From the NCBI GenBank assembly GCA_023267195.1, contig JAHFNT010000002.1, positions 23,830 to 87,829 on the forward strand: a stretch of 64,000 nt of DNA, given 5' to 3'. How positions within the stretch are numbered: the stretch's first letter is position 1; the number at the start of each line of letters is the position of its first letter. The notes below the pieces were generated by a model. That model had not been told where the DNA came from. It made no database searches and saw only the letters and a program-made list of their open reading frames with translations. This document shows positions 1 through 64,000 of this stretch, in pieces. This DNA is from Candidatus Nomurabacteria bacterium. Lineage in GTDB: Bacteria; Patescibacteriota; Minisyncoccia; Phycocordibacterales; UBA9973. A program made the position numbers and the translations under genes.

Positions 1-8
1 GCAGTGTT

Positions 9-1802
9 TTGGCTATTTTAATTTATGCTTTTCTCTACCTAAGCGGAAAGGAGGCGCTGGGCAAAGAAATCTTAAAATGGGTGCTTTTTCTAGGCTCAAT
101 ACCGCTTTGGTATAACTTGATAAAAGAAATATTTAAAAAGAATTTCGGTGTTGACTTGATAGCTGGGGTTGCTCTATTTTCAACATTTTTCTTTGACCAA
201 TATTTAGCCGGAATGATAATTCTTTTAATGCTTTCTGGGGGAGAAGCCCTAGAGAGCTACGCTATGTTACGAGCGCGCCGAGACCTTTCTTCGCTATTAT
301 CCAGAGCTCCCAATAAGGCTCATGTGGCAGACGATGGACACATAAGAGATGTACCGATAGAGGAAGTAATCATCGGAGATAAAATAATAGTAAAGCCGGG
401 AGAAGTTGTACCAATAGATGGTATCGTTGAGGAGGGAAAGACTTTTATTGATGAGTCAACCCTCTCCGGTGAAAGCGAGCCAATAGAAAAAAATACTGGT
501 TCCTTGGTGTTTTCCGGAACTATAAATAAAAATGGAAACATAAAGATCAAAGCCACTAGACTCGCTAAAGAAAGCTCTTATGCGCATATAGTAGATCTCG
601 TTAGAAAAGCAGAACAAAGCCGAGCTCCGCTCGTGCGTCTGGCGGACCGCTACAGTGCCTATTTCACCGTTATTACTTTTCTATTTGCGGGGGGAACATG
701 GTTTTTGACGCACGACGTAATTAGAATGCTGGCAGTTTTAGTCGTGGCCACACCTTGTCCGCTCATTTTAGCCACCCCAATCGCTTTAATTTCAGGAATG
801 AGCAAAACAACGGCCCATGGCGTAATAGTGAAATCTGGGGGCGCGCTAGAAAAACTAGCTGAGGCAAAAAGTTTCTTATTTGACAAAACTGGAACAGTTA
901 CCCTAGGTACTCCTATGGTTACCCGAGTACTTTCTTATGAAGGTAAAGAGGATGAAGTTGTGCGAATTGCCAGCTCACTTGACCAGCTCTCTGCTCACGT
1001 GCTGGCGTCAGCCATGGTTTTTGAAGCGCAAAAAAGAAAATTAAAACTTTCATTTCCTACGGAGTTCAGAGAGGAATTCGGCGATGGTGTCACTGGGAAA
1101 ATTGATAATATCAAATACGTTTTTGGGAAATTTTCATATATTTGCAAACTTGTTCCAACGCTACCGGAAAATATTAAAAAAGATTATGAAAAATTTCAAG
1201 AAGAGGGGAAGTCTGTCGTATTTTTGGCTCGCGAAAATAATATTATTGGATATATTGTTCTTGATGACATCCTACGCGAAGATTCACATGATTTATTTGA
1301 TGGATTACGCATGGATGGTATTAAAAAAATCTTTTTACTTTCCGGAGATAAACAAAAAGTGGCTGATAAAATTGGGAAAATTTTAAAGATCAGAGAAATT
1401 TATGCTGAATGTAAACCAGAAGACAAGCTGCGCATTATTAAAGAAATACCAGACATATACAGACCGGTCGTTATGGTGGGTGATGGAATAAATGACGCTC
1501 CCGCACTAGCGCAAGCCGAGGTTGGAATCGCTTTAGGTTCGCGCGGGAAAACTGCTTCAAGTGATAGCGCTGACATAGTAGTATTAGGAGAGGGAATCGG
1601 ACCAATTAGAGATGTTTATCACATAGCAAAAAAGACTCTCGCGGTCGCCAAACAGGGTATCTTTATCGGTATTGGCCTGAGCATCGGGGCAATGGTTCTC
1701 GGTAGTTTAGGTATCATTTCTCCTCTAGCGGGAGCTTTAATCCAGGAGGGGATAGATGTGGTAGTTATTATTAATGCCTTGCGCGTCTCACAGATAATTT
1801 AA
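9..1802 (+). CDS. P1B-type heavy-metal translocating P-type ATPase (5' partial; N-terminus lies outside the window)
   Basis: The ORF runs to the window edge with no start. It carries the CPC transmembrane metal-binding motif (ATPCPLILATP), the DKTGT phosphorylation motif (FDKTGTVTLG) and the GDGINDAP hinge motif. Confidence 0.85.
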   Translation: MAILIYAFLYLSGKEALGKEILKWVLFLGSIPLWYNLIKEIFKKNFGVDLIAGVALFSTFFFDQYLAGMIILLMLSGGEALESYAMLRARRDLSSLLSRAPNKAHVADDGHIRDVPIEEVIIGDKIIVKPGEVVPIDGIVEEGKTFIDESTLSGESEPIEKNTGSLVFSGTINKNGNIKIKATRLAKESSYAHIVDLVRKAEQSRAPLVRLADRYSAYFTVITFLFAGGTWFLTHDVIRMLAVLVVATPCPLILATPIALISGMSKTTAHGVIVKSGGALEKLAEAKSFLFDKTGTVTLGTPMVTRVLSYEGKEDEVVRIASSLDQLSAHVLASAMVFEAQKRKLKLSFPTEFREEFGDGVTGKIDNIKYVFGKFSYICKLVPTLPENIKKDYEKFQEEGKSVVFLARENNIIGYIVLDDILREDSHDLFDGLRMDGIKKIFLLSGDKQKVADKIGKILKIREIYAECKPEDKLRIIKEIPDIYRPVVMVGDGINDAPALAQAEVGIALGSRGKTASSDSADIVVLGEGIGPIRDVYHIAKKTLAVAKQGIFIGIGLSIGAMVLGSLGIISPLAGALIQEGIDVVVIINALRVSQII

Positions 1803-2341
1803 AAACTCTCCAAAGGGAACAAAACTGTTTTTAAATTCGGACATTTAGCTAGATCAATGTCTTCAATAAATTTTTGTTTATCATCAATGAATATAACTTT
1901 TTCGTTTTTATTTTGAGCACAAATTTTTTCCACAATTTCTTTTTTAGAACCAGGAACGATGTAAATTTCCTTGAATAAATCACCGATACTGCTGTATTTT
2001 ATTTTATCAGAATTAAATTCTTGCTCCCCATTTGTTATGATATAGCAGTTTTCTTTTCCTATTTTTTTTACCTTATCAATCAATGAAGTATTAACAAATT
2101 TAGAGCATTCAGTCATTATTTTTTTATATACTTCATTTATTTCTGATTTATTTATACCATTACGGTCAAAAAGGATGTTAATAAAATTCTTTAATGAAAA
2201 TTCTTTTTCTCTAACCTCCAAATAGTACGCGCGAGCTTCATGCTCCTCTACTCCAGCTTCCGCAAGCGTAGAAAACATATGTTTTTTGAACTGAGCTGTA
2301 TTGTTAAACAACACATCATCAAAATCAAAAATATATTTCAT
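1799..2341 (-). CDS. HAD-superfamily hydrolase
   Basis: The N-terminal DxD motif (MKYIFDFDDVLFNNT) is typical of HAD phosphatases. The likely start is the internal Met at 2341 rather than the ORF-track start at 2386, which would overlap the upstream gene. Confidence 0.55.
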   Translation of the reverse strand: MKYIFDFDDVLFNNTAQFKKHMFSTLAEAGVEEHEARAYYLEVREKEFSLKNFINILFDRNGINKSEINEVYKKIMTECSKFVNTSLIDKVKKIGKENCYIITNGEQEFNSDKIKYSSIGDLFKEIYIVPGSKKEIVEKICAQNKNEKVIFIDDKQKFIEDIDLAKCPNLKTVLFPLESF

Positions 2342-2352
2342 AATCAATTTTA

Positions 2353-3360
2353 TTAATTGTTTTTTTCTATTATCTTCTTGATGCAATCGGCTAATTTTTC
2401 CGAGTCATGACGAATGAAACTTCTTGAATCTCGTATTTTATCGGCTTTTCCATAAGTAAAAAATAAGTGTGACAATAGGGGTTCTCTGATAACCCTAGAG
2501 TCTTTAAAATCATCAGCGACCAAAACCCCATCTCCCTCCTCTAGTTTGTACCGTTCCTCTTGTTCCTTCGAAGGCGTTTCTGTGTTAACTAAAATGTAAT
2601 CAATAATTTTACCTAGATACTTCTCCATAACATTTACATAATTGCTGACTTTCCAGTGCATTGTGTGCCCTTGTTTATTAGTAAGATTAACCGGCAATAT
2701 TATTTTTGCCTTGCTTGCCAATAAAGCCTCACGAAAACCATCTACGATTAGACTCGGAATTATAGAAGTATAATAATCTCCCGGACCTAGGACAATATAA
2801 TCTGCCTCTATTAAGGCTTTCTTGGCGCTCTCATTTAAAGCCACGTTGTTTTCATAAAAAATTTTATCAATGCCTATATCTTGAAAATTATAATGGTCGA
2901 TGTTGGTTTCGCCTAGAATCAAGGAACCGTCTTTGAGCAACATGGATAAATGCGCCCTATCTTTGGTTATGGGTATCACTTTCCCTTTTACTTTTAAAAT
3001 ATCTGACGCTATTTCAACCCCTGTGGCAAAATCGCCAGTTACCCTCTCTAGGGCAAGGAGCAATATATTTCCAAAAGAATGGCTCGCTAAAAACCCTTCT
3101 TCAAATCTATAATTCATGAGCTTGCGGATAACTTCAGGGTGGTCACTAAGGGCAGAAAGACACAATCGCACATCACTTGGAGGCAATACTCCAAATTCAT
3201 CTCTCAGTATTTTGTTGGAACCCCCATCGTCCGCCATAGAGACAATAGCCGAAATAGAAATACCAGGTATATTTTTTAATCCAGATAAAATAGTATAACC
3301 TCCAGTACCTCCGCTCACAGTAACTATGTTTTTCATAAATAATTTGTCTTTAATGTTCAC
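2353..3360 (-). CDS. YvcK/CofD-family protein (gluconeogenesis factor / 2-phospho-L-lactate transferase-like, UPF0052)
   Basis: The N-terminus reads VTVSGGTGGYTILSGLK...SMADDGGSNKILRDEFGVLPPSDVRLCL, which is diagnostic for the YvcK/CofD fold. An alternative start at the second Met (MKNIVTVSGG, 3336) is possible. Confidence 0.8.
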   Translation of the reverse strand: MNIKDKLFMKNIVTVSGGTGGYTILSGLKNIPGISISAIVSMADDGGSNKILRDEFGVLPPSDVRLCLSALSDHPEVIRKLMNYRFEEGFLASHSFGNILLLALERVTGDFATGVEIASDILKVKGKVIPITKDRAHLSMLLKDGSLILGETNIDHYNFQDIGIDKIFYENNVALNESAKKALIEADYIVLGPGDYYTSIIPSLIVDGFREALLASKAKIILPVNLTNKQGHTMHWKVSNYVNVMEKYLGKIIDYILVNTETPSKEQEERYKLEEGDGVLVADDFKDSRVIREPLLSHLFFTYGKADKIRDSRSFIRHDSEKLADCIKKIIEKNN

Positions 3361-3378
3361 ATATTATACTATATCTAA

Positions 3379-6255
3379 ATGATTTCAAGGATATATGTGG
3401 CAGACAAGAAAGATCCAAAATTTGTGCAGTCATACCTCTTCACGCACTTCTTTTCCCCCCAAGAACTTACTAGAATTGCTAACGCGCTCACTAATCCGGT
3501 TTTAGAAAATTTTTCTATTAACTCATTTCCCAAGATTAAGAAAACTTTTGCCATGGAGATTGGCTTCAAGCCAGGTGTCACAGATAATGTGGCAAAAACA
3601 GTAAAAGAAACTGTTGTTGATCTCTTTCGGGGTAAGGCAAAACCATTTGAAATATATTCTTCTAAAATTTATTTTACTGAAACATCTTATAATCCGCTCA
3701 TTGAGCGAGCGCACATAGCTCTGAAAAAACACGGGGTAATTCATTTCCCTCTTGAAATTCCGAAGGTGGTTTTAAAAAAAGAAACACCAGTAATAAATAT
3801 CGATTTGGCAGTTTCCGATGAAGAGCTTCTGAAAATTAGCAGGGAGGGAGTAGCAAATAAAGATGGCCACGCCAAAGGACGGGCAGGCACTAGGCGTGGG
3901 CCACTGGCTCTTGATTTAGCATCAATGAAAACGATTCAGGAATATTTTAAAAAATTAAAAAGAAAGCCGACAGATATTGAATTGGAATCCTTGGCGCAAA
4001 CCTGGTCTGAACACTGCAAACATACTATTTTTGCCAACCCTATAGATGAAATAAAAGATGGCTTATATAAAACATACATTAAGGGTGCAACAAATTTAAT
4101 TCGTAAACAAAAAGTAGGCAAGGGGCAGCAAGATTTTTGTGTTTCGGTATTCAGTGACAATTCCGGCGGAATAATTTTTGATAAAGATTATTTGATTACC
4201 CATAAAGTAGAGACCCACAACAGCCCTTCAGCGCTGGATCCTTTTGGAGGAGCTATTACTGGAATAGTGGGAGTAAATCGCGACACTATTGGCTTCGGAC
4301 TCGGCGCCAAGCCGGTTGCGAATGTTTATGGTTTTTGTTTTGGATATCCCGAAGACAAAAAAAGATTTTTTAAAGATAAAAATTTACAGGAGGAAATGCT
4401 TCCACCAAAAAGAATTATAGATGGAGTAATTAAAGGCATAAATACTGGGGGCAATTGTTCGGGCATTCCAACCCTGTCTGGTTTTGTAAAATTTGATGAT
4501 AGATATCGCGCTAAACCTTTGGTTTTTGCTGGAACTGTAGGGTTAATTCCTAAAAAAATAAATGGTAAACCTTCGCATATGAAAAAAGCGGGGGTTGGCG
4601 ATTATGTAGTAGTGGTTGGTGGAAGAGTCGGTTTAGACGGGATTCACGGCGCGACATTCTCTTCAGTCGCAATGGATGCTAATTCACCCGCTACAGCGGT
4701 GCAAATAGGCGACCCAATAACTCAAAAGAAATTAAGTGATGCGATAATAAAAGAAGCAAGAGATCTAAGTTTATACACCAGTATCACTGACGACGGCGCT
4801 GGAGGATTGTCTTGTTCCGTGGCTGAAATGGCAAAGGAATCCGGCGGAGCAGAAGTTGATTTAGAAAAAGTGCCGCTTAAATATCCCGGTCTGCGCCCTT
4901 GGGAAATTTGGATTTCAGAATCACAGGAGCGCATGACGTTGTCTGTACCGAAAGATAAATGGAAAACTTTCCAGAAATTAATGGATAAAAGGGGGGTAGA
5001 AGCAACCATCATCGGAAAATTTACAAATTCTGGGAAATGTATCGTTAATTATAAAGGCAAAAAAATTATGGATATGGATATGGAATTCTTGCATGATGGA
5101 TTGCCGAAACATAATTTAACAACAGAAGCCATTTTACCCCTACCCAACCTCCCCCTTGGTAAGGGGGAGGAGAAAGGAGGGGGTCTAACCCAGACTCTAG
5201 AAAATTTACTTGCTCAAAAAAACATTTCTGGCTTTTCTTTTATCTCCGAGCAATACGATCACGAAGTGCAAGGAACATCTGTGTTGAAACCTCTCTCTGG
5301 GCGAGGCCGGATAAATACTGATGCGCAAGTTTTCAGGCCAGTTTTTAATTCAAATAAAGGAGTTGTGTTAACTTCTAGCACTTATCCTTCGTATGGAGAT
5401 ATTAGCACCTACCACATGGCTGCCTGTGCTATTGACACAGCCATAAGAAACATAGTTACCGCTGGCGGTAAACTTTCCCATTTAGCAATATTGGACAATT
5501 TCTGCTGGTGTTCGTCTAATGATCCTAGACGCCTAGCTCAGCTTAAAGATGCTGTGAAGGCTTGTTACGACTATGCTGTAGGATATAGTACACCATTTAT
5601 TTCTGGTAAGGACAGCATGTTTAATGATTTCAAAGGATACGACGAAAAGGGCAACCCTGTGGCTATTTCTATTCCTCCAACACTGCTTATTTCTGCTATT
5701 AGTGTTATGCCCAATTTACACAAAACAATCTCTCCTGAATTTAAAAAGGCTGGCGATATAATTTATTTGCTTGGAGAAACAAAGGACGAACTTGGTGGAG
5801 GAGAATATTTAAAAATGCTTGGAGTTGTTGGAAATAATGTGCCAAAAGTAAATTTAGAAAAAAACCTAAAAACATATCTGGTGCTGGAAAAAGCAATAGA
5901 AAAAGAACTCGTAGCTTCCGCACTTTCTGTAACTTCTGGTGGTATAGGAGTCGCGTTAGCTAAAGCATGCATTGGCGGAATGCTTGGTTGTAAAATCTCT
6001 TTAGACTCCATAGGCAAAGCCTACGGGGTGGATGTAAAATTGTTTTCCGAAAGCCAAGGGAGAATTTTAGTTTCAGTCCCTCCTAAAAATATTCCTGCAT
6101 TCGAAAAAATTATAAAAAATATTCCTCACACCAATTTAGGTAAGATTATAAAGGACGGAAAAATCATTGTAACGGCTGGAAAAAATAAAATTTTAGAAAC
6201 AAAAGTAAAAAAACTGCACAATGTTTATCATAGCTTTTCAGATAGTATGAAATAA
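3379..6255 (+). CDS. purL: Phosphoribosylformylglycinamidine synthase subunit PurL with fused PurS-like N-terminal domain
   Basis: PurL/AIR-synthase-related motifs are present (TGIVGVNRDTIGFGLGAKPVANVYGFCFGYPE; GGRVGLDGIHGATFSS). The PurS-like segment begins around MEIGFKPGVTDNVAKTV at 3553. The first 58 codons (3379-3552) have no recognisable similarity, so the true start may be 3553. Confidence 0.85.
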   Translation: MISRIYVADKKDPKFVQSYLFTHFFSPQELTRIANALTNPVLENFSINSFPKIKKTFAMEIGFKPGVTDNVAKTVKETVVDLFRGKAKPFEIYSSKIYFTETSYNPLIERAHIALKKHGVIHFPLEIPKVVLKKETPVINIDLAVSDEELLKISREGVANKDGHAKGRAGTRRGPLALDLASMKTIQEYFKKLKRKPTDIELESLAQTWSEHCKHTIFANPIDEIKDGLYKTYIKGATNLIRKQKVGKGQQDFCVSVFSDNSGGIIFDKDYLITHKVETHNSPSALDPFGGAITGIVGVNRDTIGFGLGAKPVANVYGFCFGYPEDKKRFFKDKNLQEEMLPPKRIIDGVIKGINTGGNCSGIPTLSGFVKFDDRYRAKPLVFAGTVGLIPKKINGKPSHMKKAGVGDYVVVVGGRVGLDGIHGATFSSVAMDANSPATAVQIGDPITQKKLSDAIIKEARDLSLYTSITDDGAGGLSCSVAEMAKESGGAEVDLEKVPLKYPGLRPWEIWISESQERMTLSVPKDKWKTFQKLMDKRGVEATIIGKFTNSGKCIVNYKGKKIMDMDMEFLHDGLPKHNLTTEAILPLPNLPLGKGEEKGGGLTQTLENLLAQKNISGFSFISEQYDHEVQGTSVLKPLSGRGRINTDAQVFRPVFNSNKGVVLTSSTYPSYGDISTYHMAACAIDTAIRNIVTAGGKLSHLAILDNFCWCSSNDPRRLAQLKDAVKACYDYAVGYSTPFISGKDSMFNDFKGYDEKGNPVAISIPPTLLISAISVMPNLHKTISPEFKKAGDIIYLLGETKDELGGGEYLKMLGVVGNNVPKVNLEKNLKTYLVLEKAIEKELVASALSVTSGGIGVALAKACIGGMLGCKISLDSIGKAYGVDVKLFSESQGRILVSVPPKNIPAFEKIIKNIPHTNLGKIIKDGKIIVTAGKNKILETKVKKLHNVYHSFSDSMK

Positions 6256-6285
6256 TCACATATCAGCCATGGCGTATATGTAAAT

Positions 6286-8028
6286 ATGACACAAAAAACA
6301 GAAAACCGAATATGCCAAAATTGTAAAAAAGATTTCGTCATTGAGCCGGAAGATTTTAATTTTTATGAAAAAATAAAAGTCCCTCCGCCAACTTTTTGCG
6401 CTGACTGTCGAGCGCAAAGAAGAATGAGTTTTATGAATGAACGAACTCTCTATAAAAGAAAATGTGATCTGACGGGTGGATCAATAATTTCTCTTTTTCC
6501 TGAAAATTCTGAAGTACCTGTGTATTCTCCTAAAGCGTGGTGGAGCGATGAATGGAATGCAATGGACTATGGACAAGAGTATGACTTTTCAAAACCTTTT
6601 TTTGAACAATTTAGTAAACTTTTGAGGCGAGTTCCGCAGTTTGCTCTCCAAAATCAATACACCACCCTGATTCGTACAGAATACGTGAATATGGGCACAA
6701 ATCTAAAAGACTGTTATATGGTATTCAATACTTCGTACAGCGAAGAATCAGCCTATACAACCTTTTTCCTGCATGGTAAAAAGTGTTTTGACATTTACAA
6801 AGGTGAAAAGCTTGAGCTTTGTTATGAAAGCTCACGACTGCATCAGTGTTATCGAGCTTTATACTGTGAGGATTCAGCCGATAGTTTTGATATTTCTTTT
6901 TCATACGACTTAAGAAATTGCAATAACTGTTTCGGGTGTTCGGGGTTGGTAGGCAAATCTTATTGTATTTTTAATCAACAACATACGAAAGAAGAATATG
7001 TTGAAGAAATTAAAAAATATAATCTTGGATCATACAAGACCGTAGAAGAGATAAAAAAGAAAGCAGAAAAAATAAGACAAACGCTTCCGAGAAGATTCAT
7101 GGAAGCAAGTCATAATGTAAATATAACTGGAAACAGGATATATAATTCCAAAAATTCTTATAACTGCTTTGAGGTAAACGGTCTTGAAAATAGTAAGTAT
7201 TGCCAATTTGTATATTACAAACCCGCACGGGATTGTTACGATATGACTTTGTGGGGACAAAATGCAACACGTGTTTATGAGTGTATGGGAGCGGGAGACA
7301 GCCAGGATATGATTAAGTTTTCCTTTGATTGTTGGGCGCCCGCAACGAACATTGAGTACTCGTATCACATTACTACACAAAATAAAAATCTTTTTGGTTG
7401 TGTTGGATTAAAAAATAAAGATTACTGTATTCTTAACAAGCAGTACACAAAAGAAGAGTACGAGGAGATGATTCCTAAAATAAAAAAACATATGGATGAA
7501 ATGCCTTACATAGATAAACGAGGGGTAGTTTACAAGTACGGAGAATTTTTCCCTTCAGAAATTTCACTTTTTGCCTATAATGAAAGTTTTGCTAATAGTT
7601 ACTTTCCTTTAGTGGAAGAAGAAGCAATTAAAAAAGGTTTCAGATGGAAAGAGATATCTATAAATAAATATGAGATTACCGTTACGGCCAAAGACTTGCC
7701 AGACGATATCAAGGACGTTGATGAGCCAATTTTAAACCAAGTTATTGAATGTGAAATTTCTAAACGGGCATTTCGCATAACCCCCTCAGAATTTCAATTC
7801 TACAAATCTATGAATATTCCACTTCCACGCCTTCATCCAGATGAACGCCATAAAAACAGATTAAGCAGAGAAAATCCACTGAAGCTCTGGCATAGAACTT
7901 GTATGTGCGATAAGGCAAATCATTATAATCATACAAGTCAATGCGAAGTAGAATTTGAAACAAGTTATGCGCCAGAGCGGCCAGAAATTATATACTGTGA
8001 AAAGTGTTATCAACAAGAAGTATATTAA
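6286..8028 (+). CDS. Cysteine-rich multi-zinc-ribbon protein, paralog P1 of a 5-member family of unknown function
   Basis: N-terminal zinc ribbon: CQNCKKDFVIEPEDFNFYEKIKVPPPTFCADCRAQRR. Duplicated core: NCNNCFGCSGLVGKSYCIFNQQHTKEEY and LFGCVGLKNKDYCILNKQYTKEEY. Also KHMDEMPYIDKRGVVYKYGEFFP and the C-terminus ETSYAPERPEIIYCEKCYQQEVY, all shared with P2-P5. Confidence 0.8.
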   Translation: MTQKTENRICQNCKKDFVIEPEDFNFYEKIKVPPPTFCADCRAQRRMSFMNERTLYKRKCDLTGGSIISLFPENSEVPVYSPKAWWSDEWNAMDYGQEYDFSKPFFEQFSKLLRRVPQFALQNQYTTLIRTEYVNMGTNLKDCYMVFNTSYSEESAYTTFFLHGKKCFDIYKGEKLELCYESSRLHQCYRALYCEDSADSFDISFSYDLRNCNNCFGCSGLVGKSYCIFNQQHTKEEYVEEIKKYNLGSYKTVEEIKKKAEKIRQTLPRRFMEASHNVNITGNRIYNSKNSYNCFEVNGLENSKYCQFVYYKPARDCYDMTLWGQNATRVYECMGAGDSQDMIKFSFDCWAPATNIEYSYHITTQNKNLFGCVGLKNKDYCILNKQYTKEEYEEMIPKIKKHMDEMPYIDKRGVVYKYGEFFPSEISLFAYNESFANSYFPLVEEEAIKKGFRWKEISINKYEITVTAKDLPDDIKDVDEPILNQVIECEISKRAFRITPSEFQFYKSMNIPLPRLHPDERHKNRLSRENPLKLWHRTCMCDKANHYNHTSQCEVEFETSYAPERPEIIYCEKCYQQEVY

Positions 8029-8029
8029 A

Positions 8030-8800
8030 ATGAAACACAATAAACCAAAAATTATAATTTTATCCGGATATGGGTTGAACTGCGAGGAAGAAACAAAGTT
8101 CGCTTTTGAGTGGGTGGGTGGCAACGTGAATATTGTACACATTAACGATCTTATAGCGAAGCCAGGGATGCTTAAAGAATATGACATTATGGTTTTCCCG
8201 GGTGGATTTTCGTATGGAGATGATACTGGGAGCGGAAAAGCTTATGCTAATAAATTTAAAAATCATTTAGCAAAAGAACTCGCGGAATTTTTATCGCGCG
8301 ATACGCTAGTGATTGGTATTTGTAACGGATTTCAAATCATCACCAATCTCGGAATTTTACCCGGTGGACTTACGTATAATAAAAATGAAAAATATTTAGA
8401 TAGGTGGGTTGACTTGGAAGTAAAAGGCGAGAGCCCTTGGCTTTCCGGAATTAAAAAAATATCACTGCCAATCGCGCACGGCGAGGGACATTATGTTATT
8501 TCCCAAAAAGAATATAAAGAAATGGAAAAAAGAAAACAAATTGCTTTTACTTATACTAAGGGAGAAATCTGTAATTTTCAAAACTTAGAGAAAAACCCAA
8601 ACGGTTCTGATTATGACATTGCTGGAGTTTTGGCATATAATGGCAGGGTACTGGGGCTTATGCCACACCCAGAACGTGCAATGTTTCCACACCAGAGCCC
8701 GCTTTGGCAAATGAACAAAACTAAACAAAAGGAGGGGGCAGGTTTACAGATTTTTAAAAACGCAATTAATTATTTCAGAAAAAATAAGCGACGAAAATGA
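8030..8800 (+). CDS. purQ: Phosphoribosylformylglycinamidine synthase glutaminase subunit PurQ
   Basis: Class-I glutamine amidotransferase: KIIILSGYGLNCEEE...IGICNGFQI (catalytic Cys)...HPER. The start ATG at 8030 lies just after the P1 stop at 8028. The ORF-track extension back to 7955 overlaps P1 and is rejected. Confidence 0.85.
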   Translation: MKHNKPKIIILSGYGLNCEEETKFAFEWVGGNVNIVHINDLIAKPGMLKEYDIMVFPGGFSYGDDTGSGKAYANKFKNHLAKELAEFLSRDTLVIGICNGFQIITNLGILPGGLTYNKNEKYLDRWVDLEVKGESPWLSGIKKISLPIAHGEGHYVISQKEYKEMEKRKQIAFTYTKGEICNFQNLEKNPNGSDYDIAGVLAYNGRVLGLMPHPERAMFPHQSPLWQMNKTKQKEGAGLQIFKNAINYFRKNKRRK

Positions 8801-10194
8801 ACGAACTGAAAGAAAAATGTGGAATCGTGGGCATATACGGGGCTTCGTTGCCTGTTTCTAGACTGGCGTTTTTCGCTTTGTTTGCGCTTCAACATAGAGG
8901 TCAAGAGGCCTCTGGCCTCACTACAAGCGACGGCAGAAAACTTCACACCCATAAAGGCGCCGGATTAGTGGCTCAAGTTTATAAAGAAAAAGATATAGAC
9001 AGTTTAAAAGGGTTTTTGGGTATAGGCCATAATAGATACTCGACCTCTGCCGGAGAAGCCCTAGACCATGCTCAGCCGGTGGTCAACGTGGAAAATTCTT
9101 TTGCGCTCGCCCACAACGGAAATCTGCCGAGTGTAAAAATGCTGGAGAAATTTCTTTCATCAAAAAAAATACCGACGAAGAACCACTCTGATTCTGAGCT
9201 TGTAACTGATGCTATTAGTTTTTATCTAAAAAATAATAATTCAATAATTGAGTCGGTGAAGAAAGTTTTCCCTCTGATTACCGGAGCTTTTTCTATGGTC
9301 ATGATGGATAAAAATAATTTAGTAGCGGTCCGAGATTCTTGCGGTATGCGCCCGCTATCGCTTGGCACTATAGGCAAGGGTTATGTTGTGGCTTCAGAAA
9401 CTTGCGCGCTCGATACAATCGGCGCATCTTTTGTGCGCGAAATAATCCCAGGAGAAATGATAATAATAAATAAAAATGGCTTAAAAAGCATAAAACTGGC
9501 AAAACCCAATCCCAAGCACGATATCTTTGAATACGTATATTTTGCCCGCCCAGATAGTATTTTTAATGGAAAATTAATTTATGAGGTAAGAAAAAACTTT
9601 GGCAAAACACTAGCACGAGAATGTTTGCTCAAAGTAGATATGATTGTACCTGTACCTGATACAGGCGTACCGGTGGCGCTCGGATACAGTGAAGTCTCAG
9701 GTATCCCTATGGAAATGGCCTTAGTGAAAAATCGCTACGTACATAGAACTTTTATTGAGCCTAGCCAAAAATCACGAGAACATAGCGTGGCTCTCAAGTT
9801 AATACCTTTAAAGTCAATACTAAAAGGTAAAACAATCGCCGTTATTGATGATTCAATAGTACGGGGAACAACCAGTAAAAGATTAGTTGAAACATTATTC
9901 AAGGCAGGCGCCAAGGAGGTTCATTTTTTAGTGTCCTCACCACCTGTGCGATATCCAGATTTTTACGGAATCGACACTCCGAAACAAAAAGAACTTATTG
10001 CTTCAAATAAAAATATTAAACAAATCAGAAAATTCCTAGGAGCCACCTCCCTCTATTTTCTATCACTCAAGGGTTTACTGGACTCAATCGGCCTACCCAA
10101 AGAACATCTATCCACTTCGCTTTTTACTGGTATTTACCCTATTGATCTAAAAGAAAGAAAACACGAAATAAATTATGATACCCCCAAAGAATAA
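8797..10194 (+). CDS. purF: Amidophosphoribosyltransferase
   Basis: The N-terminal nucleophile MNELKEKCGIVGIYG, the Ntn glutaminase domain and a C-terminal PRTase domain (VIDDSIVRGTT) are present. Confidence 0.9.
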   Translation: MNELKEKCGIVGIYGASLPVSRLAFFALFALQHRGQEASGLTTSDGRKLHTHKGAGLVAQVYKEKDIDSLKGFLGIGHNRYSTSAGEALDHAQPVVNVENSFALAHNGNLPSVKMLEKFLSSKKIPTKNHSDSELVTDAISFYLKNNNSIIESVKKVFPLITGAFSMVMMDKNNLVAVRDSCGMRPLSLGTIGKGYVVASETCALDTIGASFVREIIPGEMIIINKNGLKSIKLAKPNPKHDIFEYVYFARPDSIFNGKLIYEVRKNFGKTLARECLLKVDMIVPVPDTGVPVALGYSEVSGIPMEMALVKNRYVHRTFIEPSQKSREHSVALKLIPLKSILKGKTIAVIDDSIVRGTTSKRLVETLFKAGAKEVHFLVSSPPVRYPDFYGIDTPKQKELIASNKNIKQIRKFLGATSLYFLSLKGLLDSIGLPKEHLSTSLFTGIYPIDLKERKHEINYDTPKE

Positions 10195-10801
10195 AAAAAG
10201 GATAGCAGTTCTTATTTCAGATACGGGAACCGGTACTAACCTTCAGGCTATCATTGATGGAGTTGAAGCCGGTTCAATTCAGGCTGAAATTTGTGCGGTT
10301 GTTTCCGATACACCAGGGGCGCTCGGGTTAGAACGAGCGAGAAAACATAATTTAAAGATTGAAATCTGTGGAGCCAAAGAACTGCTATTACCGCTCTTGC
10401 AAAAACTAGATCCCAACTATATCTGCCTCGCAGGCTGGAAACAAATTATTTTACAAGAAGTAATCCTGGCTTTCCCCAATAGAATTTTAAACCTGCATCC
10501 AGGTTTAATTCCAGATGCAGTAGATACGTTAGCCAAAAACCCTGACGGAACAAGTGCGCTTTGGAATAAGGGGATGCTCACAACTAAAGCAATTCAGAAT
10601 TTCTTAGACCAAGAAAAAACTTTTGCTGGTTCTTCAATCCATTTTTTAACATCCCTATTTGATTTTGGTCCAGTTTTGGGTAGAACTTTTGAAAAGATTG
10701 AAGATTATGACAATGTTGAATCTTTATATTCACGGCTGAAGAAAAAAGAAAATAAATTATATGTGGAAGTTTTAGAGAAATTAATAAATGGCCAAAATTA
10801 A
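10175..10801 (+). CDS. purN: Phosphoribosylglycinamide formyltransferase
   Basis: KRIAVLISDTGTGTNLQAIID...LAGWKQIILQEV...LNLHPGLIP matches the GAR transformylase signature. The start overlaps the purF end by 20 nt. Confidence 0.85.
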   Translation: MIPPKNKKRIAVLISDTGTGTNLQAIIDGVEAGSIQAEICAVVSDTPGALGLERARKHNLKIEICGAKELLLPLLQKLDPNYICLAGWKQIILQEVILAFPNRILNLHPGLIPDAVDTLAKNPDGTSALWNKGMLTTKAIQNFLDQEKTFAGSSIHFLTSLFDFGPVLGRTFEKIEDYDNVESLYSRLKKKENKLYVEVLEKLINGQN

Positions 10802-12089
10802 TAAAATTTTAATAATAGGTAGCGGGGGTAGGGAACATGCGATTGGTTGGAGAATTGCACAATCAAAACGTGCGGGAAAAATTTTCTTTGCGCCCGGAAA
10901 TGGAGGCACAAAAAAAATCGGAACCAACGTAGAGATAAAAGCAACGGACATAAAAGGGATTTTAGAGTTTGCTCAAAGGGAAAGAATAGATTTAACTCTC
11001 GCCTTGCCGGATGATCCGCTCGCACTTGGCATTGTCGATCTTTTTGAGAAAAATGGCCTAAGGGTTTGGGGTCCGACAAAGGCAGCATCTAAACTTGAAT
11101 GGTCAAAAGCTTTTGCAAAAGATTTCATGCAGAGACACAACCTACCAACAGCCAAATTTGAGATATTTGATAATTTCGAAAAGGCAAAAAGTTATATTGA
11201 AACACAATCCTTTCCCATTGTCATAAAAGCAAGCGGGTTAGCACTTGGTAAAGGTGTAGTAATTTGTAAAAACAAAGAGGGAGCGAGCAAGACACTAGAA
11301 AATATTTTGGTAAAAAAGATCTTTGGCGATTCTGGTAATGAAGTTGTAATTGAAGAATTTTTAGTCGGCCCAGAAATTTCTATCCACGTATTCTCTGATG
11401 GGGAAAATTATAAAATGCTTCCCCCGTCACAAGACCACAAGAAAATAGGCGAGCAAGATACAGGCTTAAATACAGGCGGCATGGGTACCATAGCGCCTCT
11501 CCCATTTATGTCAGAAAAGTTGATGGTAGAAATTGAAAAGACTATTGTGGCACCAACGCTGGCGGCAATGCAGAAGGAAGGTAACCCTTTTGTTGGATTA
11601 TTGTACCCAGGCCTTATTCTTACTAAAAACGGCCCCAGGATCCTTGAATTCAACGTACGGTTTGGCGATCCAGAAACGCAGACATATATGCGCCTCTTGG
11701 AAACCGACATTTTAGACATTTTTGATGCTTGTATTGATAAAAAGTTGGACAAGCTTGAAATAAAGTGGAAAGATCTTTATGGTTGCACCATAGTGCTCGC
11801 ATCTGGTGGATATCCGGAAAATTACGAAAAGGGGAAAATTATTTCTGGGATAGAGGAGGCACAAAAAGATCCTGCGATCGTGGTCTTTCACGCTGGCACT
11901 AAAAGAGATGAGAAGGAAAATTTAATTACAAATGGCGGACGGGTACTGGGGGTAAGTGCAACTGGAGAAAGTTTACAACTAGCCTTAGTTAAGGCTTACG
12001 AAGCAGTGTTAAAGATATCTTTCTCGGGAATGCAATACAGAAAAGATATCGGGCAGTCTGCGTTAAAAATTTCTAATTATCCCAATTAA
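10788..12089 (+). CDS. purD: Phosphoribosylamine-glycine ligase
   Basis: KILIIGSGGREHAIGWRIAQS with an ATP-grasp core (VIKASGLALGKGV). The start overlaps the purN end. Confidence 0.9.
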   Translation: MAKINKILIIGSGGREHAIGWRIAQSKRAGKIFFAPGNGGTKKIGTNVEIKATDIKGILEFAQRERIDLTLALPDDPLALGIVDLFEKNGLRVWGPTKAASKLEWSKAFAKDFMQRHNLPTAKFEIFDNFEKAKSYIETQSFPIVIKASGLALGKGVVICKNKEGASKTLENILVKKIFGDSGNEVVIEEFLVGPEISIHVFSDGENYKMLPPSQDHKKIGEQDTGLNTGGMGTIAPLPFMSEKLMVEIEKTIVAPTLAAMQKEGNPFVGLLYPGLILTKNGPRILEFNVRFGDPETQTYMRLLETDILDIFDACIDKKLDKLEIKWKDLYGCTIVLASGGYPENYEKGKIISGIEEAQKDPAIVVFHAGTKRDEKENLITNGGRVLGVSATGESLQLALVKAYEAVLKISFSGMQYRKDIGQSALKISNYPN

Positions 12090-13401
12090 ACGAGTGTTCG
12101 CGATCAGGTCCCGTACCCACAGAAACAATACTTACATTTAGATTAGAAAGTTTCCTTTTTATATAGTTTAAATAGGTAGCAAGTTCCTGGGAAACTTTCT
12201 CTTTGTCGTTAATGCCGAAATTTGCATTTCCCCAGCCCGGCATTTCTTCAGTATTTACGCCCGTTACCTGATCTAGGTATAATGGGAATGTTTCTAAAAC
12301 TTTTCCCTTACTAACATATCCAATGACAACTTTTATTTTATCACTTAAGCAAATATCGGCTTTATTGATAAAAATTTTATTTGCTCCTGAAAGTTCTATG
12401 GCGTAACGTAACGCGAACAAGTCAAGCCAACCGCACATTCTGGGACGCCCAGTTGTCGCTCCGAACTCGTGGCCAGCATCCTGAAAAAGCTTTTCTAGAA
12501 CGACATCTTCCATTCTTGCGGGGAAGTTTCCACCACCAACTTTGGTTGTATAAGCCTTAATAACTCCATATACATTGCGGATTACAGTATGCGGCACACC
12601 AAGACCGAGGCAGACATTCGCTGGCAGAGTATTACTACTGGTCACATTGGGATAATCCCCAAAATCAATATCAAGCATCACTGCTTGCGCGCCTTCCGCT
12701 AAAATATTTTTACCTTCTTTAAGTTTTGCTTGAATTAGAAATGGCAAATCACAAATGTTTAATTTTTTTATTTCCTTTATTGAATTATCCCACTTTTCTT
12801 TCGCTTCTTTTATTTTTTCTAAATTGATTTCAAAGCCATACTTATTTCTGTACATCTCTAAAAGATTCAGGTGAAATTCTGTGAGATTCGCTATTTTTTC
12901 TTCAAAGTTAGGCAATAACACATCGCCAACTAGCAACCCACTCCTAGCGCGGGAATCACTATAAGCTGGACCAATACCTCTACTGGTAGTGCCTACTTTC
13001 GTGCCTAATTTACTTCTCTTGTGTTCATCGGCTTGATCTAAAAATGGGTGTAGATAGGAAACCAACTTTGCGCGATTAGAAATATAAAGACGAGAATTTA
13101 TTTCGAAACCTAAATTTTCAAGTTCTCTAATTTCTTTAATTAAAGAGACTGTGTCCACCACCACTTCGTTCCCTATGTATAGTTCTATATCTTTCTGCAG
13201 ACATCCTGAAGGAATAATATGGCCTATAAAAGTTTTACTGCCTTGTTTGATGGTATGTCCAGCATTTGCTCCACCCTGAAAACGCGCCACACCCGAATAG
13301 ACCCCATGAGAAAGAAGTTCGTCTATGTTTTTTCCCTTGCCTTCATCTCCCCACTGAAGACCTACAAGCACATCTACGAATCCTTCTTTTTGTTTATTCA
13401 T
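12073..13401 (-). CDS. purA: Adenylosuccinate synthetase
   Basis: The P-loop VLVGLQWGDEGKGKNIDELL and the GTTSRGIGPAY and GATTGRPRMCGWLD motifs are present. The gene converges with and overlaps the purD end. Confidence 0.9.
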   Translation of the reverse strand: MNKQKEGFVDVLVGLQWGDEGKGKNIDELLSHGVYSGVARFQGGANAGHTIKQGSKTFIGHIIPSGCLQKDIELYIGNEVVVDTVSLIKEIRELENLGFEINSRLYISNRAKLVSYLHPFLDQADEHKRSKLGTKVGTTSRGIGPAYSDSRARSGLLVGDVLLPNFEEKIANLTEFHLNLLEMYRNKYGFEINLEKIKEAKEKWDNSIKEIKKLNICDLPFLIQAKLKEGKNILAEGAQAVMLDIDFGDYPNVTSSNTLPANVCLGLGVPHTVIRNVYGVIKAYTTKVGGGNFPARMEDVVLEKLFQDAGHEFGATTGRPRMCGWLDLFALRYAIELSGANKIFINKADICLSDKIKVVIGYVSKGKVLETFPLYLDQVTGVNTEEMPGWGNANFGINDKEKVSQELATYLNYIKRKLSNLNVSIVSVGTGPDREHSFNWDN

Positions 13402-13423
13402 GATTTAATCAAAAAATTTTAAA

Positions 13424-14941
<1,518 letters not shown>

Positions 14942-14951
14942 CTAGCATATT

Positions 14952-16478
14952 ATGAAAGGGATACAAATTCTGGTCGTAGATTACGGATCACAATATACTC
15001 TTGTTATCGGCAGAACATTGAGAGAGCTTGGGGTGAGGAGTGTAATTCTCCCACCCAAAAAAGCTGACGTATGGCTAAAAGAAAACAATCCAAAAGCAGT
15101 CATCCTTTCGGGCAGTAACTGGAGTGTACACAATACTGGAGCACCAGGATTGCCAAAGTCGCTCGATCTAAACGGGGAAAAATATTTTATTCTTGGCGTT
15201 TGTTATGGCATGCAGCTTCTGGCACATAAGCTTGGAGGAAAAGTAGAACGCCCACTCCTCCATCGCGAATATGGTCCGGCAATTGTAAATTTAACCGCTA
15301 AACATCCTCTTTGGGTTGGGGTTCCCAAAAAAACAACAGTCTGGGCAAGTCATGGAGATACGGTAAGCAATCTACCGAAAGGTTTTACCCCCATTGCCAA
15401 GTCCGGCGGATTTGCTGCTATGACAAATAAAAATAATCGCATGCTCGGAGTACAATTTCATCCTGAAGTAGCCGACACAAAAGAAGGAAAGAAAATACTA
15501 CAAAATTTTCTTAATTTAGCAAATTGCCAGAAAGACTGGGATCCGGTAAATTTAATTCATCAAATTCAAAAAGAGGTTCTGGGTATTGTAAAAGGGAAAG
15601 AGAAGGTGATATTAGGAGTTTCTGGTGGGGTTGATTCTACGACACTCGCAGCTGTCCTCACGCCCATTTTAAAAGATAGATTAATTTGTGTTGCGATAGA
15701 CACAGGAGGATTAAGACAAGATGAGATGGCAGAGTTAAAAGCAAACACCAAAAGCGCTGGTATAAAAAATCTTAAAATAATCACGGCTTCGGATGAATTC
15801 AGGAAAAATATCGGGACAACAATTGATGGAGAAGAGAAAAGAGCGCAGTTCAGAAAAATTTATAAAAAAATATTTGCAGAACAAATAAAAAAATATAGAG
15901 CTGATTTTATTGCGCAGGGAACTTTAGCTACCGACATAATAGAAAGCGGCCAGGTGGGGAAGTCGGCGATGATCAAAACTCATCATAACGTTGGGCTGAA
16001 ATGGAAAGTGGAAGACTTGCATCCATTTAGAAATTTATTTAAATATGAAGTCCGCGAACTTGCCAGAGCGCTCAAGCTTCCAAGGGCAGTATACGAACGC
16101 AACCCTTTCCCGGGACCAGGATTATATCTACGAGTCGTGGGTACGCCTGTGTCCAAAGAAAATATCGAGTTGGTGCGAGAAGCCGACAAAGCTGTGAACG
16201 AAATTATAAAGAAACATAATCTAGAAAAAGAAATTTCTCAGCTCATCGTGGCACTTCTTGGAATTAATTCTGTCGGCGTAAAAGGGGATGAAAGAGTTTA
16301 TGGCCATTCTCTAGCTATTCGCGCCGTGCAAACTGTGGATTTCATGACCGCTAAAGGCTATTATTTTTCTGAGGAAATTGTAAATGAAATCACCAGCGCT
16401 CTAACAAAACACAAAGGCATCGTCAGAGTGTTCTTTGATATGACACCCAAGCCCCCCGCTACCACAGAGTTTGAGTAG
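14952..16478 (+). CDS. guaA: GMP synthase (glutamine-hydrolysing)
   Basis: GATase domain (ILVVDYGSQYTLVIGRTL; GVCYGMQLL), the ATP-PPase SGGVDS motif and a C-terminal dimerisation domain. Confidence 0.9.
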   Translation: MKGIQILVVDYGSQYTLVIGRTLRELGVRSVILPPKKADVWLKENNPKAVILSGSNWSVHNTGAPGLPKSLDLNGEKYFILGVCYGMQLLAHKLGGKVERPLLHREYGPAIVNLTAKHPLWVGVPKKTTVWASHGDTVSNLPKGFTPIAKSGGFAAMTNKNNRMLGVQFHPEVADTKEGKKILQNFLNLANCQKDWDPVNLIHQIQKEVLGIVKGKEKVILGVSGGVDSTTLAAVLTPILKDRLICVAIDTGGLRQDEMAELKANTKSAGIKNLKIITASDEFRKNIGTTIDGEEKRAQFRKIYKKIFAEQIKKYRADFIAQGTLATDIIESGQVGKSAMIKTHHNVGLKWKVEDLHPFRNLFKYEVRELARALKLPRAVYERNPFPGPGLYLRVVGTPVSKENIELVREADKAVNEIIKKHNLEKEISQLIVALLGINSVGVKGDERVYGHSLAIRAVQTVDFMTAKGYYFSEEIVNEITSALTKHKGIVRVFFDMTPKPPATTEFE

Positions 16479-16490
16479 TATAATAAATTT

Positions 16491-18251
16491 ATGGAAAGCG
16501 AAACGAGAAAATGTCAAAACTGCAAAAAAGATTTCACCATCGAATCTGAAGATTTTAACTTTTACGAAAAAATAAAAGTGCCCCTGCCGACCTTTTGCCC
16601 ACTTTGCCGCGTACAGAGACGAATGGCCTTTAGAAATGAGCGGAAACTTTTTCGTGTCAAAGATGCTTTCACGGGTTTAGATATTTTTTCAACTTATCCA
16701 AAAGAGAGTGGAAGGAAAATTATTACACGAGAAGCTTGGTTTGGAGATAGCTGGGACGCCATGGAATATGAAACTGAATATGATTTTTCTAAACCATTCA
16801 TAAAGCAATTGATTGAAATTGAAATGAAAGTACCGATGTATAATTTCAATGTTTTAAGAATGGTCAACAGCCCTTATGCTTTTAATGCAACGGGACTAAA
16901 AAATAGTTACCTTGTTGTTAATTCAAATTACTCGGAAGACTGCATGTACGGGAATGCCATCGATCGTTGCAAGGATTGCGTAGACAATTCGCATGTAAAT
17001 CATTCTGAACGATGCTATGAAAGTTTCTGGTTAGAAAAATGTTATAAATGCTACTTTAGCCAAAGGTCAATGGACTCCAGAAATTTATGGTTTTGTCGAG
17101 GGTGTGTAGGATGTAATGATTGTTTTGGGAGTGTAAATTTACGTAAGGCTTCCTATTGCATTTTTAATAAGCAATATACCAAAGAGGAATATAAAAGAGA
17201 AATAGAAAAAATGAAATTAGACACTGATTCTGGGATTAAGGAAGCTAGAAAAAAAGCTCGCGATTTTTGGTTTACTCAGCCCGTCAAATATCATCAAGGG
17301 CTTAGAAATTTGAATTGCTCGGGTTCTTATGTTACCGATTGTAAAAATGTAAATGATAGCTATCTAGTCAGAGAAAGTGAGAATATGCGCTATTGTCAGT
17401 ATTTGCAAGTGCCTAAAAATAAAGATAATTACGATGTCACCAACTGGGGAGAAAATATTGAGCTTTGCTATGAAACAATGGAGTGTGGAGAAAATTCCTA
17501 CAACAATAAATTTTCTCGTAATTGTTGGCCTGCGTGTAGGAACAATGAATACTGCGTGCATCTTTTTAGTTCATCTGACTGTTTCGGCTGTGTTGGACTC
17601 AAAAAAAGGCAATATTGCATTTTAAATAAACAGTATTCTAAAGAAGAATATTTTACGATGGTAGAAAAAATTAAAAAACACATGAACGAAATGCCTTATG
17701 TGGATTCTCAAGGTATTGTTTATAAGTATGGAGAATTTTTTCCCATAGAAATTTCTCCTTTTGGCTACAATAATTCTATCGCTATGCAACATTTTCCTAT
17801 CAAAAAAGAGGAAGCTGAAAACAAAAAATATGGTTGGATAGAAATTGAAAGAGGGGAATATGTGATAACAAAAAAGGCGTCAGAATTTCCAGATTCTATA
17901 AGCGACGTAAACGATGAAATTTTAAAGGAAGTCATTGAATGTGAAAATTGCAAAAAAGCATATCGTATATTGGAAAATGAATTGATCTTTTATCGCAAAG
18001 AGAAACTCCCAATTCCTAGAATGTGCCATGATTGCAGACATGAACGGAGAATTAGCGATCGACTTACATTGCATTTGTACAAAAGATCTTGCATGTGCTC
18101 TGGAATATCTGACGAAACTAACACTTATAAAAATACTGTAAAACATGTTCATGGCGACGAACCGTGTAGTGAAGAGTTCAAGACAGGATACGCACCCAAT
18201 CAATCAGAAATAGTATATTGTGAAAAATGTTATCAGCAAGAGGTTTATTAG
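16491..18251 (+). CDS. Cysteine-rich multi-zinc-ribbon protein, paralog P2
   Basis: CQNCKKDFTIESEDFNFYEKIKVPLPTFCPLCRVQRR; CNDCFGSVNLRKASYCIFNKQYTKEEY; SDCFGCVGLKKRQYCILNKQYSKEEY. The C-terminal ribbon copy is IECENCKKAYRILENELIFYRKEKLPIPRMCHDCRHERR. The protein ends ...IVYCEKCYQQEVY. Confidence 0.8.
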   Translation: MESETRKCQNCKKDFTIESEDFNFYEKIKVPLPTFCPLCRVQRRMAFRNERKLFRVKDAFTGLDIFSTYPKESGRKIITREAWFGDSWDAMEYETEYDFSKPFIKQLIEIEMKVPMYNFNVLRMVNSPYAFNATGLKNSYLVVNSNYSEDCMYGNAIDRCKDCVDNSHVNHSERCYESFWLEKCYKCYFSQRSMDSRNLWFCRGCVGCNDCFGSVNLRKASYCIFNKQYTKEEYKREIEKMKLDTDSGIKEARKKARDFWFTQPVKYHQGLRNLNCSGSYVTDCKNVNDSYLVRESENMRYCQYLQVPKNKDNYDVTNWGENIELCYETMECGENSYNNKFSRNCWPACRNNEYCVHLFSSSDCFGCVGLKKRQYCILNKQYSKEEYFTMVEKIKKHMNEMPYVDSQGIVYKYGEFFPIEISPFGYNNSIAMQHFPIKKEEAENKKYGWIEIERGEYVITKKASEFPDSISDVNDEILKEVIECENCKKAYRILENELIFYRKEKLPIPRMCHDCRHERRISDRLTLHLYKRSCMCSGISDETNTYKNTVKHVHGDEPCSEEFKTGYAPNQSEIVYCEKCYQQEVY

Positions 18252-18265
18252 AAAAAAATATAAAC

Positions 18266-19753
18266 ATGCAAAAGAAAATTAATTCGGCCTTAATTTCAGT
18301 TTTTAATAAAGATGGATTAGAGGAAATTGTAAAACTTCTTCAGAAGTACGGCGTAAAAATAATTTCCACCGGCGGTACGGCAGAATTTATTCGCAAGCTG
18401 AATGTTCCAGTTACTGAAGTGGAGACTATGACCGGTTTTCCTTCAGTGTTTGGTGGTAGAGTAAAAACATTGCAACCGCAAATTTTTGGCGGTATTCTAA
18501 ATCGCCGAGATAATGCCGAAGATCAAAAAGAAAAGAAAGAACACAAGATTGAAGACATTGATCTGGTGATAGTAGACCTTTATCCTTTCGAAGAAACACT
18601 GGGAGCTGGTGGAAATGAAGAAGAAATTATCGAGAAAATTGATATCGGTGGAATTTCTCTAATCCGTGCCGCAGCGAAAAACTTTAACGATGTGGTAGTC
18701 GTTCCATCAAAGAAACAATACCGAGACCTTATAGATATATTAAAAAAGAGAAATGAAACTACGATAGAAGAACGTAAGAAATTTGCAGGTCAGGCATTTG
18801 AAATAACAAGTAAATACGACACTGCTATTCGCGGATATTTCGAGGGCATACATCTTCGCTATGGGGAAAATCCACACCAAAAAGCTCAGTTTATAGGCAA
18901 TCTAGAGGAAAGTTTTACTCAACTGCACGGCAAAGAACTTTCTTATAACAATCTCATAGATACGGAGGCGGCAATAGCAGTCGTAAATGATTTTGAAAAA
19001 CCAGCTTTCGCGATCATCAAGCACATGAATGCGTGCGGACTAGCCACGAAGGAAGAGGGGAATCTGCTCGAGGCATATAAGGCAGCTTACAATGCTGATC
19101 CACTTTCGGCTTTCGGCGGAATTCTTGCGGCCAACAGAATTATAGAAGAAGATATAGCGAAACTTATTAGAGAACAGAAACTTTTTGTGGAAGTTATTAT
19201 TGCTCCGGATTTTTCTAAAGAAGCTCTCATTATCTTGATGGAGAAAAAAGATTGCCGAATTCTTAAGTGGCACAACTCAGCTCTTCCTGTTAAACAAATG
19301 CGCACCTGTCTCACTGGGATACTTGAGCAAGATCGAGATACGCAAGTAGAAAAAGTTAGTAATTTAAAAACGGTTACCGAGCGCGAACCAACAAAAGAAG
19401 AAGTAAATGATTTACTGATGGCTTCTATCGCCACCAAACATTTGAAATCAAATTCTGTAGCCTTGGTAAAAAATGGCGCACTTATTTCTATGGGTTGCGG
19501 GCAAACCTCGCGTATTGATGCCCTCAAGCAAGCGATTGAAAAAGCAAAAAAATTTGGTTTTGATTTGCGCGGTACGGTTTTGTCTTCGGAAGCATTTTTC
19601 CCATTTCCGGACTGCATAGAACTCGCCGGAGAAAATGGGGTTAGTGCTGTGATCCATCCAGGGGGTTCAAAGAACGATCAAGCTTCCATTGACGTGGCGA
19701 ATAAATTTAATATGGCGATGGTAACAACCGGCTTTAGGCATTTTAAGCATTAA
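18266..19753 (+). CDS. purH: Bifunctional AICAR transformylase / IMP cyclohydrolase
   Basis: MGS-like N-terminus ALISVFNKDGLEEIVKLLQKYGVKIISTGGTAEF followed by an AICARFT domain. The start is taken at MQKKINSAL, since the longer ORF beginning at 18227 overlaps P2. Confidence 0.9.
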   Translation: MQKKINSALISVFNKDGLEEIVKLLQKYGVKIISTGGTAEFIRKLNVPVTEVETMTGFPSVFGGRVKTLQPQIFGGILNRRDNAEDQKEKKEHKIEDIDLVIVDLYPFEETLGAGGNEEEIIEKIDIGGISLIRAAAKNFNDVVVVPSKKQYRDLIDILKKRNETTIEERKKFAGQAFEITSKYDTAIRGYFEGIHLRYGENPHQKAQFIGNLEESFTQLHGKELSYNNLIDTEAAIAVVNDFEKPAFAIIKHMNACGLATKEEGNLLEAYKAAYNADPLSAFGGILAANRIIEEDIAKLIREQKLFVEVIIAPDFSKEALIILMEKKDCRILKWHNSALPVKQMRTCLTGILEQDRDTQVEKVSNLKTVTEREPTKEEVNDLLMASIATKHLKSNSVALVKNGALISMGCGQTSRIDALKQAIEKAKKFGFDLRGTVLSSEAFFPFPDCIELAGENGVSAVIHPGGSKNDQASIDVANKFNMAMVTTGFRHFKH

Positions 19754-19770
19754 TATGCTAAAATAAAAAT

Positions 19771-20289
19771 ATGAAGAAATCGGACGTGGGCATAATAATG
19801 GGCTCAGATTCAGATTTGGAAATAATGGCTGAAGCGGCAAAAATTCTGGAAGAATTCGGCGTAACTTATGATATTACTGTAGCTTCCGCGCACCGAAGCC
19901 CTGATTTAGTTCATAAATATGCAACTAGCGCCAAAGAAGATCACGGATTTAAAGTAATAATTGCAGGTGCAGGCGGCGCGGCCCATTTAGCGGGAGTGGT
20001 AGCGTCTTTGGTTACAATACCTGTCATTGGAGTGCCAGTGAAAGCAAAAAGTTTAGATGGGCTTGATTCACTTTTTTCTACGGTAAATATGCCTCCGGGA
20101 GTGCCTGTGGCAACAGTAGGCATAAATGCCGCAAAAAACGCTGGCATACTCGCGGTCCAAATTTTAGCTCTATTTGATAAAGATTTAGAAAATAAATTAT
20201 TCGCTTATAAACAAAAGATGAGTGACGAGGTAAAACTAAAAGGAGAAAGATTGTCAGAAATTGGGTTTAAAAAATATTTGGAAAAATAG
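19771..20289 (+). CDS. purE: N5-carboxyaminoimidazole ribonucleotide mutase / AIR carboxylase catalytic subunit
   Basis: VGIIMGSDSDLEIM...IIAGAGGAAHLAGVVAS matches the PurE signature. Confidence 0.9.
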   Translation: MKKSDVGIIMGSDSDLEIMAEAAKILEEFGVTYDITVASAHRSPDLVHKYATSAKEDHGFKVIIAGAGGAAHLAGVVASLVTIPVIGVPVKAKSLDGLDSLFSTVNMPPGVPVATVGINAAKNAGILAVQILALFDKDLENKLFAYKQKMSDEVKLKGERLSEIGFKKYLEK

Positions 20290-20292
20290 AAA

Positions 20293-21468
20293 ATGAGCAA
20301 ACTGACTAAGCGAAAGATTTATTCAAAAGACGGAGTGGATGTAGCGGAAGAAGCTTTGTTTAGCAGTTTTGCAGGGTCTGTTTGTAAGGCGAGTTATAAA
20401 AATTCTCCTTTTATTGAAATTAAAGATTTATCCGGAGGCCAGTTTCGCGGCCCTCGGCCTTTTATTTTTAAAAACCTACCGAAAGGATATTTTATAGAAA
20501 CCTCCTCGGATGGAATTGGTACCAAAGGAATAATAATTGATGCAGCAAAAACTCACCACCTCGCTGCTTATGACATTATTGCCATGACAGCAAGCGACAT
20601 CACTCGCTTCGGCGGTATTCCGATCGCTTTTATCAATGTTTTTGATACAACTTCTATTGGGAATGGAGGCGACAAAGTAAGTAGAGTTTATAAAAGTGCA
20701 ATAGTGGGTTTGGGCAAGGTAGCCAAAGAAAATAAAATAGTAATCCTAAAAGGGGAAACAGCGCAAATGGGCGACGCGATAGGCTCAGAAATTAAAAATT
20801 CCAAAACAAAATTAAATTGGTCTGGAGTGATGATTGGCGCCTATCATAAAGATAAAATGATCACCGGAAAAAATTTAGCTCCAGGGCAAGTGATCGTTGC
20901 GCTCAAGGAGGAAGGTTTTAGATGTAATGGTATAAGTTCGATGCGCAAAGCGTTAAGGGAAAAATTCGGAAAGGAATGGTGGAAAAATCCGAAAGCAAAA
21001 CAAAGCATAAAACAAGCGGCTCATCCGTCAGTATTGTATGACAGGTATGTGAATACACTACATGGTTGGTTCAATAAAAATTTAAAACCAGAAATAAATA
21101 TCCATGGTATAGTTCATCTCTCGGGAGGCGCATTTCAAGAAAAATTGGCCAAGGATGTTCTCTTCCCTAAAAAGCTTTCCGCGGAACTTTTTGACTTATG
21201 GGAACCACCGAAGATCATGCGGGAATGCGCAGAGTGGCGTAAGATTACTGATGGGGAATTTTATGAAGTTTGGCATGGAGGACAAGGCATGCTATTAATT
21301 ATAGAAGAAAAAGATGCCAGTTATGCTATAAAGAGAGCAAGAGATTTTGGAATTAAAGCAAAAATCGCGGGTAAAATTACAAAAGAATCAATACCACAAG
21401 TTTTAATAAATTCTAAATTAACTCCCGGTAAAATTATTATTTATTCCGCCAAAGGCGGATTAGCTTAG
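20293..21468 (+). CDS. purM: Phosphoribosylformylglycinamidine cyclo-ligase (AIR synthetase), divergent
   Basis: The N-terminal YSKDGVDV resembles the PurM YKDAGVDI motif. The PurM/AIRS fold (DGIGTKGIII; GETAQMG) is present, and the gene sits in a pur operon context between purE and purC. Confidence 0.7.
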   Translation: MSKLTKRKIYSKDGVDVAEEALFSSFAGSVCKASYKNSPFIEIKDLSGGQFRGPRPFIFKNLPKGYFIETSSDGIGTKGIIIDAAKTHHLAAYDIIAMTASDITRFGGIPIAFINVFDTTSIGNGGDKVSRVYKSAIVGLGKVAKENKIVILKGETAQMGDAIGSEIKNSKTKLNWSGVMIGAYHKDKMITGKNLAPGQVIVALKEEGFRCNGISSMRKALREKFGKEWWKNPKAKQSIKQAAHPSVLYDRYVNTLHGWFNKNLKPEINIHGIVHLSGGAFQEKLAKDVLFPKKLSAELFDLWEPPKIMRECAEWRKITDGEFYEVWHGGQGMLLIIEEKDASYAIKRARDFGIKAKIAGKITKESIPQVLINSKLTPGKIIIYSAKGGLA

Positions 21469-21485
21469 GACTGAAAATAAACTTT

Positions 21486-22445
21486 ATGGAGATAGAAAAA
21501 ATAAAAGAGCATATAGATGATGTATTGATCGAAACAAATTTCAAAAATCTTGGCGATAAAAAAATAGGGAAAGTGCGTGATGTATATATAGCCGATGATC
21601 ATATCACTCTTATTGCTACTGATCGACACACTTCTTTTGATCGGAAAATTGCCGATGTGCCTTTCAAGGGCGAAGTGCTGAATCAGATTAGCTTGTTTTG
21701 GTTCAAGGAAACAAAAGACATTATCCAAAATCATATTTTAAGCGCTCCGGATCCTAATGTTGTGGTAGTAAAAAAATGCAAAGTTATACCAATAGAAATG
21801 GTCGTAAGAGGCTATCTGACAGGGTCTACGGCCACTTCACTTTGGACCCATTACAAAGACGGGGAAAGAGATTTTGGTGATTTTATTCTTCCAGATGGAA
21901 TGCGCAAAAATCAAAAATTAGAAAAAGTCGTCTTAACTCCCACTACCAAATCAGACGAACACGATAAACCTCTGACCTCTAAAGAAATAATTTCGCAAGG
22001 CCTCATGTCAGCAGAATTATGGAAAGAAGTCTCCGAATCAGCGTTAAAGCTTTTCAAAAGAGGCCAGGAAATTGCAGAAAAAAGGGGATTAATACTAGTG
22101 GATACAAAGTACGAATTTGGACTTGATGAAAGTGGTAAATTGATGCTAATTGATGAAATCCATACACCAGACTCATCCCGTTATTGGAAAAAAGCTACCT
22201 ATGAAGAGAGATTCAATAAGGGAGAGGAACCGGAATATTTCGACAAGGAATTTTTAAGACTTTGGTTTAAAGAACACTCTGACCCATATAAAGATGAAAT
22301 TTTACCAAAAGCTCCGCCGGAAATGGTTGCTGAACTCTCACGCAGGTATATTGAAATTTATGAGACGATCACCGGCAAACAGTTTGAGCACAACTTTTCA
22401 GAGCCAATTCTGGCAAGAATTACAAGAAATCTTAGAGGATTATAA
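21486..22445 (+). CDS. purC: Phosphoribosylaminoimidazole-succinocarboxamide synthase (long form)
   Basis: SAICAR synthetase motifs: LIATDRHTSFDRKIA, LILVDTKYEFG. Confidence 0.85.
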   Translation: MEIEKIKEHIDDVLIETNFKNLGDKKIGKVRDVYIADDHITLIATDRHTSFDRKIADVPFKGEVLNQISLFWFKETKDIIQNHILSAPDPNVVVVKKCKVIPIEMVVRGYLTGSTATSLWTHYKDGERDFGDFILPDGMRKNQKLEKVVLTPTTKSDEHDKPLTSKEIISQGLMSAELWKEVSESALKLFKRGQEIAEKRGLILVDTKYEFGLDESGKLMLIDEIHTPDSSRYWKKATYEERFNKGEEPEYFDKEFLRLWFKEHSDPYKDEILPKAPPEMVAELSRRYIEIYETITGKQFEHNFSEPILARITRNLRGL

Positions 22446-22449
22446 AGAT

Positions 22450-23835
22450 ATGTCATTGAATTCAATTTCACCAATAGACGGACGCTACCATAAATCAACC
22501 TCTATTTTATCGCGAGTCTTTAGTGAGAGGGGACTGATGCGCTACCGCGTGATGGTTGAGGGAGAATATTTGATTGCGTTATCAGAATTAAAAATTAAAT
22601 TAAGAAAATTATCTGATAGAGAAAAGAAAATAATTAGGACACTTTTTGATTTAACAGATGAAGATGCGCAGATTATTTCTGATATTGAACAAAAAGGCTA
22701 TAAAAATATCAAGGCCACCGATCATGACGTGAAAGCGGTAGAATATTTCATGAAAGACAAGCTCGAAGATACAACCCTAAAAGATATTTTAGAGTGGATT
22801 CATTTTGGATTAACCAGCGAGGATACCAATAATCTTTCTTATGGATTAATGCTTCGCGATGGAACAGAAATATTAATCCTAAAACTTGAAGAAATAATTA
22901 GGGAATTTAATAAGTTAACCAAAGAACACGCAAATCTTCCAATACTCGCCCGCACTCATGGTCAACCTGCTAGCCCAACAACTTTTGGAAAAGAGTTTAA
23001 GATTTTTTCTTCCAGACTAGAAAGACAAGTAAACAATTTAAAAAAGCAAGAAATTCTTTGCAAATTAAACGGCGCCACGGGCAATTATAACGCTCAAGTT
23101 ATAGCTTTCCCGAATATTGATTGGTTTAAATTCACCAAAACTTTCATCGCTCAATTGAATAAAACAGGGTCTGAAACTCTACGCCTAGAACCAAATTTAT
23201 TTACTACACAAATAGAATCCCATGACTCTTACGCCGAGATTTTTGACAACTTAAAAAGAATTAATACTATTCTGTTAGATTTTAATCAAGATATGTGGCG
23301 GTATATCAGTGATGAATGGATAATACAAAAACCGACAGAGGGAACAGTCGGGAGTTCCACCATGCCCCATAAAATCAACCCGATAAAATTTGAAAATAGC
23401 GAAGGAAACCTAGGAATAGCTAATGCTCTGTTTGAATTTTTTGGAAGAAAATTATCTATTTCTAGGCTGCAAAGAGATCTTTCTGATTCCACAGTGCAAA
23501 GAAATTTCGGTACAGCCTTTGGGCATTCTTTAATTGCCTATGAATACCTGCTAAAAGGATTAAATAAGGTAAGTGTAAATAAAAACAAAATTATCGAAGT
23601 ATTAAACAACCATCCAGAAATTATTGCAGAGGCAATCCAGACAATATTACGCCGTGAAGGAGCAGAAATGCCATATGAAAAATTGAAAGATTTTACTCGA
23701 GGTAAACAAGTTACCTTAGAGGACATACATAACTTTATAAATTCTTTAAAGATTAGTGAAAAAGTAAAAAAAGAACTTTTTAAAATTACTCCGGGAAATT
23801 ATATTGGTCTTGCTTCCAAGCTCGCTTCAAAGTAA
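22450..23835 (+). CDS. purB: Adenylosuccinate lyase
   Basis: MSLNSISPIDGRYHKSTS... with the fumarate-lyase signature GSSTMPHKINP. The start is taken at 22450, because the longer ORF-track start at 22294 overlaps purC. Confidence 0.9.
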   Translation: MSLNSISPIDGRYHKSTSILSRVFSERGLMRYRVMVEGEYLIALSELKIKLRKLSDREKKIIRTLFDLTDEDAQIISDIEQKGYKNIKATDHDVKAVEYFMKDKLEDTTLKDILEWIHFGLTSEDTNNLSYGLMLRDGTEILILKLEEIIREFNKLTKEHANLPILARTHGQPASPTTFGKEFKIFSSRLERQVNNLKKQEILCKLNGATGNYNAQVIAFPNIDWFKFTKTFIAQLNKTGSETLRLEPNLFTTQIESHDSYAEIFDNLKRINTILLDFNQDMWRYISDEWIIQKPTEGTVGSSTMPHKINPIKFENSEGNLGIANALFEFFGRKLSISRLQRDLSDSTVQRNFGTAFGHSLIAYEYLLKGLNKVSVNKNKIIEVLNNHPEIIAEAIQTILRREGAEMPYEKLKDFTRGKQVTLEDIHNFINSLKISEKVKKELFKITPGNYIGLASKLASK

Positions 23836-23844
23836 GATAGAACT

Positions 23845-24108
23845 ATGCTATTTAGGGTGCTAGCGGCAATAATACTTTTGTTTTCTATACTTTTTCTACC
23901 TTTTTGGGTGTCTTTTTTAGTGGGGCTCGCGGGTATGTTTTATTTTAAAATTTTCTCCGAAGCAGTAGCCTTGTTTCTTTTGTCAGATCTGCTCCATGGA
24001 GCAAGAGAAGAGAGATTTTATTCTATGGTGTTTATTTCTTTTTTGATTTCCGCCTTATTTCTATTGATAATAGAAATATTCAAAAAGAAACTGAAATTTT
24101 ATGCTTAA
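23845..24108 (+). CDS. Small hydrophobic membrane protein (3 predicted TM segments) upstream of PBP2, possibly an MreD-like shape protein
   Basis: The 87-aa sequence is strongly hydrophobic. Its position immediately before mrdA is the only basis for the MreD suggestion, and no sequence similarity is claimed. Confidence 0.4.
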   Translation: MLFRVLAAIILLFSILFLPFWVSFLVGLAGMFYFKIFSEAVALFLLSDLLHGAREERFYSMVFISFLISALFLLIIEIFKKKLKFYA

Positions 24109-25780
24109 AAAAAGGTACAATAATTCATTAGTGGAGCCGGATGAAATCTTCCTTGATTCCACCAACTTGCAAAATTTTGATCGCCAGCAATTCGAAGGTC
24201 GAATAGAAAAGCCTATTCCTAAAAAAACCATTATTTTTTTAGGAATTTTGTTTGCATTTATCACAGGAATTTTTTCTGCTCGACTGATTTATTTGCAAAT
24301 ACAAAAAGGTGAGGCGTATTACGCAAGAAGCCAAAATAATACTTTAGAAAAAGCTATCATTTTTACTGATAGGGGAATTATTTATGATCGCAATAAAGTT
24401 GAATTAGCGTGGAATAAAAAAGGGGAAGAAATTTCTATTCCTATACGAACATACTTATCTCCAGGCTTTTCACACCTACTGGGCTATGTAAGTTACCCCA
24501 CCCAAGATAAAGGAGGAAATTTTTGGCAGGGAGAATTTAAAGGAAAAGACGGGCTAGAAAAAGAATATGATGATGTGATCAAAGGAGAAAATGGTTCAAA
24601 AATAATAGAAACAGACGCGCTCGGAAAAGTATATTCTGAAAATATAGTAAATGCGCCCAAAAAAGGCAAAGATTTAGTTACGACAATTGATTCGCGCATT
24701 CAAAAAGAGTTATTCACCCTCATCAAGAATCTATCAGAAAGCAAGAATTTTACTGGTGGGGCTGGAATCATAATAGATATTAATAATGGAGAGATCATTA
24801 CTTCTACCAGTTTCCCAGAATATAATTCTGAAATTCTTTCTCTAGGAAAAGATACTCCTAAAATTAATAATTATTTAACCGATAAAAGTAAAGTTTTTCT
24901 AGATAGAGGAATTTCTGGACTTTATACTCCAGGGTCAATCGTGAAGCCATTTTTTGCCTTGGGCGCCCTAGCTGAAAATATAATTGATCCTTATACAAAA
25001 ATTCTTTCAACTGGATCCATTTCAATCCCCAACCCTTATTTCCCGGACCAAAAAACTGTCTTTAAAGACTGGAGAGTAAATGGCTGGACTAATATGATGG
25101 AGGCAATAGCAGTATCTTCAGATGTATATTTTTATGAAATTGGGGGAGGTTTCGAAAACCAAAAAGGTTTGGGTATAGCTAATCTTGAAAAGTATTCAAA
25201 AATGTTTGGACTAGGAACCAAAACTGATATAGATTTGCCAGATGAAAAAAGCGGAATAATACCAACCCCGGAATGGAAATTGGCCAATTTCAAAGGAGAT
25301 CCATGGAGGATAGGGGATACATATCACACTGCGATAGGACAATATGGATTCCAAGTAACCCCCCTTGAAATGGCAAGGGCCGCGGCAGCTATTGCCAACA
25401 ACGGAAAATTATTAACTCCTCACTTATTATTAAATGATACCAAAAAAGAAAATTCTTTTTCCCAAGTGGACCTACCAGAAGAATATTTCGAGATAGTACA
25501 TAAGGGGATGAGAGAATCAGTTACTTATGGCACAGCCGCTGCGCTCAATGTACCTTATGTAGCAGCGGCCGCCAAAACTGGTACCGCTCAAGTTGGAGTT
25601 GCTAAGAATAAAGTTAACTCATGGATTATAGGATTTTTCCCTTATGAAAATCCTAAATATGCTTTTACTGTAATGATGGAGGCTGGCCCAAACACCAACA
25701 GCGTCGGAGCCTCTTCGGTTATGCGCGAACTTCTTGACTGGATGTCTATTAACGCTAAAGAATATTTTGGAATAAAATGA
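24101..25780 (+). CDS. mrdA: Penicillin-binding protein 2 (peptidoglycan D,D-transpeptidase)
   Basis: N-terminal membrane anchor, a PBP dimerisation domain, an SxxK-type motif (GSIVKPF), and KTGTAQV and SWIIGFFP in the transpeptidase domain. Confidence 0.8.
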   Translation: MLKKRYNNSLVEPDEIFLDSTNLQNFDRQQFEGRIEKPIPKKTIIFLGILFAFITGIFSARLIYLQIQKGEAYYARSQNNTLEKAIIFTDRGIIYDRNKVELAWNKKGEEISIPIRTYLSPGFSHLLGYVSYPTQDKGGNFWQGEFKGKDGLEKEYDDVIKGENGSKIIETDALGKVYSENIVNAPKKGKDLVTTIDSRIQKELFTLIKNLSESKNFTGGAGIIIDINNGEIITSTSFPEYNSEILSLGKDTPKINNYLTDKSKVFLDRGISGLYTPGSIVKPFFALGALAENIIDPYTKILSTGSISIPNPYFPDQKTVFKDWRVNGWTNMMEAIAVSSDVYFYEIGGGFENQKGLGIANLEKYSKMFGLGTKTDIDLPDEKSGIIPTPEWKLANFKGDPWRIGDTYHTAIGQYGFQVTPLEMARAAAAIANNGKLLTPHLLLNDTKKENSFSQVDLPEEYFEIVHKGMRESVTYGTAAALNVPYVAAAAKTGTAQVGVAKNKVNSWIIGFFPYENPKYAFTVMMEAGPNTNSVGASSVMRELLDWMSINAKEYFGIK

Positions 25781-25819
25781 ATATTTGCATTAAAACTTTT
25801 TATAAAATATAATAAACTC

Positions 25820-26041
25820 ATGACTAAAGTGAGAGTACTTTTGGCTTTGGGGGTGTGGGTTACAATACTTCCATACTTGGGATTCCCATATTCCTGGAAA
25901 GATATATTGTTTACCATTACAGGGTTGGCGCTTATTTATGTTGGCTATCTTCTCTATAGCTACTTCAAAGAGAAAGAAACCAAAGAAGAAAGTTTTGACA
26001 ACTTCAAGGAAAATAGTAATTTTGATCAGCTAGATAAATAA
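25820..26041 (+). CDS. Small membrane protein (2 TM), hypothetical
   Basis: A 73-aa ORF with two hydrophobic helices and an acidic tail. It is tightly packed between mrdA and the Ctp protease gene. Confidence 0.4.
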   Translation: MTKVRVLLALGVWVTILPYLGFPYSWKDILFTITGLALIYVGYLLYSYFKEKETKEESFDNFKENSNFDQLDK

Positions 26042-26042
26042 A

Positions 26043-27254
26043 ATGGAAAATTTTTCTAAAACAAGATATTTTACAGTTATTGTTTTTTTTGTTGTCTTGT
26101 CATTTGTTTCCGGTATTTATATTGGAAATAACAATCGACCTCCTATAGAAAAAGTATCAAATATCTCCGGGAAAGAACCGCAAGTTGAAACTCAAACAGA
26201 TTTTTCGCCTTTTTGGAAAGTTTGGAACATTATGAATGAAAAGTATCCAGATGCAGCCAAAACAACCGATCAAGCTAGAGTTTATGGGGCAATTGCTGGG
26301 CTTGTAAGCTCATTAAATGACCCATACAGCGTATTTTTTACCCCAGAGGAAACTAAGTCGTTTGAAGAGGAAATAGCAGGGAATTTTGATGGTATAGGTA
26401 TGGAAGTCGGCATAAAAGATAAAGTACTTACAGTCATAGCTCCACTTAAAGATACTCCGGCATATAGGGCTGATATTAGGTCAGGGGATAAAATTCTAAA
26501 AATTGATAAAGTTGTCACCACAGACTTGAGTGTTGAAGAAGCTATTAAATTGATCAGAGGACCAAAAGGAACCTCTGTCACCCTCACAATTTTCCGTGAA
26601 GGAATAGAAAAACCGAAAGAAATAAAAATAATTAGGGATACAATAAGCATTCCCACTCTAGACACCGAAGTTAGGAAAGATGGAATTTTTGTAGTAAAAC
26701 TATATAGCTTTTCTGCCAACTCAGCCAATCTTTTCCGAAATGCAATGAAACAGTTTGCGGAGTCAGGATATGACAAACTTCTGCTTGATCTCCGCGGAAA
26801 TCCTGGCGGATATTTAGATGCAGCAGTAGATATGGCGAGCTGGTTCCTCCCCGGTGGGAAAGTGGTAGTAACTGAAGATTATGGCAATAATAAAACTGGC
26901 GAAATATTCAGAAGCAAGGGTTATGATATATTCAATGATAAATTAAAATTTGTAATTCTAATAGATGGTGGTTCTGCTTCGGCTTCCGAGATATTAGCGG
27001 GGGCAATGCAAGACAATGGGCGAGCAAAATTAGTCGGGAGTCAGAGTTTTGGTAAAGGATCAGTACAACAAGTCATTGACGTAACCTCGGATACTGTTCT
27101 GAAAATTACTGTAGCAAAGTGGCTTACACCCAACGGAACTTCTATCTCAGAAAAAGGCTTAACGCCGGATTATGTAGTAGAAATGACTCAAGAAGATTTG
27201 AATAAAAAGTTTGATGTACAGATGAATAAAGCGGTAGAACTATTGTTAAAATAA
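26043..27254 (+). CDS. Carboxyl-terminal processing protease (S41 family, PDZ domain)
   Basis: FDGIGMEVG...LKDTPAYRADIRSGDKILKID (PDZ domain) and LLLDLRGNPGGYL...GSASASEILAGAMQD (S41 catalytic Ser/Lys region). There is an N-terminal membrane anchor. Confidence 0.85.
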   Translation: MENFSKTRYFTVIVFFVVLSFVSGIYIGNNNRPPIEKVSNISGKEPQVETQTDFSPFWKVWNIMNEKYPDAAKTTDQARVYGAIAGLVSSLNDPYSVFFTPEETKSFEEEIAGNFDGIGMEVGIKDKVLTVIAPLKDTPAYRADIRSGDKILKIDKVVTTDLSVEEAIKLIRGPKGTSVTLTIFREGIEKPKEIKIIRDTISIPTLDTEVRKDGIFVVKLYSFSANSANLFRNAMKQFAESGYDKLLLDLRGNPGGYLDAAVDMASWFLPGGKVVVTEDYGNNKTGEIFRSKGYDIFNDKLKFVILIDGGSASASEILAGAMQDNGRAKLVGSQSFGKGSVQQVIDVTSDTVLKITVAKWLTPNGTSISEKGLTPDYVVEMTQEDLNKKFDVQMNKAVELLLK

Positions 27255-27275
27255 TAATTTAAATTAAATTTATCC

Positions 27276-27719
27276 ATGAAAGTTATATTTTTACAAGATG
27301 TTCCTAGGGTAGGCAAGAGGCATGATGTCAAAGAGATCAACGACGGCTATGCAATGAATTTCTTATTTCCCAGAAAACTGGCTGAGCCAGCAACCCCTAG
27401 AGCAATTTCAGAACTAGAAAAAAGAAAGAAAAATATAGAGATAGAGAGGGAAGTACAGGAAGATCTTTTGTTGAAAAATTTAGAGGAAATAAAAGGTAAG
27501 GTGGTTACTATCACAGCTAAAACAGATGACAAAGGACATCTGTTCTCAAAAATTCATACGAAGGAAATTGTAGAAGAAATGAAACGCCAACATCACGCTG
27601 ATATTAGTGAAGAATTTATTGCCTTAGAAAAACCAATTAAAGAAATAGGGGAGTTTGAAATTGCAATCGCGATAAGGGGTAAAAAATCTTCATTTAAACT
27701 TGTGGTTAATGGCGTATAG
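27276..27719 (+). CDS. rplI: 50S ribosomal protein L9
   Basis: MKVIFLQDVPRVGKRHDVKEINDGYAMNFLFPRKLA is the classic L9 N-terminus. Confidence 0.9.
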   Translation: MKVIFLQDVPRVGKRHDVKEINDGYAMNFLFPRKLAEPATPRAISELEKRKKNIEIEREVQEDLLLKNLEEIKGKVVTITAKTDDKGHLFSKIHTKEIVEEMKRQHHADISEEFIALEKPIKEIGEFEIAIAIRGKKSSFKLVVNGV

Positions 27720-27741
27720 CATAATACTTAATTAAATTTTT

Positions 27742-28521
27742 ATGAAAGAAGGATCTCCAAATAATATATGGCGAGTCTTAAGAGATAATAAGGGCCCCAT
27801 AAAAGATATTTTAATTGGTAAAGAGGGCAAATGGAGAGATTTTGATTCTAGGGTAGGAGATTTTGAGTTAACTTTTGGGGAAGTCATACCAGGTAATGTT
27901 TACCAAAACAGACATGAACCTTCTGTGGGTCAATTTTTTCAGAGGTACATAGAAAAAACCTTGTCAGAGAATGAAGACGGGCATGCGCTAACTGCTGTAG
28001 AATTCGGGGGTCCTGGATCAATGCTTTTTAGGGGTTTTAGTAAGAATTTTTTTAGCCACACAGTTGGTATTTGTTTAAAGGATATCCGAACAAAGTATCA
28101 ACAAGAAGTTGATGAAAGCAATAATCATTCGGTAATTACTGGGGATATATTTGACATTAGGGATAAAAAATTACTAGTAGAGGTCGCTAGTAAATTGGGC
28201 TCAGAAAAAACCGATCTAATTATTTCAAGAATGAAAGGACCGCTTCTTTTTCTGAAAAAAGAGGGTTTTGTTTTAGACAAAATTTTTAGAAATTGGTATG
28301 AATTTTTAAATGAAAACGGTGTTATGTTTATAGAACTAGGCTCTTTAAATGAAGATTTAAAAACTGCTATAAATAAATGGGTAACAGCCTTAAGGGCAAA
28401 TTTTCCAGAAATTGATATTGAGATTCAATTGTATGGTAATGGCATTGTGAGACTACACAAAAGACCTGGGGCACCAAACAAATTGCCACCAGCCTCTAAA
28501 TTAATAGCCAAGGGAAGCTAA
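27742..28521 (+). CDS. Hypothetical protein (259 aa), no recognisable family
   Basis: A long ORF with coding-like composition that converges on rpmA. No motif recognised. Confidence 0.45.
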
Positions 28522-28790
28522 ACCACACTCACTACTTTTTTAACTGCGGTTCTACCATGGAAGGATGTTTTTCTTTTTGAGCCAAATTTTACTGTGCCGT
28601 CTTTGAGAGCAAATAGGGTATGGTCTTTGCCTAAACCTACATTTGTACCGGCAAGTATTGCTGTGCCACGCTGACGTACAATAACGGAGCCAGCTTGGGC
28701 ACTTTGGCCATCTGTAAGCTTAATACCAAGGTATTTTGGCTGGGAGTCTCTTAAATTTTTGGCGGTTCCGCCGGCTTTTCTATGTGCCAT
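28518..28790 (-). CDS. rpmA: 50S ribosomal protein L27
   Basis: [24 protein letters not shown]...[10 protein letters not shown] is the L27 signature. Confidence 0.9.
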
Positions 28791-28837
28791 ATACTTTTTA
28801 TGTTATTATTTAAAGCAAGTAGAGTATAAACGATTCT

Positions 28838-29224
28838 ATGCAAAAAATCAAGCAATTTATAGAGAGTGAGCGGGGGAAAGACATTTTTGTCGTTCTAGTT
28901 GTAATTTTAGTAGGCTTAGGTTCATTTGAACTAGGCAGACTATCAAAGAGTGACAATTCTTCTGGCATAAAGATAGAATATACCGATCAAAATGGAAACC
29001 AAGAGGCTAGTGCATTAAAGGCGGTAAAATCTTCAAATATTATTCCACCCAAAATTGAATCCACAAATTTTAATAAAAATTTTTTTGCTTCAACCAGGGG
29101 CAGTAAATATTATTCGGTAGGGTGTTCGGCTGGTAAAACTATCAAACAAGAAAATCGCGTCTACTTTGCAACAGGGGAAGAGGCAGAGGGGGCCGGATAT
29201 GAACTTTCTAGCTCATGCCAATAG
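28838..29224 (+). CDS. Membrane-anchored protein with C-terminal Ada-like metal-binding-type domain
   Basis: N-terminal TM helix. The C-terminus KYYSVGCSAGKTIKQENRVYFATGEEAEGAGYELSSSCQ follows the Ada_Zn_binding-like pattern Y-x-x-x-C...N...F.S.EEA..AGY..C. Confidence 0.4.
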   Translation: MQKIKQFIESERGKDIFVVLVVILVGLGSFELGRLSKSDNSSGIKIEYTDQNGNQEASALKAVKSSNIIPPKIESTNFNKNFFASTRGSKYYSVGCSAGKTIKQENRVYFATGEEAEGAGYELSSSCQ

Positions 29225-29277
29225 AATATCTACGTGTCGCACAATATATGTTGGATACACTAAATATATATCTTCTT

Positions 29278-29571
29278 TTATTGTCCTACCTGGAGCTCTG
29301 TACTGCTGGTGTTGTCAATTTTAGAAATAAGAGGCTGCCAAATAATCTTCAACCAAACATCATTCCAAAGATATGATGCAGGTTCTGCCAAATAATTATC
29401 CCATACTGTTTTAGCAGTTCGTTCAACATAATTTATATTTTCTTGGCCAGTAGGACTCTCCACCACAGCTCTGATGCTAACATTAAAATAGCTTAACACT
29501 AAAATTATTACTAAAGAAAGAAAAAATACCCCTAATATGCTTATCCCTCTTTGTTTGTTATCTTTTTTCAT
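29278..29571 (-). CDS. Membrane-anchored hypothetical protein
   Basis: 97-aa ORF with an N-terminal TM helix (ISILGVFFLSLVIILVLSYF) and no recognised domain. Confidence 0.4.
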   Translation of the reverse strand: MKKDNKQRGISILGVFFLSLVIILVLSYFNVSIRAVVESPTGQENINYVERTAKTVWDNYLAEPASYLWNDVWLKIIWQPLISKIDNTSSTELQVGQ

Positions 29572-29578
29572 AACATCG

Positions 29579-29725
29579 CTATCTTAAGACACTACTAAAG
29601 AATGATATAAACCAATGAACGAGACCAGAAACAGTGATTCCTAAATATTTCATTATTAGTAAAGCGATAATTACAAGAATTATTATTTGTAAAAATCCAC
29701 CTTCATTGTTTTTGATATTATTCAT
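29579..29725 (-). CDS. Possible small membrane protein (48 aa), below the ORF-track size cutoff
   Basis: Read off the minus strand: MNNIKNNEGGFLQIIILVIIALLIMKYLGITVSGLVHWFISFFSSVLR*. It has one or two hydrophobic helices and lies just upstream of the 97-aa membrane ORF. Confidence 0.2.
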   Translation of the reverse strand: MNNIKNNEGGFLQIIILVIIALLIMKYLGITVSGLVHWFISFFSSVLR

Positions 29726-29773
29726 ATATTTATTTATTCACCTATATTATTAATATTAACACAAATTAGAAAT

Positions 29774-31063
29774 CTACAAAAAAGGTAAATAAGCTAAGGC
29801 ATCTAAATATGCATTCACTGGAGAAACTGGAAGTCTATAGATACGGCCTCCGCAAGCCACACTGGTCTTGGAAGCCATTTTAGCTGCTTGTGATGCATAT
29901 AAAGAGACATGTAGATGGGGCCCTGTAGTATGCCCGGTATTACCGCTATAACCCACAATCTCTCCCCTTTTTATTGATTCTCCTTCTCGCACTTTAATCA
30001 AAGAAAGATGGCCAAATGTGCTAGATAAACCATTGTTATATTCTATAAAAACAAATTTACCAAAAGATGCACCAGAACAAGTAAGATCAGTATCTCCGAC
30101 ACCAAGCACGGTGCCATCTGCCATCGCCATTACAGGAGTACCGACTGATGCCCTGAAATCCACTCCATTGTGGGTACCAGATGCATAAAGACGCTTGGAA
30201 TCAACAGTTTTACCGAAGAACTGGGTCACAAATATCTGACTAAGCGGCCAACTTAGAACCCGACCAGAAGGAAGTTTTGAGGGATCAAGAATGAACTGCA
30301 ATTGCGCTTCATAATCTCGCAATTCTTTTTCGAATGCATCTCTTTGCGCGATTCTGTCCTTTAATAATTTTTGATAGTTCGCCTCATTATTCTTGGTTTG
30401 CTTTAAAAGTTTATTTTTTTCGTTAGTATTTTGTACGACTATCTTTTGCTGGTCGGAAAGCTGAGATTTTAACTTAGTAAGCTCATTTTTTGCATTTATT
30501 GTTTCTTCTTTAGTATTTTCTAATTCTACCTTTATCTGCTTCAAGTCTATAATTTGATTCCTAATTTTATCTCCTATAGTTATCGCATTGTCTATATCAT
30601 TCCAAATTAGCGAAAAGTTATTCGAAGAAAGAAGGGTTTCTACTATGCTTTGACTTTCAAATTCATTAATCTTTTTCACACTTAAAGCAATGGCTTCAAT
30701 ATTATTTGAAATAGAACTTTGCTTAACACCTATATCTTGACTCAAACTTTGAATTTTTAAATTTGTTTTATCAATTTTCTTTTGAGTTACCGCAATATCT
30801 GTATTTAATTTCTTTTTTGTAAGATCGAGCTCTTTCAGTGAGTTGCTTAAAGAGCTCTTTTGTTTCCCTAGACTATCCAATTCTGTTTGATAAGCAATTA
30901 TTTCTTTTTCTAGTTGCTGTATGTCTAAATCTTTCTGGCTTATTTTGCTGCGAATCTCGTCTATGTTTTGGGCATAGGAAAAAAGAATCGGAGTTATTAG
31001 CATCACTACAACTACTAGATTAAATAGCTTTTTGCAACCTTGAAAGGGTTTCATTTTTACCAA
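29774..31063 (-). CDS. M23-family metallopeptidase with long N-terminal coiled coil (EnvC-like murein hydrolase/activator)
   Basis: A signal/anchor sequence, about 230 aa of heptad-rich coiled coil, and a C-terminal M23 domain (GTHNGVDFRASVGTPVMAMADGTV...GHTTGPHLHVSL). The ORF start overlaps the gltX end, so the real start is probably MKPFQG a few codons in. Confidence 0.8.
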   Translation of the reverse strand: MVKMKPFQGCKKLFNLVVVVMLITPILFSYAQNIDEIRSKISQKDLDIQQLEKEIIAYQTELDSLGKQKSSLSNSLKELDLTKKKLNTDIAVTQKKIDKTNLKIQSLSQDIGVKQSSISNNIEAIALSVKKINEFESQSIVETLLSSNNFSLIWNDIDNAITIGDKIRNQIIDLKQIKVELENTKEETINAKNELTKLKSQLSDQQKIVVQNTNEKNKLLKQTKNNEANYQKLLKDRIAQRDAFEKELRDYEAQLQFILDPSKLPSGRVLSWPLSQIFVTQFFGKTVDSKRLYASGTHNGVDFRASVGTPVMAMADGTVLGVGDTDLTCSGASFGKFVFIEYNNGLSSTFGHLSLIKVREGESIKRGEIVGYSGNTGHTTGPHLHVSLYASQAAKMASKTSVACGGRIYRLPVSPVNAYLDALAYLPFL

Positions 31064-32339
31064 TTATTGAAGCTATAGTAAATGGATCAGGAGATTGGTC
31101 TTTGCCGGAAAGGGCAAAACGCACAGGGTGGAGCAACTCTCCCCTACTCTCCAGTTTATCGGCAATTTTCATCAGTGTATCTTTTATATTTTCTACCGTG
31201 AAATTTTTTTCATCTAATTTTTCTAACTCGCTTATTGCTAATTTTAAATTTTCCTTTATTTTTTCTGCAGGAACGTTTTTGAAAATTAGTTTCTCTTTAG
31301 AGAATTGAGGAGGGTGGAAATATAGATCGAGCTCCCCTCTTTCGGCCATTTCTTTCACATCCCCCCATTTATTTATTCTCTCTAAAATTACCGGCACCAT
31401 TTTTTTTCCTATTTCATTTTGCATGTTTTCTGGTAACCATTCTAAAATATTTTTCTCTATTTCCTCTTTCGGAAGTAATTTTATATGTTCTTTATTCAGC
31501 CAATCTAATTTTTCCGGATTAAAAATTCCTCCACCTTTTTGTACTTTTGAGATATCGAATTTTTCTACCAATTCTGGCAAGTTAAAAATTTCCTGCTCCC
31601 CTCCAGGATTCCAACCGTTGAGCGCCATAAAATTAAGCAGGGCATCAGGTAAATATCCTAATTTCTTGTATTCTATAGCGGGCAAGACAGACTCATCTCT
31701 TTTAGAAAGCTTCGCTCTTTCTTTGTTTAAAATAAGAGGAAGATGCGCATAGATGGGTCTAGGTGCTCCTATAGCTTCTTGAATAAGGATTTGCCTAGCT
31801 GTATTAGGTGCGTGCTCTTGCCCCCTAATTACATGAGTTACACCCATTTCAAAATCGTCTATAACTACAGTCAAATGATACAGTGGCTCATTTATATCTC
31901 TGGCTATTATAAAATCTCCCAAATCAGTAGTATCCACTGTTATCTCCTCCAAAACTAGATCTTTAAATGTAATTTTTTTGTTTGGATTTTTAAATCGTAT
32001 GACTTCTTCTCTCTGGCCCTCTTCGGTCGGTGTTTCTTTCGATAAATAAGCAAATCCTTCATCCATCATTTTTTTTATATACTTTTGATGAATTTCTAAT
32101 CTATCAGATTGTCTAAAGAACATATCGTATTTCAAATTAAGCCAATCAAACAACTCCAAAAACTCGTCTTCGTATTCTCTTTTTGAACGCTCTTTGTCTG
32201 TATCTTCACTTCGTAAAATATAGGTTCCCTTGTTTTGTCTAGCAAAAAGAAAATTAAATAGAGCAGAACGAATACCTCCAACATGGAAATGTCCCGTCGG
32301 GCTAGGCGCAAATCTAGTTACAACTTTATTTTCTGCCAT
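31020..32339 (-). CDS. gltX: Glutamyl-tRNA synthetase
   Basis: VVTRFAPSPTGHFHVGGIRSALFN (HIGH-class motif, HVGG variant) and KLSKR (KMSKS). Confidence 0.9.
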   Translation of the reverse strand: MAENKVVTRFAPSPTGHFHVGGIRSALFNFLFARQNKGTYILRSEDTDKERSKREYEDEFLELFDWLNLKYDMFFRQSDRLEIHQKYIKKMMDEGFAYLSKETPTEEGQREEVIRFKNPNKKITFKDLVLEEITVDTTDLGDFIIARDINEPLYHLTVVIDDFEMGVTHVIRGQEHAPNTARQILIQEAIGAPRPIYAHLPLILNKERAKLSKRDESVLPAIEYKKLGYLPDALLNFMALNGWNPGGEQEIFNLPELVEKFDISKVQKGGGIFNPEKLDWLNKEHIKLLPKEEIEKNILEWLPENMQNEIGKKMVPVILERINKWGDVKEMAERGELDLYFHPPQFSKEKLIFKNVPAEKIKENLKLAISELEKLDEKNFTVENIKDTLMKIADKLESRGELLHPVRFALSGKDQSPDPFTIASIIGKNETLSRLQKAI

Positions 32340-32355
32340 AAAGGCATTTTAGCAC

Positions 32356-33486
32356 CTATTTCTCGTGACTCAAAGCGATATCAACTATTTCTCTAGCGAT
32401 TTTATCTGAGGCGCCGGGTTTATTAAAAGTCTTAGTATTTTGCACCATTTGTTCATAACCTTGTTTGTCATTTAAAATTCTTTCGATTTCACCACTTAAG
32501 ATATTTGCTGTCATGTTTGCTTCTTCTATTACACTGCAGGCGCCAGTTCTAGCATAACTAAAGGCATTTTTCCTAGAGTGATCTCCGTTTGAATTAGTAA
32601 AAGGAATTAAAATTGAGGGCACCCCCCAGGAGGCTATCTCAAAAAGAGTTGATCCGGCACGAGACACAATAATGGAAGCTGCGCCGGCAGCCATTTTTAA
32701 GGCCAAGGGATTCAGATAAGGCATCGGCAGATATCTAGACTTACTTGGATTACCAGAGAGCACTACTTCTGCTTGCCCAGAAACAGTTTTAAAGTTTTTT
32801 ATTCCAGTCTGATGAATAATTTGATAATTGCTAACCAATCTCGGCAATGCATCTAAAATAGTGTTATTGATCAGTTCCGCTCCTTGTGAACCACCCAAAA
32901 TAAAAATGACAGGTAGTCCAGACTCCAACTTAAAATATGACTGCGCTTCGTTTCGCGAAGCCGGATTTTCTATTTCAATTCTTATGGGCTGACCTGTCCA
33001 GGCTACGACTTCCTCTGGGAAATATTCTGCCGCCTCAGGGAAAGATACCGCCACCTTTTTAGCAAAACGTCCCGCCCATTTATTGACTCTTCCGGGCACG
33101 GAATCCGATTCATGAATTATAATTGGAATGTTCAAGATCCTAGCGGCAAAAAGCGTCGGGAATGATGCATATCCCCCTTTACCAAACACCACATCCGGAT
33201 AAATAGAAAACATTTTAAAAATTGCATTAATAACACCAAAAAAAGTTTTAAAAATATCTGAAAAATTCTTTAAGGAGAAGTAAGTACGCATCTTGCCTGC
33301 TTTTATTTCTTCATATACTAGCCTATTTTCAACCAACACCTCTCTGTCGTAGGGGCCATCAGAAATATAATAGAGGCTGGCTCCGATGATGTGTTCTTGA
33401 TCTATTATTTGATTTACTTTTTCCGCAACGGCAATAATGGGATAAAAATGTCCTCCTGTCCCCCCGCCTGTAAAAACTATTTTCAT
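32356..33486 (-). CDS. murG: UDP-N-acetylglucosamine--N-acetylmuramyl-(pentapeptide) pyrophosphoryl-undecaprenol N-acetylglucosamine transferase
   Basis: MKIVFTGGGTGGHFYP, a GT28 fold, and a position in the mraY-ftsW-murG order. Confidence 0.85.
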   Translation of the reverse strand: MKIVFTGGGTGGHFYPIIAVAEKVNQIIDQEHIIGASLYYISDGPYDREVLVENRLVYEEIKAGKMRTYFSLKNFSDIFKTFFGVINAIFKMFSIYPDVVFGKGGYASFPTLFAARILNIPIIIHESDSVPGRVNKWAGRFAKKVAVSFPEAAEYFPEEVVAWTGQPIRIEIENPASRNEAQSYFKLESGLPVIFILGGSQGAELINNTILDALPRLVSNYQIIHQTGIKNFKTVSGQAEVVLSGNPSKSRYLPMPYLNPLALKMAAGAASIIVSRAGSTLFEIASWGVPSILIPFTNSNGDHSRKNAFSYARTGACSVIEEANMTANILSGEIERILNDKQGYEQMVQNTKTFNKPGASDKIAREIVDIALSHEK

Positions 33487-34583
33487 AAATGTTTTTGAAA
33501 TTTAGATATATTAAGTACAATACCTATTGCTGCAAGATACACCATAAGCGAAGTTCCCCCTTGGCTCATAAAAACGAGCGGAACTCCCGTCAAAGGAAAC
33601 ACACCAGTCACAGAAGCGATGTGCATAAACGATTGAACTGTAATGAGTATAACAATTCCATAGACCAAAAGTCCACTAAAAGAATCTGGGGTGCGGTTAC
33701 CAATACGAAAACCACGCAAAATAAAAAGTATATAAAGGAATATTATTGCCACCGAACCGACAAAACCAAATTCTTCACCGAGAACAGCAAAAATAGAATC
33801 TCCTTGAGGTTCTGGAAGATAGCGAAACTTTTGCACACTTTGGCCGAATCCCCTGCCGAAAACACCGCCCGAACCTAAAGCAATGAGCGATTGCTGAATC
33901 TGATAAGAAGACCCTTGCGCATCTTGTGCTGGATTGATAAAAGTTTGCACTCGCTCTTGCAGATAAGGAGTAAAGTAAACTAGAGTCCCAAGTAAAATGG
34001 CTATCCCAATGCCCACGCCTAAAATATATCGAATGGGTGTCCCTGAAACAAACAACATCCCCACACCAGTGACAGTTATTAGGATGAAGCTTTTAGTGTC
34101 TGGCTGTTTGAACAAAATAAAAGCAATTATTGCCAGCATTATGCCAAACGGCAAAATTCCAAATCTAAAATCTTGCACCTTGTTTTTTGCCCAAGAAAGC
34201 CAAGCCGCAAAATAAATAACAAACCCAAATTTTAAAAATTCCACTGGTTGAAACGTAAAAGATCCTAGCTGTATCCATCTTTCCGCCCCCCCATGACTCC
34301 AACCTACGCCAGGTAAAAAAACTGCGGCCGTAATTAAAATTGAAGCCAAAAAAAGAACAAAAGAATAGTTGCGCCAAAATTTATAATTTATCTTCAGGCA
34401 CAAATACATGCACGCCAATCCCAATCCCAAGCCTAAGCCCAGCTGACTGCGTAAAACCGCATAAAAGGTTTGCTCATTCTTTGCTAACACTCCCAAGGAG
34501 GCTGAAACAAAAATAGCAATTCCTACTGCCAGTAGGAGAAAAATGATTATCAAAAAAAATCTGTCTACTTTTTTCTCGTGCAT
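33483..34583 (-). CDS. ftsW: SEDS-family peptidoglycan glycosyltransferase FtsW (or RodA)
   Basis: A polytopic membrane protein of the SEDS family (PEPQGDSIFAVLGEEFGFVG). Its position between mraY and murG favours FtsW. Confidence 0.75.
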   Translation of the reverse strand: MHEKKVDRFFLIIIFLLLAVGIAIFVSASLGVLAKNEQTFYAVLRSQLGLGLGLGLACMYLCLKINYKFWRNYSFVLFLASILITAAVFLPGVGWSHGGAERWIQLGSFTFQPVEFLKFGFVIYFAAWLSWAKNKVQDFRFGILPFGIMLAIIAFILFKQPDTKSFILITVTGVGMLFVSGTPIRYILGVGIGIAILLGTLVYFTPYLQERVQTFINPAQDAQGSSYQIQQSLIALGSGGVFGRGFGQSVQKFRYLPEPQGDSIFAVLGEEFGFVGSVAIIFLYILFILRGFRIGNRTPDSFSGLLVYGIVILITVQSFMHIASVTGVFPLTGVPLVFMSQGGTSLMVYLAAIGIVLNISKFQKHL

Positions 34584-34596
34584 TGTTTTTCCTTTT

Positions 34597-35649
34597 TTAC
34601 CTGCTGATAATTGCTAAAATTATGCCAACTATTGAAAAAATTATAGAAAAAACCCAAAAACGCATCGTCACTTTGTAGGTGGACCAACCAATTGCTTCTA
34701 GGTGATGATGGAGCGGAGCCAGACGGAAAAGTCGTTTGCCATTTCTAAATTTTTTAGACAACATTTGCAATACCACAGATAAAGAGGTAACAACAAAAGG
34801 CATCGCCACTATTGGCAGGACTAAAACGGAATCGGTCAAAAAAGCTAAGGTTGCGAGAGTTATCGTGAGACCCATCATCCCAGATTCTCCCATATAAAAT
34901 CTGGCTGGAGGAATATTAAACCACAAAAAGGCTAGCGTCGCCCCAGCAATAACTCCAGAAAAAGCCGCTATATCTATTTGATCATTAGAGAGAGCAATAA
35001 TTGAATATGCTCCGAAAATTGAAGCGAGTACCCCGCCCGATAGGCCATCAATCCCGTCTATCACCCCGCCCGAGAAAGTTGAGAGCGCCACTATAATAAA
35101 AAATGGAATAATTAAAATACCTAAATAAATTTCTCCGCCGAATGGTATGTGTATTCCCGTCATCCCTAGTTTATAGAAAAACCAAAGACCAATCAAAAAA
35201 GAAACCCCGACAACCAAAAGAGCTTTCCAGGCGCGCCAAGAGTTGTCGTCATGAGCGAATTTTCCACTGCCGTAAATTTGAATTAAATCATCAGAGAGAC
35301 CGATAAGCGAACCAAAGAGAAGCGTAAAGAATGGTATCAAGGTTTGATTCCGGCTTAAAAAATTCATTTTTTCGGTAGTTTCTGCGGGGAACCAAAGTGA
35401 TGCTAAATAAAAAATGAGAGTCGTTAGCAAGACCGATACCCAGATAATTATTCCACCCACCCGTGGCGTTTTCAGTTCTTCTTCTTCGTTGTGAATTTTT
35501 TTAAAATCTTCAATCTTATCTCCGTTTCTCGAATACTTTTTCCACATTTTGTATTTGTAGAAAAAATGAGTAGCTATGGGCGTCAAAAAAAGAGCTAAAA
35601 AGAAAGCCGCAGCTGTAGGAATTGAAATTTTAACTAAATTTAAAAGCAT
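34597..35649 (-). CDS. mraY: Phospho-N-acetylmuramoyl-pentapeptide transferase
   Basis: A polytopic membrane protein with MraY-type motifs (GLSDDLIQI; DGIDGLSGG; HHHLE). Confidence 0.85.
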   Translation of the reverse strand: MLLNLVKISIPTAAAFFLALFLTPIATHFFYKYKMWKKYSRNGDKIEDFKKIHNEEEELKTPRVGGIIIWVSVLLTTLIFYLASLWFPAETTEKMNFLSRNQTLIPFFTLLFGSLIGLSDDLIQIYGSGKFAHDDNSWRAWKALLVVGVSFLIGLWFFYKLGMTGIHIPFGGEIYLGILIIPFFIIVALSTFSGGVIDGIDGLSGGVLASIFGAYSIIALSNDQIDIAAFSGVIAGATLAFLWFNIPPARFYMGESGMMGLTITLATLAFLTDSVLVLPIVAMPFVVTSLSVVLQMLSKKFRNGKRLFRLAPLHHHLEAIGWSTYKVTMRFWVFSIIFSIVGIILAIISR

Positions 35650-35664
35650 ATTGTAATTATAGCA

Positions 35665-37413
35665 TTAATAAACTTCAGCCTGATAACATTTTTCACAGTA
35701 AATAATCTCTGGCCGCTCGGGCGCGTAGCTTGTCTCAAATTCCACCTCACACTTCCCTTCCCCATGGAAATGTTCTATGGTCGCTTGTGGTGAGCCTGCC
35801 GAACCACACATGCATGTCCTGTGCCAGAGCTTGAAAGGATTGCGGCGCTTGAGCCTAGCAGCGTGACGACAATAAAAACATCGCCTTGGAATTGGTATTT
35901 TCATTTTTCGGTAAAATATCAGTTCGTTTGGAATAATCTTGTAGTTGCGTTTGCATTCAATACACACAAGAACTTCTTCCAGAATCGAATCGGAAACATC
36001 ATAGATGCTCTCAGGAACCTGCTCGGGTTTTAATGTTTCTTTCCCAGTTGTGCGTTGAATATTATCTTGCCATTCATAGTTTTTGTTCAACGCTTCTCCT
36101 TTTGTAAGTGGAACTAATTCAGGAGCGTTTGTCTCATTGTAACCAAAATACGAAAGTTCAATCGGATAATATTCTCCATACTTATAAACATTCCCCATTT
36201 TGTCTACGTAAGGCGTTTTATTCATTTGCTCAATAATTTTCGGCACAAGTTCCTCATATTCCTCTTTCATATATTGTTTATTGAAAATGCAATACTTCGC
36301 GTTTCGAAGTCCCACACAGCCGAAGCAATATTTACAATTATGACAATGCTGCGTGTATCTTATATCCTGGCTTTTCACAGAAAAAAGTCCAAATAAATTA
36401 AGCTGTGAATGATCCATCACTGTCCCCTCATAACATTCTTGCGACTCCCCCGTAAGAGTAATGTCAGAACAGTCTTTGTCATCAGTAAATAAGTCGGAGT
36501 ACCTTACATTTTCAGATTTTTTGCCTGTAAAACATTTTTTCAGATTTTTTGACATGGAAATAATGTCCCCAGTACAATTTAGGCTTTGAAAATTCTGAAC
36601 ATCCCGCCTAGGATATCCTAAGAGAAATTCATCAAATTCCTTTTTTGCTTTTTCTACACCAGAAAATGTATCGAGTTCATAGCTTTTTAAAATTTTCTCA
36701 TATTCTTCTTTCGCATACTGTGTGTTTTTAAAATGATATTTTTTACCACGGAGCCCTGCACACATAAAACAATCAGAACAATCTCGACAATCATAAAGGA
36801 ACGACGAATCAATGCAAGCAAGACAAATTTCAGAATGTTTTACTTGGTATGAGCGGCTAACCATTATGCATTCATAGAGCCATTCACTTGGAGATCTTAT
36901 TACCATGCAGTCTAAAAAATTTTTGCCTGCTAATACAAAAAAACTATACATTACATTTTCAACATGCCAACCGGAAAAATTCATATAGCAATTTTTTGAG
37001 AACCACCAATCTTGATTGTATTCACAGTTTAAGCTAGCAATACCATCATCGTTTACGATGGACATATGCGGAACTTTTTGCACCAGTTCACGAAATTGAG
37101 CAAAAAATGGTTTTGAAAAATCATAGTCAATTCCATAATCTTTTGCATCCCACTTATCGCTCCACCAGCATTTGTTACAGTAGACAGTCAAACCTGAATC
37201 AGGAGAATATAATGAGACAACTCCCTTGCCACACATATCGCACTTACGATTATAGAGAGACATGTTGTTCCTCCACGCCCAACGTCTTTGTCTCCTACAA
37301 TCAGGGCAAAAAGTCGGTGGCGGAACTTTGATCTTTTCATAAAAGCCAAAATCGTCCGGTTCGATGGTGAAATTTTGCTTGCAATTTTGGCATATTTTAG
37401 TTTCCATTATCAC
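35665..37413 (-). CDS. Cysteine-rich multi-zinc-ribbon protein, paralog P3
   Basis: CQNCKQNFTIEPDDFGFYEKIKVPPPTFCPDCRRQRR; CFMCAGLRGKKYHFKNTQYAKEEY; CFGCVGLRNAKYCIFNKQYMKEEY; the C-terminal ribbon LVCIECKRNYKIIPNELIFYRKMKIPIPRRCFYCRHAAR; ends ...IIYCEKCYQAEVY. Confidence 0.8.
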   Translation of the reverse strand: MIMETKICQNCKQNFTIEPDDFGFYEKIKVPPPTFCPDCRRQRRWAWRNNMSLYNRKCDMCGKGVVSLYSPDSGLTVYCNKCWWSDKWDAKDYGIDYDFSKPFFAQFRELVQKVPHMSIVNDDGIASLNCEYNQDWWFSKNCYMNFSGWHVENVMYSFFVLAGKNFLDCMVIRSPSEWLYECIMVSRSYQVKHSEICLACIDSSFLYDCRDCSDCFMCAGLRGKKYHFKNTQYAKEEYEKILKSYELDTFSGVEKAKKEFDEFLLGYPRRDVQNFQSLNCTGDIISMSKNLKKCFTGKKSENVRYSDLFTDDKDCSDITLTGESQECYEGTVMDHSQLNLFGLFSVKSQDIRYTQHCHNCKYCFGCVGLRNAKYCIFNKQYMKEEYEELVPKIIEQMNKTPYVDKMGNVYKYGEYYPIELSYFGYNETNAPELVPLTKGEALNKNYEWQDNIQRTTGKETLKPEQVPESIYDVSDSILEEVLVCIECKRNYKIIPNELIFYRKMKIPIPRRCFYCRHAARLKRRNPFKLWHRTCMCGSAGSPQATIEHFHGEGKCEVEFETSYAPERPEIIYCEKCYQAEVY

Positions 37414-37447
37414 TATAATATACGACTTTTTTGATTAAAATGCATCT

Positions 37448-38269
37448 GTGTGTTATTGTTTTCAAGTGATTAAATTAGACTTAAAATATAAAGTCCTCCT
37501 GTGTATTTTCATTATTTTACTGCTATTAACTGGCATATTTTTGCTGATGAATTTAGAAACGGAAAGAGAAAAGGAAATTATTTACCAGCAGATTTTGGAA
37601 AAACAGCAGGCCTTGAAGAAGGCCTGGGAAGCGGAAGAAAAAAATTATCTGATGGGTAAATTTGATCCTAGCGCGAGAGGAGACTTCGTTCCTGTACCTG
37701 AAGAATATAATGTGAGCGGATATAAAACATATTTACGGAAAGAAACTTTGGAGGCATTTTTGAAAATGCGGGAAGCCGCAAGTTTAAGTGGAGTAGAACT
37801 TAATATTGCTTCCGCTACTAGAAATTTTAATTATCAAAAGAAACTTTGGAACGATAAGTGGTCAATAAAAGACAACTTTGATGGTTTAGAAAAATTCAAA
37901 GAAATATTAGAGTGGAGTGCTGCTCCCGGAACCTCGCGCCACCACTTCGGCACCGACATAGATATCAACAATGTAAACCCGCCGTACTTTGACTCGCAGA
38001 AGGGTGAGAAGGAATATAATTGGTTGGTAACCAATGCCAGCCAGTTTGGTTTTTGCCAGACCTATAATTTAAAAGGAAACAATAGGCCAACGGGATACAA
38101 TGAAGAAAAGTGGCATTGGTCTTACTTGCCCCTCGCTAGAAATTTTACACAAGAATATAAAGATTTAATTACAGAAGAAGACATTAAGGGATTTTTGGGC
38201 GACGAATACGTTGCTGGACAAAATTTAATCAACAACTATGTCCTTAGTATTAATTCTGAATGTCTTTAG
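37448..38269 (+). CDS. D-alanyl-D-alanine carboxypeptidase, peptidase M15B/VanY-like (LAS superfamily)
   Basis: An N-terminal TM anchor, then ATRNFNYQKKLW...GTSRHHFGTDIDIN (the zinc-ligand SxHxxGxAxD motif). Confidence 0.8.
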   Translation: MCYCFQVIKLDLKYKVLLCIFIILLLLTGIFLLMNLETEREKEIIYQQILEKQQALKKAWEAEEKNYLMGKFDPSARGDFVPVPEEYNVSGYKTYLRKETLEAFLKMREAASLSGVELNIASATRNFNYQKKLWNDKWSIKDNFDGLEKFKEILEWSAAPGTSRHHFGTDIDINNVNPPYFDSQKGEKEYNWLVTNASQFGFCQTYNLKGNNRPTGYNEEKWHWSYLPLARNFTQEYKDLITEEDIKGFLGDEYVAGQNLINNYVLSINSECL

Positions 38270-38804
38270 CCTCTTCCTCTAAATTCTTCGCCGCAATTTC
38301 CACAGAATTATTTATTTCTGAGTATTCTGGCAACTCTTCTACTGATTTCACCCCCATGAAAGATAGTAATTCAAAACTAGGTTTGTATATAAAACGTCGG
38401 CTGTCTTTCGGGTCTGTGGTTTTTTCTACTAACCCGCGGATAGAAAGCGCGCGCAAAGTAAAACTAGAATTTACCCCCCTGATATAATCTATTTCAGAAC
38501 GGCTAGCGCCATTTTTGTAAAGAATAATAGACAAAGTTTCAAGGCTTGCCTTGGAAAGATCTCTGTTTAATTCTTCTTTTTGTAAATCCTCAATTAACTT
38601 GCTCAATTCCGGGGCAGTGCCAAGCATAATTTCATTATCGTTTTCTAAAAGCACAATTCCTCTTTCCTTCAAGCTTTCTTTCAACTGTTCAATCCCTTCG
38701 TTTACTTCAATCTCCCCTACTTTTAAAATCTGCGAAACTCTCTTCCGAGAAATTGGCTCGCCCTTAAAGAAAAGTATTGCTTCTATTTTTTTTGCTAGTT
38801 CCAT
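38250..38804 (-). CDS. scpB: Segregation and condensation protein B
   Basis: ScpB winged-helix repeats: AILFFKGEPISRKRVSQIL...RGIVLLENDNEIMLGTAPE. The gene directly follows scpA. Confidence 0.85.
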   Translation of the reverse strand: MELAKKIEAILFFKGEPISRKRVSQILKVGEIEVNEGIEQLKESLKERGIVLLENDNEIMLGTAPELSKLIEDLQKEELNRDLSKASLETLSIILYKNGASRSEIDYIRGVNSSFTLRALSIRGLVEKTTDPKDSRRFIYKPSFELLSFMGVKSVEELPEYSEINNSVEIAAKNLEEEAKDIQN

Positions 38805-38809
38805 AATTC

Positions 38810-39565
38810 TTAATTCGTAATTTCTAATTCGTAATTTTCTTCAATCTTCTCAAGCACAATATCTTCTGATCCCTCTCTCTGCATTGCATTTATAATCCCC
38901 TGCCGGACAAGCTCAAGCATCGCGAGAAAACCCACTATCACTTCCACTTTCTCTTCGCGCGTGACCACTCTGCCACTATGTCCATGTAAATCTTTGAAAT
39001 TCATTTTTAGCGTCTGCTTGATTCTGTCCGAAAGTTTGTCTATCATCTCTTCAATGCTTATCACTTTCCTCACTTCTACTTCTGGCAAAAATATTTTCTT
39101 GGGAATAGCGTCTAGCACCTCGCGGGCAAAAGTCATCATAGATTCCTTGGTAATCTGCTTATCCGGCAAAAATATTAGAATATCATTCTTTCGCTCCAGG
39201 GGAGCAAAGATTATTCTCCTGCCAAAATTACTTTTTAGATTACCACCAAGCCTGGTAAAGAGCTCATACAAACGAAGCCTTTCTTCTAATTTACGGATAT
39301 CGCCCTCTTCCTCTTTGGTCAAATCAAGATTTGGCAAAAGCGATTTTGATTTGATCAGGAGCAGAGTGGAAGCGACTAGCACAAAGCTTGAAATTTCTGC
39401 CGGTGGCAATCCCCCCAATCTGCCTACGTAACCTAAATAATCTTCGGTCACTTGCGCCAGCGAGACGTCGTTGATAAAAAGCTTTCTTTTTTCTATAAGA
39501 TCAAGCAAAAGCCCAAAAGGGCCTTCAAATCCAGCTATTTTAAGCTTATATGTTTCGCTTTCCAC
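38810..39565 (-). CDS. scpA: Segregation and condensation protein A
   Basis: GFEGPFGLLLDLIEKRKLFINDVSLAQVTEDYLGYV is the ScpA N-terminus, and the C-terminal region (VEVIVGFLAMLELVRQG) is also characteristic. Confidence 0.85.
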   Translation of the reverse strand: MESETYKLKIAGFEGPFGLLLDLIEKRKLFINDVSLAQVTEDYLGYVGRLGGLPPAEISSFVLVASTLLLIKSKSLLPNLDLTKEEEGDIRKLEERLRLYELFTRLGGNLKSNFGRRIIFAPLERKNDILIFLPDKQITKESMMTFAREVLDAIPKKIFLPEVEVRKVISIEEMIDKLSDRIKQTLKMNFKDLHGHSGRVVTREEKVEVIVGFLAMLELVRQGIINAMQREGSEDIVLEKIEENYELEITN

Positions 39566-39587
39566 CCTTATATGCTAACATTTCTGC

Positions 39588-42080
39588 ATGAAACTTAAAA
39601 GCGTCCGACTTTCCCCAAATATCATTCCAACAAACTACCACCTTGAGCTAAAACCAGATCTGGAAAATTTCACTTTTTCCGGCATGGAAACAATTCATCT
39701 TAGTATTTTGCAAAAAACTAGAATAATAACTCTGCATGCCAAAGAAATTGAAATTGATACGGTAGACGTATTGGTCGGGGCAGAAAAAGTTTTCGGTAAA
39801 ATTTCTTACAATAAAAAAAATGAAACAGTCTCTTTTACCTTTCCTAAATTTATTGAAGCTGGACAAGTAAAATTAAACTTAGTTTTCCGGGGAATTTTAA
39901 ACGATAAGATGCGGGGGTTTTATCGCAGTAAATATTTTGTTGACGGAAAAGAATGCCATCTGGCTACTACCCAATTTGAAGCGACGGATGCGCGCAGGGC
40001 TTTCCCCTCTTTTGATGAACCAGCCCAAAAAGCGGTATTTCACATTTCTCTCGTTGTGCCAAAGGGCAAAACTGCGATTTCGAACACCTTACCTATTTCT
40101 GTTCTGGAACATGAATCAGGGTACGAGATAATAAAATTCTTGCCAACTCCTAAAATGTCCACTTATCTTCTTGCTTTTATTATTGGAGATTTTGAATACC
40201 TTGAAGCAAAAACAAAAAATAAAACATTGGTGCGTGTCTTCACCACTCCTGGCAAAAAACATCAAGCCAAATTTGCACTTGAATGTGCGGTGAGAACACT
40301 AGAATTTTATGAAAAATATTTTGCTATTAAATATCCTCTACCGGTTTTAGACATGATCGCTATTCCTGACTTTGCCTCCGGCGCGATGGAGAACTGGGGG
40401 GCTATCACTTATCGCGAAAGCACAATTTTAGTGGATGAAGATCATTCCTCAACTTCCAACAAGCAATGGGTGGCCCTCGTCATCGCGCATGAACTAGCGC
40501 ATCAATGGTTTGGGAATTTAGTGACGATGGAATGGTGGACGCATTTATGGTTAAACGAGGGTTTTGCTTCATATATTGAATATTTAGCAGTTGACAAACT
40601 TTTCCCAAAATGGGATATCTGGACACAATTTGCCACGAATGATCTAGGTGTAGCGCTCAGGCTTGACGCGCTAAAAAATACACACTCGATTGAGGTGGAA
40701 GTGCATCATCCAGACGAAATTGGGGAAATTTTTGATGAAGTTTCTTATTCCAAAGGCGCTTCAATCATCCGCATGCTAGCGAATTATTTGGGGGAAGAAA
40801 ATTTCCGCGATGGTTTACGTCATTATTTAAAAAAGCATAGCTATAAAAATACTGAAACTTTGGATCTTTGGAAAGCATTTGAGAAAGTTTCCGGTAGATC
40901 TGTGACCACTCTGATGCATAACTGGACAAGTAAGCCTGGATACCCTGTTGTGAAAGCAAAAATGATCAATGATGAATTGGCTTTATCGCAAGAAAGATTT
41001 TTTGCTAATCCCAAATCGAAACTCGTCAATAAAGAAAAAACTGTCTGGCAAATTCCCGTATCAATTATGGAAAATGAATATACAAAAGTAAATTTTGGCG
41101 AAACGGGATTTTATCGAACTGCTTATAGTAAAGATCTTCTAGAGAAACTTGAAAAACCAGTACAAAATAAAACACTGAACCCCAGAGACAGACTAGGACT
41201 TATCCGCGACCTTTTTGCCTTAGCTGAAGCTGGAACAATACCGACTATTGATGCTTTAAAATTCTTAAAAGCTTATAAAGAAGAAAATAATTACACTGTT
41301 TGGGTTGAGCTAGCCGCTGGGCTCGCTAGGTTAGAACAGCTTCTTGCTAAAACTCCTGCAAAAGTAAATTTAAATAAACTTATTCTAAATTTATTCTCCC
41401 CTCTTGCGCAGCGTCTTGGTTGGAATAAAAAAGAGGGAGAACATCATACCACTACCCTCCTCCGATCACTAACAATTTCTCGCGCTGGACGAGCTGGTGA
41501 TCAGAAAATAATTACCGAAGCAAAAAATAAATTTCGGGAAATACAAAAAGGCTTACACGTATCACCAGACATCCGCAGCGCTATATATTCTATCATTGCC
41601 ACACATGGAGGTAAAAAAGATTATGAAATGCTAATCAAAAAATATAAAGAAGAAACTTTGCATGAAGAAAAGAATAGAATTGGAAATGTGCTCGGGGATT
41701 TCAAGGATCCAAAAATCCTAGAAAAAGCGTGCAAATTTGCGATGTCCAAAGATGTCCGCATCCAAGACACTATCGGCATTCTTTCGGGCGTCGGAGCAAG
41801 CCCGCTAGGCCGAGACATTTGGTGGAATTTTATTAAGAGAAATTGGCAGACACTCGTTTCACGTTATGGCGAAGGCGGGCTCACCCTCGCGCGCGCAATC
41901 AAAGCCATTAGTGGAAGTGCAGAAAAGAAACATTTAAAATCTTTTAAGCAATTTTTCGCTACGCATACCGCTCCTGGCGCCAAACGCACCATCGAGCAAG
42001 TAATAGAGCGCATTGAAGGCAATATTCTATGGCTCAAGAGAGATAAGAAGGTTATAGAAAATTTTTTGAATAATACCTAA
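39588..42080 (+). CDS. pepN: Aminopeptidase N (M1 family zinc metallopeptidase)
   Basis: GAMENWG exopeptidase motif, the zinc-binding HELAHQWFGNLVTMEWW(18)E motif, and an ERAP1-like C-terminal domain. Confidence 0.9.
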   Translation: MKLKSVRLSPNIIPTNYHLELKPDLENFTFSGMETIHLSILQKTRIITLHAKEIEIDTVDVLVGAEKVFGKISYNKKNETVSFTFPKFIEAGQVKLNLVFRGILNDKMRGFYRSKYFVDGKECHLATTQFEATDARRAFPSFDEPAQKAVFHISLVVPKGKTAISNTLPISVLEHESGYEIIKFLPTPKMSTYLLAFIIGDFEYLEAKTKNKTLVRVFTTPGKKHQAKFALECAVRTLEFYEKYFAIKYPLPVLDMIAIPDFASGAMENWGAITYRESTILVDEDHSSTSNKQWVALVIAHELAHQWFGNLVTMEWWTHLWLNEGFASYIEYLAVDKLFPKWDIWTQFATNDLGVALRLDALKNTHSIEVEVHHPDEIGEIFDEVSYSKGASIIRMLANYLGEENFRDGLRHYLKKHSYKNTETLDLWKAFEKVSGRSVTTLMHNWTSKPGYPVVKAKMINDELALSQERFFANPKSKLVNKEKTVWQIPVSIMENEYTKVNFGETGFYRTAYSKDLLEKLEKPVQNKTLNPRDRLGLIRDLFALAEAGTIPTIDALKFLKAYKEENNYTVWVELAAGLARLEQLLAKTPAKVNLNKLILNLFSPLAQRLGWNKKEGEHHTTTLLRSLTISRAGRAGDQKIITEAKNKFREIQKGLHVSPDIRSAIYSIIATHGGKKDYEMLIKKYKEETLHEEKNRIGNVLGDFKDPKILEKACKFAMSKDVRIQDTIGILSGVGASPLGRDIWWNFIKRNWQTLVSRYGEGGLTLARAIKAISGSAEKKHLKSFKQFFATHTAPGAKRTIEQVIERIEGNILWLKRDKKVIENFLNNT

Positions 42081-42082
42081 AT

Positions 42083-42451
42083 TTATTTTGATTTACTTGC
42101 ATCAATTTTCGCCGCCAGGATAAAATCATTTTCGGAAAGACCGTCGATCGCGTGTGTCGAGAGTTCTAGGAGAACTTTGTTGTAATGAATCTGAATATCT
42201 GGATGATGACCTTCCGCTTCGGCGATTTCAGCGACGTTGTTTATGAAGTTTATCGCACCGATAAAGTCTTTGAATTTAAATTCTTTGGCTATAGTCGCAC
42301 CGAGCCCAGATTCTTGCACTTTTGGTCGTTCATCTTCTGTAAGTTGCCAATCTGGCACCTGTTCCATTAATTTTAAAATCTCCACATGAGAAAGAGGCTT
42401 GGCTCCCCCTTCGCATGGCACACATTTTTTCTCTAATAGATTATTGGACAT
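42083..42451 (-). CDS. Pterin-4-alpha-carbinolamine dehydratase (PCD/DCoH)
   Basis: The N-terminal C-x-x-C-x-G...L and the signature EAEGHHPDIQIHYNKVLLELSTH. Confidence 0.8.
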   Translation of the reverse strand: MSNNLLEKKCVPCEGGAKPLSHVEILKLMEQVPDWQLTEDERPKVQESGLGATIAKEFKFKDFIGAINFINNVAEIAEAEGHHPDIQIHYNKVLLELSTHAIDGLSENDFILAAKIDASKSK

Positions 42452-43352
42452 AATTTTCTCTTAACTTCGCAATCTGATAAATACTAAACACCAAAATAAT
42501 CGCGGCAATCCATTGGGAAACGGAAAGTACTGTATGATTTACAATAAAATCTAAGAGAATAGCGACAAATGGAAAAGTTAATTCAAGAATGGTGGAGATA
42601 TGCACTGGGGTTTTTGCCAATCCTCTATAATAAATAAGAAGTGCAACCATACCCGTAGAAATGGCAATCAGTAGTAGAAATCCAAACTGAGGAAGATTTG
42701 GCATAGCCAAGTTTGCGTCGATAGACTTTCCAAAAATAAATAAAATTGGTAAAGCTATAATAACAGTAAATAGAAATCTATAGAAAGTACTAACCTTGAA
42801 ATCCACCTTGCCTAAAAGCATTTTCGAAAAAGTGGTGGAAGAACCCCAGGCAAAAGCGGCACCAAGGGCATACAAGGCGGCTACGATCGTCCCCTCGCCT
42901 GTCTGTAAATTTACGACACCCTTGGGGAAAGTTACAAAATAAGCCGAAAGGATTGCAAGCAATGCCCATTTGATATATCTCTTATCCAACTTTTCTTTTA
43001 AGAAAATACGCGCCGTGGTGATAGCAAAGATTGGCTGAAGTTTTTGTAATAAAAATACGACAGAGATGGTGATAAAGTGAACTTTCCCGAGGGCAGTCGT
43101 GAACCAAAGTGTCCCAAAAAGTCCACTCAAAACAGCAATCAAAGCAATGAGCCACCATTCGCGCTTGGTCAGTTTGGTTTCTAAAACATATTTAAAAACA
43201 AAAGGAGATAAAACAATTAAGCCAATCAGGTGCTCGAAGAAAATTATGGTGATCGGTGGTAATGTGTAGAGGTGTTGACGAATGAGTCCGTCGAAGGCCC
43301 AGAGCAATGCTGCAATAATTATGAAAACAGGACCCGAGAAATCTTTTAGCAT
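42441..43352 (-). CDS. EamA/DMT-superfamily transporter
   Basis: Ten predicted TM helices arranged as two EamA-like repeats. Confidence 0.6.
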   Translation of the reverse strand: MLKDFSGPVFIIIAALLWAFDGLIRQHLYTLPPITIIFFEHLIGLIVLSPFVFKYVLETKLTKREWWLIALIAVLSGLFGTLWFTTALGKVHFITISVVFLLQKLQPIFAITTARIFLKEKLDKRYIKWALLAILSAYFVTFPKGVVNLQTGEGTIVAALYALGAAFAWGSSTTFSKMLLGKVDFKVSTFYRFLFTVIIALPILFIFGKSIDANLAMPNLPQFGFLLLIAISTGMVALLIYYRGLAKTPVHISTILELTFPFVAILLDFIVNHTVLSVSQWIAAIILVFSIYQIAKLRENYVQ

Positions 43353-43675
43353 AATTTTATATCTTTTTTTATTTGAATAATCAATTCTTCTTCGGTATTA
43401 AATTTTTTAAATTCTCGCAAAAATTTTTTAATTTCTAAAGTCACTTCTTTTCCGTACGCATCGCCATCATATCCTATCAGGTACGCTTCTATTTTCTTGG
43501 CTGGGCCAATAACAATGCCTGCGCGATAAATTTTCCCTTCTAGCTCTCCGACCCCAGCATAAACACCATCCAGCGGAAGCTCTTTCGTGTCCGTCTCTAA
43601 ATTCACTGTAGGAAAACCAATTTTTCTACCATACCCATCACCCTTTATCACTGTGCCGGAAATTGTAAATTTCAT
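43346..43675 (-). CDS. Riboflavin kinase (stand-alone RibF C-terminal-domain homologue)
   Basis: GTVIKGDGYGRKIGFPTVNLE...DGVYAGV...GIVIGP matches the flavokinase-domain pattern. There is no N-terminal FAD-synthetase domain. Confidence 0.65.
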   Translation of the reverse strand: MKFTISGTVIKGDGYGRKIGFPTVNLETDTKELPLDGVYAGVGELEGKIYRAGIVIGPAKKIEAYLIGYDGDAYGKEVTLEIKKFLREFKKFNTEEELIIQIKKDIKLC

Positions 43676-43682
43676 TCAAAAA

Positions 43683-45077
43683 TTATTTAGACAATTTTAT
43701 GCCTAGCTCTTTCAATTGCTTTTCTGTTATCGGTGCTGGAGAACCCATCATTAAATCTTTGCCTTCACCGGTCTTCGGAAACGCAATTACTTCACGAATA
43801 TTTGGTTCGTTTTGCAAAATCATTACAATACGATCGATGCCAGGAGCAAAACCGCCGTGTGGGGGGGCTCCGTAAGTAAACGCTTCGAGCATATGGCCAA
43901 ATTTTTTCCGCTGTTCTTCTTCAGAAATATTTAAAAGTTTGAAAACTTGCTTTTGAATATCTCTCTCATGAATACGAATACTACCAGAAGAAAGTTCGTA
44001 GCCATTTAGTACTAAATCATAAGCATTGGCGCGAATCGAAAATAAATCTTCGCCCTTCCTAAACTTTTCTTTATCTTCCTCTTTTATTGAACAAAACGGA
44101 TGATGTACTGCTTGAAGTTCTCCCTCGTCTGTTTTTTCAAACATGGGAAAATCTAAAACCCACGCAAAAGCAAGCTCGTTCGGGTCATCCTTGTTCACCC
44201 GCATGTCTGGTTTATCTGATTTATACTTTTCCATAGATTCGGCATAAGAAATTCTCGGAAAAGGAATTTGGGTTATTTTTTTCTCTGGATAAACATTTTT
44301 TATCAATTCAATAAACATTGCCTCGGTGTATTCCAGCACTTCTTCTTGAGTTATGAAAGACATCTCAAAATCAAGCTGAGTAAATTCTGGTTGTCTGTCC
44401 CCCCTTGTGTCTTCATCGCGCATACAACGCGCAATTTGAAAATATTTTTCAAATCCAGCCACCATGCAAAGCTGTTTGAACTGTTGTGGAGATTGAGGTA
44501 AAACATAAAAGTTTCCGTTAAAAAGTCTGGACGGGACCACATACTCACGAGAGCCTTCTGGCGTCCCTTTCATTAATATCGGAGTTTCAATTTCAATAAA
44601 ACCATTATCATGCATATATTTACGAAAAAAAGTAATTATTTTATCTCGCATACGAATATTTTTTTGCATTCTTTCGGTACGCAAATCGAGGTATTTATAT
44701 TTCATTCTCAAATCCTCATCTACATTAGAGGTACTCTCATTGATTTGGAAGGGTGCTGTTTCTGCTTTATTTAAAACTTCTACACCAATAACTTCCAGCT
44801 CCACATTTCCATTCAAAACATCCGCTTTTATATTTTTTTCTGGACGTTTATTTACCAGACCGGTAATTTTCAAAACCCACTCTGGCCTTATTTCTTTGGC
44901 TTTTTCTATTGCTTCAGTGTGGCTTGGAAGCGTCACGCATTGCACCTTGCCAGTCATATCTCGCATATCGAAAAATACCATTTTCCCTTGATCCCGCCTC
45001 ACGTCTACCCAGCCCGCAATAATGACTTCTTTGCCAATATGGTCTTTTAAATCTTTTATATATACTCTGTTACGCAT
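43683..45077 (-). CDS. aspS: Aspartyl-tRNA synthetase, short archaeal/eukaryote-like type (no GAD insertion)
   Basis: Class IIb motifs: an OB-fold N-terminus, FRDE-type motif 2 (ARCMRDEDTRGDRQPEFTQLDFEMSF) and motif 3 (GGFAPGIDRIVMIL). At 464 aa it is too short to carry the bacterial GAD domain. Confidence 0.8.
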   Translation of the reverse strand: MRNRVYIKDLKDHIGKEVIIAGWVDVRRDQGKMVFFDMRDMTGKVQCVTLPSHTEAIEKAKEIRPEWVLKITGLVNKRPEKNIKADVLNGNVELEVIGVEVLNKAETAPFQINESTSNVDEDLRMKYKYLDLRTERMQKNIRMRDKIITFFRKYMHDNGFIEIETPILMKGTPEGSREYVVPSRLFNGNFYVLPQSPQQFKQLCMVAGFEKYFQIARCMRDEDTRGDRQPEFTQLDFEMSFITQEEVLEYTEAMFIELIKNVYPEKKITQIPFPRISYAESMEKYKSDKPDMRVNKDDPNELAFAWVLDFPMFEKTDEGELQAVHHPFCSIKEEDKEKFRKGEDLFSIRANAYDLVLNGYELSSGSIRIHERDIQKQVFKLLNISEEEQRKKFGHMLEAFTYGAPPHGGFAPGIDRIVMILQNEPNIREVIAFPKTGEGKDLMMGSPAPITEKQLKELGIKLSK

Positions 45078-45099
45078 AAAATGATTGTAGCATAAAAAA

Positions 45100-46119
45100 T
45101 TAATTTCCGTTGTGCCAAAGTTCGGTTACCGAATCGCCGTTGTGCAAGTTGTCTATAATCTTGGCAAGCAGTTTAGAAGTTTCGATGATTTCAAGTTTTT
45201 TTATTTTTTTCTTGTTTTCCTCTGAAATACAAGAATCACTAAACCAAACAGCCTTGAAAGGCGCCTGGTTTAGATTTTCCACTGCTTCGCCAGAAAGTAT
45301 AGCGTGGGTCGCAGTAAAATATACATCTTTGGCACCATTTTCTTTTAAAGTTTTTAGCGCTTTTACTGCGGTACCGCAAGTGTCTGCCATATCGTCTGGA
45401 ATAATGCAGTTGAAACCTTTCGCCTCCCCGATTACTTCCATGACTTCATTATGATTAATTTTTTTGGGGTCGCGGAATTTATTTATGATAATAATATTTT
45501 CTGGAATTCCTAACTGTTGAGCTAGTTTTCGGCAAGCAGGCGCGGCACCCAAGTCTGGCGCCACGATTTTAAACTTTTCCAAATTAAATTTTTTTGAACG
45601 TATATGTTTTAAAAGAAGATCATTTACGTTTACATCGACAACAGGGATAGTCAGCGGATGCGCATTATAGCTTGAAGGATTATGCAGATGTAAAACTACA
45701 ATCCGATGCGCTCCAGCCATTTGTAAACGCATTGGAACTTTTTGGGAAAGCACAGGTTCTCGATGATTTGAAGGTTTGTCCTGTCTCGCATATGGCAGAC
45801 AAGGCATCACGACAGTAACACGGGCAGGCTCGCCTTGTTTCAAAGCATAAACCAGAGATTCGCATTCATCTAAGTCATTTGCCAATATTTCTTTATTTCC
45901 AAAACGTGGCTGAATAATCAAATAAACATCGCGGTCTCGGACCGACTCGGTATGATGGACTAAATATTCTCCATTTTTAAATTCTTTATAATTAACCGGC
46001 GCCAGCTTATTTTTTAAAAGTTTAGCAACTTTCAGCGCTAGAGTTTGATTGATTCCGTTCGGACTTCCGTATAACTTCAAAGGGTAAGGGTTCAAGTTTA
46101 TCTGATTTCCACTTGTCAT
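45100..46119 (-). CDS. prs: Ribose-phosphate pyrophosphokinase (PRPP synthetase), divergent
   Basis: Tandem PRTase-type domains and the PRPP-binding loop IIPDDMADTCGT. Confidence 0.75.
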   Translation of the reverse strand: MTSGNQINLNPYPLKLYGSPNGINQTLALKVAKLLKNKLAPVNYKEFKNGEYLVHHTESVRDRDVYLIIQPRFGNKEILANDLDECESLVYALKQGEPARVTVVMPCLPYARQDKPSNHREPVLSQKVPMRLQMAGAHRIVVLHLHNPSSYNAHPLTIPVVDVNVNDLLLKHIRSKKFNLEKFKIVAPDLGAAPACRKLAQQLGIPENIIIINKFRDPKKINHNEVMEVIGEAKGFNCIIPDDMADTCGTAVKALKTLKENGAKDVYFTATHAILSGEAVENLNQAPFKAVWFSDSCISEENKKKIKKLEIIETSKLLAKIIDNLHNGDSVTELWHNGN

Positions 46120-46151
46120 ATTAAAAATACTCTAGCATAAAAAAGAAAAAA

Positions 46152-46185
46152 TGGCGACCGGCTTCCGTGAAAGGAAGCTGGCCGC
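46152..46185 (-). terminator. Rho-independent terminator for a minus-strand transcript (GGCGACCGGCUUCC-GUGAAA-GGAAGCUGGCCGCC stem-loop plus U-tract)
   Basis: A 14-bp stem with one mismatch, followed on the minus strand by AUUUUUUCUUUUUU (the plus-strand A-run at 46139-46150), 20 nt upstream of the prs start codon. Coordinates in 46120-46620 may be off by 1 nt relative to the ORF track. Confidence 0.6.
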
Positions 46186-46189
46186 CAAT

Positions 46190-46620
46190 ACCCAGATAGT
46201 GCTGGACGCACAGCGGGGGGCCAGTTCCGCCGATCCGTGGCCCTACCTAAACGGCCAGTAGTGGTACACTCTTCCACCACCTCCCTTTAAGTGTTTTACT
46301 CTTTATGCTCGAATGCGTCGAGCGGCGCTAACTGGGAGAAACGCAGTTCTTGGTATCGAGTTCTACCCTAAGAGAAGCCTCGTCCCTGTTCCCTGTGGGG
46401 TAGCCAAATGTTCCAGTTACCACATTACGACAATCCACACAGGAAAGCATGATGATCCCGGCATGAAGCTTCTCGAGGTAAACCGACTTATTTACGCAAG
46501 AATGTACGCGAGTTTTGGTTTCCACCATTGGTCTACTCCTTTTTCTATTGTCGACGAACTAGGTGTTCTCGCGAAACGAGAACACCAGCCTTCGGTGGCT
46601 GGTGTTTGAGTTGTAAGTTA
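46190..46620 (-). ncRNA. GC-rich (~55-60%) structured transcript unit of unknown identity; contains a 66-aa Cys-containing ORF with an SD (46328..46528, minus strand)
   Basis: GC content is far above the ~35% background. The 5' region carries two partly overlapping stem-loops (46561-46585 GGUGUUCUCG-CGAAA-CGAGAACACC and 46582-46603 CACCAGCC-UUCGGU-GGCUGGUG). AAGGAG lies 8 nt before the ATG of the 66-aa ORF (MVETKTRVHSCVNKS...LSCVDCRN...). A GC-rich 3' region of about 140 nt ends in the terminator at 46152-46185. No RNase P, tmRNA, SRP or tRNA signature motifs were found. Confidence 0.3.
46561..46603 (-). promoter_or_regulatory. Pair of mutually overlapping stem-loops in the 5' leader of the GC-rich minus-strand unit
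   Basis: Stem-loop 1 (46561-46585) and stem-loop 2 (46582-46603) share the 4 nt CACC, so they form alternative, mutually exclusive structures. Both lie upstream of the SD/ATG of the 66-aa ORF. Confidence 0.3.
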
Positions 46621-46779
46621 TGTTTTTGAGTATTTTTACAGCGCAAATATCAGCCTTCGAAGACCTTTGGTAAAGCTGAAAAAGAAATAACTATTTGCTT
46701 GTATGTTGTTTTTATTCACAAGCACAGTATAGCGTATATTTTAAAAAAGACAAATTTAATTTGTGGATAAATTTAAAAT

Positions 46780-46813
46780 CGGCGACCGGTCCCATGAAAG
46801 AAACCAGTCGCCG
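46780..46813 (-). terminator. Second minus-strand terminator hairpin, sequence-related to the one at 46152-46185 (CGGCGACCGG-UCCCAUGAAAGAAA-CCAGUCGCCG)
   Basis: A 10-bp GC-rich stem followed on the minus strand by AUUUUAAAUUUA. Both hairpins share the GGCGACCGG arm and a GAAAG loop core. Confidence 0.5.
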
Positions 46814-46885
46814 ATGCGATGCGGTGGGCCAAGCCGCTTTTACCCCTCCGGCCCTAACGCCACTCAGGATCCCAAAGCATGCGGA

Positions 46886-47062
46886 TCACCTCCCTTCGAT
46901 CCTTGCCTCCGATCCCTTACCAGATAGTCTGAGCTCAGAACGCAGTCTTCTGTTTTCTTCCTTGAGTTGATCAATCTCATTCAACAACTTGTCGATTGCG
47001 TTTCTGAGTCTTTCTCCTTCGGTTTCGCTATTGATCCTGGCAAGCGAAAAGGAATCCCACAT
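46886..47062 (-). CDS. Small coiled-coil protein (58 aa) with strong Shine-Dalgarno sequence, inside GC-rich island B
   Basis: Minus strand: GGAGGTGAAATC-ATG, encoding MWDSFSLARINSETEGERLRNAIDKLLNEIDQLKEENRRLRSELRLSGKGSEARIEGR*. It is absent from the ORF track because it is under 60 aa. Heptad leucines are present, and a GC-rich 3'UTR follows, then the terminator at 46780-46813. Confidence 0.4.
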   Translation of the reverse strand: MWDSFSLARINSETEGERLRNAIDKLLNEIDQLKEENRRLRSELRLSGKGSEARIEGR

Positions 47063-47330
47063 GATTTCACCTCCAAAGAACGAAAATCAGCACTTCGATT
47101 GCGCTGTTTAATTAATTCCTTGTTTGGTTCGGTAGAAAAAAGAAATCAACAGAATAGCGCAAAAGCGGATGGTTTTGCGCCCCACCAAGATTTCGTTAAT
47201 GTATGTATTTTGTAGTTCTGTTTCATATTCATATTCTTTCACACCAATACTCTTGTATCTATGTACTAGTACATGATAACATGATAAAAAAATAATGCAA
47301 ATAATGCATGTGGATAAGTGGGATAAGAAA

Positions 47331-47651
47331 TTATTTACCCAACTTTTTGAACATTAAATTAAAACCGCCATTTTTATTGCGTAATTCACGAGATCCGCGA
47401 GTGACCGTACTAATACCGAGCCCTAAATCCCCCGCTACGGATCTATGGGTCTCTCCTTTATTTAATTTTTTAACTATTTGCCACCTTAAAGCCATAGTTT
47501 CAAATTCTGCGGGAGTAAAAATATCTATCAAGAACTCTGCCATTAAATTTTTATCACCATCAATTTTAGAAAAAACTTCTATTAATTCTTTCTTATATTC
47601 TGAGATTTTTTTGTTAACGTGCCTCATGTTTTGAACTTTAAAAATAATCAA
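47331..47651 (-). CDS. TrpR/YerC-YecD-family (Trp-repressor-like) DNA-binding protein
   Basis: FTPAEFETMALRWQIVKKLNKGETHRSVAGDLGLGISTVTRGSRELRN fits the TrpR-like helix-turn-helix pattern. The gene overlaps the 3' end of trpS. Confidence 0.7.
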   Translation of the reverse strand: MIIFKVQNMRHVNKKISEYKKELIEVFSKIDGDKNLMAEFLIDIFTPAEFETMALRWQIVKKLNKGETHRSVAGDLGLGISTVTRGSRELRNKNGGFNLMFKKLGK

Positions 47652-48645
47652 TCTGAACTCTCATGCGAACCTGTTTCATTGTTTCTTTCGCAATTTCTCG
47701 TGCGTGCATTGTACCTTTTTCTAATATCTTCATCACGGCATCTTTATCTTTTGCCAATTCTTCCCTTTTTGTTCGTATTGGCGCCACTAATTTCTCTAGA
47801 ACTTCAATTAACCTCTTTTTTATAACAACATCACCAAGTCCACCTTTTTTATATTGTTTTTTCAGTTCTGTAATTTCTTCTTTATTTGGATCAAAGATAT
47901 CTAAATAAGTAAATACAACATTCCCTTCTACTTTCCCGGGATCATTAACATGAATATGATTTGGATCAGTATACATATTCATTACTTTTTTTGAAATTTC
48001 TTCGTAACTATCTGAAAGATAAATCGCATTATTTAAGGATTTACCCATTTTTGAATTTCCATCAATACCAATCAATCTTGGAGTATCACCCACTAGATGT
48101 TTAACATGACTAAAAGTTTCTCCGTAAAAACGATTAAAATCGTCTACAATTTCATTGGTCTGCTCAATCATGGGCTTTTGATCTTCACCAACTGGAACAA
48201 TGTTACTATGACAAAATAAAATATCTGCGGCCTGAGAAACAGGATGCATTAAAAATCCAGCCGGTACATCTTCTCCATAACCTTTGTCTTTCATTTCATC
48301 TTTTACTGTTGGATTTCTCTTGAGCCGCGCTAGTGTTACTAAATTTAGAAACAATACCGTAAGTTCAGCTATTTCCGGAATTTCAGATTGAATAAACATA
48401 GTCGTTTTATTTGGATCAAGTCCACAAGCCAAGTTGTCCAGAACCACTTCTAGAACATTTTCCCTTACTTTAGTTGGATTATCTGCATTAGAAGTTAGGG
48501 CTTGAATATCGGCAACCATATAGAAAGATTTGTCTACCTTACCCTGAAGCTTGACTCTATTTTGTATTGAACCTACAAAGTGCCCAAGGTGAAGTTTCCC
48601 TGTTGGCCTATCCCCTGTAAGTACTATTTTTTGTTTATTTTCCAT
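47638..48645 (-). CDS. trpS: Tryptophanyl-tRNA synthetase
   Basis: Class I: a HIGH-type motif (GKLHLGHFVG) and KMGKS (KMSKS). A length of 335 aa is typical of TrpRS rather than TyrRS. Confidence 0.8.
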   Translation of the reverse strand: MENKQKIVLTGDRPTGKLHLGHFVGSIQNRVKLQGKVDKSFYMVADIQALTSNADNPTKVRENVLEVVLDNLACGLDPNKTTMFIQSEIPEIAELTVLFLNLVTLARLKRNPTVKDEMKDKGYGEDVPAGFLMHPVSQAADILFCHSNIVPVGEDQKPMIEQTNEIVDDFNRFYGETFSHVKHLVGDTPRLIGIDGNSKMGKSLNNAIYLSDSYEEISKKVMNMYTDPNHIHVNDPGKVEGNVVFTYLDIFDPNKEEITELKKQYKKGGLGDVVIKKRLIEVLEKLVAPIRTKREELAKDKDAVMKILEKGTMHAREIAKETMKQVRMRVQIDYF

Positions 48646-48758
48646 GTTTTTATATTATCATACTTCATGGCTTCAGCACAGGGATCTTTCCACATTTTAG
48701 TAACACCATTACGCACTTTTTAGCTTTGACAATTTTATGGCTATGCTAGAATGACGCC

Positions 48759-50171
48759 ATGGCTTCAATATCCGGAAAAGCAAAAATAGTAAAAAGTAAC
48801 AACTTAAGAATTCCACCACAAAGCATTCCTTCTGAACAAGCCGTCTTGGGCTCCATTATGCTCCGCAAGGACGCCATGCACGAAGTGGAAGACATGATAA
48901 CTCCCGATTCTTTTTATGTTGAAAAAAATAAATTGATCTTCCAAGCAATGCTTGATCTTTCGGTAAAAAACGAACCGATAGACATGCTCTCTCTTTCTAC
49001 TAAATTAAGCGAACAGAAAAATCTCGAGAGAATCGGAGGCAACCAATATCTGGCGGAAATTGTAAATACAGTCCCCTCTTCTACTAACGTAAAACACTAC
49101 GCTGACATAGTGCAAAAGAAATATGTGCTTCGCAGTTTGATTGAAGCCGCTGATTATGTTTCCGAGCTCGCCTTTGAAGAAGGTGATGATCATATGGATG
49201 ACATTTTAGATATGGCGGAGAAGAAAATTTTCAGCGTTGTTTCCAGTCCCAAAAACCAAAAATTTGTAAACTTGAAAGATGCTCTACCTGAAGCTTATGA
49301 GCGCCTAGAAAAATTGCATGAAAATAAAGGCATGTTGCGCGGACTGCCGACTGGCTTTAAAGAATTAGATACGATGCTTTCTGGTTTGCAAAAATCTGAT
49401 TTGATTATTCTAGCAGCCAGGCCGAGTATGGGTAAAACTACTCTCGCCCTCGATATTGCGCGCATGTCCGGAGTTTTGCATGAAAAATCTATTTTGATAT
49501 TTTCTCTAGAAATGTCTTCCCAGCAGTTAGTAGACAGAATGCTGTCTGCTGAAAGCCGAGTAAACGCCTGGAATTTACGCACAGGCCGGCTATCTTCTGA
49601 TCATGAATTTTCGCAACTACGCGATTCACTAGACAAACTTGCTAAAGCGCAAATTTTTATTGACGATCAGCCGGGAAATTCAATTGTTCGAATGAAGGCT
49701 CTGTCTCGCCGGCTCAAAGCGGAAAAAGGACTCGATCTTATCGTGGTGGATTATTTACAACTCATGACCACTTCCAAAAATTATGATTCGATGGTCAACC
49801 AAGTTACAGAAATTTCCAGATCGCTAAAATCTTTAGCAAAAGAATTGGATGTTCCTGTACTTGCTCTTTCGCAGCTTAACCGTGCCGTAGAATCCCGTGG
49901 CGGCAAACCCCGCCTATCGGACCTGCGCGACTCTGGATCTATCGAACAAGACGCAGATGTTGTGATGTTCATTCATCGTGAAGATAAAGGCAAAGAAGAA
50001 TCGGAGAAAACGAACATTGCCGAAATTCTTATCGAAAAGCACCGCAATGGCCCGACCGGCAAAGTGGAACTTTACTTTGACGAAAAAACTACAACTTTCT
50101 TAAATCTGGAAAAAAGCAATTTAAGCGAATTTGCTCCGTCGAAGATAAGCGGTGATTTAGATGAATTTTAA
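48759..50171 (+). CDS. dnaB: Replicative DNA helicase
   Basis: DnaB N-terminal domain (IPPQSIPSEQAVLGSIM), Walker A (ARPSMGKTTLALD), and an H4/RecA-like core (IVVDYLQLM; ALSQLNR). Confidence 0.9.
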   Translation: MASISGKAKIVKSNNLRIPPQSIPSEQAVLGSIMLRKDAMHEVEDMITPDSFYVEKNKLIFQAMLDLSVKNEPIDMLSLSTKLSEQKNLERIGGNQYLAEIVNTVPSSTNVKHYADIVQKKYVLRSLIEAADYVSELAFEEGDDHMDDILDMAEKKIFSVVSSPKNQKFVNLKDALPEAYERLEKLHENKGMLRGLPTGFKELDTMLSGLQKSDLIILAARPSMGKTTLALDIARMSGVLHEKSILIFSLEMSSQQLVDRMLSAESRVNAWNLRTGRLSSDHEFSQLRDSLDKLAKAQIFIDDQPGNSIVRMKALSRRLKAEKGLDLIVVDYLQLMTTSKNYDSMVNQVTEISRSLKSLAKELDVPVLALSQLNRAVESRGGKPRLSDLRDSGSIEQDADVVMFIHREDKGKEESEKTNIAEILIEKHRNGPTGKVELYFDEKTTTFLNLEKSNLSEFAPSKISGDLDEF

Positions 50172-50173
50172 TC

Positions 50174-50830
50174 ATGGATAGCATTGATAAACTGACAGAA
50201 ATCTTCAAAGAGTTCCCGGGTATTGGAGAACGGCAAGCACGTAGGTTTGTATATTTTTTAATGTTTAAGAATGGAGAATATTCAAATAATTTATCTAAAC
50301 TCATTTTAGAATTAAAAAAAGAAGTCTCGCAGTGCAAAGAATGTTTTAAATTTTTCCTTACCAGTAAAACCAAAAATAATTCCACACCAAAGGACGGGCA
50401 AGTGTGTGAGATTTGTAGTAATCCAAACACCGACTCTTCCCTTCTTCTAGTTGTGGAAAAAGATTCTGATTTAGAATCTATCAACAAAAGCGGAGTTTAC
50501 CATGGAAAATATTTTATCTTGGGCGGACTGGTACCGATCGTAGAGAAAACTACCAAGAGCCGAGTACGTATTGAGGAATTAAAGAAAATAATTTCTGCTA
50601 GAGGTGATCTCAAAGAGATAATTTTAGCTTTTTCCATCAGCCCGCAAGGTGACCATACGGATCAATATGTGCGTGAACAATTAAGAGATATAGTAGAAAA
50701 ACAAAACCCTTCGACTCCGCTCAGGGCAGGCATAAAAATTTCTTCCCTCGGCAAAGGCCTCTCCACCGGCACTGAACTAGAATATTCCGATAACGACACC
50801 CTCAAAAATGCCTTAAAAAATAGACAATGA
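50174..50830 (+). CDS. recR: Recombination protein RecR
   Basis: HhH motif (LTEIFKEFPGIGERQARRFVYFL), a C4 zinc finger (CKEC...CEIC), and a Toprim domain (LLVVEKDSDLESI). Confidence 0.85.
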   Translation: MDSIDKLTEIFKEFPGIGERQARRFVYFLMFKNGEYSNNLSKLILELKKEVSQCKECFKFFLTSKTKNNSTPKDGQVCEICSNPNTDSSLLLVVEKDSDLESINKSGVYHGKYFILGGLVPIVEKTTKSRVRIEELKKIISARGDLKEIILAFSISPQGDHTDQYVREQLRDIVEKQNPSTPLRAGIKISSLGKGLSTGTELEYSDNDTLKNALKNRQ

Positions 50831-51492
50831 ATATACATATGAAAAATTTAATATACGTTGTTGTATTTTTAATAGTCGTTTTTCTTTTTTATTTTTTGAC
50901 TAAACCAGCAAATACGGAGTTGGTTCTTCATGAAATCAAAGTAGAAACTCCAGCCGTAAACAAGTCCCTCTCTGTTAAAAATGGAGATCCGAATTGTAAT
51001 CCAAAGTTTGAGGATTATCCTGTAGATGAATATAAAGGCAAAATTGCACCAATTGATTTTTCAACGAAGCCAGAGGCTCGTGAATTTCGTACAGTAATTA
51101 CAACGGCTGAAAAACAAGGACCTAATTTTGCAGGTAATTATACTGTCGCTACATGGGGATGCGGCACGGGATGCCAGGAGTTTGCAGTCATTAACGCAAA
51201 AACTGGAGAAATAATTCATTATCCTAACGGATCAAACGGAGTATACTCAGATACAATATCTACCCTAGGACACCAATTTGAATACAAGATGAATAGCCGC
51301 CTATTTGTCGTTGGTCCACCATGGAATATTACAAAAGACGACATAATATGGACGCTTGATGAAGCGAAACAAGAAAAAAACAACGGTGGAGCGCAACTTG
51401 AAAATTTAACTATTAACTATTTTGAATTTCAAAACGATAAATTCAAACTCATTTGTCAGAAAAATTATATAGATGCTTTAAAGAATAAGTAA
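50827..51492 (+). CDS. Membrane-anchored extracytoplasmic hypothetical protein
   Basis: 221 aa with an N-terminal TM helix and no recognisable family. Confidence 0.45.
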   Translation: MNIHMKNLIYVVVFLIVVFLFYFLTKPANTELVLHEIKVETPAVNKSLSVKNGDPNCNPKFEDYPVDEYKGKIAPIDFSTKPEAREFRTVITTAEKQGPNFAGNYTVATWGCGTGCQEFAVINAKTGEIIHYPNGSNGVYSDTISTLGHQFEYKMNSRLFVVGPPWNITKDDIIWTLDEAKQEKNNGGAQLENLTINYFEFQNDKFKLICQKNYIDALKNK

Positions 51493-51541
51493 TAACTTTT
51501 TGTTGTTAAATTTAGCATATGCTTAAATTCACAACCGTAAA

Positions 51542-51619
51542 CTAAAAAACGGGCTCGGAATTTCCTGGGCCCGCTTGCGTGTAGATGATGCCCCCTCCGC
51601 ACCACCCACACGCAAGCGG
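51542..51619 (-). terminator. Terminator region for the minus-strand GC-rich small gene (12-bp stem CCGCUUGCGUGU/ACACGCAAGCGG with a large loop, then GC clamp and U6)
   Basis: The stem arms lie at 51571-51582 and 51608-51619. Downstream on the minus strand is CGGGCCCAGGAAAUUCCGAGCCCG followed by UUUUUU (the plus-strand A-run at 51544-51549). Confidence 0.45.
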
Positions 51620-51625
51620 TAGTGC

Positions 51626-51904
51626 TTAACCCTTGTTGATCCATCCTTTGCCGGGAATGGATCGTTCGAGGGCATGCACCGTGACAGATATTGCCACCCC
51701 CAAACCCACCCCCAAACAAATCGAGACTAGGAGCATGAACCCACCGGGCCCTCCGTGGAGATCTCTGTACCGCTCAGGTATGTCGTCGTAGTAACGAGGG
51801 TTCTTTTGTTCCCACCGTTGTTCCCACTGATCGACACACACGAACAAGTACGCACCTGCGACCAGTATACTGAGACAGGCCAGGACAACAACGATTCTCT
51901 TCAT
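51626..51904 (-). CDS. GC-rich small membrane protein (about 92 aa, 2 TM), hypothetical; possibly horizontally acquired
   Basis: MKRIVVVLACLSILVAGAYLFVCVDQWEQRWEQKNPRYYDDIPERYRDLHGGPGGFMLLVSICLGVGLGVAISVTVH... About 55% GC against the ~35% background. An AGAGG SD sits upstream of the ATG at 51904, and the ORF-track start at 51949 is a further in-frame upstream candidate. Confidence 0.45.
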   Translation of the reverse strand: MKRIVVVLACLSILVAGAYLFVCVDQWEQRWEQKNPRYYDDIPERYRDLHGGPGGFMLLVSICLGVGLGVAISVTVHALERSIPGKGWINKG

Positions 51905-52001
51905 ACAAACCTCTGAACGGATTGTATCATACAAAAACACAAAAGTCAATAGTATCGAATCCTTATTTTATAAGGTTCTTTTGATTGTGCTAAAAAACAT
52001 T

Positions 52002-52337
52002 TTATTTTATTGAAGTAATTTTTACTTTAAAGAATGGCTGGCGGTGGCCGTTGCGACGGAGATAACGAGATTTTTGTTTATATTTTACAACCATAACCTT
52101 GCGAGCGCGGCCGATTTCTACGATTTCCGCATCCACTTTCGCGCCCTTGATATAAGGTGTGCCGATAGTGGTATCTTTTCCGTCATCCACTAGAAGAACC
52201 TTATCGAAAGATAACTTATCCCCTTTTTTGTATTCCCCGCCTGCGCTGGCAGGTCCCTTAATTTTTTCAATAGAAACGAAGCCCCCTTTGGAGACCTTGT
52301 ATTGCTTACCGCCGGTTGTAATCACTGCGAATTCCAT
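52002..52337 (-). CDS. rplU: 50S ribosomal protein L21
   Basis: MEFAVITTGGKQYKVSKGGFVSIEKI is the L21 N-terminus. The start is ambiguous, with 52346 and 52373 also possible. Confidence 0.85.
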   Translation of the reverse strand: MEFAVITTGGKQYKVSKGGFVSIEKIKGPASAGGEYKKGDKLSFDKVLLVDDGKDTTIGTPYIKGAKVDAEIVEIGRARKVMVVKYKQKSRYLRRNGHRQPFFKVKITSIK

Positions 52338-52396
52338 GTTCCCCATACTAACTGAAATTTCCCAAAAAAGCAAGTATTTGGTATACTAATAGCCAT

Positions 52397-53419
52397 ATGC
52401 AAACAAAAACTATTGAAAAGTATTTTTTCTTTGGGCTTTTATTGGCAACTTTTATCTTTACCTTTTTCATCTTCCGGCCATTTTGGATAGTAATGGTTTT
52501 AGGAATTTGTTTTTCGATCGTTCTATACCCATTATATGAATGGTTTCAAAAGAGAAAATTACCGGATTGGCTTTCTTCTCTCCTGACAGTCATTATTTTT
52601 ACTTTAGTTTTGTGCGGCCCACTTTTAGGCATTGGGGTGATGGTTTTTAATCAAAGTCAGGATGTTTATCACGTAGTTGTGAATAATGGCAGCACGGAAC
52701 CATTTTTAAACTCAATAGAAAATAAAATTAATAATATTTTGCCGGAAATCATTAACGTTGACGTAAATCAAAAATTCACGGACTTTATTTCCTACGTATC
52801 TAAAAACATAGCCAACATCTTCAGCACCACCGTCTCGGCCTTCTTTTCATTTTTGCTGATGCTTTTAATAGTTTTTTATTTTTTGAAAGATGGGACAAAA
52901 TGGAAAAAAGCTATAGTGGTACTCTCCCCGCTTGGCGACAAAGACGATGAGAAAATAATCTCGCGCTTGGCCCTCTCGGTAAATGCCGTAATCAAAGGAT
53001 ATCTTTTTATCGCCCTGGTACAAGGATTGCTGATGGGAATCGGACTTTGGCTGTTTGGGATCCCAAATCCGGCGCTCTGGGGCGTAGTGGCCGCCGTCTC
53101 TTCCCTACTGCCAACGATCGGCACCGCGCTGGTGTCCGCTCCGGCAATTATCTTTCTCTTTGCGACTGGAAGCACCGGATCGGCTGTTGGACTTTTAATT
53201 TGGGCAATTGTGGTGGTCGGATTGATTGATAATTTTTTAAGCCCGCTGGTTGTAGGCAAACAAATAAACATGCCCTCTCTTTTGATTCTATTCTCGGTTC
53301 TAGGAGGAATTTCCGTCTTGGGCCCAGTGGGAATCTTGATCGGTCCCCTTGCCGTCAGCCTACTGTATACTTTAATTTCAATTTACAGAAATGAGTTTAA
53401 ACAAAATACAATTTTATAA
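52397..53419 (+). CDS. AI-2E family transporter (PerM/YhhT-like, UPF0118)
   Basis: Eight TM helices with the conserved C-terminal region LIWAIVVVGLIDNFLSPLVVGKQINMPSLLILFSVLGG. Confidence 0.7.
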   Translation: MQTKTIEKYFFFGLLLATFIFTFFIFRPFWIVMVLGICFSIVLYPLYEWFQKRKLPDWLSSLLTVIIFTLVLCGPLLGIGVMVFNQSQDVYHVVVNNGSTEPFLNSIENKINNILPEIINVDVNQKFTDFISYVSKNIANIFSTTVSAFFSFLLMLLIVFYFLKDGTKWKKAIVVLSPLGDKDDEKIISRLALSVNAVIKGYLFIALVQGLLMGIGLWLFGIPNPALWGVVAAVSSLLPTIGTALVSAPAIIFLFATGSTGSAVGLLIWAIVVVGLIDNFLSPLVVGKQINMPSLLILFSVLGGISVLGPVGILIGPLAVSLLYTLISIYRNEFKQNTIL

Positions 53420-54755
53420 TACCCTAACTCGAAAAAAAGAGGAGTTCGCGCCAATCAATCCACCCAATGTTGGTTTTTATTCTTGCGGACCGACAGTATA
53501 CAACTATCAGCACATTGGGAATTATCGTGCCTATGTTTTCGCTGACACTTTAAAACGAGTGCTCGAGTACAGCGGATATAAGGTAAAGCATATTATGAAT
53601 TTAACGGACATTGATGATAAAACTATTCGTGACTCGCAAAAAGAAGGTAAATCACTCAAAGAATTTACAGAATTTTACTCAGAAAAATTTTTTGAAGATG
53701 TGAAGGTACTTAATATTATCCCCCCGCTTAAATTTACCAAGGCAACTGACTACATCGACGAAATGGTGGAAATTGTAGAGAAACTTTTAAAAAACGGACT
53801 CGCGTATAAAAGTGGAGACGGAAGCATATATTTTGATATTAAAAAATTTGAAAATTACGGCAAACTCTCTGGTCTCGTCCTTGAAGAACAGAAAGAAAAC
53901 GCATCCGGCAGAATAAAAACAGATGAATATGAAAAAGAAAATGCACAAGACTTTGCCCTTTGGAAATCATGGGATGAAAAAGATGGTGATGTGTTTTGGG
54001 AAACTTCGCTCGGTAAGGGTCGCCCGGGTTGGCATATTGAATGTTCTGCTATGTCGATGAAAAATTTAGGTGAACAAATAGATTTACACACAGGGGCTGT
54101 TGATAATATTTTTCCCCATCACGAAAACGAAATTGCCCAATCTGAAGGTGCCACGGGAAAACAATTTGTAAAATACTGGATGCATCTCGAGTGGATTCTG
54201 GTGGATGGCAAAAAGATGGCTAAGTCAGCCGGAAATTTCTATACCTTGAGAGATATTATAAGTAGAGGAGTTAACCCATTAGCCTTTCGATTTTGGCTTT
54301 TAATGGCTCATTATCGAACTCGTGTAAACTTCAACTGGGACGCCCTAGAAGGCGCAGAAACAGCGCTAAAACGCCTTTATGGGCTTTATTTAGACCTTGG
54401 AGAAACAGTAGGGAGCGTGCATCAAGAATACCAAAATAAGTTCAAAGAATTCATAGAAGACGACTTGGACACCCCGCGAGCTCTGACAATTCTCTGGGAT
54501 GTTTTCAAAGATGAAAATATGTCCAACGCTGACAAAAAAGCGACAGTTTTAGATTTTGATAAAGTACTTGGTTTAGGTTTTGCAAATTTGAAAGAAGAAA
54601 TAATTCCTAAAGAAGTTTTAGATTTAGCAAAAGCACGCGAACAAGCCCGAGTTGAAAAAGATTTCCAAAAATCAGACGATTTAAGAAAAGAAATAAATGC
54701 TCTCGGCTATGAAGTAAAAGATACTACAGAGGGCCAAAAAATAAGTAGAATTTAA
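53391..54755 (+). CDS. cysS: Cysteinyl-tRNA synthetase
   Basis: FYSCGPTVYNYQHIGNYRAYVFADTL (HIGH motif as HIGN), KMAKS (KMSKS), a zinc-ligand Cys at CGPT, and the DALR-like C-terminus. Confidence 0.9.
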   Translation: MSLNKIQFYNTLTRKKEEFAPINPPNVGFYSCGPTVYNYQHIGNYRAYVFADTLKRVLEYSGYKVKHIMNLTDIDDKTIRDSQKEGKSLKEFTEFYSEKFFEDVKVLNIIPPLKFTKATDYIDEMVEIVEKLLKNGLAYKSGDGSIYFDIKKFENYGKLSGLVLEEQKENASGRIKTDEYEKENAQDFALWKSWDEKDGDVFWETSLGKGRPGWHIECSAMSMKNLGEQIDLHTGAVDNIFPHHENEIAQSEGATGKQFVKYWMHLEWILVDGKKMAKSAGNFYTLRDIISRGVNPLAFRFWLLMAHYRTRVNFNWDALEGAETALKRLYGLYLDLGETVGSVHQEYQNKFKEFIEDDLDTPRALTILWDVFKDENMSNADKKATVLDFDKVLGLGFANLKEEIIPKEVLDLAKAREQARVEKDFQKSDDLRKEINALGYEVKDTTEGQKISRI

Positions 54756-55765
54756 GCTGGTTCTTGCTGAGTAATGCAATGGAGCGCCCCGCCACCATAA
54801 ATAAGATCCGTGCAATCTATCCCAACGATATTTCTATCCGGAAAACAAGATTTTATAATTGACAAAGCCTTTTCGTCGTTTTTATCTCCAAAAAGAGAAA
54901 CCAAAACTGTTTTGTTGCCAACATAAAAATTGGCGTATGAAACTGGGGCTTTTTTACTGTTGTGTTTTGCCCCATCATCATAATACATGTGCGGCATCGG
55001 GAGCTTTATAATTTCAAATTTCTTGCCATCTTGGTCAAAAGAATTCTCTAAAATTTTATAATTTTCAAGCAATCTTTCATAATTCTCATCTGTTTTATCC
55101 TCCTCAAAAGCGCAAAGAATTTTCGAAGGGCTGACAAAACGCGCCACTTCGTCAATGTGCCCATCAGTGTGATCATTCACTAAACCTTTATTCAGCCAAA
55201 CAATATTAGTTGCGCCTAAATTTTCCTTGAAAACCATCTCTGTGTCTTTTTTGTTCTTCCCGATATTGCGATTTAAAATCAAACATTCTTCGGTGGTTAA
55301 AATAGTTCCCAAGCCATTTGCCTCTATCGCTCCGCCTTCCATGGCCATATCGACACTTATCATTTGGAAACCAATTTGATCCTTCAAATTCAAAAAAATA
55401 TTATTATCGGGAGATAATTCTGGAAATTTTCCCCCGTAGCAATCATAATGCCACTTAATCCAAGCTATTTTCTTTTCAATTTTTATAAAAGTCGGCCCAT
55501 AGTCTCGCACCCAGACATCCATATAGGCGTTGTGGTAGAAAATAATTTTAGTTAAATCTGTGCCATTTTTCACAAGCAGAGCGCTTACTTCGTCTTGCAT
55601 TTTCTGATCAAGTACGAGCAGTTTCACCAGCTCATCAGTATGCAAAGCCAGAATAATTTTTAAGTAAATTTCTTTAATCTTATCAATGCGAGCACCGAAA
55701 TAATCATCATCATTCGGCCAGACCAGCCACGTCGCAGTATGCTTTTCCCATTCGGCCGGCATCAT
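54752..55765 (-). CDS. aguA: Agmatine deiminase (peptidyl-arginine deiminase-like family)
   Basis: PAEWEKHTATWLVWP...WVRDYGPTFI...GGGALHCITQQ, including the catalytic Cys at the C-terminus. Confidence 0.8.
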   Translation of the reverse strand: MMPAEWEKHTATWLVWPNDDDYFGARIDKIKEIYLKIILALHTDELVKLLVLDQKMQDEVSALLVKNGTDLTKIIFYHNAYMDVWVRDYGPTFIKIEKKIAWIKWHYDCYGGKFPELSPDNNIFLNLKDQIGFQMISVDMAMEGGAIEANGLGTILTTEECLILNRNIGKNKKDTEMVFKENLGATNIVWLNKGLVNDHTDGHIDEVARFVSPSKILCAFEEDKTDENYERLLENYKILENSFDQDGKKFEIIKLPMPHMYYDDGAKHNSKKAPVSYANFYVGNKTVLVSLFGDKNDEKALSIIKSCFPDRNIVGIDCTDLIYGGGALHCITQQEPA

Positions 55766-56637
55766 AAATATTTTTTGGTAAGTGAATTATAAGTATCGGT
55801 GCGGCGATTACGCAGGAAACCCCATTCTTCGGCAATTTGTTCATTGCTCCCTAAATTAATTTTGGAAATTAAAATTTCATCTTTGAACTTCCCCGCTCGC
55901 TTGATTATCTTGCCAAACGCATCACAGACAAAAGACTGCCCCCAGAATTTCAATTTATCTTCTTGGCCAACGCGATTGACTGCCGCAACATGTAAGCTGT
56001 TCGCTATGGCATGAGCGCGCATGCTAGTCTCCCAAGCCTCATGCCAATCCCCCTCCTTCTGTTTTTCGCCAACTATCGTTCCAATTGCCGTTGGATAGAA
56101 AATTAATTCTGCCCCAGAGAGCTTGACCGCGCGCGCCGCTTCGGGAAACCATTGATCATAACAAATGAGAACCGCAAAAGTAGCATATTCTGTTTTATAT
56201 ATTTTGTATCCATCTTTGCTGTCTTCAAAATAATTTTTTTCGTAAAAAAGAGGATCCTGCGGCACATGGATTTTCCTATAGGTTGGCATCAGTCTTCCGT
56301 CAATGTTTATTACTGCAGCTGAATTATGAAAACGGCCATTACTGTCTTTTTCAAAAACCGGCACGATAATTACAACCTTATGTTTTTTGGCAATCGCCGA
56401 AAAGACTTCGGTTGATTCCCCGGGAATTGTTTCAGAAAAATTATCTTTTTTGGCATTTTTATATTGCGGAAAGTAGGGAGTCCTATAAAGCTCCTGCAGG
56501 CAAATAATCTGCGCACCCTTTTTGGCCGCCTGTTCTACTAATTTCGCAGTTTTAGCTAAATTAACATTCAAGTCGGGCGATACGCTAGTCTGAATTCCTG
56601 CAACTATAACAAATTTATTTTTCATTTTATTGTTCAT
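55762..56637 (-). CDS. aguB: N-carbamoylputrescine amidase (carbon-nitrogen hydrolase family)
   Basis: A nitrilase-superfamily fold with an E-K-C triad context (QIICLQELY; VLICYDQWFPE). It lies directly downstream of aguA. Confidence 0.75.
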   Translation of the reverse strand: MNNKMKNKFVIVAGIQTSVSPDLNVNLAKTAKLVEQAAKKGAQIICLQELYRTPYFPQYKNAKKDNFSETIPGESTEVFSAIAKKHKVVIIVPVFEKDSNGRFHNSAAVINIDGRLMPTYRKIHVPQDPLFYEKNYFEDSKDGYKIYKTEYATFAVLICYDQWFPEAARAVKLSGAELIFYPTAIGTIVGEKQKEGDWHEAWETSMRAHAIANSLHVAAVNRVGQEDKLKFWGQSFVCDAFGKIIKRAGKFKDEILISKINLGSNEQIAEEWGFLRNRRTDTYNSLTKKYL

Positions 56638-57226
56638 TTCTGAAATATAACATATTTAAAATTTTCTTGCGATACAAAAAACAAACCATAATAATATTAG
56701 CAATTATCAGGTATAAACCAAATGAGTATATGGTAAAAGACCAATTTTTTATAATGAGCAAACCAAGAGTATTATTAAAAATTCCCGACAAATAAACAGT
56801 CGCCGTTTCAGTCTCCGGAAATTTCCATCCTTTAATATAAGTCGGTATAAAAGCGAAAAGATCGCTCAAAATTGCAAAAATAATTGATACTGCCAAATTA
56901 TGCGTTAATGCATACAATATTAATGCGAGCACAGAAAATATTCCGCAAATTATATCAAAAGTATTTAATTTCCAATATGCATTTTTTCTGAAAATTGAAA
57001 AGACAACAACAAGCAAGGGTCCAAGGCCGGCCATAAATACGGGTATTACAGAAAGGCCAGCCCCCGCTTTGAGTTGAAAAAATACGCCCAGAAAAGGGCC
57101 CAGTAACCAAAGAAACCAGGAAACCAAGTTAGGTTTAGTCGTTCCTAGAAAAATATTTTTAAAATAAAAAAAATATCCTATTAAGCTGACAAGAACTGCA
57201 ATATAAATTATTTTTTCCGGAAGCAT
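56627..57226 (-). CDS. Polytopic membrane protein, hypothetical
   Basis: 199 aa with five or six hydrophobic helices. It sits between the P4 paralog and aguB in the same-strand string. Confidence 0.45.
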   Translation of the reverse strand: MLPEKIIYIAVLVSLIGYFFYFKNIFLGTTKPNLVSWFLWLLGPFLGVFFQLKAGAGLSVIPVFMAGLGPLLVVVFSIFRKNAYWKLNTFDIICGIFSVLALILYALTHNLAVSIIFAILSDLFAFIPTYIKGWKFPETETATVYLSGIFNNTLGLLIIKNWSFTIYSFGLYLIIANIIMVCFLYRKKILNMLYFRNEQ

Positions 57227-57227
57227 A

Positions 57228-58937
57228 TTAATTAAATTCAGCTTGATAACATTTTACGCAATACACAATTTCGGGTCGGCCTGGTTTGTATGGAGTATAA
57301 ATTTCCGTTTCGCATTTTGCACAATTGCGATGATATAGCCCTGGTTTTGTCATTCTAATAAATCTCTTATCTTGTCGGCATTTTGGACATTCGTGTGGCG
57401 CTGGCAACCCCATTTTATGGAGTAAATCCAATTCGCCTTGGACTATTTTATACGCTCGTTTACAATTTGAGCACTCTATCACTTCTTCTAAAATTGAGTC
57501 TTGAGTTTCTTTAATTTTTTCTGGCAAATCTGCAGCTTTGATCGTAGGCTCCGCGGTTGGATTATCTTCATCACTCCATGTGTAGCCAAGGGACAGTGTC
57601 TGCTCTTTTGTTTTTGGAAAAAAGCGCATTGCATTTGATTTGTTATATGGAAACTGACTCATTTCTGACGGGAAAAATTCTCCATAGAAAAATTTACGGC
57701 CAAGCTTGTCCAGATATGGATTACTTTTCATGTCTGCAATTATTTCTTCTTTTAACTTTTCATATTCTTTTTTAGAATATTCTTTGTTTAAAATACAATA
57801 TTTTTTCCTCTTTAAACTAACGCAGCCGAAATTATCTTTCCCAGAAATTACATAATTACAATATGTGAGATTCAAAACATCTGGAAATGAATTCGCTGAA
57901 AAGAGCACTGTATCCGCGCCTTCTCCCACGTTCTGACACTCATAAATTTGTGATGCGCTTTGCCCCCAGCCAGAATAATCGTAACAATCCTTGGCTGTCG
58001 CTACGGTTATGAACTGACACCACTTACAATTCTCTGCATAATTTACGATATATCCTTCTTTGGAATTTTTTGAGCGGAAAGTATATTCCCCAGTCACATT
58101 TAAATTAAATGTATGCCCATGATATTCTCTGTATGGCTTCATAAGCCAAAACTCATAAGCCTTTTTTTCTACCTCTCGCAAGCCAGACCAGGTGTCTAGT
58201 TTCATATCTTTTATTTTTTCTTCATATTCTTCTTTTGAATATTTAACATTAAAAATAGAATTGGTCGCACCGCGTAGATTTACGCACCCTATACAATTAG
58301 TGCAACCATAACAGTTGCGGGAAAACCACACATCCACACAATTTTCTGATTCATCAGAGAAAAAAGTTCTGTAATTATTTATAAAACCTATTGATTCATA
58401 ACACAATTCCGAATCCCACCCCCTAATGCAGTCAGAGCTAAATCTTAATTTGTTTAGTATCGTAGAATAAAAAACAGATTCACAGTAGTCGGCCCAAAAT
58501 ACAAGATAACAATTTTTACAAGAACCCAGGTGATTACAATATTCAGAATTTTTAAGAGTCGTGTAGGAACTCTGAAGAGCGGGAAACGGGACTTCGGACA
58601 TTAGTTCTTTAATTTGGTCAAAAAATGGACGCGTCCTATCATACTCTTTCGCGAATTCTGTCCCATCCCAAGAATCACCCCACCAGCATGGTTGGCAATA
58701 TATTTTTATCCTATCTCCCGATGAGTACATAGATAAAACCCTTTTCTCGCATTTTTTGCATTTATTCCAAAATAAATTCCAAGTATTAGTAAAAGACCAT
58801 CTGCGAATCAGACGACACTCTGGGCAAAACGTCGGTGCTGGAACTTTTATTTTTTCATAAAAATTAAAATCTTCGGGTTCGATGGTGAAATCCTTCTTGC
58901 AATTCTGACATATTTTGGTTTCACTTTTATGTTCCAT
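57228..58937 (-). CDS. Cysteine-rich multi-zinc-ribbon protein, paralog P4 (most divergent member)
   Basis: CQNCKKDFTIEPEDFNFYEKIKVPAPTFCPECRLIRR; CTNCIGCVNLRGATNSIFNVKYSKEEY; FGCVSLKRKKYCILNKEYSKKEY; the C-terminal ribbon IECSNCKRAYKIVQGELDLLHKMGLPAPHECPKCRQDKR; ends ...IVYCVKCYQAEFN. Confidence 0.8.
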   Translation of the reverse strand: MEHKSETKICQNCKKDFTIEPEDFNFYEKIKVPAPTFCPECRLIRRWSFTNTWNLFWNKCKKCEKRVLSMYSSGDRIKIYCQPCWWGDSWDGTEFAKEYDRTRPFFDQIKELMSEVPFPALQSSYTTLKNSEYCNHLGSCKNCYLVFWADYCESVFYSTILNKLRFSSDCIRGWDSELCYESIGFINNYRTFFSDESENCVDVWFSRNCYGCTNCIGCVNLRGATNSIFNVKYSKEEYEEKIKDMKLDTWSGLREVEKKAYEFWLMKPYREYHGHTFNLNVTGEYTFRSKNSKEGYIVNYAENCKWCQFITVATAKDCYDYSGWGQSASQIYECQNVGEGADTVLFSANSFPDVLNLTYCNYVISGKDNFGCVSLKRKKYCILNKEYSKKEYEKLKEEIIADMKSNPYLDKLGRKFFYGEFFPSEMSQFPYNKSNAMRFFPKTKEQTLSLGYTWSDEDNPTAEPTIKAADLPEKIKETQDSILEEVIECSNCKRAYKIVQGELDLLHKMGLPAPHECPKCRQDKRFIRMTKPGLYHRNCAKCETEIYTPYKPGRPEIVYCVKCYQAEFN

Positions 58938-58970
58938 ATTTTTGCATATACGCTATAGCGTAGATTAATA

Positions 58971-60725
58971 TTAGTACACTTCTTGCTGGTAACATTTTTC
59001 ACAATAAATCACCTCTGGCCGACCGGGCGCATAACTTGTTTCAAATTCTACCTCGCAATTCCCCGCCGCATGATTTGCATGATTTTCCTTATCACACATA
59101 CAACTTCTGTGCCATAGTTTCATTGGATTACGAACTTTCAACCTTGCATCATGACGACAACCAAAGCAAAGACGAGGTATCGGCACCCCTATTCTTTTAT
59201 ACAACCTAAATTCATCTTCTGTGATTCTAAACGCCCCAGAACAGCGATCTCCGCATTCTCTATTGTGTAAACAACTGATGATTTCTTTTGGGATAGATTC
59301 TTGTACGTCTTTAAAACTATCAGGCAGATCTTCGGCTTGTATTGTTATTTGATATTCATTGGTCTTTTTATCTCGCCATCTATATCCCCTTTTGAGAGCT
59401 TCATCTTTTGTTAAAGGAAAATAATCTTGAGCCTGGGTTTCATTGTAGCAAAATGTGGATAATTCCGATGGAAAAAATTCTCCATATTTATAAATGAGAC
59501 CTTTCTTGTCGACATACGACATTGTATTCATGTGCTCAATAATCTTCGGTAAAAGTTTTTCATATTCTTCTTTACTGTATTGTTTATTTAAAATACAATA
59601 ATTTTTATTTCTAAGGCCAATACAGCCAAATAAATTAGAGCAATTAAAACAATAAAAAGAATATTCAACATTTTTGGAACTGTAAACCACATTCGTAAAA
59701 AGACTACGAAAAGAACCCAGACCACCGTCAAAAACTTCATACATCAATTCACCAATACCTACCCCGGGACCCGCATCATACGAATCCTTGATCCGCAGAG
59801 CCCAGTGAAGATATTTAGAATCTTCAACCTGTCCGGCTGTGTCAAAACTATTTTGACAATTTTTTGTCCCTTCAAGATTATCACCCGTAGAATTTACGAC
59901 TTTTATTTGATTGGTAAAACGATGTAAGGCATTCAAATAAAATTCTTTAAATTTTTTATGCAATCTAAGAATAGTTGAATAACTGGTTAGATCAAGTCCA
60001 GCTAAACGCTTGGCATATTCTTCTTTGGAAAGTTGCTCATTCCACATACAATATGACTTGTTTCGGAGATTCGTACACCCAAAACAATTTATACAACCAT
60101 GACAATCGTACAGAAAGTACGAATCCACGCAATTCTTACAATTTAAAGAATACAAAACGTGATAACAATCTGAACAAAATATATCGTCATAACAAAGCTC
60201 AGAACGATGAACAACATATAAATCGGAACTATCCTTAATTTCTGAAACTCTATTGGAATAAAATGTTTTTTCTATTATAAAACACGCTGAAGTCATATAA
60301 CTATCTTTGCTATCTTCCGCGACATTACAATAATCACTATTTACTGCTTTTGAATTCGAAAGAGATTGTTGGGGAAAAATATCTCTCAATTCTTTCCATT
60401 GTTCAAAAAACGGCTTAGAAAAATTATATTCTTTGCCGTAAGCAACAGCGTCCCAACTATCACTCCACCAGTATTTTATGTCATAAACCACAAGTTTTTC
60501 ATCAGGATGATATATTGTAATAATATCTTCATGGTGACTAGAAGCATCGTTTTTTCTTTTATAAAGAGACATTTCGTTTCTCCAACACAAACGTCTAATG
60601 GTGCGGCATTCTGGGCAAAAAGTCGGCGGGGGGACTTTTATTTTTTCGTAAAAGTTAAAATCTTCGGGCTCTATGATAAAGTCTTGTTTACAGTTTTGAC
60701 ATATTTTATTTTCACTTTTATACAT
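58971..60725 (-). CDS. Cysteine-rich multi-zinc-ribbon protein, paralog P5 (tandem with P4)
   Basis: CQNCKQDFIIEPEDFNFYEKIKVPPPTFCPECRTIRR; CINCFGCTNLRNKSYCMWNEQLSKEEY; LFGCIGLRNKNYCILNKQYSKEEY; ends ...VIYCEKCYQQEVY. Confidence 0.8.
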   Translation of the reverse strand: MYKSENKICQNCKQDFIIEPEDFNFYEKIKVPPPTFCPECRTIRRLCWRNEMSLYKRKNDASSHHEDIITIYHPDEKLVVYDIKYWWSDSWDAVAYGKEYNFSKPFFEQWKELRDIFPQQSLSNSKAVNSDYCNVAEDSKDSYMTSACFIIEKTFYSNRVSEIKDSSDLYVVHRSELCYDDIFCSDCYHVLYSLNCKNCVDSYFLYDCHGCINCFGCTNLRNKSYCMWNEQLSKEEYAKRLAGLDLTSYSTILRLHKKFKEFYLNALHRFTNQIKVVNSTGDNLEGTKNCQNSFDTAGQVEDSKYLHWALRIKDSYDAGPGVGIGELMYEVFDGGLGSFRSLFTNVVYSSKNVEYSFYCFNCSNLFGCIGLRNKNYCILNKQYSKEEYEKLLPKIIEHMNTMSYVDKKGLIYKYGEFFPSELSTFCYNETQAQDYFPLTKDEALKRGYRWRDKKTNEYQITIQAEDLPDSFKDVQESIPKEIISCLHNRECGDRCSGAFRITEDEFRLYKRIGVPIPRLCFGCRHDARLKVRNPMKLWHRSCMCDKENHANHAAGNCEVEFETSYAPGRPEVIYCEKCYQQEVY

Positions 60726-60727
60726 AA

Positions 60728-61834
60728 TTAGATTCCCTCTTTTTTGAGTTCTTCTACCACCTCGCGAGCTTTGCGGGAAAGCTTGCCGGGAAGTTTGATA
60801 TGCAACTTGATTAAGAGATCACCACGCTTACCCTTGCCAAAAGGCACGCCCTTTCCTCTGACGCGCAATATTTCGTTGACTGACACACCCTCTGGAATCG
60901 TCACTTCGATTTCCCCGTCTAAAGTTTGTATGGTATGCTTGGTGCCCAAAAGCGCATCAGATAACTTTATGTTCAAATTCATCACCAGGTCATTGCCATC
61001 ACGTCTGAAAACTGGATGCGGTATGACATTTATTTTTATATACAGATCGCCGGTTGTGCCTTTGGAGATCGCTTCACCATAGCCAGTCATTCGCACCATT
61101 TCCCCATCTCTCATACCGGAAGGAATAACAATTGAAATTTCTTCTTCCCGTCTAAGCACGCCCTTGCCTTTGCAATTTTCGCAAAGCTCCTTTGGCACTT
61201 GGCCAGCTCCAAGACATACTTCACAAGTTTTCGTACTGCCAATATTCCCAAAAATAGTCCTTTTGGACTCATGAATTTTCCCTTGCCCATTGCAGTGTTT
61301 GCAAGTTTCCATTTTCGTTCCAGCTTTGGCGCCAGAACCATTACACGTCAGGCATTTAGAAGTTTTAGTAATCAAAATTTTTCTAGTCGTGCCAAAAATA
61401 GCATCCGCAAAAGAAATCTGCATCTCTGTAGAAATATCACGGCCTCGGCGCTGCTGTGTTCTACCCCCTCCCTGACCCCCCATTGCCCCTCCGAAAAAAT
61501 CACTAAAGATATCGTTTAAATTTCCAAAATCAAATTCTACCCCACCATTTCCAAAGCCCTCAGCGCCACTGAAATCGAAACCTCCAAAACCTTGCCCAGC
61601 CCCACCATAGCCCTGACCCATATTTTCAAAACCAGATCCGAACTGATCGTATTTGGAACGCTTTTCATCATCAGAAAGGACTTGGTACGCCTGATTTACT
61701 TCTTTAAATTTCGCCTCATTTCCCCCTTTCTTGTCGGGATGATATTTATGCGCCAGCTTATAAAAAGCCTTTTTAATTTCATCCTTTGACGCGCTCTTAT
61801 TTACTCCCAAAATTTCATAATAATCTTGTTTCAT
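60728..61834 (-). CDS. dnaJ: Molecular chaperone DnaJ
   Basis: J domain (DYYEILGVNKSASKDEIKKAFYKLAHKYHPDKK), G/F-rich linker, four CxxCxGxG zinc-finger repeats, and the C-terminal substrate-binding domains. Confidence 0.9.
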   Translation of the reverse strand: MKQDYYEILGVNKSASKDEIKKAFYKLAHKYHPDKKGGNEAKFKEVNQAYQVLSDDEKRSKYDQFGSGFENMGQGYGGAGQGFGGFDFSGAEGFGNGGVEFDFGNLNDIFSDFFGGAMGGQGGGRTQQRRGRDISTEMQISFADAIFGTTRKILITKTSKCLTCNGSGAKAGTKMETCKHCNGQGKIHESKRTIFGNIGSTKTCEVCLGAGQVPKELCENCKGKGVLRREEEISIVIPSGMRDGEMVRMTGYGEAISKGTTGDLYIKINVIPHPVFRRDGNDLVMNLNIKLSDALLGTKHTIQTLDGEIEVTIPEGVSVNEILRVRGKGVPFGKGKRGDLLIKLHIKLPGKLSRKAREVVEELKKEGI

Positions 61835-61841
61835 GGTTCTT

Positions 61842-63413
61842 TTATATCATAGGCTCAGCTTCTTGTGAAGCTTTTTTATTGGAAATTTTTTTCTCTCCGA
61901 CCTCTATGTCGGAGTCCGACTCTGGTCGGACTTGTTTTTCTTCAACACTTTCCTCAATATTTTCTCCCTCTTCAATTTTACTTCCATTTTTTTCTTTTTC
62001 TTTTCTTTTCGCCCGTCCTTCTATGATTGCTTTTTCTTCAGCGCTGCGAATGATGGTAGCTTCTTCTTCGGCAATCAATTTGGCTGCATCATCTCTAGAG
62101 ATTGAATATTTTCTACGGGATGCGTCTAATATTTGTTGTCTGAAGGACGGGTGGGTAGGCGGAAGAACTTTCAGGGTTTCTGCGGAAAATGGATCATAGG
62201 ATTCTCCGTCAATTGTCATTTTGATATAAAATTCAGTCACTGCCAGGTTGATCATATCCTTGATATCAAACACCGGAGAGAATTCTGGTTTCATTTTTAC
62301 TGCGTCTTCACCTCCAATACGAAAAGTAATGATACTTCCGCAGTTACCGAGCACCGCCTGGTGAACCTTTGTTAAAATTTGCCCGACATATTGATGCGCC
62401 ATGGTCAAATTGAGTCCGTATTTGCGCGCCTCTGATAATATATTTTCAAAAGTCTGAGTTACGACGTTCTGGAACTCGTCCACGTAGAGATAGAAATCTG
62501 TACGATCTTGTTCGGGAATAGCGGCCCGCTCCATTCCAGCTTGTTTTATTTTTGTTAAAAATATAGAACCAAGGAAAGAAGAATTTTCTTCGCCTAGTCT
62601 GCCTTTTGAAAGATTAATGAAAATTATTTTTCCCTCATTCATCAATTTGCTAATATCTATTTTATTTTGCTTCTGGCCGAAAATATTGCGCAGGAGCGGA
62701 TCCGAAAGAAATTGGCCAAGCTTGTTCACGAGAGGAATGATGGCATCAGTGTCAAATTTTTCTGACCAATCGGCGAATTCAATAGCGAAGAATCTTTTCA
62801 CCATGTCGTCGGTAATATATTCCACCACTTTCTGCCGGTAATTTCTGTCCGTCAACATCGAGATCATCCCGCGCATCGTCGCATGCGGATAATCAAGCAA
62901 AGCTAAACAGGTAAAACGAAAAACGTGTTCTAGGCGAGGAGTCCAATTAGCGCCGAATTGTTTTTGAAAAACTTCAATCAAACCCTGAGTCAACTGAAAC
63001 TTAAACATCGGATCCACATTGGCCAAAGGATTAAAAGACGCCGGAAAATCAATATCGGCTGGATCTATAATGCACACATCTTCAATACGATCTTCGGGAA
63101 TATAATCAAGCATTGAATCGATGACATCCCCGTGCGGATCAATCAAGCAAAGTCCATGCCCATAAGAAACATCCTGACGGATAAAAAGCTCCAGAAGTTT
63201 GGTTTTACCAACTCCAGACTTACCAATAATATAGAGATGTCTTCGGCGGTCTATGCGCTTGATACCAAAAACGAATTTCTTTTCTTCCAGTGAGGCTACA
63301 TAATTCGTGCGCCCAATAAAAGAAACCTCTCGCGGATCAACTTTACCGAAGACGGGCAATTCTGGCGGAGGCGGAGCATATTTTATTATCTGTACTCTAT
63401 TGGGCTTCGGCAT
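61842..63413 (-). CDS. HerA/FtsK-superfamily P-loop ATPase (DUF87/TraD-VirD4-like) with Lys/Glu-rich C-terminal tail
   Basis: Walker A (IIGKSGVGKTKLLE), Walker B-like (FYLYVDEFQNV), and a charged low-complexity tail (EEKAIIEGRAKRKEKEKNGSKIEEGENIEESVEEK). Confidence 0.6.
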   Translation of the reverse strand: MPKPNRVQIIKYAPPPPELPVFGKVDPREVSFIGRTNYVASLEEKKFVFGIKRIDRRRHLYIIGKSGVGKTKLLELFIRQDVSYGHGLCLIDPHGDVIDSMLDYIPEDRIEDVCIIDPADIDFPASFNPLANVDPMFKFQLTQGLIEVFQKQFGANWTPRLEHVFRFTCLALLDYPHATMRGMISMLTDRNYRQKVVEYITDDMVKRFFAIEFADWSEKFDTDAIIPLVNKLGQFLSDPLLRNIFGQKQNKIDISKLMNEGKIIFINLSKGRLGEENSSFLGSIFLTKIKQAGMERAAIPEQDRTDFYLYVDEFQNVVTQTFENILSEARKYGLNLTMAHQYVGQILTKVHQAVLGNCGSIITFRIGGEDAVKMKPEFSPVFDIKDMINLAVTEFYIKMTIDGESYDPFSAETLKVLPPTHPSFRQQILDASRRKYSISRDDAAKLIAEEEATIIRSAEEKAIIEGRAKRKEKEKNGSKIEEGENIEESVEEKQVRPESDSDIEVGEKKISNKKASQEAEPMI

Positions 63414-63457
63414 GTAAATTATTGATTACTTAATGTTAAAAGTATATCATATAAAAT

Positions 63458-64000
63458 ATGAAATTACATAGATTTATTGGAGATTTCGACCTCGCCAAAA
63501 ATGAAATAGAAATCACCAACCCTGAAAATATCAAGCAAATAAAGGGTGTTTTGAGAATGGAAAAAGGCGAGAAAATCATTCTGTCGGACGGCAAAGGAAA
63601 TGAAGCAGAGGCTGTGCTGGCTTTTGTTTCGGCAGAGAAAATCATCTGCTTTCTGAAAAAAATAAATAACCAAAAAGAATTGACTAGAAAAGTAAATTTA
63701 TATTTAGCCATTTTGAAAAAAGAGAATTTTGAACTGGCTGTACAAAAAGCAACCGAAATTGGGGTCTCTAATATTACACCGATAATTACCGAGAGAACAA
63801 TTAAGACCGGGTTGAATATCCCCCGTCTACAAAAAATTATATTGGAAGCAAGCGAACAGTCTGGCAGAAACATTTTACCTACTCTGTCCCTTGTTTTAGA
63901 TTTTCCGGTGGCCCTGGCGTATGGCAGCGCGGCGCCGGAGAAAATAATATTTCATCTAGGGCATAAAATGTATGAGGCAAATGAAAAATCAAAAAGCATA
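63458..64000 (+). CDS. rsmE: 16S rRNA (uracil1498-N3)-methyltransferase RsmE (3' partial, runs off window)
   Basis: My own translation: MKLHRFIGDFDLAKNEIEITNPENIKQIKGVLRMEKGEKIILSDGKGNEAEAVLAFVS... This is the RsmE PUA-like N-terminus and SPOUT fold. The ORF is not in the track because it has no stop within the window. Confidence 0.7.
   Translation, partial: MKLHRFIGDFDLAKNEIEITNPENIKQIKGVLRMEKGEKIILSDGKGNEAEAVLAFVSAEKIICFLKKINNQKELTRKVNLYLAILKKENFELAVQKATEIGVSNITPIITERTIKTGLNIPRLQKIILEASEQSGRNILPTLSLVLDFPVALAYGSAAPEKIIFHLGHKMYEANEKSKSI

Follow-up and report, generated by a model that had tools for sequence, protein, structure and literature searches.

The closest described counterparts of the locus analysed here are the attenuators of pheL-pheA and pheM-pheST in γ-proteobacteria, where trpL, hisL, leuL, ilvL and thrL are further examples of the type. 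pheL is a leader peptide attenuator that relies on Phe codons (PMC3082878). Leaderless translation from RTG codons, in turn, is established in mycobacteria (PMC4633059), and there many copies of leaderless polycysteine short ORFs responding to one signal have been described as a 'ribulon' (Canestrari et al., bioRxiv 10.1101/834739).

The window, i.e. the whole 64-kb stretch of DNA that was analysed, carries on its minus strand, upstream of prs, a GC-rich region that we refer to as island A (46139-46620). Together with the sequence preceding it, island A probably forms one transcription unit, from about 46719 to 46140, whose expression would be controlled by a trpL/pheL-type, ribosome-mediated transcription attenuator that senses Phe-tRNA. 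Like pheL-pheA and pheM-pheST, the unit has Phe codons in succession within a short leader ORF, and an intrinsic terminator separates this ORF from the first structural gene. Here as there, the 1:2, 2:3 and 3:4 pairings exclude one another, the regulatory codons lie beside segment 1, and the stop codon is sited in such a way that a terminating ribosome would mask segment 2. As in pheL-pheA, the regulated genes include prephenate dehydratase, here in three related loci (L168, L113 and L088). Unlike pheL and pheM, to which it has no sequence or covariance-model similarity, the island A leader ORF lacks a Shine-Dalgarno sequence (SD), its start follows the -10 hexamer at a distance of about 7 nt, and its host is a bacterium of the candidate phyla radiation (CPR). 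Moreover, the genes regulated in its family are mostly tiny orphan proteins, the one in the window included, rather than biosynthetic enzymes, and a single scaffold has Ile, Leu, Val, Cys and, in a related leader, Trp sub-types that occur in tandem at one hotspot. With the mycobacterial Cys 'ribulon' the unit would share a sensory short ORF at the extreme 5' end of a leaderless mRNA, where ribosomes halted at consecutive codons of one amino acid would remodel the RNA structure downstream, and the sharing of one signal by many copies; however, the mycobacterial ORFs are polycysteine ORFs and unmask the ribosome-binding site belonging to the following gene, whereas island A has Phe codons and an intrinsic terminator. 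The features of the unit are collected in Table 1.

Table 1. Predicted elements of the island A unit, in the order of transcription (positions are those of the window)
Feature	Position	Strand	Basis or remark
-35-like hexamer TTGTCT	46748..46753	-	consensus scan: TTGTCT-16 nt-TATACT
-10 hexamer TATACT	46726..46731	-	6 nt upstream of leader GTG
Leader ORF, 27 codons plus stop, without SD, VNKNNIQANSYFFFSFTKGLRRLIFAL then stop	46636..46719	-	stop TAA at 46638-46636
Segment 1a (codons I-Q-A-N), pairs with ATTTGCGCTGTA of segment 2 in the untranslated leader	46692..46703	-	minimum-energy fold
Regulatory codons TAT TTC TTT TTC AGC TTT (Y F F F S F)	46672..46689	-	sequence read
Segment 1b (CAGCTTTA, right after the FFF codons), pairs with GAAGGCTG of segment 2 as anti-antiterminator	46672..46679	-	fold
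Segment 2, 5' antiterminator strand, TTCGAAGGCTG ATA TTTGCGCTGTAA	46636..46661	-	RNAalifold consensus
Segment 3, 3' antiterminator strand, TTACAACTCAAA CAC CAGCCACCGAA	46591..46616	-	3' half is terminator 5' arm plus loop
Attenuator terminator	46570..46606	-	arms 46606-46597 and 46590-46581, then U-rich tail GUUCUCGUUUC
Second hairpin GGTGTTCTCG/CGAGAACACC, overlaps terminator 3' arm and U-tract	46562..46586	-	sequence, folding
SD AAGGAG	46536..46541	-	7 nt before ATG of the 66-aa ORF (ATG at 46528)
Predicted 66-aa ORF, cassette cargo, H9-x-C11, C30-x2-C33, C62	46328..46528	-	orphan
Second, very strong SD AAAGGGAGGTGG	46277..46288	-	opens the conserved 3' module
Mini-ORF GTG TAC CAC TAC TGG CCG TTT AGG TAG (MYHYWPFR then stop)	46243..46269	-	aromatic-rich, 8 codons
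Conserved motif, hairpin GGGCCA (46243-46238)/TGGCCC (46223-46218), then CCCGCTG	46210..46243	-	stop-adjacent
Unit terminator, 15-pair stem 46187-46152 plus U-tract 46151-46139	46139..46187	-	arms covary between loci

The original prediction, made from the sequence alone, had assigned an AT-rich promoter zone to 46610-46780. Only 46753-46726 is promoter-like, and most of the zone is predicted to be transcribed leader with the 27-codon ORF, which that prediction had missed. Judged by promoter geometry alone, i.e. a -10 hexamer followed after 6 nt by a GTG without SD, the leader of the window would be of the leaderless RTG type, and we infer that the transcript starts at or beside this GTG as a leaderless mRNA. 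The geometry recurs throughout the family, the -10 hexamer and the RTG being 6 nt apart in 45 of 66 promoter-defined copies, and an extended -10 TG is found in 53 of 105 copies. When starts are set by promoter geometry alone, frame 0 is open up to the conserved stop in 51/66 copies, while the two alternative frames are open in 9 and 8. Stops use two fixed sites, both inside segment 2, with 76 and 24 of 101 copies at either site and one copy off by a base. All 101 leaders start with GTG (62/101) or ATG (39/101), the choice of start having favoured these two codons, and their median length is 26 aa. Runs of Phe codons characterize 46 of the 101 leaders and runs of Ile, Leu, Val or Cys codons another 26, Cys runs being confined to about three family members, while 27 have no clear run. 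The Phe codons are a mixture of synonyms (226 TTT, 101 TTC). As the F, I, L and V runs all use NUU/NUC codons, a requirement for U-rich RNA could mimic amino-acid runs. The conservation of IQAN and LRRLIFAL in the leader peptide is largely explained by RNA pairing and not by a function of the peptide.

The leader has three predicted, mutually exclusive helices, anti-antiterminator, antiterminator and terminator, with compensatory changes in the latter two. The 21-pair antiterminator helix (46661-46636 with 46616-46591), whose 5' strand doubles as the last nine codons of the leader ORF, stop included, is 93.8% paired in 97 copies and has 62 double-change cells as compared to 31 in shuffled alignments, a value that 0/500 shuffles reach. 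For the terminator helix these values are 92.1%, 25 and 6.6 (again 0/500), although shuffle controls overstate the significance somewhat as the sequences are related. Alignment columns 71-80 are common to both helices. A terminator hairpin with a T-rich tail is found in 98/98 copies (median ΔG -16.8 kcal/mol), and the U-tract of the copy in the window is interrupted (UUCUCGUUUC). The 1:2 pairing is predicted from folding energies: the anti-antiterminator fold of the window's leader has a z-score of -4.85 and recurs across the family, as 79% of 100 copies engage 6 or more of the 13 bases of segment 2 in upstream pairs, with a mean z-score of -2.4 against shuffled upstream sequence. A conserved spacer that was considered as promoter or Rho site turned out to form the antiterminator helix's inner half. 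The two alternative 5' stem-loops that had been proposed earlier are there, at 46606-46581 and 46586-46562, overlapping and with GGTGTT common to both, but the decisive alternative is the longer helix that extends into the supposed promoter zone. A CTCG...CGRG hairpin 3' of the terminator is visible in many other aligned copies.

Based on these elements we propose the following mode of action, in which both the stalling at Phe codons and the direction of the switch are deduced from sequence. Transcription would begin about 7 nt past the -10 TATACT, at or beside the GTG, so that ribosomes would enter at the 5' end, no SD being needed, and synthesize the 27-codon leader peptide with its Y-F-F-F-S-F stretch. 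The last nine codons of the leader ORF are at the same time the 5' strand of the 21-bp antiterminator. If no ribosome is present, segments 1a and 1b would hold segment 2, the terminator (3:4) would form and transcription would stop after about 140 nt. If Phe-tRNA is ample, the ribosome would reach the stop codon and mask segment 2, and again the terminator would form. Only if Phe-tRNA is scarce would the ribosome stall on the Phe codons and mask segment 1b, allowing the 2:3 pairing instead of the terminator, and RNA polymerase could proceed into the cargo, i.e. an SD-led small Cys/His protein of 66 aa, followed by a conserved 3' module and a strong terminator.

Island A had originally been described as a structured island of 55-60% GC over 46150-46620. 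It is GC-rich indeed, as its 50.6% (46139-46620) exceed the window mean of 38.0% (sd 3.6%, 482-nt windows) and rank first among all 482-nt windows in the 64 kb, but the stated value is too high for the whole region because only the 3' part of about 180 nt (46150-46330) reaches 58%; the 66-aa ORF has 48% and the 5' part 47%. The minus strand of island A folds beyond dinucleotide shuffles (z-score -5.6 for 502 nt; -2.5 for the 66-aa ORF alone). Nevertheless, the GC richness stems from the cargo and the two terminators and not from one large structured RNA. The proposal that all of island A is a novel structural RNA is not supported, as its body is conserved in no relative and, where two relatives have a body in common, the substitutions are protein-like. 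The substitution pattern in relatives had been set beforehand as the refuting test, and it turned out to be divided: cassette bodies change like proteins, whereas the leader shows RNA-like compensatory changes. Of the smaller details, the AAGGAG and the ATG of the 66-aa ORF are present but 7 nt apart instead of 8, the ORF has one CxxC (C30/C33) instead of two such pairs, the remaining residues being H9-x-C11 and C62, and the GC-rich region following the ORF spans about 176 nt, not 140 nt.

The leader is not confined to the window. Thirteen copies, with differing bodies, were found across 9 of 18 related genomes, and the leader also occurs in at least 120 metagenome contigs, i.e. the family of leader attenuators is widespread in CPR bacteria. 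Copies often stand in tandem, and at the hotspot trpS-trpR-like/prs-aspS each leader copy precedes a different GC-rich cargo, so that among relatives only the leader is conserved and not the cassette body. The 300 nt that follow the leader mostly have about 45-57% GC, as compared to 38% in the window and about 39% in prs. This pattern raises the question whether island A, as mobile or newly gained DNA, entered an intergenic hotspot in the manner of a moron or an exchangeable cassette, its GC excess reflecting foreign origin. Indeed, as in phage morons or integron cassettes, we find small genes of off-host composition that bring their own promoter and terminator, vary at one syntenic site even between close relatives and are arranged in tandem. 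Yet, neither an integrase or transposase beside the island nor flanking repeats were found, no attC was noticed, and what is conserved is not a recombination site but a 5' leader with a regulatory role. The leader pattern has 0 matches in 2.9 million viral contigs, and the 50 viral matches of a 15-mer from the 3' module are due to chance as the surrounding module is absent from all of them. Likewise, no inverted-repeat family is common to the cassette ends beyond the terminators, and the AT-rich leader is conserved vertically with the host lineage. We thus regard mobility as a somewhat unlikely account of the locus; turnover of cassettes explains the variability, not the function of the unit, and in this respect complements attenuation.

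The cargo itself is elusive. No Pfam family was detected for the 66-aa ORF or for ORFs of 54 and 98 aa, nor for ten small cargo proteins of other loci, and a word-indexed homologue search with the 66-aa ORF found none. Weak similarity exists to cargo ORFs behind the same leader in L078 and L147 (pairwise BLASTP 3e-7, 27% identity), but a profile search including these relatives yielded only three database proteins, none of them annotated. An AlphaFold2 model from a four-sequence alignment (pLDDT 50.7) was too poor for a fold search, and blastn of the island A body against 170 related loci found no homologue. The cargo ORFs of L008 and L011 evolve as proteins, with 19, 8 and 49 differences at the three codon positions. 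The 66-aa ORF, the regulated gene in the window, is an orphan that has neither a link to Phe metabolism nor a close homologue, so that its translation is putative. The idea that cargos avoid Phe was dropped, since small cargo proteins contain 4.3% Phe and the four neighbouring genes of the window 4.4%.

The last part of the transcript may have a function of its own. Sequence conservation of the 3' module (family consensus TAGGGCY-N11-19-GCGACTTGGCCCACCGCA) extends to about 10 distinct loci, with two copies in the window. Aromatic-rich mini-ORFs, which may be translated, occur in the other copies examined as MLWDPEWR, MRSLWDPW, MLWDSEVEIDWWR, MGLWDWWL, MWGMVWFR, MWGMV and MYEY, each followed by a stop, the exception being L114, the 3' module of which has neither SD nor mini-ORF. 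It is conceivable, albeit unlikely, that the product of the unit is an RNA, with the island or its last 150 nt or so (46290-46140) acting as small regulatory RNA from the transcript 3' end, with a hairpin at its 5' end, a conserved stretch that stays exposed (UGGCCCaCCGCA) and the terminator hairpin, the ORFs being incidental or secondary as in a dual-function RNA. In L094 and L106 nothing but the module lies between leader and terminator, which implies that no other output need be regulated, the core of the module hardly varies and shows no covariation, as a seed or recognition sequence would, and the 3' 192 nt of island A fold with a z-score of -3.9. On the other hand, there is no Rfam match, the module is present in only about 10 of about 100 cassettes and the remainder of the island is unconserved. 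Moreover, the very strong SD and recurring peptide motifs, e.g. LWDxxW, point to translation of these modules (except in L114). Covariation is uninformative for the motif stem either way because the stem is almost invariant in eight copies. The earlier suggestion of a dual-function RNA with a small protein may hold for the last 150 nt or so, a conserved RNA/mini-ORF module that could be an RNA product; the rest of the body is unconserved. Control of the final terminator by the mini-ORF is not supported, as the terminator is predicted to stay intact in 9/9 copies if 15 nt past the stop are blocked. A small RNA of this kind would complement the attenuator and does not replace it.

The leader might also be a riboswitch or a protein-binding attenuator, in which the short ORF is untranslated and a ligand or an RNA-binding protein decides between terminator and antiterminator. 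Taken by itself, the pair of alternative helices looks like the expression platform of a riboswitch, a factor might bind to the conserved apical region, which is rich in A/C and poor in G, and a TrpR-family gene is located nearby. TrpR-family proteins are, however, DNA binders, and an aptamer-like multi-helix core is missing, as three alternative helices account for all conserved sequence. The features of the ORF argue for translation: frame 0 is kept far above the other frames, all stops but one use the two fixed sites, the start codon typically keeps its 6-nt distance from the -10 hexamer and same-amino-acid runs mix synonymous codons. Finally, leaders with FFF codons precede genes of the Phe pathway: in L168 and L113 the genes directly downstream are an aminotransferase of the ilvE type, an ORF that is PDT-like and a fusion of prephenate dehydrogenase and dehydratase, and in L088 one such leader lies upstream of a prephenate dehydratase. 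A riboswitch or protein-binding element is therefore very unlikely.

Known RNAs were searched for as well. Rfam, with all families on both strands, gave no match at gathering score anywhere in the 64-kb window and nothing at E≤0.1 in 45900-47400; up to E≤10 only noise from miRNA, snoRNA and lncRNA models appeared, with no leader, T-box or riboswitch family among the weak matches. Neither the curated Rfam leaders (Phe, Trp, His, Leu, Thr) nor T-box or riboswitch families have a covariance-model match in the window. ARAGORN detected no tRNA or tmRNA in the 64 kb, and for island A RNase P RNA, tmRNA, SRP RNA, 6S RNA and tRNA were all negative by Rfam or ARAGORN, in agreement with the original prediction, which had recognized no signatures of RNase P, tmRNA, SRP or tRNA. 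The sequence GGGCC...TGGCCCACCG presumably resembles T-box or tRNA-acceptor mimicry, with no model match.

That island A is a long structured 5' leader or attenuator regulating prs, as its position immediately upstream of that gene and the 3' module of L009, which likewise abuts prs, might suggest, is hardly tenable, as the strong terminator between them (15-pair stem plus U-tract), found as originally predicted and ending 19 nt before the prs ATG (46119), is not predicted to open with a ribosome at the mini-ORF stop, prs has its own extended -10 promoter TGCTAGAGT (46137-46129) 9 nt before the ATG, with an equivalent -10 in relatives, several close relatives have prs without any leader, and elsewhere the leader stands before aspS, further cassettes or operons for aromatic amino acids. 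Attenuation as such had thus been anticipated correctly (46719-46570), but its target would be the ORFs of the island itself rather than prs.

Next to island A lies island B, with a related leader that contains invariant TGG TGG codons. As in E. coli trp control by TrpR operator and trpL, its promoter is overlapped by a palindrome, ATGTACTAGTACAT (47274-47261), and it has a tandem-Trp leader ORF whose hairpins lend themselves to a four-segment drawing, with a TrpR-family gene (47651-47331) and trpS as neighbours. The palindrome, which we take to be a putative operator, seems to resemble the E. coli trp operator half-site GTACTAGT. Unlike the E. coli trp operon, island B has no trp biosynthetic genes downstream, and the adjacent TrpR-family protein scores 42 bits, below the NCBIfam TrpR cut-off of 67 bits.

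CPR bacteria (Patescibacteria) have tiny genomes, and their gene regulation is little understood. In the literature searched we found neither a description of leader-peptide attenuation in these organisms nor one of the island A leader family, which would represent a textbook ribosome-sensed amino-acid switch on a leaderless mRNA in CPR bacteria. In general, CPR bacteria are regarded as devoid of amino-acid biosynthesis, which makes the physiological logic of most cargos puzzling. As a tentative and, on balance, doubtful extension of our findings, we speculate that there may be a Patescibacteria-wide regulon read by ribosomes, in which one leaderless scaffold has diversified into Phe, Ile, Leu, Val, Cys and, in the related leader, Trp sensors that drive fast-turnover, GC-rich micro-proteins rich in Cys and Arg as well as a Trp-rich mini-ORF/RNA module at the trpS, trpR-like, prs, aspS hotspot. 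In organisms that rely on hosts for their amino acids, such a regulon would sense the supply of the host directly and trigger effectors, and the 3' module might be a new peptide or RNA regulator. For annotation, the locus illustrates that GC-rich 'islands' in AT-rich CPR genomes can be small regulated genes and not structural RNAs; the 140-nt leader provides a sequence tag to find further cassettes, and it flags dozens of unannotated micro-proteins and the conserved mini-ORF/RNA module as regulated outputs. Taken together, the occurrence in at least 120 contigs and the sub-types with differing codon runs render it testable what an episymbiont with low biosynthetic capacity may activate when a given charged tRNA drops.

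To judge from its sequence, the mechanism of island A, the GC-rich minus-strand unit upstream of prs (about 46719 to 46140), is that of a leader-peptide transcription attenuator, and we consider it probable that the island as a whole is a small-gene cassette under attenuator control. It is located in the 1.2-kb gap that separates a TrpR-family gene (47651-47331) from prs, the minus-strand gene order being trpS, the TrpR-family gene, the gap with island A, prs and aspS. We compared this gap with those of 18 genomes with Prs proteins 69-83% identical, records which suggest that the window genome belongs to the Patescibacteria (CPR), of the Paceibacterota/Nomurabacteria kind. No homologue of the GC-rich body was found in the relatives' gaps or in related loci; the ~140-nt AT-rich stretch directly upstream of the body (46720-46580), i.e. 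the leader, is strongly conserved. Nine of the 18 relatives carry 13 leader copies, often as tandem pairs; behind each comes a GC-rich sequence that differs from copy to copy, and then a terminator. A leader pattern search matched at least 120 metagenome contigs, and nearly all matches listed were confirmed by a profile from the first copies, resulting in 108 distinct copies. They concentrate at one syntenic site, from a trpR-like gene to prs or aspS. This interval is a hotspot with one to several tandem cassettes of leader plus cargo, i.e. the ORF(s) after the leader (loci L006, L007, L009, L014, L061, L078, L080, L161 and others), and the cargo differs among genomes with Prs ~80% identical.

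The leader contains an ORF of 16-37 codons (median 26) in all 13 first copies and in 101 of the 108 copies among the matches listed. These ORFs lack an SD, and their GTG or ATG is located 6 nt after a TATAAT-like -10 element, often with an extended TG, which is the geometry of a putative leaderless mRNA. When the start was set by promoter geometry alone, an open frame not being required, 51 of 66 copies had an open frame as far as the conserved stop (other frames: 9 and 8), and read-through in the third frame occurred in none. The stop is found at two fixed positions (TAA in 76 and TGA in 24 of 101 copies among the matches listed; one copy is off by a base). Translation of leaderless mRNAs from RTG is established in mycobacteria (PMC4633059), and their leaderless short ORFs serve as amino-acid sensors (bioRxiv 10.1101/834739); the island A leader differs from the mycobacterial Cys ORFs by its intrinsic terminator and codon type.

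Among the same 101 copies, the variable middle of the peptide contains a run of Phe (46), Ile (13) or Leu (9), more rarely of Val (3), Cys (1) and Asn or Ser (2), and no clear run in 27. Phe specificity is supported because three loci carry Phe-pathway cargo: L168 and L113 each have an FFF leader with an ilvE-type aminotransferase, a PDT-like ORF and a prephenate dehydrogenase/prephenate dehydratase fusion (504-508 aa) downstream, and in L088 an FFF leader lies upstream of prephenate dehydratase. This order is the pheL-pheA arrangement (PMC3082878). However, F, I, L and V codons share U at the second position, so that an RNA-level preference is possible for copies without enzyme cargo. On balance we lean towards Phe-tRNA supply as the signal sensed by the island A leader.

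Directly after the leader ORF, a hairpin with a T-rich tail is present in 98 of 98 copies among the matches listed (median ΔG -16.8 kcal/mol). For the first 13 copies, RNAalifold predicted a competing long helix in place of this terminator, i.e. an antiterminator, with the last nine leader codons as 5' strand and the terminator's 5' arm included in its 3' strand. The strongly conserved 'spacer' sequences are thus explained, since they lie in the antiterminator helix. With 97 distinct copies aligned by MAFFT, 93.8% of cells are paired in the antiterminator (21 pairs), with 62 double-change cells vs 31 in shuffled alignments, and 92.1% in the terminator (10 pairs), with 25 vs 6.6; 0 of 500 shuffles reached the observed value for either helix. 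Shifting the partner columns by 1-3 lowers pairing to 31-54% and 12-61%, respectively. As alignment columns 71-80 are common to both, the two helices are mutually exclusive. In untranslated RNA, the antiterminator 5' strand is predicted to be sequestered by 46703-46692 and 46679-46672, the latter immediately 3' of the FFF codons (z -4.85); the predicted folds of 79% of 100 copies among the matches listed show such upstream sequestration.

The geometry matches that of trpL/pheL, with pairing of segments 1:2 (anti-antiterminator), 2:3 (antiterminator) and 3:4 (terminator). A ribosome stalled at 46686-46672 would cover segment 1, leaving segment 2 free for segment 3 and preventing termination, whereas a ribosome at the leader stop would cover segment 2 and allow the terminator to form. 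Without a ribosome, 1:2 and 3:4 would form and transcription would terminate. In the tandem leaders of L006 (2614-2713, 3180-3276) each antiterminator 5' strand is perfectly complementary to the other copy's 3' strand, own-partner pairing having a single A-C mismatch or G-U pair per copy, which may point to past recombination between the tandem leaders.

Features of islands A and B and of the prs start in window coordinates
Feature	Position	Strand	Remarks
Island A leader ORF	46719-46636	minus	VNKNNIQANSYFFFSFTKGLRRLIFAL, then stop
Antiterminator helix	46661-46636 with 46616-46591	minus	RNAalifold
Attenuator terminator arms	46606-46597 / 46590-46581	minus	window copy
Second hairpin	46586-46562	minus	after attenuator, before SD and 66-aa ORF
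SD	46541-46536	minus	AAGGAG
66-aa ORF	46528-46328	minus	ATG at 46528
3' module SD	46288-46277	minus	AAAGGGAGGTGG; SD of the module AAGGGAGGTGAT
Mini-ORF	46269-46243	minus	MYHYWPFR, then stop
Island A terminator	46187-46152	minus	
prs extended -10	46137-46129	minus	TGCTAGAGT; 9 nt before ATG (46119)
Island B upstream promoter	47301-47273		TTTGCA-17-TATCAT
Perfect palindrome	47261-47274		ATGTACTAGTACAT; overlaps -10 of this promoter
Island B short ORF	ATG 47226	minus	MKQNYKIHTLTKSWWGAKPSAFALFC, then stop; tandem TGG TGG invariant in 5 loci
Island B hairpins	47181-47156, 47106-47088	minus	drawable as segments 1:2, 2:3, 3:4
Island B coiled-coil ORF	47062-46886	minus	58 aa; then 3' module with mini-ORF MLWDPEWR

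Island B (46780-47300, minus strand) is a second cassette, its leader being related to but distinct from that of island A, and looks like a Trp-type counterpart. The palindrome is conserved in three of four aligned related loci (L007, L016 and L013, the last with two paired changes) and holds GTACTAGT, the half-site found in the trp operator of E. coli. The TrpR-family gene is located immediately upstream of the palindrome promoter.

The original prediction, a structured GC-rich island that might be a novel RNA or a leader or attenuator for prs, is partly confirmed as an observation and partly supported in its interpretation. Island A is indeed compositionally distinct, with 50.6% GC at 46139-46620, the 64-kb maximum (mean 38.0%, s.d. 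3.6%, windows of equal size), but the proposed 55-60% holds for the last ~180 nt (58% at 46150-46330) and not for the ORF (48%) or the 5' part (47%). The minus strand is predicted to fold more stably than its dinucleotide shuffles, with z values of -5.6 (502 nt), -3.9 (3' 192 nt) and -2.5 (ORF alone). SD, ORF and terminator are all present, with an SD spacing of 7 instead of 8 nt, the U-tract ending 19 instead of 20 nt before prs, and one CxxC where two such pairs had been read. That known RNAs are not matched was borne out, as Rfam gave no family at gathering score in the 64-kb window on either strand and nothing credible at E≤10 around island A; ARAGORN found no tRNA or tmRNA in the window. 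Elsewhere, a GC-rich small gene (51540-51915, minus strand) encodes a predicted two-helix membrane protein of ~92 aa (MKRIVVVLACLSILVAGAYLF...) and has its own TGATACAAT promoter, SD and terminator; the family leader is absent.

Translation of the 66-aa ORF is plausible. It has no Pfam match and no homologue in a database search. To 86-87-aa ORFs under the family leader in L078 and L147 its similarity is weak and colinear (H9, G24, C30-x2-C33, C62; 27% identity, pairwise E 3e-7). A profile search for kin gave only three proteins in 5.8 billion clusters, and the structure prediction is uninformative (pLDDT 50.7). Cassette bodies can be true genes, since the 96-codon cargo differs between L008 and L011 by 19/8/49 at codon positions 1/2/3. 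Among the matches listed, most cargos are orphans of 45-130 aa, the commonest type (~14 of 78 counted) being an unannotated 'LPCGC' Cys/His family (W-F...L-x-V-P...L-P-C-G-C...W-x-H-x2-C); no small cargo tested matched Pfam. The 66-aa frame stays open for 25 codons beyond its TAG (RRSTHSSIKSKTLKGRWWKSVPLLAV and stop; 46251-46327, minus strand), stopping 2 nt before the mini-ORF stop, at approximately the same place as the main ORF of L157. The ORF could be a nonsense-truncated longer one, or the extension could be chance (~1 in 3 at island GC).

The last ~150 nt form a second conserved module, present in islands A and B and ~8 other distinct loci. Its SD is complementary to the 3' end of 16S rRNA over almost its whole length and precedes an aromatic-rich mini-ORF of 4-13 codons (elsewhere MLWDPEWR, MRSLWDPW, MLWDSEVEIDWWR, MGLWDWWL, MWGMVWFR, MWGMV and MYEY, each with stop); both are absent from the L114 copy. 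The mini-ORF stop abuts a small, almost invariant hairpin and the motif TAGGGCY ... GCGACTTGGCCCACCGCA, and a strong terminator, variable between copies, forms the 3' end. In L094 and L106 the module is the sole element under the leader. Its output may be a translated micro-peptide or a 3'-derived small RNA, and confidence in any one specific function for module or 66-aa ORF is low. A second attenuator at the mini-ORF is not supported, as the terminator was predicted to stay closed in 9 of 9 copies with the 15 nt after the stop blocked.

The attenuator reading stands with a different target and extent. As a cis-regulatory leader of prs island A was dismissed, since prs has its own extended -10, several relatives have prs without an upstream leader, and elsewhere the leader precedes other genes; an equivalent -10 is found at prs in relatives. 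All class-defining structural features of leader-peptide attenuators are found in the window, cargo from the sensed amino acid's pathway in relatives only. The leader belongs to none of the curated Rfam leader families, and full-text literature searches turned up no account of attenuation by leader peptides in CPR/Patescibacteria. The prs gene, too, lacks an SD, and mRNAs that are almost leaderless may be frequent in this lineage.

Follow-up and report, generated by a model that had tools for sequence, protein, structure and literature searches.

The GC-rich island B of the window (the whole stretch of DNA that was analysed, 64,000 nt) belongs to a predicted transcription unit that begins immediately 3′ of the trpS and trpR-like genes. 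The DNA comes from a Patescibacteria (Nomurabacteria/Paceibacterota) genome. The gene order trpS, trpR-like, variable region, (prs) and aspS shows synteny across 16 loci from genomes and 18 from metagenomes, and the comparison covered about 30 related loci of Nomurabacteria/Paceibacterota, examined as a first set of 18 loci and 18 new loci. The features to which we give coordinates below lie on the minus strand. Island B and the neighbouring island A had been picked out in a preliminary description as GC-rich, and their composition does stand out, with GC up to 0.63 in 120-nt windows against an average of 0.38 for the window as a whole.

The unit is headed by a promoter at 47273–47301, predicted by promoter scan, with the −35 hexamer TTTGCA, a 17-nt spacer and the extended −10 TGtTATCAT. 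It is predicted to be of the sigma-70 type with an extended −10, and both hexamers are conserved across loci in the alignment. Some 8–12 nt 5′ of the −35 there is a box, GTTATCCACA (47309–47317), a putative DnaA box in that it is identical to the consensus; it is kept in about 15 of the 18 aligned loci and occurs in only three copies in the window. The direct repeats described upstream of the small open reading frame ORF58 are indeed present, ATGATAA at 47273 and 47281 and ATAATGCA at 47292 and 47301. Relatives keep just one copy of each, and these conserved copies are the promoter −35 and the extended −10. The palindrome GTACTAGTAC (47263–47272) was also found as described; it forms the core of ATGTACTAGTACAT (47261–47274), which extends over the −10 and the site where transcription is expected to start and is a candidate TrpR site. 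The pattern G[TC]ACTAGT[GA]C was found in 18 of 18 first-set loci and in all of the new loci; in L009 and L012 it takes the form of the symmetric variant GCACTAGTGC.

The TrpR consensus is TGTAcTnGT..ACnAgTACA (PMC9413887), and ATGTACTAGTACAT matches it, with GNACT/CTAG half-sites lying over the promoter. The locus has a single CTAG-centred 14-bp palindrome and not a 20-bp TrpR operator with two half-sites 8 bp apart; the sequence ATAGATAC flanking the palindrome is merely half-site-like. The protein encoded by the adjacent trpR-like gene matches PF01371 (Trp_repressor) above the cut-off with E = 7e-16, while its score against TIGR01321 is below the family cut-off. When aligned to E. coli TrpR it retains the positions R69, I79, T81, T83, R84, T44 and R54. 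The roles of these residues in TrpR are known partly from PMC9413887 and partly as general background. The best PDB matches of the protein are to E. coli TrpR (E = 7e-6). The earlier proposal that the palindrome may serve as an operator is strengthened by the match to the TrpR motif, by its retention wherever the region is present and by the adjacent trpR-like gene, and we infer that the TrpR-like protein binds as a repressor at ATGTACTAGTACAT.

The 270 nt 5′ of ORF58, judged by reading frame and by covariation, hold a classical Trp leader-peptide attenuator, a feature that was absent from the preliminary description. The predicted leader peptide ORF, M(NM)KQNYKIHTLTKSWWGAKPSAFALFC, occupies 47146–47232, with the conserved start at 47226, tandem Trp codons UGGUGG at 47187–47182 and the stop codon UGA at 47148–47146. 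Its length across loci is 26–31 aa (typically 26–28 aa). The WW peptide, the translation of which is predicted, is conserved in 13 of the 18 first-set loci and in most of the 18 new loci; the exceptions are a few loci with a single Trp codon (SWRG) and three, L010, L014 and L016, that have no leader. Hairpin 1 (regions 1:2; 47156–47181), identified by RNAalifold and scan, begins directly 3′ of the Trp codons, with 93% of cells paired and three pairs altered on both sides. The middle helix GAUUUCU/AGGAAUU (47114–47147), whose 5′ arm overlaps the stop codon of the leader, holds regions 2 and 3 together; 99% of its cells are paired, and covariation gives it weak support because it is nearly invariant.

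In the putative antiterminator (2:3; 47100–47161), UGCGCU at 47161–47156 pairs with AGCGCA at 47105–47100. The corresponding alignment columns (42–47 and 117–122) are 98.9% paired, compared with 17–63% when the partner is slid, and two pairs are altered on both sides. This helix shares nucleotides with hairpin 1 and with hairpin 2, so that the structures are mutually exclusive; its shortness (6 bp, to which the stacked middle helix is added) counts against it. The attenuator terminator (3:4) with its U-run UUUUCGUUCUUU lies at 47075–47108 (hairpin 47106–47088), ends 1 nt before the ORF58 Shine–Dalgarno (SD) sequence and has compensatory changes at three pairs. For the terminator state as a whole, 93.9% pairing was found with seven pairs altered on both sides, and none of 500 shuffles reached its score. 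The three hairpins were recovered independently by RNAalifold. Column 47 covaries with both column 13 and column 117, and column 117 covaries in turn with column 133; covariation in the aligned loci thus supports the predicted 1:2, 2:3 and 3:4 pairings as alternative structures. The geometry was considered in the light of known ribosome footprint sizes: UGGUGG lies directly against the 5′ arm of hairpin 1, and the UGA is 8 nt past region 2, so that the leader stop sits beyond region 2 and within the extra middle helix. No match to the Trp_leader family (RF00513) was returned by Rfam, either at E ≤ 1 for positions 44000–50000 or at the gathering score for the window and 17 loci, and the sole Rfam match overall in the region, the window and the 17 loci was to CC2171, at 19 bits and attributable to chance. 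Neither tRNA nor tmRNA genes were detected with ARAGORN.

The leader is followed first by trpE, trpB or trpC in relatives and by ORF58 in this window. The cargo of L004 is a true TrpE (TIGR00564, 542 > 517.7) and that of L015 a true TrpB (TIGR00263, 575 > 392), and the cargo genes of L022 and L026 are PALP/TrpB-like and IGPS/TrpC, respectively. The leader would therefore respond to Trp, as we infer from its Trp codons together with the presence of trpE, trpB or trpC in the same slot of relatives. PEP-utilising enzymes, Trp-rich mini-proteins and orphan genes are also found as cargo, and the fact that the cargo is highly variable and mostly without relation to Trp counts against this interpretation. 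In many loci the GC content of the cargo exceeds that of the host.

ORF58 (46886–47062) had been proposed to be an unannotated small gene encoding a coiled coil, and its substitution pattern, heptads and SD agree with that proposal. The SD GGAGGUGA is located at 47067–47074; the perfect GGAGGTGA reported there is present at 47074–47067, 4 nt 5′ of the ATG, and, also as reported, a second GGAGGTGA at 46893–46886 encloses the TGA stop of ORF58. Leu occupies the d positions 19, 26, 33 and 40, and Ile23, Ile30, Asn37 and Leu44 occupy the a positions; the frame thus has at least four heptads, as in a canonical leucine zipper, and all of the a/d residues are conserved in P0001, its single syntenic ortholog (locus L001). 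AlphaFold predicts a single helix over residues 2–56 (pLDDT 81), and there is no transmembrane segment. Between ORF58 and P0001 the dN/dS ratio is 0.13 over codons 1–44 and 0.23 overall, values resting on a single pair because ORF58 has one ortholog. Codons 1–44 differ by 13 synonymous and 10 non-synonymous changes; the tripeptide KLL, for example, is encoded by AAGTTGTTG in one and AAACTACTC in the other. A HMMER search over 1.84 billion representatives returned P0001 as the sole true homolog (two members in total), the rest being long coiled-coil proteins. L002, the one hit that the metagenome scan for ORF58 gave, proved a false positive, namely MWDSFSLA within a 482-aa protein of a GC-rich organism.

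Searches of ORF58 against Pfam, NCBIfam and the PDB gave only sub-threshold generic coiled-coil matches. The affinity to ZapB or FtsB that had been considered was not borne out, with 16 bits for ZapB against a cut-off of 31.5 and 17 for DivIC against 28.9; YabA (15.8 bits, cut-off 30) and FtsL (17, cut-off 42) were also below threshold. The alternative of an IS3 OrfA or an antitoxin is not supported either, the locus being housekeeping and syntenic and having no HTH domain, adjacent transposase or toxin partner. ORF58 is lineage-specific. It is, on the evidence of purifying selection, a genuine gene, it probably encodes a dimeric leucine-zipper protein, and our best guess is that this protein is a protein-binding adaptor or regulator taken up as cargo.

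What had been described as a GC-rich 3′UTR is indeed GC-rich, but it is not passive: by comparison of its seven copies it is a conserved module of a strong SD, a Trp/Asp-rich mini-ORF, the helices S1/S2 and a terminator. The extended SD AGGGAGGUGAUCC (46883–46895) encloses the ORF58 stop codon, and the mini-ORFs of L017, L019 and L009 also stand behind this SD. The mini-ORF MLWDPEWR, with two Trp codons, is present as reported at 46880–46854, although it starts 5 nt past the stop and not 6. Its homologs in relatives are MSLWDDWWQ (L017), MAWSSDDDWWF (L009), MGWSDDWWF (L019) and MWGLVDWF (L033–35), and in L001 it is fused to the ORF58 ortholog. The mini-ORF is 8–11 aa long across copies and ends right at helix S1. 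The mutually exclusive helices S1 (GGGCC 46854–46850/GGCCC 46830–46826) and S2 (GCGG 46837–46834/CCGC 46824–46821) together span 46821–46854 and are retained in all seven copies with compensatory variants, such as GGAGCC/GGCUCC in L017 and, in L033, GGGUC/GACCC and GAGG/CCUC. They were tabulated by script; the MAFFT alignment of the tails was out of register. The free RNA folds as S1, and S2 appears once the first 15 nt are masked. The intrinsic terminator of the cassette (46766–46815) has a 16-bp stem and a U-run; the hairpin that had been noted is confirmed at 46815–46778, and it persists under all ribosome-mask constraints tried. A fold of the tail as an H-type pseudoknot was rejected, as the S1b–S2b loop of just 1–2 nt is unable to span S1, and so was in-frame read-through after UAG, since terminator indels break the frame.

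A second leader, paralogous to the Trp leader according to alignment and scans, was located at 46574–46770 (Block 2). It has a box TTATCCACA at 46770–46762, a predicted promoter TTGTCT/TATACT at 46753–46726 and an apparently leaderless peptide with a GUG start, VNKNNIQANSYFFFSFTKGLRRLIFAL, at 46719–46636. Its antiterminator element GGCUG (46655–46651) is 97.8% paired, and its terminator (46605–46582, followed by a U-run) is 100% paired with four pairs altered on both sides. Island A (46129–46528) follows, with ORF66 (46528–46328), a degenerate tail A that has UGGUGG at 46279–46274 and S1/S2 from 46243, and a terminator at 46186–46153. The 3′ arm of this terminator, TCGCCA (46157–46152), is also the −35 of the predicted prs promoter, the extended −10 of which is TGCTAGAGT (46137–46129); in six loci the TCGCCA arm doubles as the −35 of the prs or aspS promoter, 17 nt from the −10. 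Judged by its leader, whose peptide is rich in Phe, island A is a cassette paralogous to that of island B.

The islands had been suggested to be related modules, and our data agree, their tails, terminator arms and TTATCCACA boxes being alike. GGCGACCGG, the arm said to be common to both, occurs only twice in 64 kb (46153 and 46781), and both loops contain TGAAAG. The leader peptides also resemble each other at both ends (MKNNFKINK and VNKNNIQAN at the start, AFALFC and LIFAL before the stop). In contrast, the 9-mer CCAGATAGT had to be discarded as a shared motif. It lies at 46192 and 46920 and not at 46190 and 46927, in non-homologous positions (the tail and the ORF58 coding region), and has a third copy at 9550; the match carries no weight because two stretches of 500 nt would by chance alone have about one 9-mer in common. 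The two islands are best explained, from their aligned parts, as a local tandem duplication of the whole leader–cargo–tail cassette.

Taken together, we consider it likely that island B represents both the payload and the 3′-terminal part of a unit under tryptophan control, the unit consisting of a TrpR-type operator, a Trp-Trp leader attenuator, the orphan ORF58 and a mini-ORF tail. The promoter would be repressed by the neighbouring TrpR-like protein bound at the palindrome, and the first product of the transcript would be the leader peptide of 26–28 aa with its tandem Trp codons. With charged tRNA-Trp available, the ribosome would reach the UGA and cover region 2, and the 3:4 terminator would form before ORF58; when tRNA-Trp is scarce, stalling on UGG-UGG would mask region 1, allow the 2:3 pairing and lead to read-through into ORF58. 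The ORF58 protein would thus be made under limiting Trp. Its translation would be coupled to that of the Trp/Asp-rich mini-ORF, where the ribosome may toggle S1/S2 before the constitutive terminator. More tentatively, and as a possibility we would not favour at present, the tail may be a ribosome-gated 3′ RNA switch of a new kind in which the mini-ORF reports tRNA-Trp charging or free Trp through peptide-mediated arrest; on this reading L033, which has the tail alone behind an attenuator, would suggest the tail rather than the cargo as the conserved output.

The tail might instead be a second, Trp- or Asp-responsive attenuator governing the next cassette, which for island A would be prs-aspS. 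The Trp/Asp-rich mini-ORF with its very strong SD terminates at helix S1, S1/S2 shift with ribosome position, and the ancestral place of the module is directly 5′ of aspS or prs, all of which would suit such a role. The constraint folding of five tail copies, on which we rejected the tail as a classical attenuator, nevertheless shows a GC-rich terminator of 13–16 bp forming in every state; there is no conserved antiterminator, and prs/aspS have their own conserved extended −10 promoter past the terminator, about 9 nt from the ATG. We consider this explanation unlikely. A lower probability still has to be given to the view that ORF58 is not a gene, with the island being either a non-coding RNA with structure or horizontally acquired GC-rich DNA in which the ORF is spurious. 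A GC-rich island inside an AT-rich genome, a single homolog and the lack of a Pfam or NCBIfam assignment would be expected in that case, but not the dN/dS of 0.13 with the excess of synonymous changes in 44 codons, the stops that interrupt both other frames, the perfect SD at ideal spacing or the heptads kept at all a/d positions. In addition, folding of the ORF region does not surpass that of shuffled sequence (z = −1.75 over the complete transcript), and Rfam gives no hit.

It is similarly improbable that the two islands are copies of a dispersed mobile element, be it a REP/MITE-like hairpin, an integron cassette with attC, an IS3 OrfA remnant or a toxin–antitoxin module. The shared GGCGACCGG arm and TGAAAG loop, the alignable tails, and a cargo that varies and lies above the host in GC in many loci would fit with such an element. 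A search for the hairpin as a dispersed repeat had been suggested, but in 64 kb the motif has no copy outside the two adjacent islands, blastn against phage and plasmid collections gave no match, and in viral contigs scanned for the tail and for operator-plus-UGGUGG patterns the counts equalled chance and the matches fell within coding regions. No integrase, transposase or partner gene is present, and the conservation of the arm is explained by six loci in which it also serves as the −35 of the prs or aspS promoter that follows. The tandem duplication of the whole cassette accounts better for these observations.

Patescibacteria (CPR) are ultra-small, mostly uncultured episymbionts thought to be without amino-acid biosynthesis, and little is known of their gene regulation. 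Full-text searches of the literature gave no account of attenuation by leader peptides in these bacteria. The locus shows, in its predicted elements, a lineage of Patescibacteria using a two-tier Trp control, by a TrpR-type operator and leader attenuation, along with a paralogous Phe-type leader. The retention of the switch while the payload turns over suggests a starvation-inducible slot capturing foreign genes of higher GC, which may bear on host dependence. The locus gives handles on translation-coupled regulation and small-protein discovery, and on a conserved mini-ORF/RNA-switch module beside leaderless aaRS promoters. If the tail is truly ribosome-gated, it would tie the fate of the mRNA, or else the activity of the overlapping aaRS/PRPP-synthetase promoter, to amino-acid starvation.

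The nearest known parallel is the E. coli trp operon, with which the locus has in common a TrpR-family protein, a CTAG-centred palindrome that lies over the promoter, a short leader ORF containing tandem UGG codons, the 1:2, 2:3 and 3:4 pairings with an intrinsic terminator just 5′ of the gene, and, in relatives, the regulated genes trpE, trpB or trpC. Unlike in E. coli, the leader is of 26–28 aa, its stop falls beyond region 2 in an extra middle helix, the operator is a single palindrome of 14 bp, and trpL has neither sequence nor Rfam similarity to it (RF00513 was not hit). The unit also stands after trpS and trpR, in a CPR bacterium that has little if any Trp pathway; its payload is hypervariable (here an orphan leucine zipper), and the unit ends in a second Trp-rich mini-ORF module.

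Anti-TRAP (AT) of B. subtilis is a zinc-binding protein of 53 aa that is made only at low tRNA-Trp charging, under T-box control, and its translation is gated by rtpLP, a very short upstream ORF with several Trp codons linked to it by overlapping SD and stop. By analogy, the pairing of a small protein (53 vs 58 aa) with a Trp-codon mini-ORF tightly linked through an overlapping SD/stop may be compared with our locus, although here the mini-ORF is downstream of ORF58, which is a leucine zipper and does not resemble AT. Block 2 recalls pheL/pheM of E. coli in the run of Phe codons of its peptide (SYFFFSF) 5′ of a covarying terminator/antiterminator pair; it differs in its GUG start and apparently leaderless state, in controlling small orphan Cys-rich ORFs and not pheA/pheST, and in its paralogous relation to the Trp leader of the same locus. 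With TnaC the tail would share a short Trp ORF at which a ribosome at or near the stop remodels the downstream RNA. The mini-ORF is of 8–11 aa, however, does not have the W12-D16-P24 spacing and is followed by a Rho-independent terminator, and its arrest is hypothetical. The trpL of Sinorhizobium has no sequence relation to this locus, but it is a leader-peptide Trp attenuator whose products, the attenuator RNA rnTrpL and the peptide peTrpL acting in trans, might have functions of their own, and this possibility is relevant to a locus in which the leader and the tail are conserved and the cargo is not.

The window is AT-rich (38% GC), and two sharp GC-rich islands stand out in it at 46123-46347 and 46759-46965. 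All of the local genes lie on the minus strand, in the order trpS (48645-47638), a gene with a Trp_repressor domain (trpR-like, 47651-47331), island B, an AT-rich spacer, island A, prs (46119-45100) and aspS (45077-43683); no match was obtained at the island region with Rfam or ARAGORN. The elements that the preliminary description had listed for island B are all present, although with small errors in their coordinates: ORF58, an ORF of 58 aa, behind GGAGGTGA (47062-46886), its stop codon inside a second GGAGGTGA, the mini-ORF MLWDPEWR (46880-46854), the terminator hairpin (46815-46778) and, upstream of ORF58, the palindrome GTACTAGTAC (47263-47272) and two short direct repeats. The observation itself was largely confirmed, and its interpretation was partly supported. 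A third GC-rich island of the minus strand (51530-51950) carries a 107-aa ORF (51949-51626) that has hydrophobic segments and gave no more than weak Pfam matches, followed by a strong hairpin with a U-run (about 51540-51620); this ORF may be another acquired small gene.

In a search of 5.8 billion proteins a single homolog of ORF58 was found, P0001 (69 aa, 69% identity), encoded on the 1.3-kb Logan contig L001 in a syntenic position directly behind a Trp_repressor gene. Among 1.84 billion representatives, searched exhaustively with HMMER, there were no relatives beyond P0001, and blastn did not find ORF58 in the related trpS/trpR-like loci. The two coding sequences differ by synonymous codon swaps (KLL, for example, is written as AAGTTGTTG versus AAACTACTC), and dN/dS against this single homolog (Nei-Gojobori) is 0.23 overall and 0.13 in the first 44 codons, where 13 synonymous and 10 non-synonymous changes occur; both alternative frames contain stops. 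Judged by these substitutions, ORF58 is under coding selection and is a real gene, but an orphan. The heptad positions a (I23, I30, N37, L44) and d (L19, L26, L33, L40) are all kept in P0001, and the AlphaFold model is a single long helix (pLDDT 81, core 97-98). The proposed kinship to ZapB, FtsB, IS3 OrfA or antitoxins is unsupported because the matches in Pfam, NCBIfam and PDB were all sub-threshold and of a generic coiled-coil nature.

With the TrpR-like protein as the query, 16 genome loci were collected, and 18 more came from metagenomes or MAGs. All the fetched loci belong to Patescibacteria (Candidatus Nomurabacteria, Paceibacterota) and have in common the order trpS, trpR-like, a variable stretch of 0.8-4 kb, (prs), aspS. 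Two blocks flanking ORF58 are conserved across them by blastn: Block 1, the 250 nt previously taken for a promoter and 5'UTR, and Block 2, located in the AT-rich spacer separating the islands. Two highly divergent trpS types share one syntenic position (window 47638-48645 versus L003-L018), and the TrpRS of the window shares about 66% identity with its L003 and L010 counterparts but only about 35-38% with those of the other loci. The closest long relative, L019, has a second Trp_repressor-domain gene (8816-9205, 129 aa) about 3.5 kb downstream on the opposite strand.

The elements of Block 1 were read from the multiple alignment of the loci together with promoter and terminator scans. On the minus strand a conserved box GTTATCCACA precedes the promoter (-35 TTTGCA, extended -10 TGtTATCAT), whose -10 and transcription start are overlapped by the palindrome ATGTACTAGTACAT. 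This palindrome is kept in every locus, as the symmetric variant GCACTAGTGC in L009 and L012, and agrees with the TrpR motif TGTAcTnGTnnACnAgTACA quoted in PMC9413887 in both its halves. The adjacent TrpR-like protein, for which E. coli TrpR is the best alignment, retains the DNA-contact residues R69, I79, T81, T83 and R84, plus T44 and R54, and differs at these residues from the HisR/YerC type described in PMC9413887. We infer that the conserved palindrome, a candidate TrpR-type operator, is bound by the repressor. Each of the two leader promoters has a perfect DnaA-box-like TTATCCACA box (47309-47317 and 46762-46770, minus strand) about 8-12 nt before its -35, and a third copy lies at 59454; the one at 47309-47317 is kept as GTTATCCACA in most related loci, and dnaB is near the boxes (48759-50171). 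They could represent a transcription-factor site or a DnaA site.

Downstream of the operator there is a leader ORF of 26-31 aa with tandem Trp codons, reading M(NM)KQNYKIHTLTKSWWGAKPSAFALFC up to its stop in the window and MKNNFKINKLSKFWWSTEASAFALFC in L001; a WW leader ORF is present in 13 of the first 18 loci and in most of the new ones. Three hairpins were independently predicted in Block 1 by RNAalifold (15 sequences): hairpin 1 directly after UGG-UGG, a middle helix containing the UGA leader stop, and a terminator hairpin plus U-run ending 1 nt short of the ORF58 SD. Next to the operator, Block 1 thus holds a Trp leader-peptide attenuator of the classical kind, with ORF58 as the first gene behind it. 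The terminator state is 93.9% paired with seven pairs changed on both sides, which was equalled by 0/500 shuffles. The antiterminator, formed by the 3' arm of hairpin 1 with the 5' arm of the terminator, is 98.9% paired versus 17-63% when slid, and compensatory changes are present. Alignment column 47 covaries with both 13 and 117, and column 117 with 133, which is the signature of alternative pairing of the attenuator segments (1:2, hairpin 1; 2:3, antiterminator; 3:4, terminator).

Among the relatives, Trp genes frequently occupy the position directly behind the Trp leader: L004 has a bona fide trpE and L015 a bona fide trpB (both above the NCBIfam cut-off), L022 a PALP/TrpB-like gene and L026 IGPS/trpC. 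The slot is hypervariable in L003-L036, and its GC content is often above that of the host genome. Its other contents include PPDK_N/PEP-utiliser enzymes, Asp/Glu racemase, DIT1_PvcA, PIF1 helicase, several proteins of 250-480 aa that Pfam did not match, and mini-proteins rich in Trp, for example those of L009 (74 aa, with 8% Trp and a homolog in L026) and L007 (5.6% Trp). In L026 (3500-4035) the order deviates: between the operator-promoter and the WW leader MKTKFKLKKSWWSAENIVLALFC with its attenuator lies a small Trp-containing ORF that has a terminator of its own, and the attenuator is directly upstream of trpC. Some cargo ORFs start with Met-Trp, as MWD.. (window 47062-47057), MWEA.. or MWEG.. 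(L009 4663, L012 4693), which makes Trp the second codon of genes whose transcription would require Trp limitation.

What the preliminary description called a GC-rich 3'UTR is a conserved module, the tail behind the cargo ORF, consisting of the mini-ORF, helices S1 and S2 and the terminator. When the window and L001 are compared, the tail shows higher conservation than the ORF58 C-terminus, and the mini-ORF DNA is identical. In L001, a TGA to TGG change and a 1-nt insertion bring the mini-ORF into frame, and the fused product ends in ..RRWPSMLWDPEWC. A scan for short ORFs behind an SD with at least two Trp codons gave the mini-ORFs MSLWDDWWQ (L017), MAWSSDDDWWF (L009), MGWSDDWWF (L019) and MWGLVDWF (L033-35). 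Each mini-ORF has a long AAGGGAGGUGAUCC-like SD before it, and its stop abuts S1, followed by S2 and a strong terminator. Both helices are kept in 7/7 tail copies, with the compensatory variants GGAGCC/GGCUCC, GGGUC/GACCC and GAGG/CCUC. They cannot coexist as an H-type pseudoknot, because the S1b-S2b loop is only 1-2 nt long, and this possibility was rejected. S1 is preferred in free RNA in six of the seven copies, and in constraint folding S2 forms once masking of the first 15 nt mimics a ribosome at or close to the stop. Nor is the tail a classical attenuator, since the terminator forms in every state. In L033-35 the tail stands directly behind the Block 2 terminator with no cargo gene before it, an arrangement suggesting that the tail is a conserved output and that cargo genes were inserted ahead of it.

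Block 2 (attenuator at 46574-46770, minus strand) is a leader paralogous to Block 1. It has the box TTATCCACA, a promoter found by scan (TTGTCT/TATACT) and a peptide, VNKNNIQANSYFFFSFTKGLRRLIFAL, whose GUG start coincides with the predicted transcription start. Its terminator is 100% paired with four compensatory pairs and its antiterminator 97.8% paired, and covariation is seen in both; the peptide has an aromatic, Phe-rich core, and its frame survives three- or six-base indels in L004, L009, L001 and L010. A different small Cys-rich ORF is located behind this attenuator in every locus. In the window Block 2 is followed by ORF66 and tail A, which is alignable to tail B behind ORF58 and retains S1 and S2, and which has UGG-UGG in frame past the ORF66 stop but no start codon. 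Past its UAG (46247-46330, minus strand) the ORF66 frame stays open for 26 codons, via UGG-UGG, to a second UAG that abuts S1 of tail A; the L001 fused form is a parallel case. ORF66 may have been truncated recently, its former C-terminus having included the Trp-rich tail peptide.

The view of the two islands as a duplicated or related module holds in the form of a tandem duplication of the whole cassette (box, promoter, leader peptide, cargo and tail) and replaces the idea of the hairpin as a dispersed repeat. The sequence GGCGACCGG is indeed common to both island hairpins and was found nowhere else in the window. The 9-mer CCAGATAGT, also proposed to link the islands, does not do so: its real sites are 46192 and 46920, with a third copy at 9550, its positions in the two islands are non-homologous, and such a match is expected by chance. 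Comparison with phage, plasmid and viral sequences gave nothing above chance.

In the alignment of the window, L016, L019, L033, L010 and L011, exactly 17 nt separate the terminator 3' arm TCGCCA from the prs/aspS extended -10 downstream of it, which accounts for the conservation of the GGCGACC/GGUCGCC arms. The promoters are conserved (window 46129-46157 and 45078-45100, minus strand; L010, L011, L016, L019, L033), with a TGnTAAAAT-like extended -10, and as their -35 TCGCCA is formed by the upstream terminator's 3' arm, terminator and promoter overlap. Only about 9 nt lie between the prs/aspS promoter and the ATG, and the mRNAs thus appear to be leaderless.

Trp-dependent repression combined with ribosome-mediated attenuation is the most likely mechanism, and it would govern an orphan leucine-zipper gene together with a conserved mini-ORF/RNA-switch/terminator module. 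A ribosome stalled on UGG-UGG would hide region 1, while one at the leader stop would mask region 2. Sequence comparison shows that ORF58 is under coding selection, that the leader ORF and the operator are conserved, that the alternative helices covary and that trp genes occupy the slot in relatives; the response of Block 1 to Trp, the binding of the repressor, the translation of the small ORFs and any function of ORF58 or the tail are inferred. The Block 1 attenuator was not matched by Rfam Trp_leader, and literature searches turned up no description of attenuation by leader peptides in CPR, Patescibacteria or Parcubacteria. The geometry of Block 1 agrees with the E. coli attenuation model.

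What the first reader, a model, noticed from the sequence alone, without database searches (positions are those of the whole stretch)
56627..63413. Same-strand string: HerA/FtsK-like ATPase - dnaJ - P5 - P4 - membrane protein - aguB - aguA, with 1-10 nt gaps
On the minus strand the genes follow each other almost without intergenic space: 61842-63413 (ATPase), 60728-61834 (dnaJ), 58971-60725 (P5), 57228-58937 (P4), 56627-57226 (membrane protein), 55762-56637 (aguB, overlapping) and 54752-55765 (aguA, overlapping). The tandem P5-P4 pair lies directly downstream of dnaJ, itself a CxxCxGxG zinc-finger chaperone, and no dnaK or grpE is adjacent. This places the Cys-rich family in a putative operon with a chaperone and a P-loop ATPase and hints at a proteostasis- or assembly-related role.
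Basis: inference. Interest (0 to 1): 0.55.

Follow-up and report, generated by a model that had tools for sequence, protein, structure and literature searches.

The report
Zinc-finger paralogues beside orphan coupling-type ATPase
The seven-gene run is real, but its two cysteine-rich genes belong to a huge, undescribed family of zinc-finger proteins found only in Paceibacteria (ultra-small CPR bacteria); these genes sit in many unrelated housekeeping operons and track an orphan secretion-type ATPase, not the chaperone DnaJ.

Summary
Seven minus-strand ORFs sit at the stated coordinates, with gaps of 7, 2, 33 and 1 nt and overlaps of 11 and 4 nt, and no terminator-like site falls in any gap.

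dnaJ is the ordinary housekeeping DnaJ. "No dnaK adjacent" is a window-edge effect: in relatives the order is grpE > P > dnaK > ATPase2 > P array > ATPase1 > dnaJ > (P) > membrane protein.

A P gene follows dnaJ in only 3 of 39 ATPase-centred loci, which is background frequency. Orthologues of P5 and P4 lie elsewhere in other genomes. The other three window paralogues sit inside purine and cell-wall operons.

What recurs is P next to the ATPase. P is at -1 in 24 of 38 loci in one context, and at +1/+2 in 16 of 43 positions in an independent context, against a background of 6-10%. The paralogous ATPase2 always carries the same CxxC-x17-CxxC finger that ends every P protein.

- **P proteins:** soluble, about 575 aa, 27-36 cysteines. 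They have paired treble-clef fingers at both ends and a duplicated middle domain with no Pfam or PDB match.
- **ATPase:** a soluble VirD4/TrwB-like protein.

Best reading: P proteins are zinc-finger partners of these orphan ATPases. Their function is unproven.

The parts
61842..63413 (-). ATPase1 (A1): soluble VirD4/TrwB-type P-loop ATPase of the FtsK-HerA superfamily. Walker A is GKSGVGKT; the Walker B region is FYLYVDEF; the tail is rich in K and E.
   Evidence: Pfam PF10412, PF02534 and PF12696 are all above their cut-offs. The best Foldseek PDB matches are TrwB 1e9s (3.8e-7), HerA 4d2i and Cag-beta 8dol, but the model is low-confidence. There is no TM segment. The top 120 homologues are 81-92% identical.
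60728..61834 (-). dnaJ: canonical type I Hsp40.
   Evidence: TIGR02349 scores 393.8 bits against a cut-off of 377.2. Pfam finds DnaJ, DnaJ_CXXCXGXG and DnaJ_C.
58971..60725 (-). P5: multi-zinc-finger paralogue with 33 Cys; its finger 2 is degenerate.
57228..58937 (-). P4: multi-zinc-finger paralogue with 34 Cys; all four terminal fingers are intact.
   Evidence: AF2 model with pLDDT 81.7 and pTM 0.84. Internal duplications are supported by hhalign.
58938..58970 (.). The 33-nt gap between P5 and P4. It holds a perfect 14-nt palindrome, TACGCTATAGCGTA (58949-58962), with no T-run after it on the coding strand.
56627..57226 (-). Small polytopic membrane protein of an unnamed family. In relatives it follows dnaJ, or dnaJ plus P.
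   Evidence: No Pfam or NCBIfam hit. Hydropathy. Synteny.
55762..56637 (-). aguB-like N-carbamoylputrescine amidase (CN_hydrolase).
   Evidence: It is below the TIGR03381 equivalog cut-off.
54752..55765 (-). aguA-like agmatine deiminase (PAD_porph).
   Evidence: It is below the TIGR03380 equivalog cut-off.
63414..63457 (.). 44-nt divergent intergenic region between ATPase1 and rsmE. This is the likely start of the transcription unit.
63458..64000 (+). 5' part of rsmE (16S rRNA methyltransferase), which runs off the window. The minus-strand ORF 63436-63873 is spurious.
   Evidence: L082 gene calls with PF04452; coordinate mapping.
6286..8028 (+). P1 paralogue, wedged between purL and purQ.
16491..18251 (+). 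P2 paralogue, between guaA and purH.
35665..37413 (-). P3 paralogue, directly upstream of mraY-ftsW-murG. This position is conserved in relatives.

Best explanation
The run is a compact, probably co-transcribed gene string, but it is a mosaic and not a proteostasis module. It combines five kinds of gene:
1. The housekeeping dnaJ, a remnant of an ancestral grpE-dnaK-dnaJ(-rsmE) neighbourhood.
2. An orphan, soluble VirD4/TrwB-like hexameric-translocase-type ATPase (A1), which is among the most conserved proteins of class Paceibacteria.
3. Two members (P5, P4) of a very large Paceibacteria-specific family of cytoplasmic proteins of about 575 aa.
4. A conserved small membrane protein.
5. A replaceable polyamine pair (aguBA).

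Each P protein has a pair of Cys4 treble-clef zinc fingers at each end (zf_Tbcl-like plus a CxxC-x17-CxxC zf_Tbcl_2). Between them lie two homologous cysteine-bearing middle domains with no known counterpart.

P genes are ancient, stable paralogues scattered co-directionally through housekeeping operons, so their position after dnaJ here is incidental.

Inferred, not shown: P proteins act together with the A1/A2 ATPases. The conserved terminal fingers would be the common interface to the ATPase or to a nucleic acid, and the divergent middle domains would give each paralogue its own specificity. In other words, P proteins would be adaptor or substrate-recognition partners of a ring translocase.
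For: Shown:
- ORFs and gaps; no intergenic terminators.
- Five paralogues in the window at 39-47% identity, placed in pur, gua and dcw contexts.
- The family is large: more than 7,900 hits, all from Patescibacteria and all 'hypothetical', and 2,206 clusters at 50% identity with E<1e-30.
- No Pfam, NCBIfam or PADLOC family matches apart from the fingers.
- No PDB sequence or fold match despite a usable model with pTM 0.84. BFVD matches cover only the zinc-ribbon parts.
- Internal duplications: N module vs C module at probability 99.4, Mid1 vs Mid2 at 99.7.
- Cysteine content is 4.7-6.2% against 0.76% in other ORFs, and there are no TM segments.
- The CxxC-x17-CxxC domain binds zinc experimentally (PMC12704099).
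- Conserved synteny is grpE > P > c4< dnaK > A2 > P(1-5) > (rsmE<) A1 > dnaJ > (P) > memb.

A1-P linkage in an A1-centred sample:
- P is at -1 in 24 of 38 loci, against 15 of 255 at a distance of 5 or more genes.
- In the independent non-dnaJ context (A1 at 72-78% identity), P is at +1/+2 in 16 of 43 positions, against 13 of 133.
- All 34 A2-type ATPases carry the C-terminal zf_Tbcl_2 finger, which scores 44.3 bits against a cut-off of 27.

Published context: T4CP homologues are abundant in Patescibacteria and are rarely near virB4 (5,713 in 2,918 genomes, 148 near virB4). The authors raise possible exaptation (PMC12102498).
Against: - No experiment or transcript data exist.
- In the P-centred sample, A-P enrichment disappears once the conserved Nomurabacteria block is removed (11 observed vs 10.8 expected; A1 within 2 genes in 8 of 11 loci vs 6.3 expected).
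- The loci are not phylogenetically independent, so the Fisher p-values are nominal.
- Most P genes (about 60% of arrays) have no ATPase neighbour.
- Three of the five window paralogues are tens of kb from any ATPase.
- The shared finger is a small, promiscuous module.
- The ATPase model is poor (pLDDT 53.6).
- ORF calling and labelling in the loci used my own heuristics and BLAST.
Confidence: 0.5

Rival explanations
1. One reading: P proteins are functionally tied to the DnaK/DnaJ/GrpE system, as co-chaperones, obligate clients or assembly factors. The ATPase-dnaJ-P operon would then be a proteostasis or assembly module.
For: - In Nomurabacteria-type genomes all three chaperone genes lie in one P-rich block: grpE > P > dnaK > A2 > P... 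> A1 > dnaJ > (P).
- A1 is followed by dnaJ in 25 of 26 loci and in 43 of 67 loci.
- grpE-P adjacency is 5 observed against 1.5 expected.
- Proteins with about 30 cysteines and several zinc sites could plausibly need assisted folding.
Against: - dnaJ-P adjacency is at background level: 3 of 39 (p = 0.72) and 9 against 9.2 expected.
- dnaK-P adjacency is depleted (3 against 8.6 expected).
- P5 and P4 orthologues are not next to dnaJ in other genomes.
- In other Paceibacteria lineages, P arrays and A1 occur without chaperone genes nearby; only 2 of 24 loci have one within 10 kb, about the chance level.
- P does not match the DnaJ CxxCxGxG model.
- rsmE next to dnaJ is ancestral dnaK-operon synteny known from Bacillus. 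That point rests on my own knowledge.
Confidence: 0.12
2. P proteins have a function of their own, for example as nucleic-acid-binding regulators or as metal or redox proteins, and have no mechanistic tie to the ATPases. Their adjacency would reflect tandem duplication inside one ancient block and the general co-directional packing of streamlined genomes.
For: - P genes make up 19% of genes in P-centred loci and sit next to many unrelated genes.
- There is no enrichment outside the conserved block in the P-centred sample.
- Paralogue positions change between genomes.
- The finger modules are mildly basic, +1 to +7 net charge in most paralogues.
- cutA is often adjacent.
Against: - The A1-centred sample shows local P enrichment on opposite sides of A1 in two different gene contexts.
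- A2 invariably carries the finger that closes every P protein.
Confidence: 0.22
3. P proteins are cargo: substrates or effectors handed by the VirD4-like coupling ATPase to the Patescibacteria type IV secretion system for delivery to the host cell. The conserved terminal modules would be the recognition signal, as in the Xanthomonas XVIPCD effectors.
For: - The ATPase is T4CP-like.
- Arrays of paralogues lie beside it.
- The Patescibacteria T4SS appears to be non-conjugative (PMC12102498).
Against: - A1 has no membrane anchor.
- No virB4 or other T4SS gene was found in the annotated window.
- P orthologues are 62-76% identical across genomes and are embedded in core operons, unlike fast-evolving effectors.
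- Multi-zinc folds are poor secretion substrates (my inference).
- The T4CP homologue was not essential for epibiotic growth in Ca. S. epibionticum, as reported in PMC12102498.
Confidence: 0.08
4. A HerA-type anti-phage defence module, in which the ATPase pairs with variable sensor or effector paralogues.
For: Weak PADLOC hits for the ATPase: mad8 at 2.7e-13 and HerA models at 1e-6 or weaker. Foldseek matches include SIR2-HerA and DUF4297-HerA complexes.
Against: - No PADLOC hit for any P protein and no phage homologues.
- A1 is 72-92% conserved across the class and sits in a fixed core-genome position, unlike defence islands.
- No nuclease, SIR2 or similar partner gene is present.
Confidence: 0.04

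Closest known systems
Type IV coupling proteins (VirD4 / TrwB / TraD / Cag-beta), including the orphan T4CP homologues reported in Patescibacteria (PMC12102498)
   Same: The P-loop nucleotide-binding domain has an inserted all-alpha domain. Pfam PF10412, PF02534 and PF12696 are above their cut-offs, and TrwB is the best PDB fold match. Like most Patescibacteria T4CP homologues, this one is encoded away from virB4.
   Different: There is no N-terminal transmembrane anchor, and no relaxase or T4SS genes were found in the annotated window. It falls far below the NCBIfam TraD and VirD4 equivalog cut-offs (51.9 vs 366 bits). It is extremely conserved in sequence and is flanked by dnaJ and zinc-finger paralogues.
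HerA-type translocases with dedicated partners (HerA-NurA, HerA-SIR2, HerA-DUF4297)
   Same: It belongs to the same ATPase superfamily, and HerA is the second-best fold match. The logic of a ring ATPase encoded beside a non-ATPase partner protein is also shared.
   Different: DUF87 is below its cut-off (22.4 vs 23.2 bits). The HAS-barrel was not shown. The partner here is a multi-zinc-finger protein present in many paralogues, not a nuclease or NADase.
Small CxxC-x17-CxxC zinc-finger proteins (TIGR04272 / PF23477 zf_Tbcl_2) and PF13451 zf_Tbcl
   Same: The last finger of every P protein and the C-terminal finger of A2 match PF23477. The first finger weakly matches PF13451. The domain binds zinc in the Methanosarcina mazei proteins.
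   Different: Those are stand-alone proteins of about 40-60 aa. P proteins are about 575 aa, with four such fingers framing roughly 400 aa of sequence with no known family or fold.
DnaJ zinc-finger-like region (CxxCxGxG x4)
   Same: It is cysteine-rich and zinc-binding, and it is encoded next door.
   Different: No sequence-model match. The spacing and topology differ: paired treble-clef ribbons in P against the V-shaped two-zinc-centre domain in DnaJ.

Membership tests
DnaJ, type I Hsp40 (TIGR02349) | Score above the equivalog cut-off; J domain with HPD; G/F-rich linker; four CxxCxGxG motifs; C-terminal substrate-binding domains | tested here: met
   393.8 bits against a cut-off of 377.2. PF00226, PF00684 and PF01556 are all above their cut-offs. 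HPD (YHPDKK), the G/F stretch and the motifs CLTCNGSG, CKHCNGQG, CEVCLGAG and CENCKGKG are visible in the translation.
Type IV coupling protein (VirD4/TrwB/TraD) | P-loop nucleotide-binding domain with an inserted all-alpha domain | tested here: met
   PF10412 27.5 bits (cut-off 20.5), PF02534 26.0 (20.1), PF12696 25.7 (22). Foldseek top hits are TrwB at 3.8e-7 over about 325 columns (the model is low-confidence).
Type IV coupling protein (VirD4/TrwB/TraD) | N-terminal transmembrane anchor | tested here: not met
   The maximum 19-residue Kyte-Doolittle mean is 1.03, and no segment reaches 1.6.
Type IV coupling protein (VirD4/TrwB/TraD) | Genomic association with virB4, other T4SS genes or a relaxase | tested here: not met
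   None was found among the 47 window ORFs scanned with Pfam. The literature reports only 148 of 5,713 Patescibacteria T4CP homologues near virB4. The fetched loci were not scanned for virB4.
Type IV coupling protein (VirD4/TrwB/TraD) | NCBIfam equivalog or subfamily score | tested here: not met
   TIGR03743 51.9 bits against 366; NF045973 51.2 against 250; TIGR03754 40.2 against 647.
HerA helicase (DUF87, PF01935) | Pfam gathering score; HAS-barrel N-terminal domain; NurA or another partner gene | tested here: not met
   PF01935 scores 22.4 bits against a cut-off of 23.2. No NurA-like neighbour is present. The HAS-barrel cannot be assessed from the poor model.
zf_Tbcl_2 / CxxC-x17-CxxC zinc finger (PF23477, TIGR04272) | CxxC-x17-CxxC motif with the P[FY]xPxxxRPxYCxxC core, and a Pfam score | tested here: inconclusive
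   The motif is present and its four cysteines are at least 80% conserved (C539, C542, C560, C563). P4 scores 19.8-23.8 bits, below the cut-off of 27. 38 of 84 family members match at E<0.01, best 1.4e-7. The A2 finger scores 44.3 bits, clearly above the cut-off.
DnaJ_CXXCXGXG domain, as a possible identity for the P cysteine repeats | Match to PF00684 | tested here: not met
   No hit in any of the 84 members at E<0.01.
Agmatine deiminase pathway (AguA and AguB) | PAD_porph and CN_hydrolase domains in adjacent genes; equivalog scores | tested here: inconclusive
   The Pfam matches are strong (1.5e-104 and 1.4e-56) and the genes overlap by 4 nt. TIGR03380 (249.8 vs 381.8 bits) and TIGR03381 (270.1 vs 410.25 bits) are below their equivalog cut-offs.
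Operon (single transcription unit) | Co-directional genes with short gaps, no internal terminators, and one transcript | not testable with these tools
   Gaps are 33 nt or less, or the genes overlap. No minus-strand terminator-like site lies in any gap. Promoter-like matches inside ORFs are only at the weakest reported level (9 of 12). No RNA data are available.
Known anti-phage defence systems (PADLOC) | Hits to system components, with partner genes present | tested here: not met
   Only weak ATPase hits (mad8 at 2.7e-13, HerA models) and none for the five P proteins or the membrane protein.

The most novel reading that the evidence does not exclude
The P family and the orphan VirD4-like ATPases (A1, A2 and further paralogues) together form a previously undescribed core machine specific to Paceibacteria. 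In this reading, a ring translocase is directed by a repertoire of a dozen or more multi-zinc-finger adaptors, each fixed in a different housekeeping operon, to different nucleic-acid or protein substrates. This would be a major, lineage-defining investment of a streamlined genome: P genes alone fill about 14% of this 64-kb window.
Probability: 0.2. Interest if true: 0.8.

Novelty: new variant of a known kind. Interest (0 to 1): 0.5.

Why it matters
Patescibacteria have tiny genomes, yet this lineage keeps many stable paralogues of a 575-aa zinc-finger protein. That family has more than 2,200 clusters at 50% identity, no name, no Pfam model and no solved fold. The lineage also keeps several copies of a secretion-type ATPase with no secretion system beside it.

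A published survey noted that Patescibacteria coupling-protein homologues are abundant, rarely lie near virB4, and may have been exapted. The P family is a concrete candidate partner, which makes that question testable by co-expression, metal analysis and complex prediction.

The result also shows that reading function from one window's gene string can mislead in genomes where an expanded family is sprinkled through every operon.

Tried and rejected
- **Sequence searches for the P family.** The PDB profile search returned only a LIM-like hit at E = 0.4. NCBIfam, PADLOC and a Pfam scan of all 84 alignment members gave nothing beyond the fingers. A tblastn search against phages gave no match.
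- **Mobile-element idea for P genes.** There are no flanking direct or inverted repeats. The only repeats are internal and reflect the Mid1/Mid2 duplication and P4/P5 paralogy. Orthologous positions such as scpAB-P3-mraY are conserved. Rejected.
- **Palindrome in the P5-P4 gap as a shared operator.** It is unique in the window. Not pursued further.
- **ATPase structure.** The alignment was too shallow (pLDDT 53.6), so the model was used only for coarse fold assignment.
- **Source contig.** Fetching the 190-kb source contig through the exact-protein look-up returned only short contigs.
- **Literature.** Five searches found no description of the P family. The Parcubacteria 'cysteine-rich' hit was irrelevant.
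- **Statistics.** The first enrichment test, on P-centred loci, proved to be driven by one synteny block. I therefore drew a second, ATPase-centred sample.

Full report
**Observation**

From ATPase to aguA, the gaps are 7, 2, 33 and 1 nt, followed by overlaps of 11 and 4 nt. No terminator-like hairpin on the coding strand falls in any gap, and promoter-like matches inside the run are only at the weakest reported level.

- **dnaJ** is a bona fide type I DnaJ. It scores 393.8 bits on TIGR02349 against a cut-off of 377.2, and has the J domain, four CxxCxGxG motifs and the C-terminal domain.
- **aguA and aguB** are strong PAD_porph and CN_hydrolase matches, though both are below the NCBIfam equivalog cut-offs.
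- **The ATPase** passes the Pfam cut-offs of three coupling-protein families (TrwB_AAD_bind, T4SS-DNA_transf, TraG-D_C) but just misses DUF87/HerA.
  - It has no hydrophobic segment.
  - A low-confidence model (pLDDT 53.6) still finds TrwB first, then HerA and Cag-beta, in the PDB.

**What lies beyond the window**

The window ends 587 bases upstream of the ATPase. A short contig from the same organism, identical over the 2,160 shared bases, continues the sequence.
- It first carries rsmE on the opposite strand, starting at window position 63458. The minus-strand ORF 63436-63873 is therefore spurious.
- Beyond rsmE lies a second ATPase paralogue, A2 (45% identical). Its C-terminus carries a CxxC-x17-CxxC finger scoring 44.3 bits on PF23477 against a cut-off of 27.

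**The cysteine-rich family**

P5 and P4 have three more paralogues in the window (39-47% identity). Together the five genes occupy about 8.7 kb of the 64 kb.

The other three are not near any chaperone:
- P1 lies between purL and purQ.
- P2 lies between guaA and purH.
- P3 lies directly upstream of mraY-ftsW-murG.

The family is very large and confined to Patescibacteria, mostly Nomurabacteria/Paceibacteria and related lineages.
- Each of two searches was capped at 8,000 candidates and returned more than 7,400 hits. Every source-given name but one (a stray 'formylmethanofuran dehydrogenase subunit E' label) is 'hypothetical protein'.
- An exhaustive profile search of 1.84 billion representatives found 2,206 clusters at 50% identity with E<1e-30, nearly all full-length.
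- P5 and P4 each have their own orthologues at 62-76% identity. These are therefore old, selectively maintained paralogues.

The proteins have no signal peptide or TM segment, and carry 27-36 cysteines (4.7-6.2%, against 0.76% in the other ORFs).

The architecture, from the alignment and hhalign:
- An N-terminal pair of Cys4 fingers (residues 5-85 of P4) is homologous to a C-terminal pair (484-565), with probability 99.4.
- Two middle domains (about 131-232 and 269-385) are homologous to each other, with probability 99.7.
- A conserved C-x8-C-x2-C-x2-C-x2-C cluster is present only in the first middle domain.
- Finger 2 is intact in the P4 and P3 subfamilies and degenerate in P5, P1 and P2.

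Only the fingers match known models: PF23477 zf_Tbcl_2, and weakly PF13451. The CxxC-x17-CxxC domain has been shown to bind zinc in small Methanosarcina proteins (PMC12704099).

An AlphaFold model of P4 is reasonably confident (pLDDT 81.7, pTM 0.84). It has no match in the PDB and only zinc-ribbon fragments in BFVD. There are no phage homologues, no PADLOC hits and no flanking repeats that would indicate mobility.

**Is the dnaJ adjacency conserved?**

I drew two samples.

*P5-centred loci.* These were 80 loci from GTDB species genomes, with ORFs clustered without annotation. They hold 231 P genes among 1,200 genes, 87 ATPase-family genes, 26 dnaJ and 25 dnaK. The loci show one conserved Nomurabacteria-type block:

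rpsI > grpE > P > (ABC) > PaaX-like< > dnaK > A2 > P(1-5) > (rsmE<) > A1 > dnaJ > P(0-2) > membrane protein > (speB<) > cysS< > AI-2E permease<

dnaJ is the housekeeping copy, in a neighbourhood into which ATPase and P genes are interleaved.

In this sample a P gene directly follows dnaJ in 9 of 26 loci, and shuffling gene units within each locus gives 9.2 expected. None of about 20 P5 orthologues at 66% identity or more follows dnaJ; they lie upstream of A1.

*A1-centred loci.* These were 80 metagenome loci, unbiased with respect to P. dnaJ is followed by P in 3 of 39 cases and by the membrane protein in 19 of 39. The local P background is 15 of 255 (p = 0.72).

P4 orthologues (64-70% identity) in other genomes lie between an rluA-like gene and rplS, or between murC and murD. 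P2 orthologues lie after A2 in some genomes.

**What is conserved**

A1 is followed by dnaJ in 43 of 67 A1-centred loci. This is a clade feature, and it is absent where A1 is 72-78% identical.

P genes are concentrated next to A1 in both contexts:

| Context | Position relative to A1 | P observed | P background (5 or more genes away) | Nominal p |
|---|---|---|---|---|
| dnaJ context | -1 | 24 of 38 | 15 of 255 | 1e-15 |
| Other context | +1 and +2 | 16 of 43 | 13 of 133 | 9e-5 |

The typical order in the other context is sigma-r4/HARE-HTH protein > Ax > small TM protein > A1 > (cutA) > P.

All 34 A2-type ATPases carry the finger that also closes every P protein.

Caveats:
- The loci share ancestry, so the p-values are nominal.
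- In the P-centred sample the enrichment vanishes outside the conserved block.
- Most P arrays have no ATPase neighbour.

**Interpretation**

The string is best read as a mosaic of five components: an ancestral chaperone-operon remnant, an orphan soluble coupling-type ATPase, two members of an expanded zinc-finger family, a conserved membrane protein, and a replaceable polyamine cassette. In many relatives the aguBA slot is taken by speB.

The most likely functional tie of P is to the ATPases. The conserved terminal fingers (51-56% identity among the window paralogues) would form the common interface. The more divergent middle domains (35% identity) would give each paralogue its specificity. 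This step is inferred, not shown.

The ATPase side has a published context. [quoted passage not shown]

The rival explanations are listed with their tests: a chaperone link, an independent function with incidental adjacency, T4SS cargo, and anti-phage defence.

**Novelty and score**

I found no description of the P family in Pfam, NCBIfam, PADLOC, the PDB or five full-text literature searches.

The finding as posed, a DnaJ-linked operon, is largely ordinary synteny. The family underneath it, and its association with orphan coupling-type ATPases, is worth follow-up. Overall interest is 0.5.

The most novel reading, a Paceibacteria-specific translocase with a repertoire of zinc-finger adaptors, has a probability of about 0.2.

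Noticed in passing
window 3379-23835: A near-complete de novo purine and GMP/AMP gene cluster (purL, purQ, purF, purN, purD, purA, guaB, guaA, purH, purE, purM, purC, purB) in a Patescibacteria genome, with a PRPP synthetase at 45100-46119. PMC6744442 states that most CPR bacteria lack de novo nucleotide synthesis. Two P paralogues are wedged inside the cluster.
   Followed up: partly
window 58813-58930 vs 60604-60721: The first 118 nt of P4 and P5 are 81% identical in DNA, although the two proteins are only 39% identical overall. This could be strong constraint on finger 1 or gene conversion between the tandem copies.
   Followed up: no
window 58949-58962: A perfect 14-nt palindrome, TACGCTATAGCGTA, in the 33-nt P5-P4 gap. 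It is unique in the window (0.07 expected by chance) and has no T-run after it, so it does not look like a terminator.
   Followed up: partly
window 63436-63873 (-) and 63458-64000 (+): The 145-aa minus-strand ORF upstream of the ATPase is spurious. The real gene is rsmE on the plus strand, which runs off the window. Only 44 nt separate the two divergent start codons.
   Followed up: yes
L082 35-1678 (same organism, beyond the window end): A second ATPase paralogue (A2, 45% identical) has a C-terminal CxxC-x17-CxxC finger and a long K/E-rich tail. All 34 A2-type genes in related loci carry this finger.
   Followed up: yes
window 54752-56637; related loci L003, L083, L086, L098, L111, L121, L125 vs many others: The slot after the membrane protein holds aguB-aguA in some genomes and an agmatinase-like speB on the opposite strand in many others. 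These are two alternative routes from agmatine to putrescine at the same locus.
   Followed up: partly
loci L025, L043, L045, L071, L136, L141, L145, L149, L151, L153, L154, L156, L162: In other Paceibacteria lineages A1 sits in a different conserved cluster: sigma70-r4/HARE-HTH protein > a shorter ATPase-like protein (Ax, no Pfam hit) > a 170-aa single-TM coiled-coil protein > A1 > often cutA > P. The TM protein could be a detached membrane anchor for the soluble ATPases.
   Followed up: partly
P4 residues 60, 63, 81, 84 (window about 58684-58760) and the same columns in the paralogues: The second N-terminal finger is a complete Cys4 site in the P4 and P3 subfamilies but has lost most or all of its four cysteines in P5, P1 and P2 (P1 keeps one). 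P1 has also lost three of the four cysteines of finger 3. This points to subfunctionalisation among the paralogues.
   Followed up: partly
P4 residues 200-218 (window about 58282-58338): A conserved C-x8-C-x2-C-x2-C-x2-C cluster, with a further conserved cysteine at C179, occurs only in the first of the two homologous middle domains. This suggests a functional metal site (zinc or possibly Fe-S) and not a purely structural feature.
   Followed up: no
window 2353-3360 (-): A CofD-family (2-phospho-L-lactate transferase-like) gene in a Patescibacteria genome (8.2e-76). It is probably the YvcK/gluconeogenesis-factor type and not F420 biosynthesis. Not examined.
   Followed up: no
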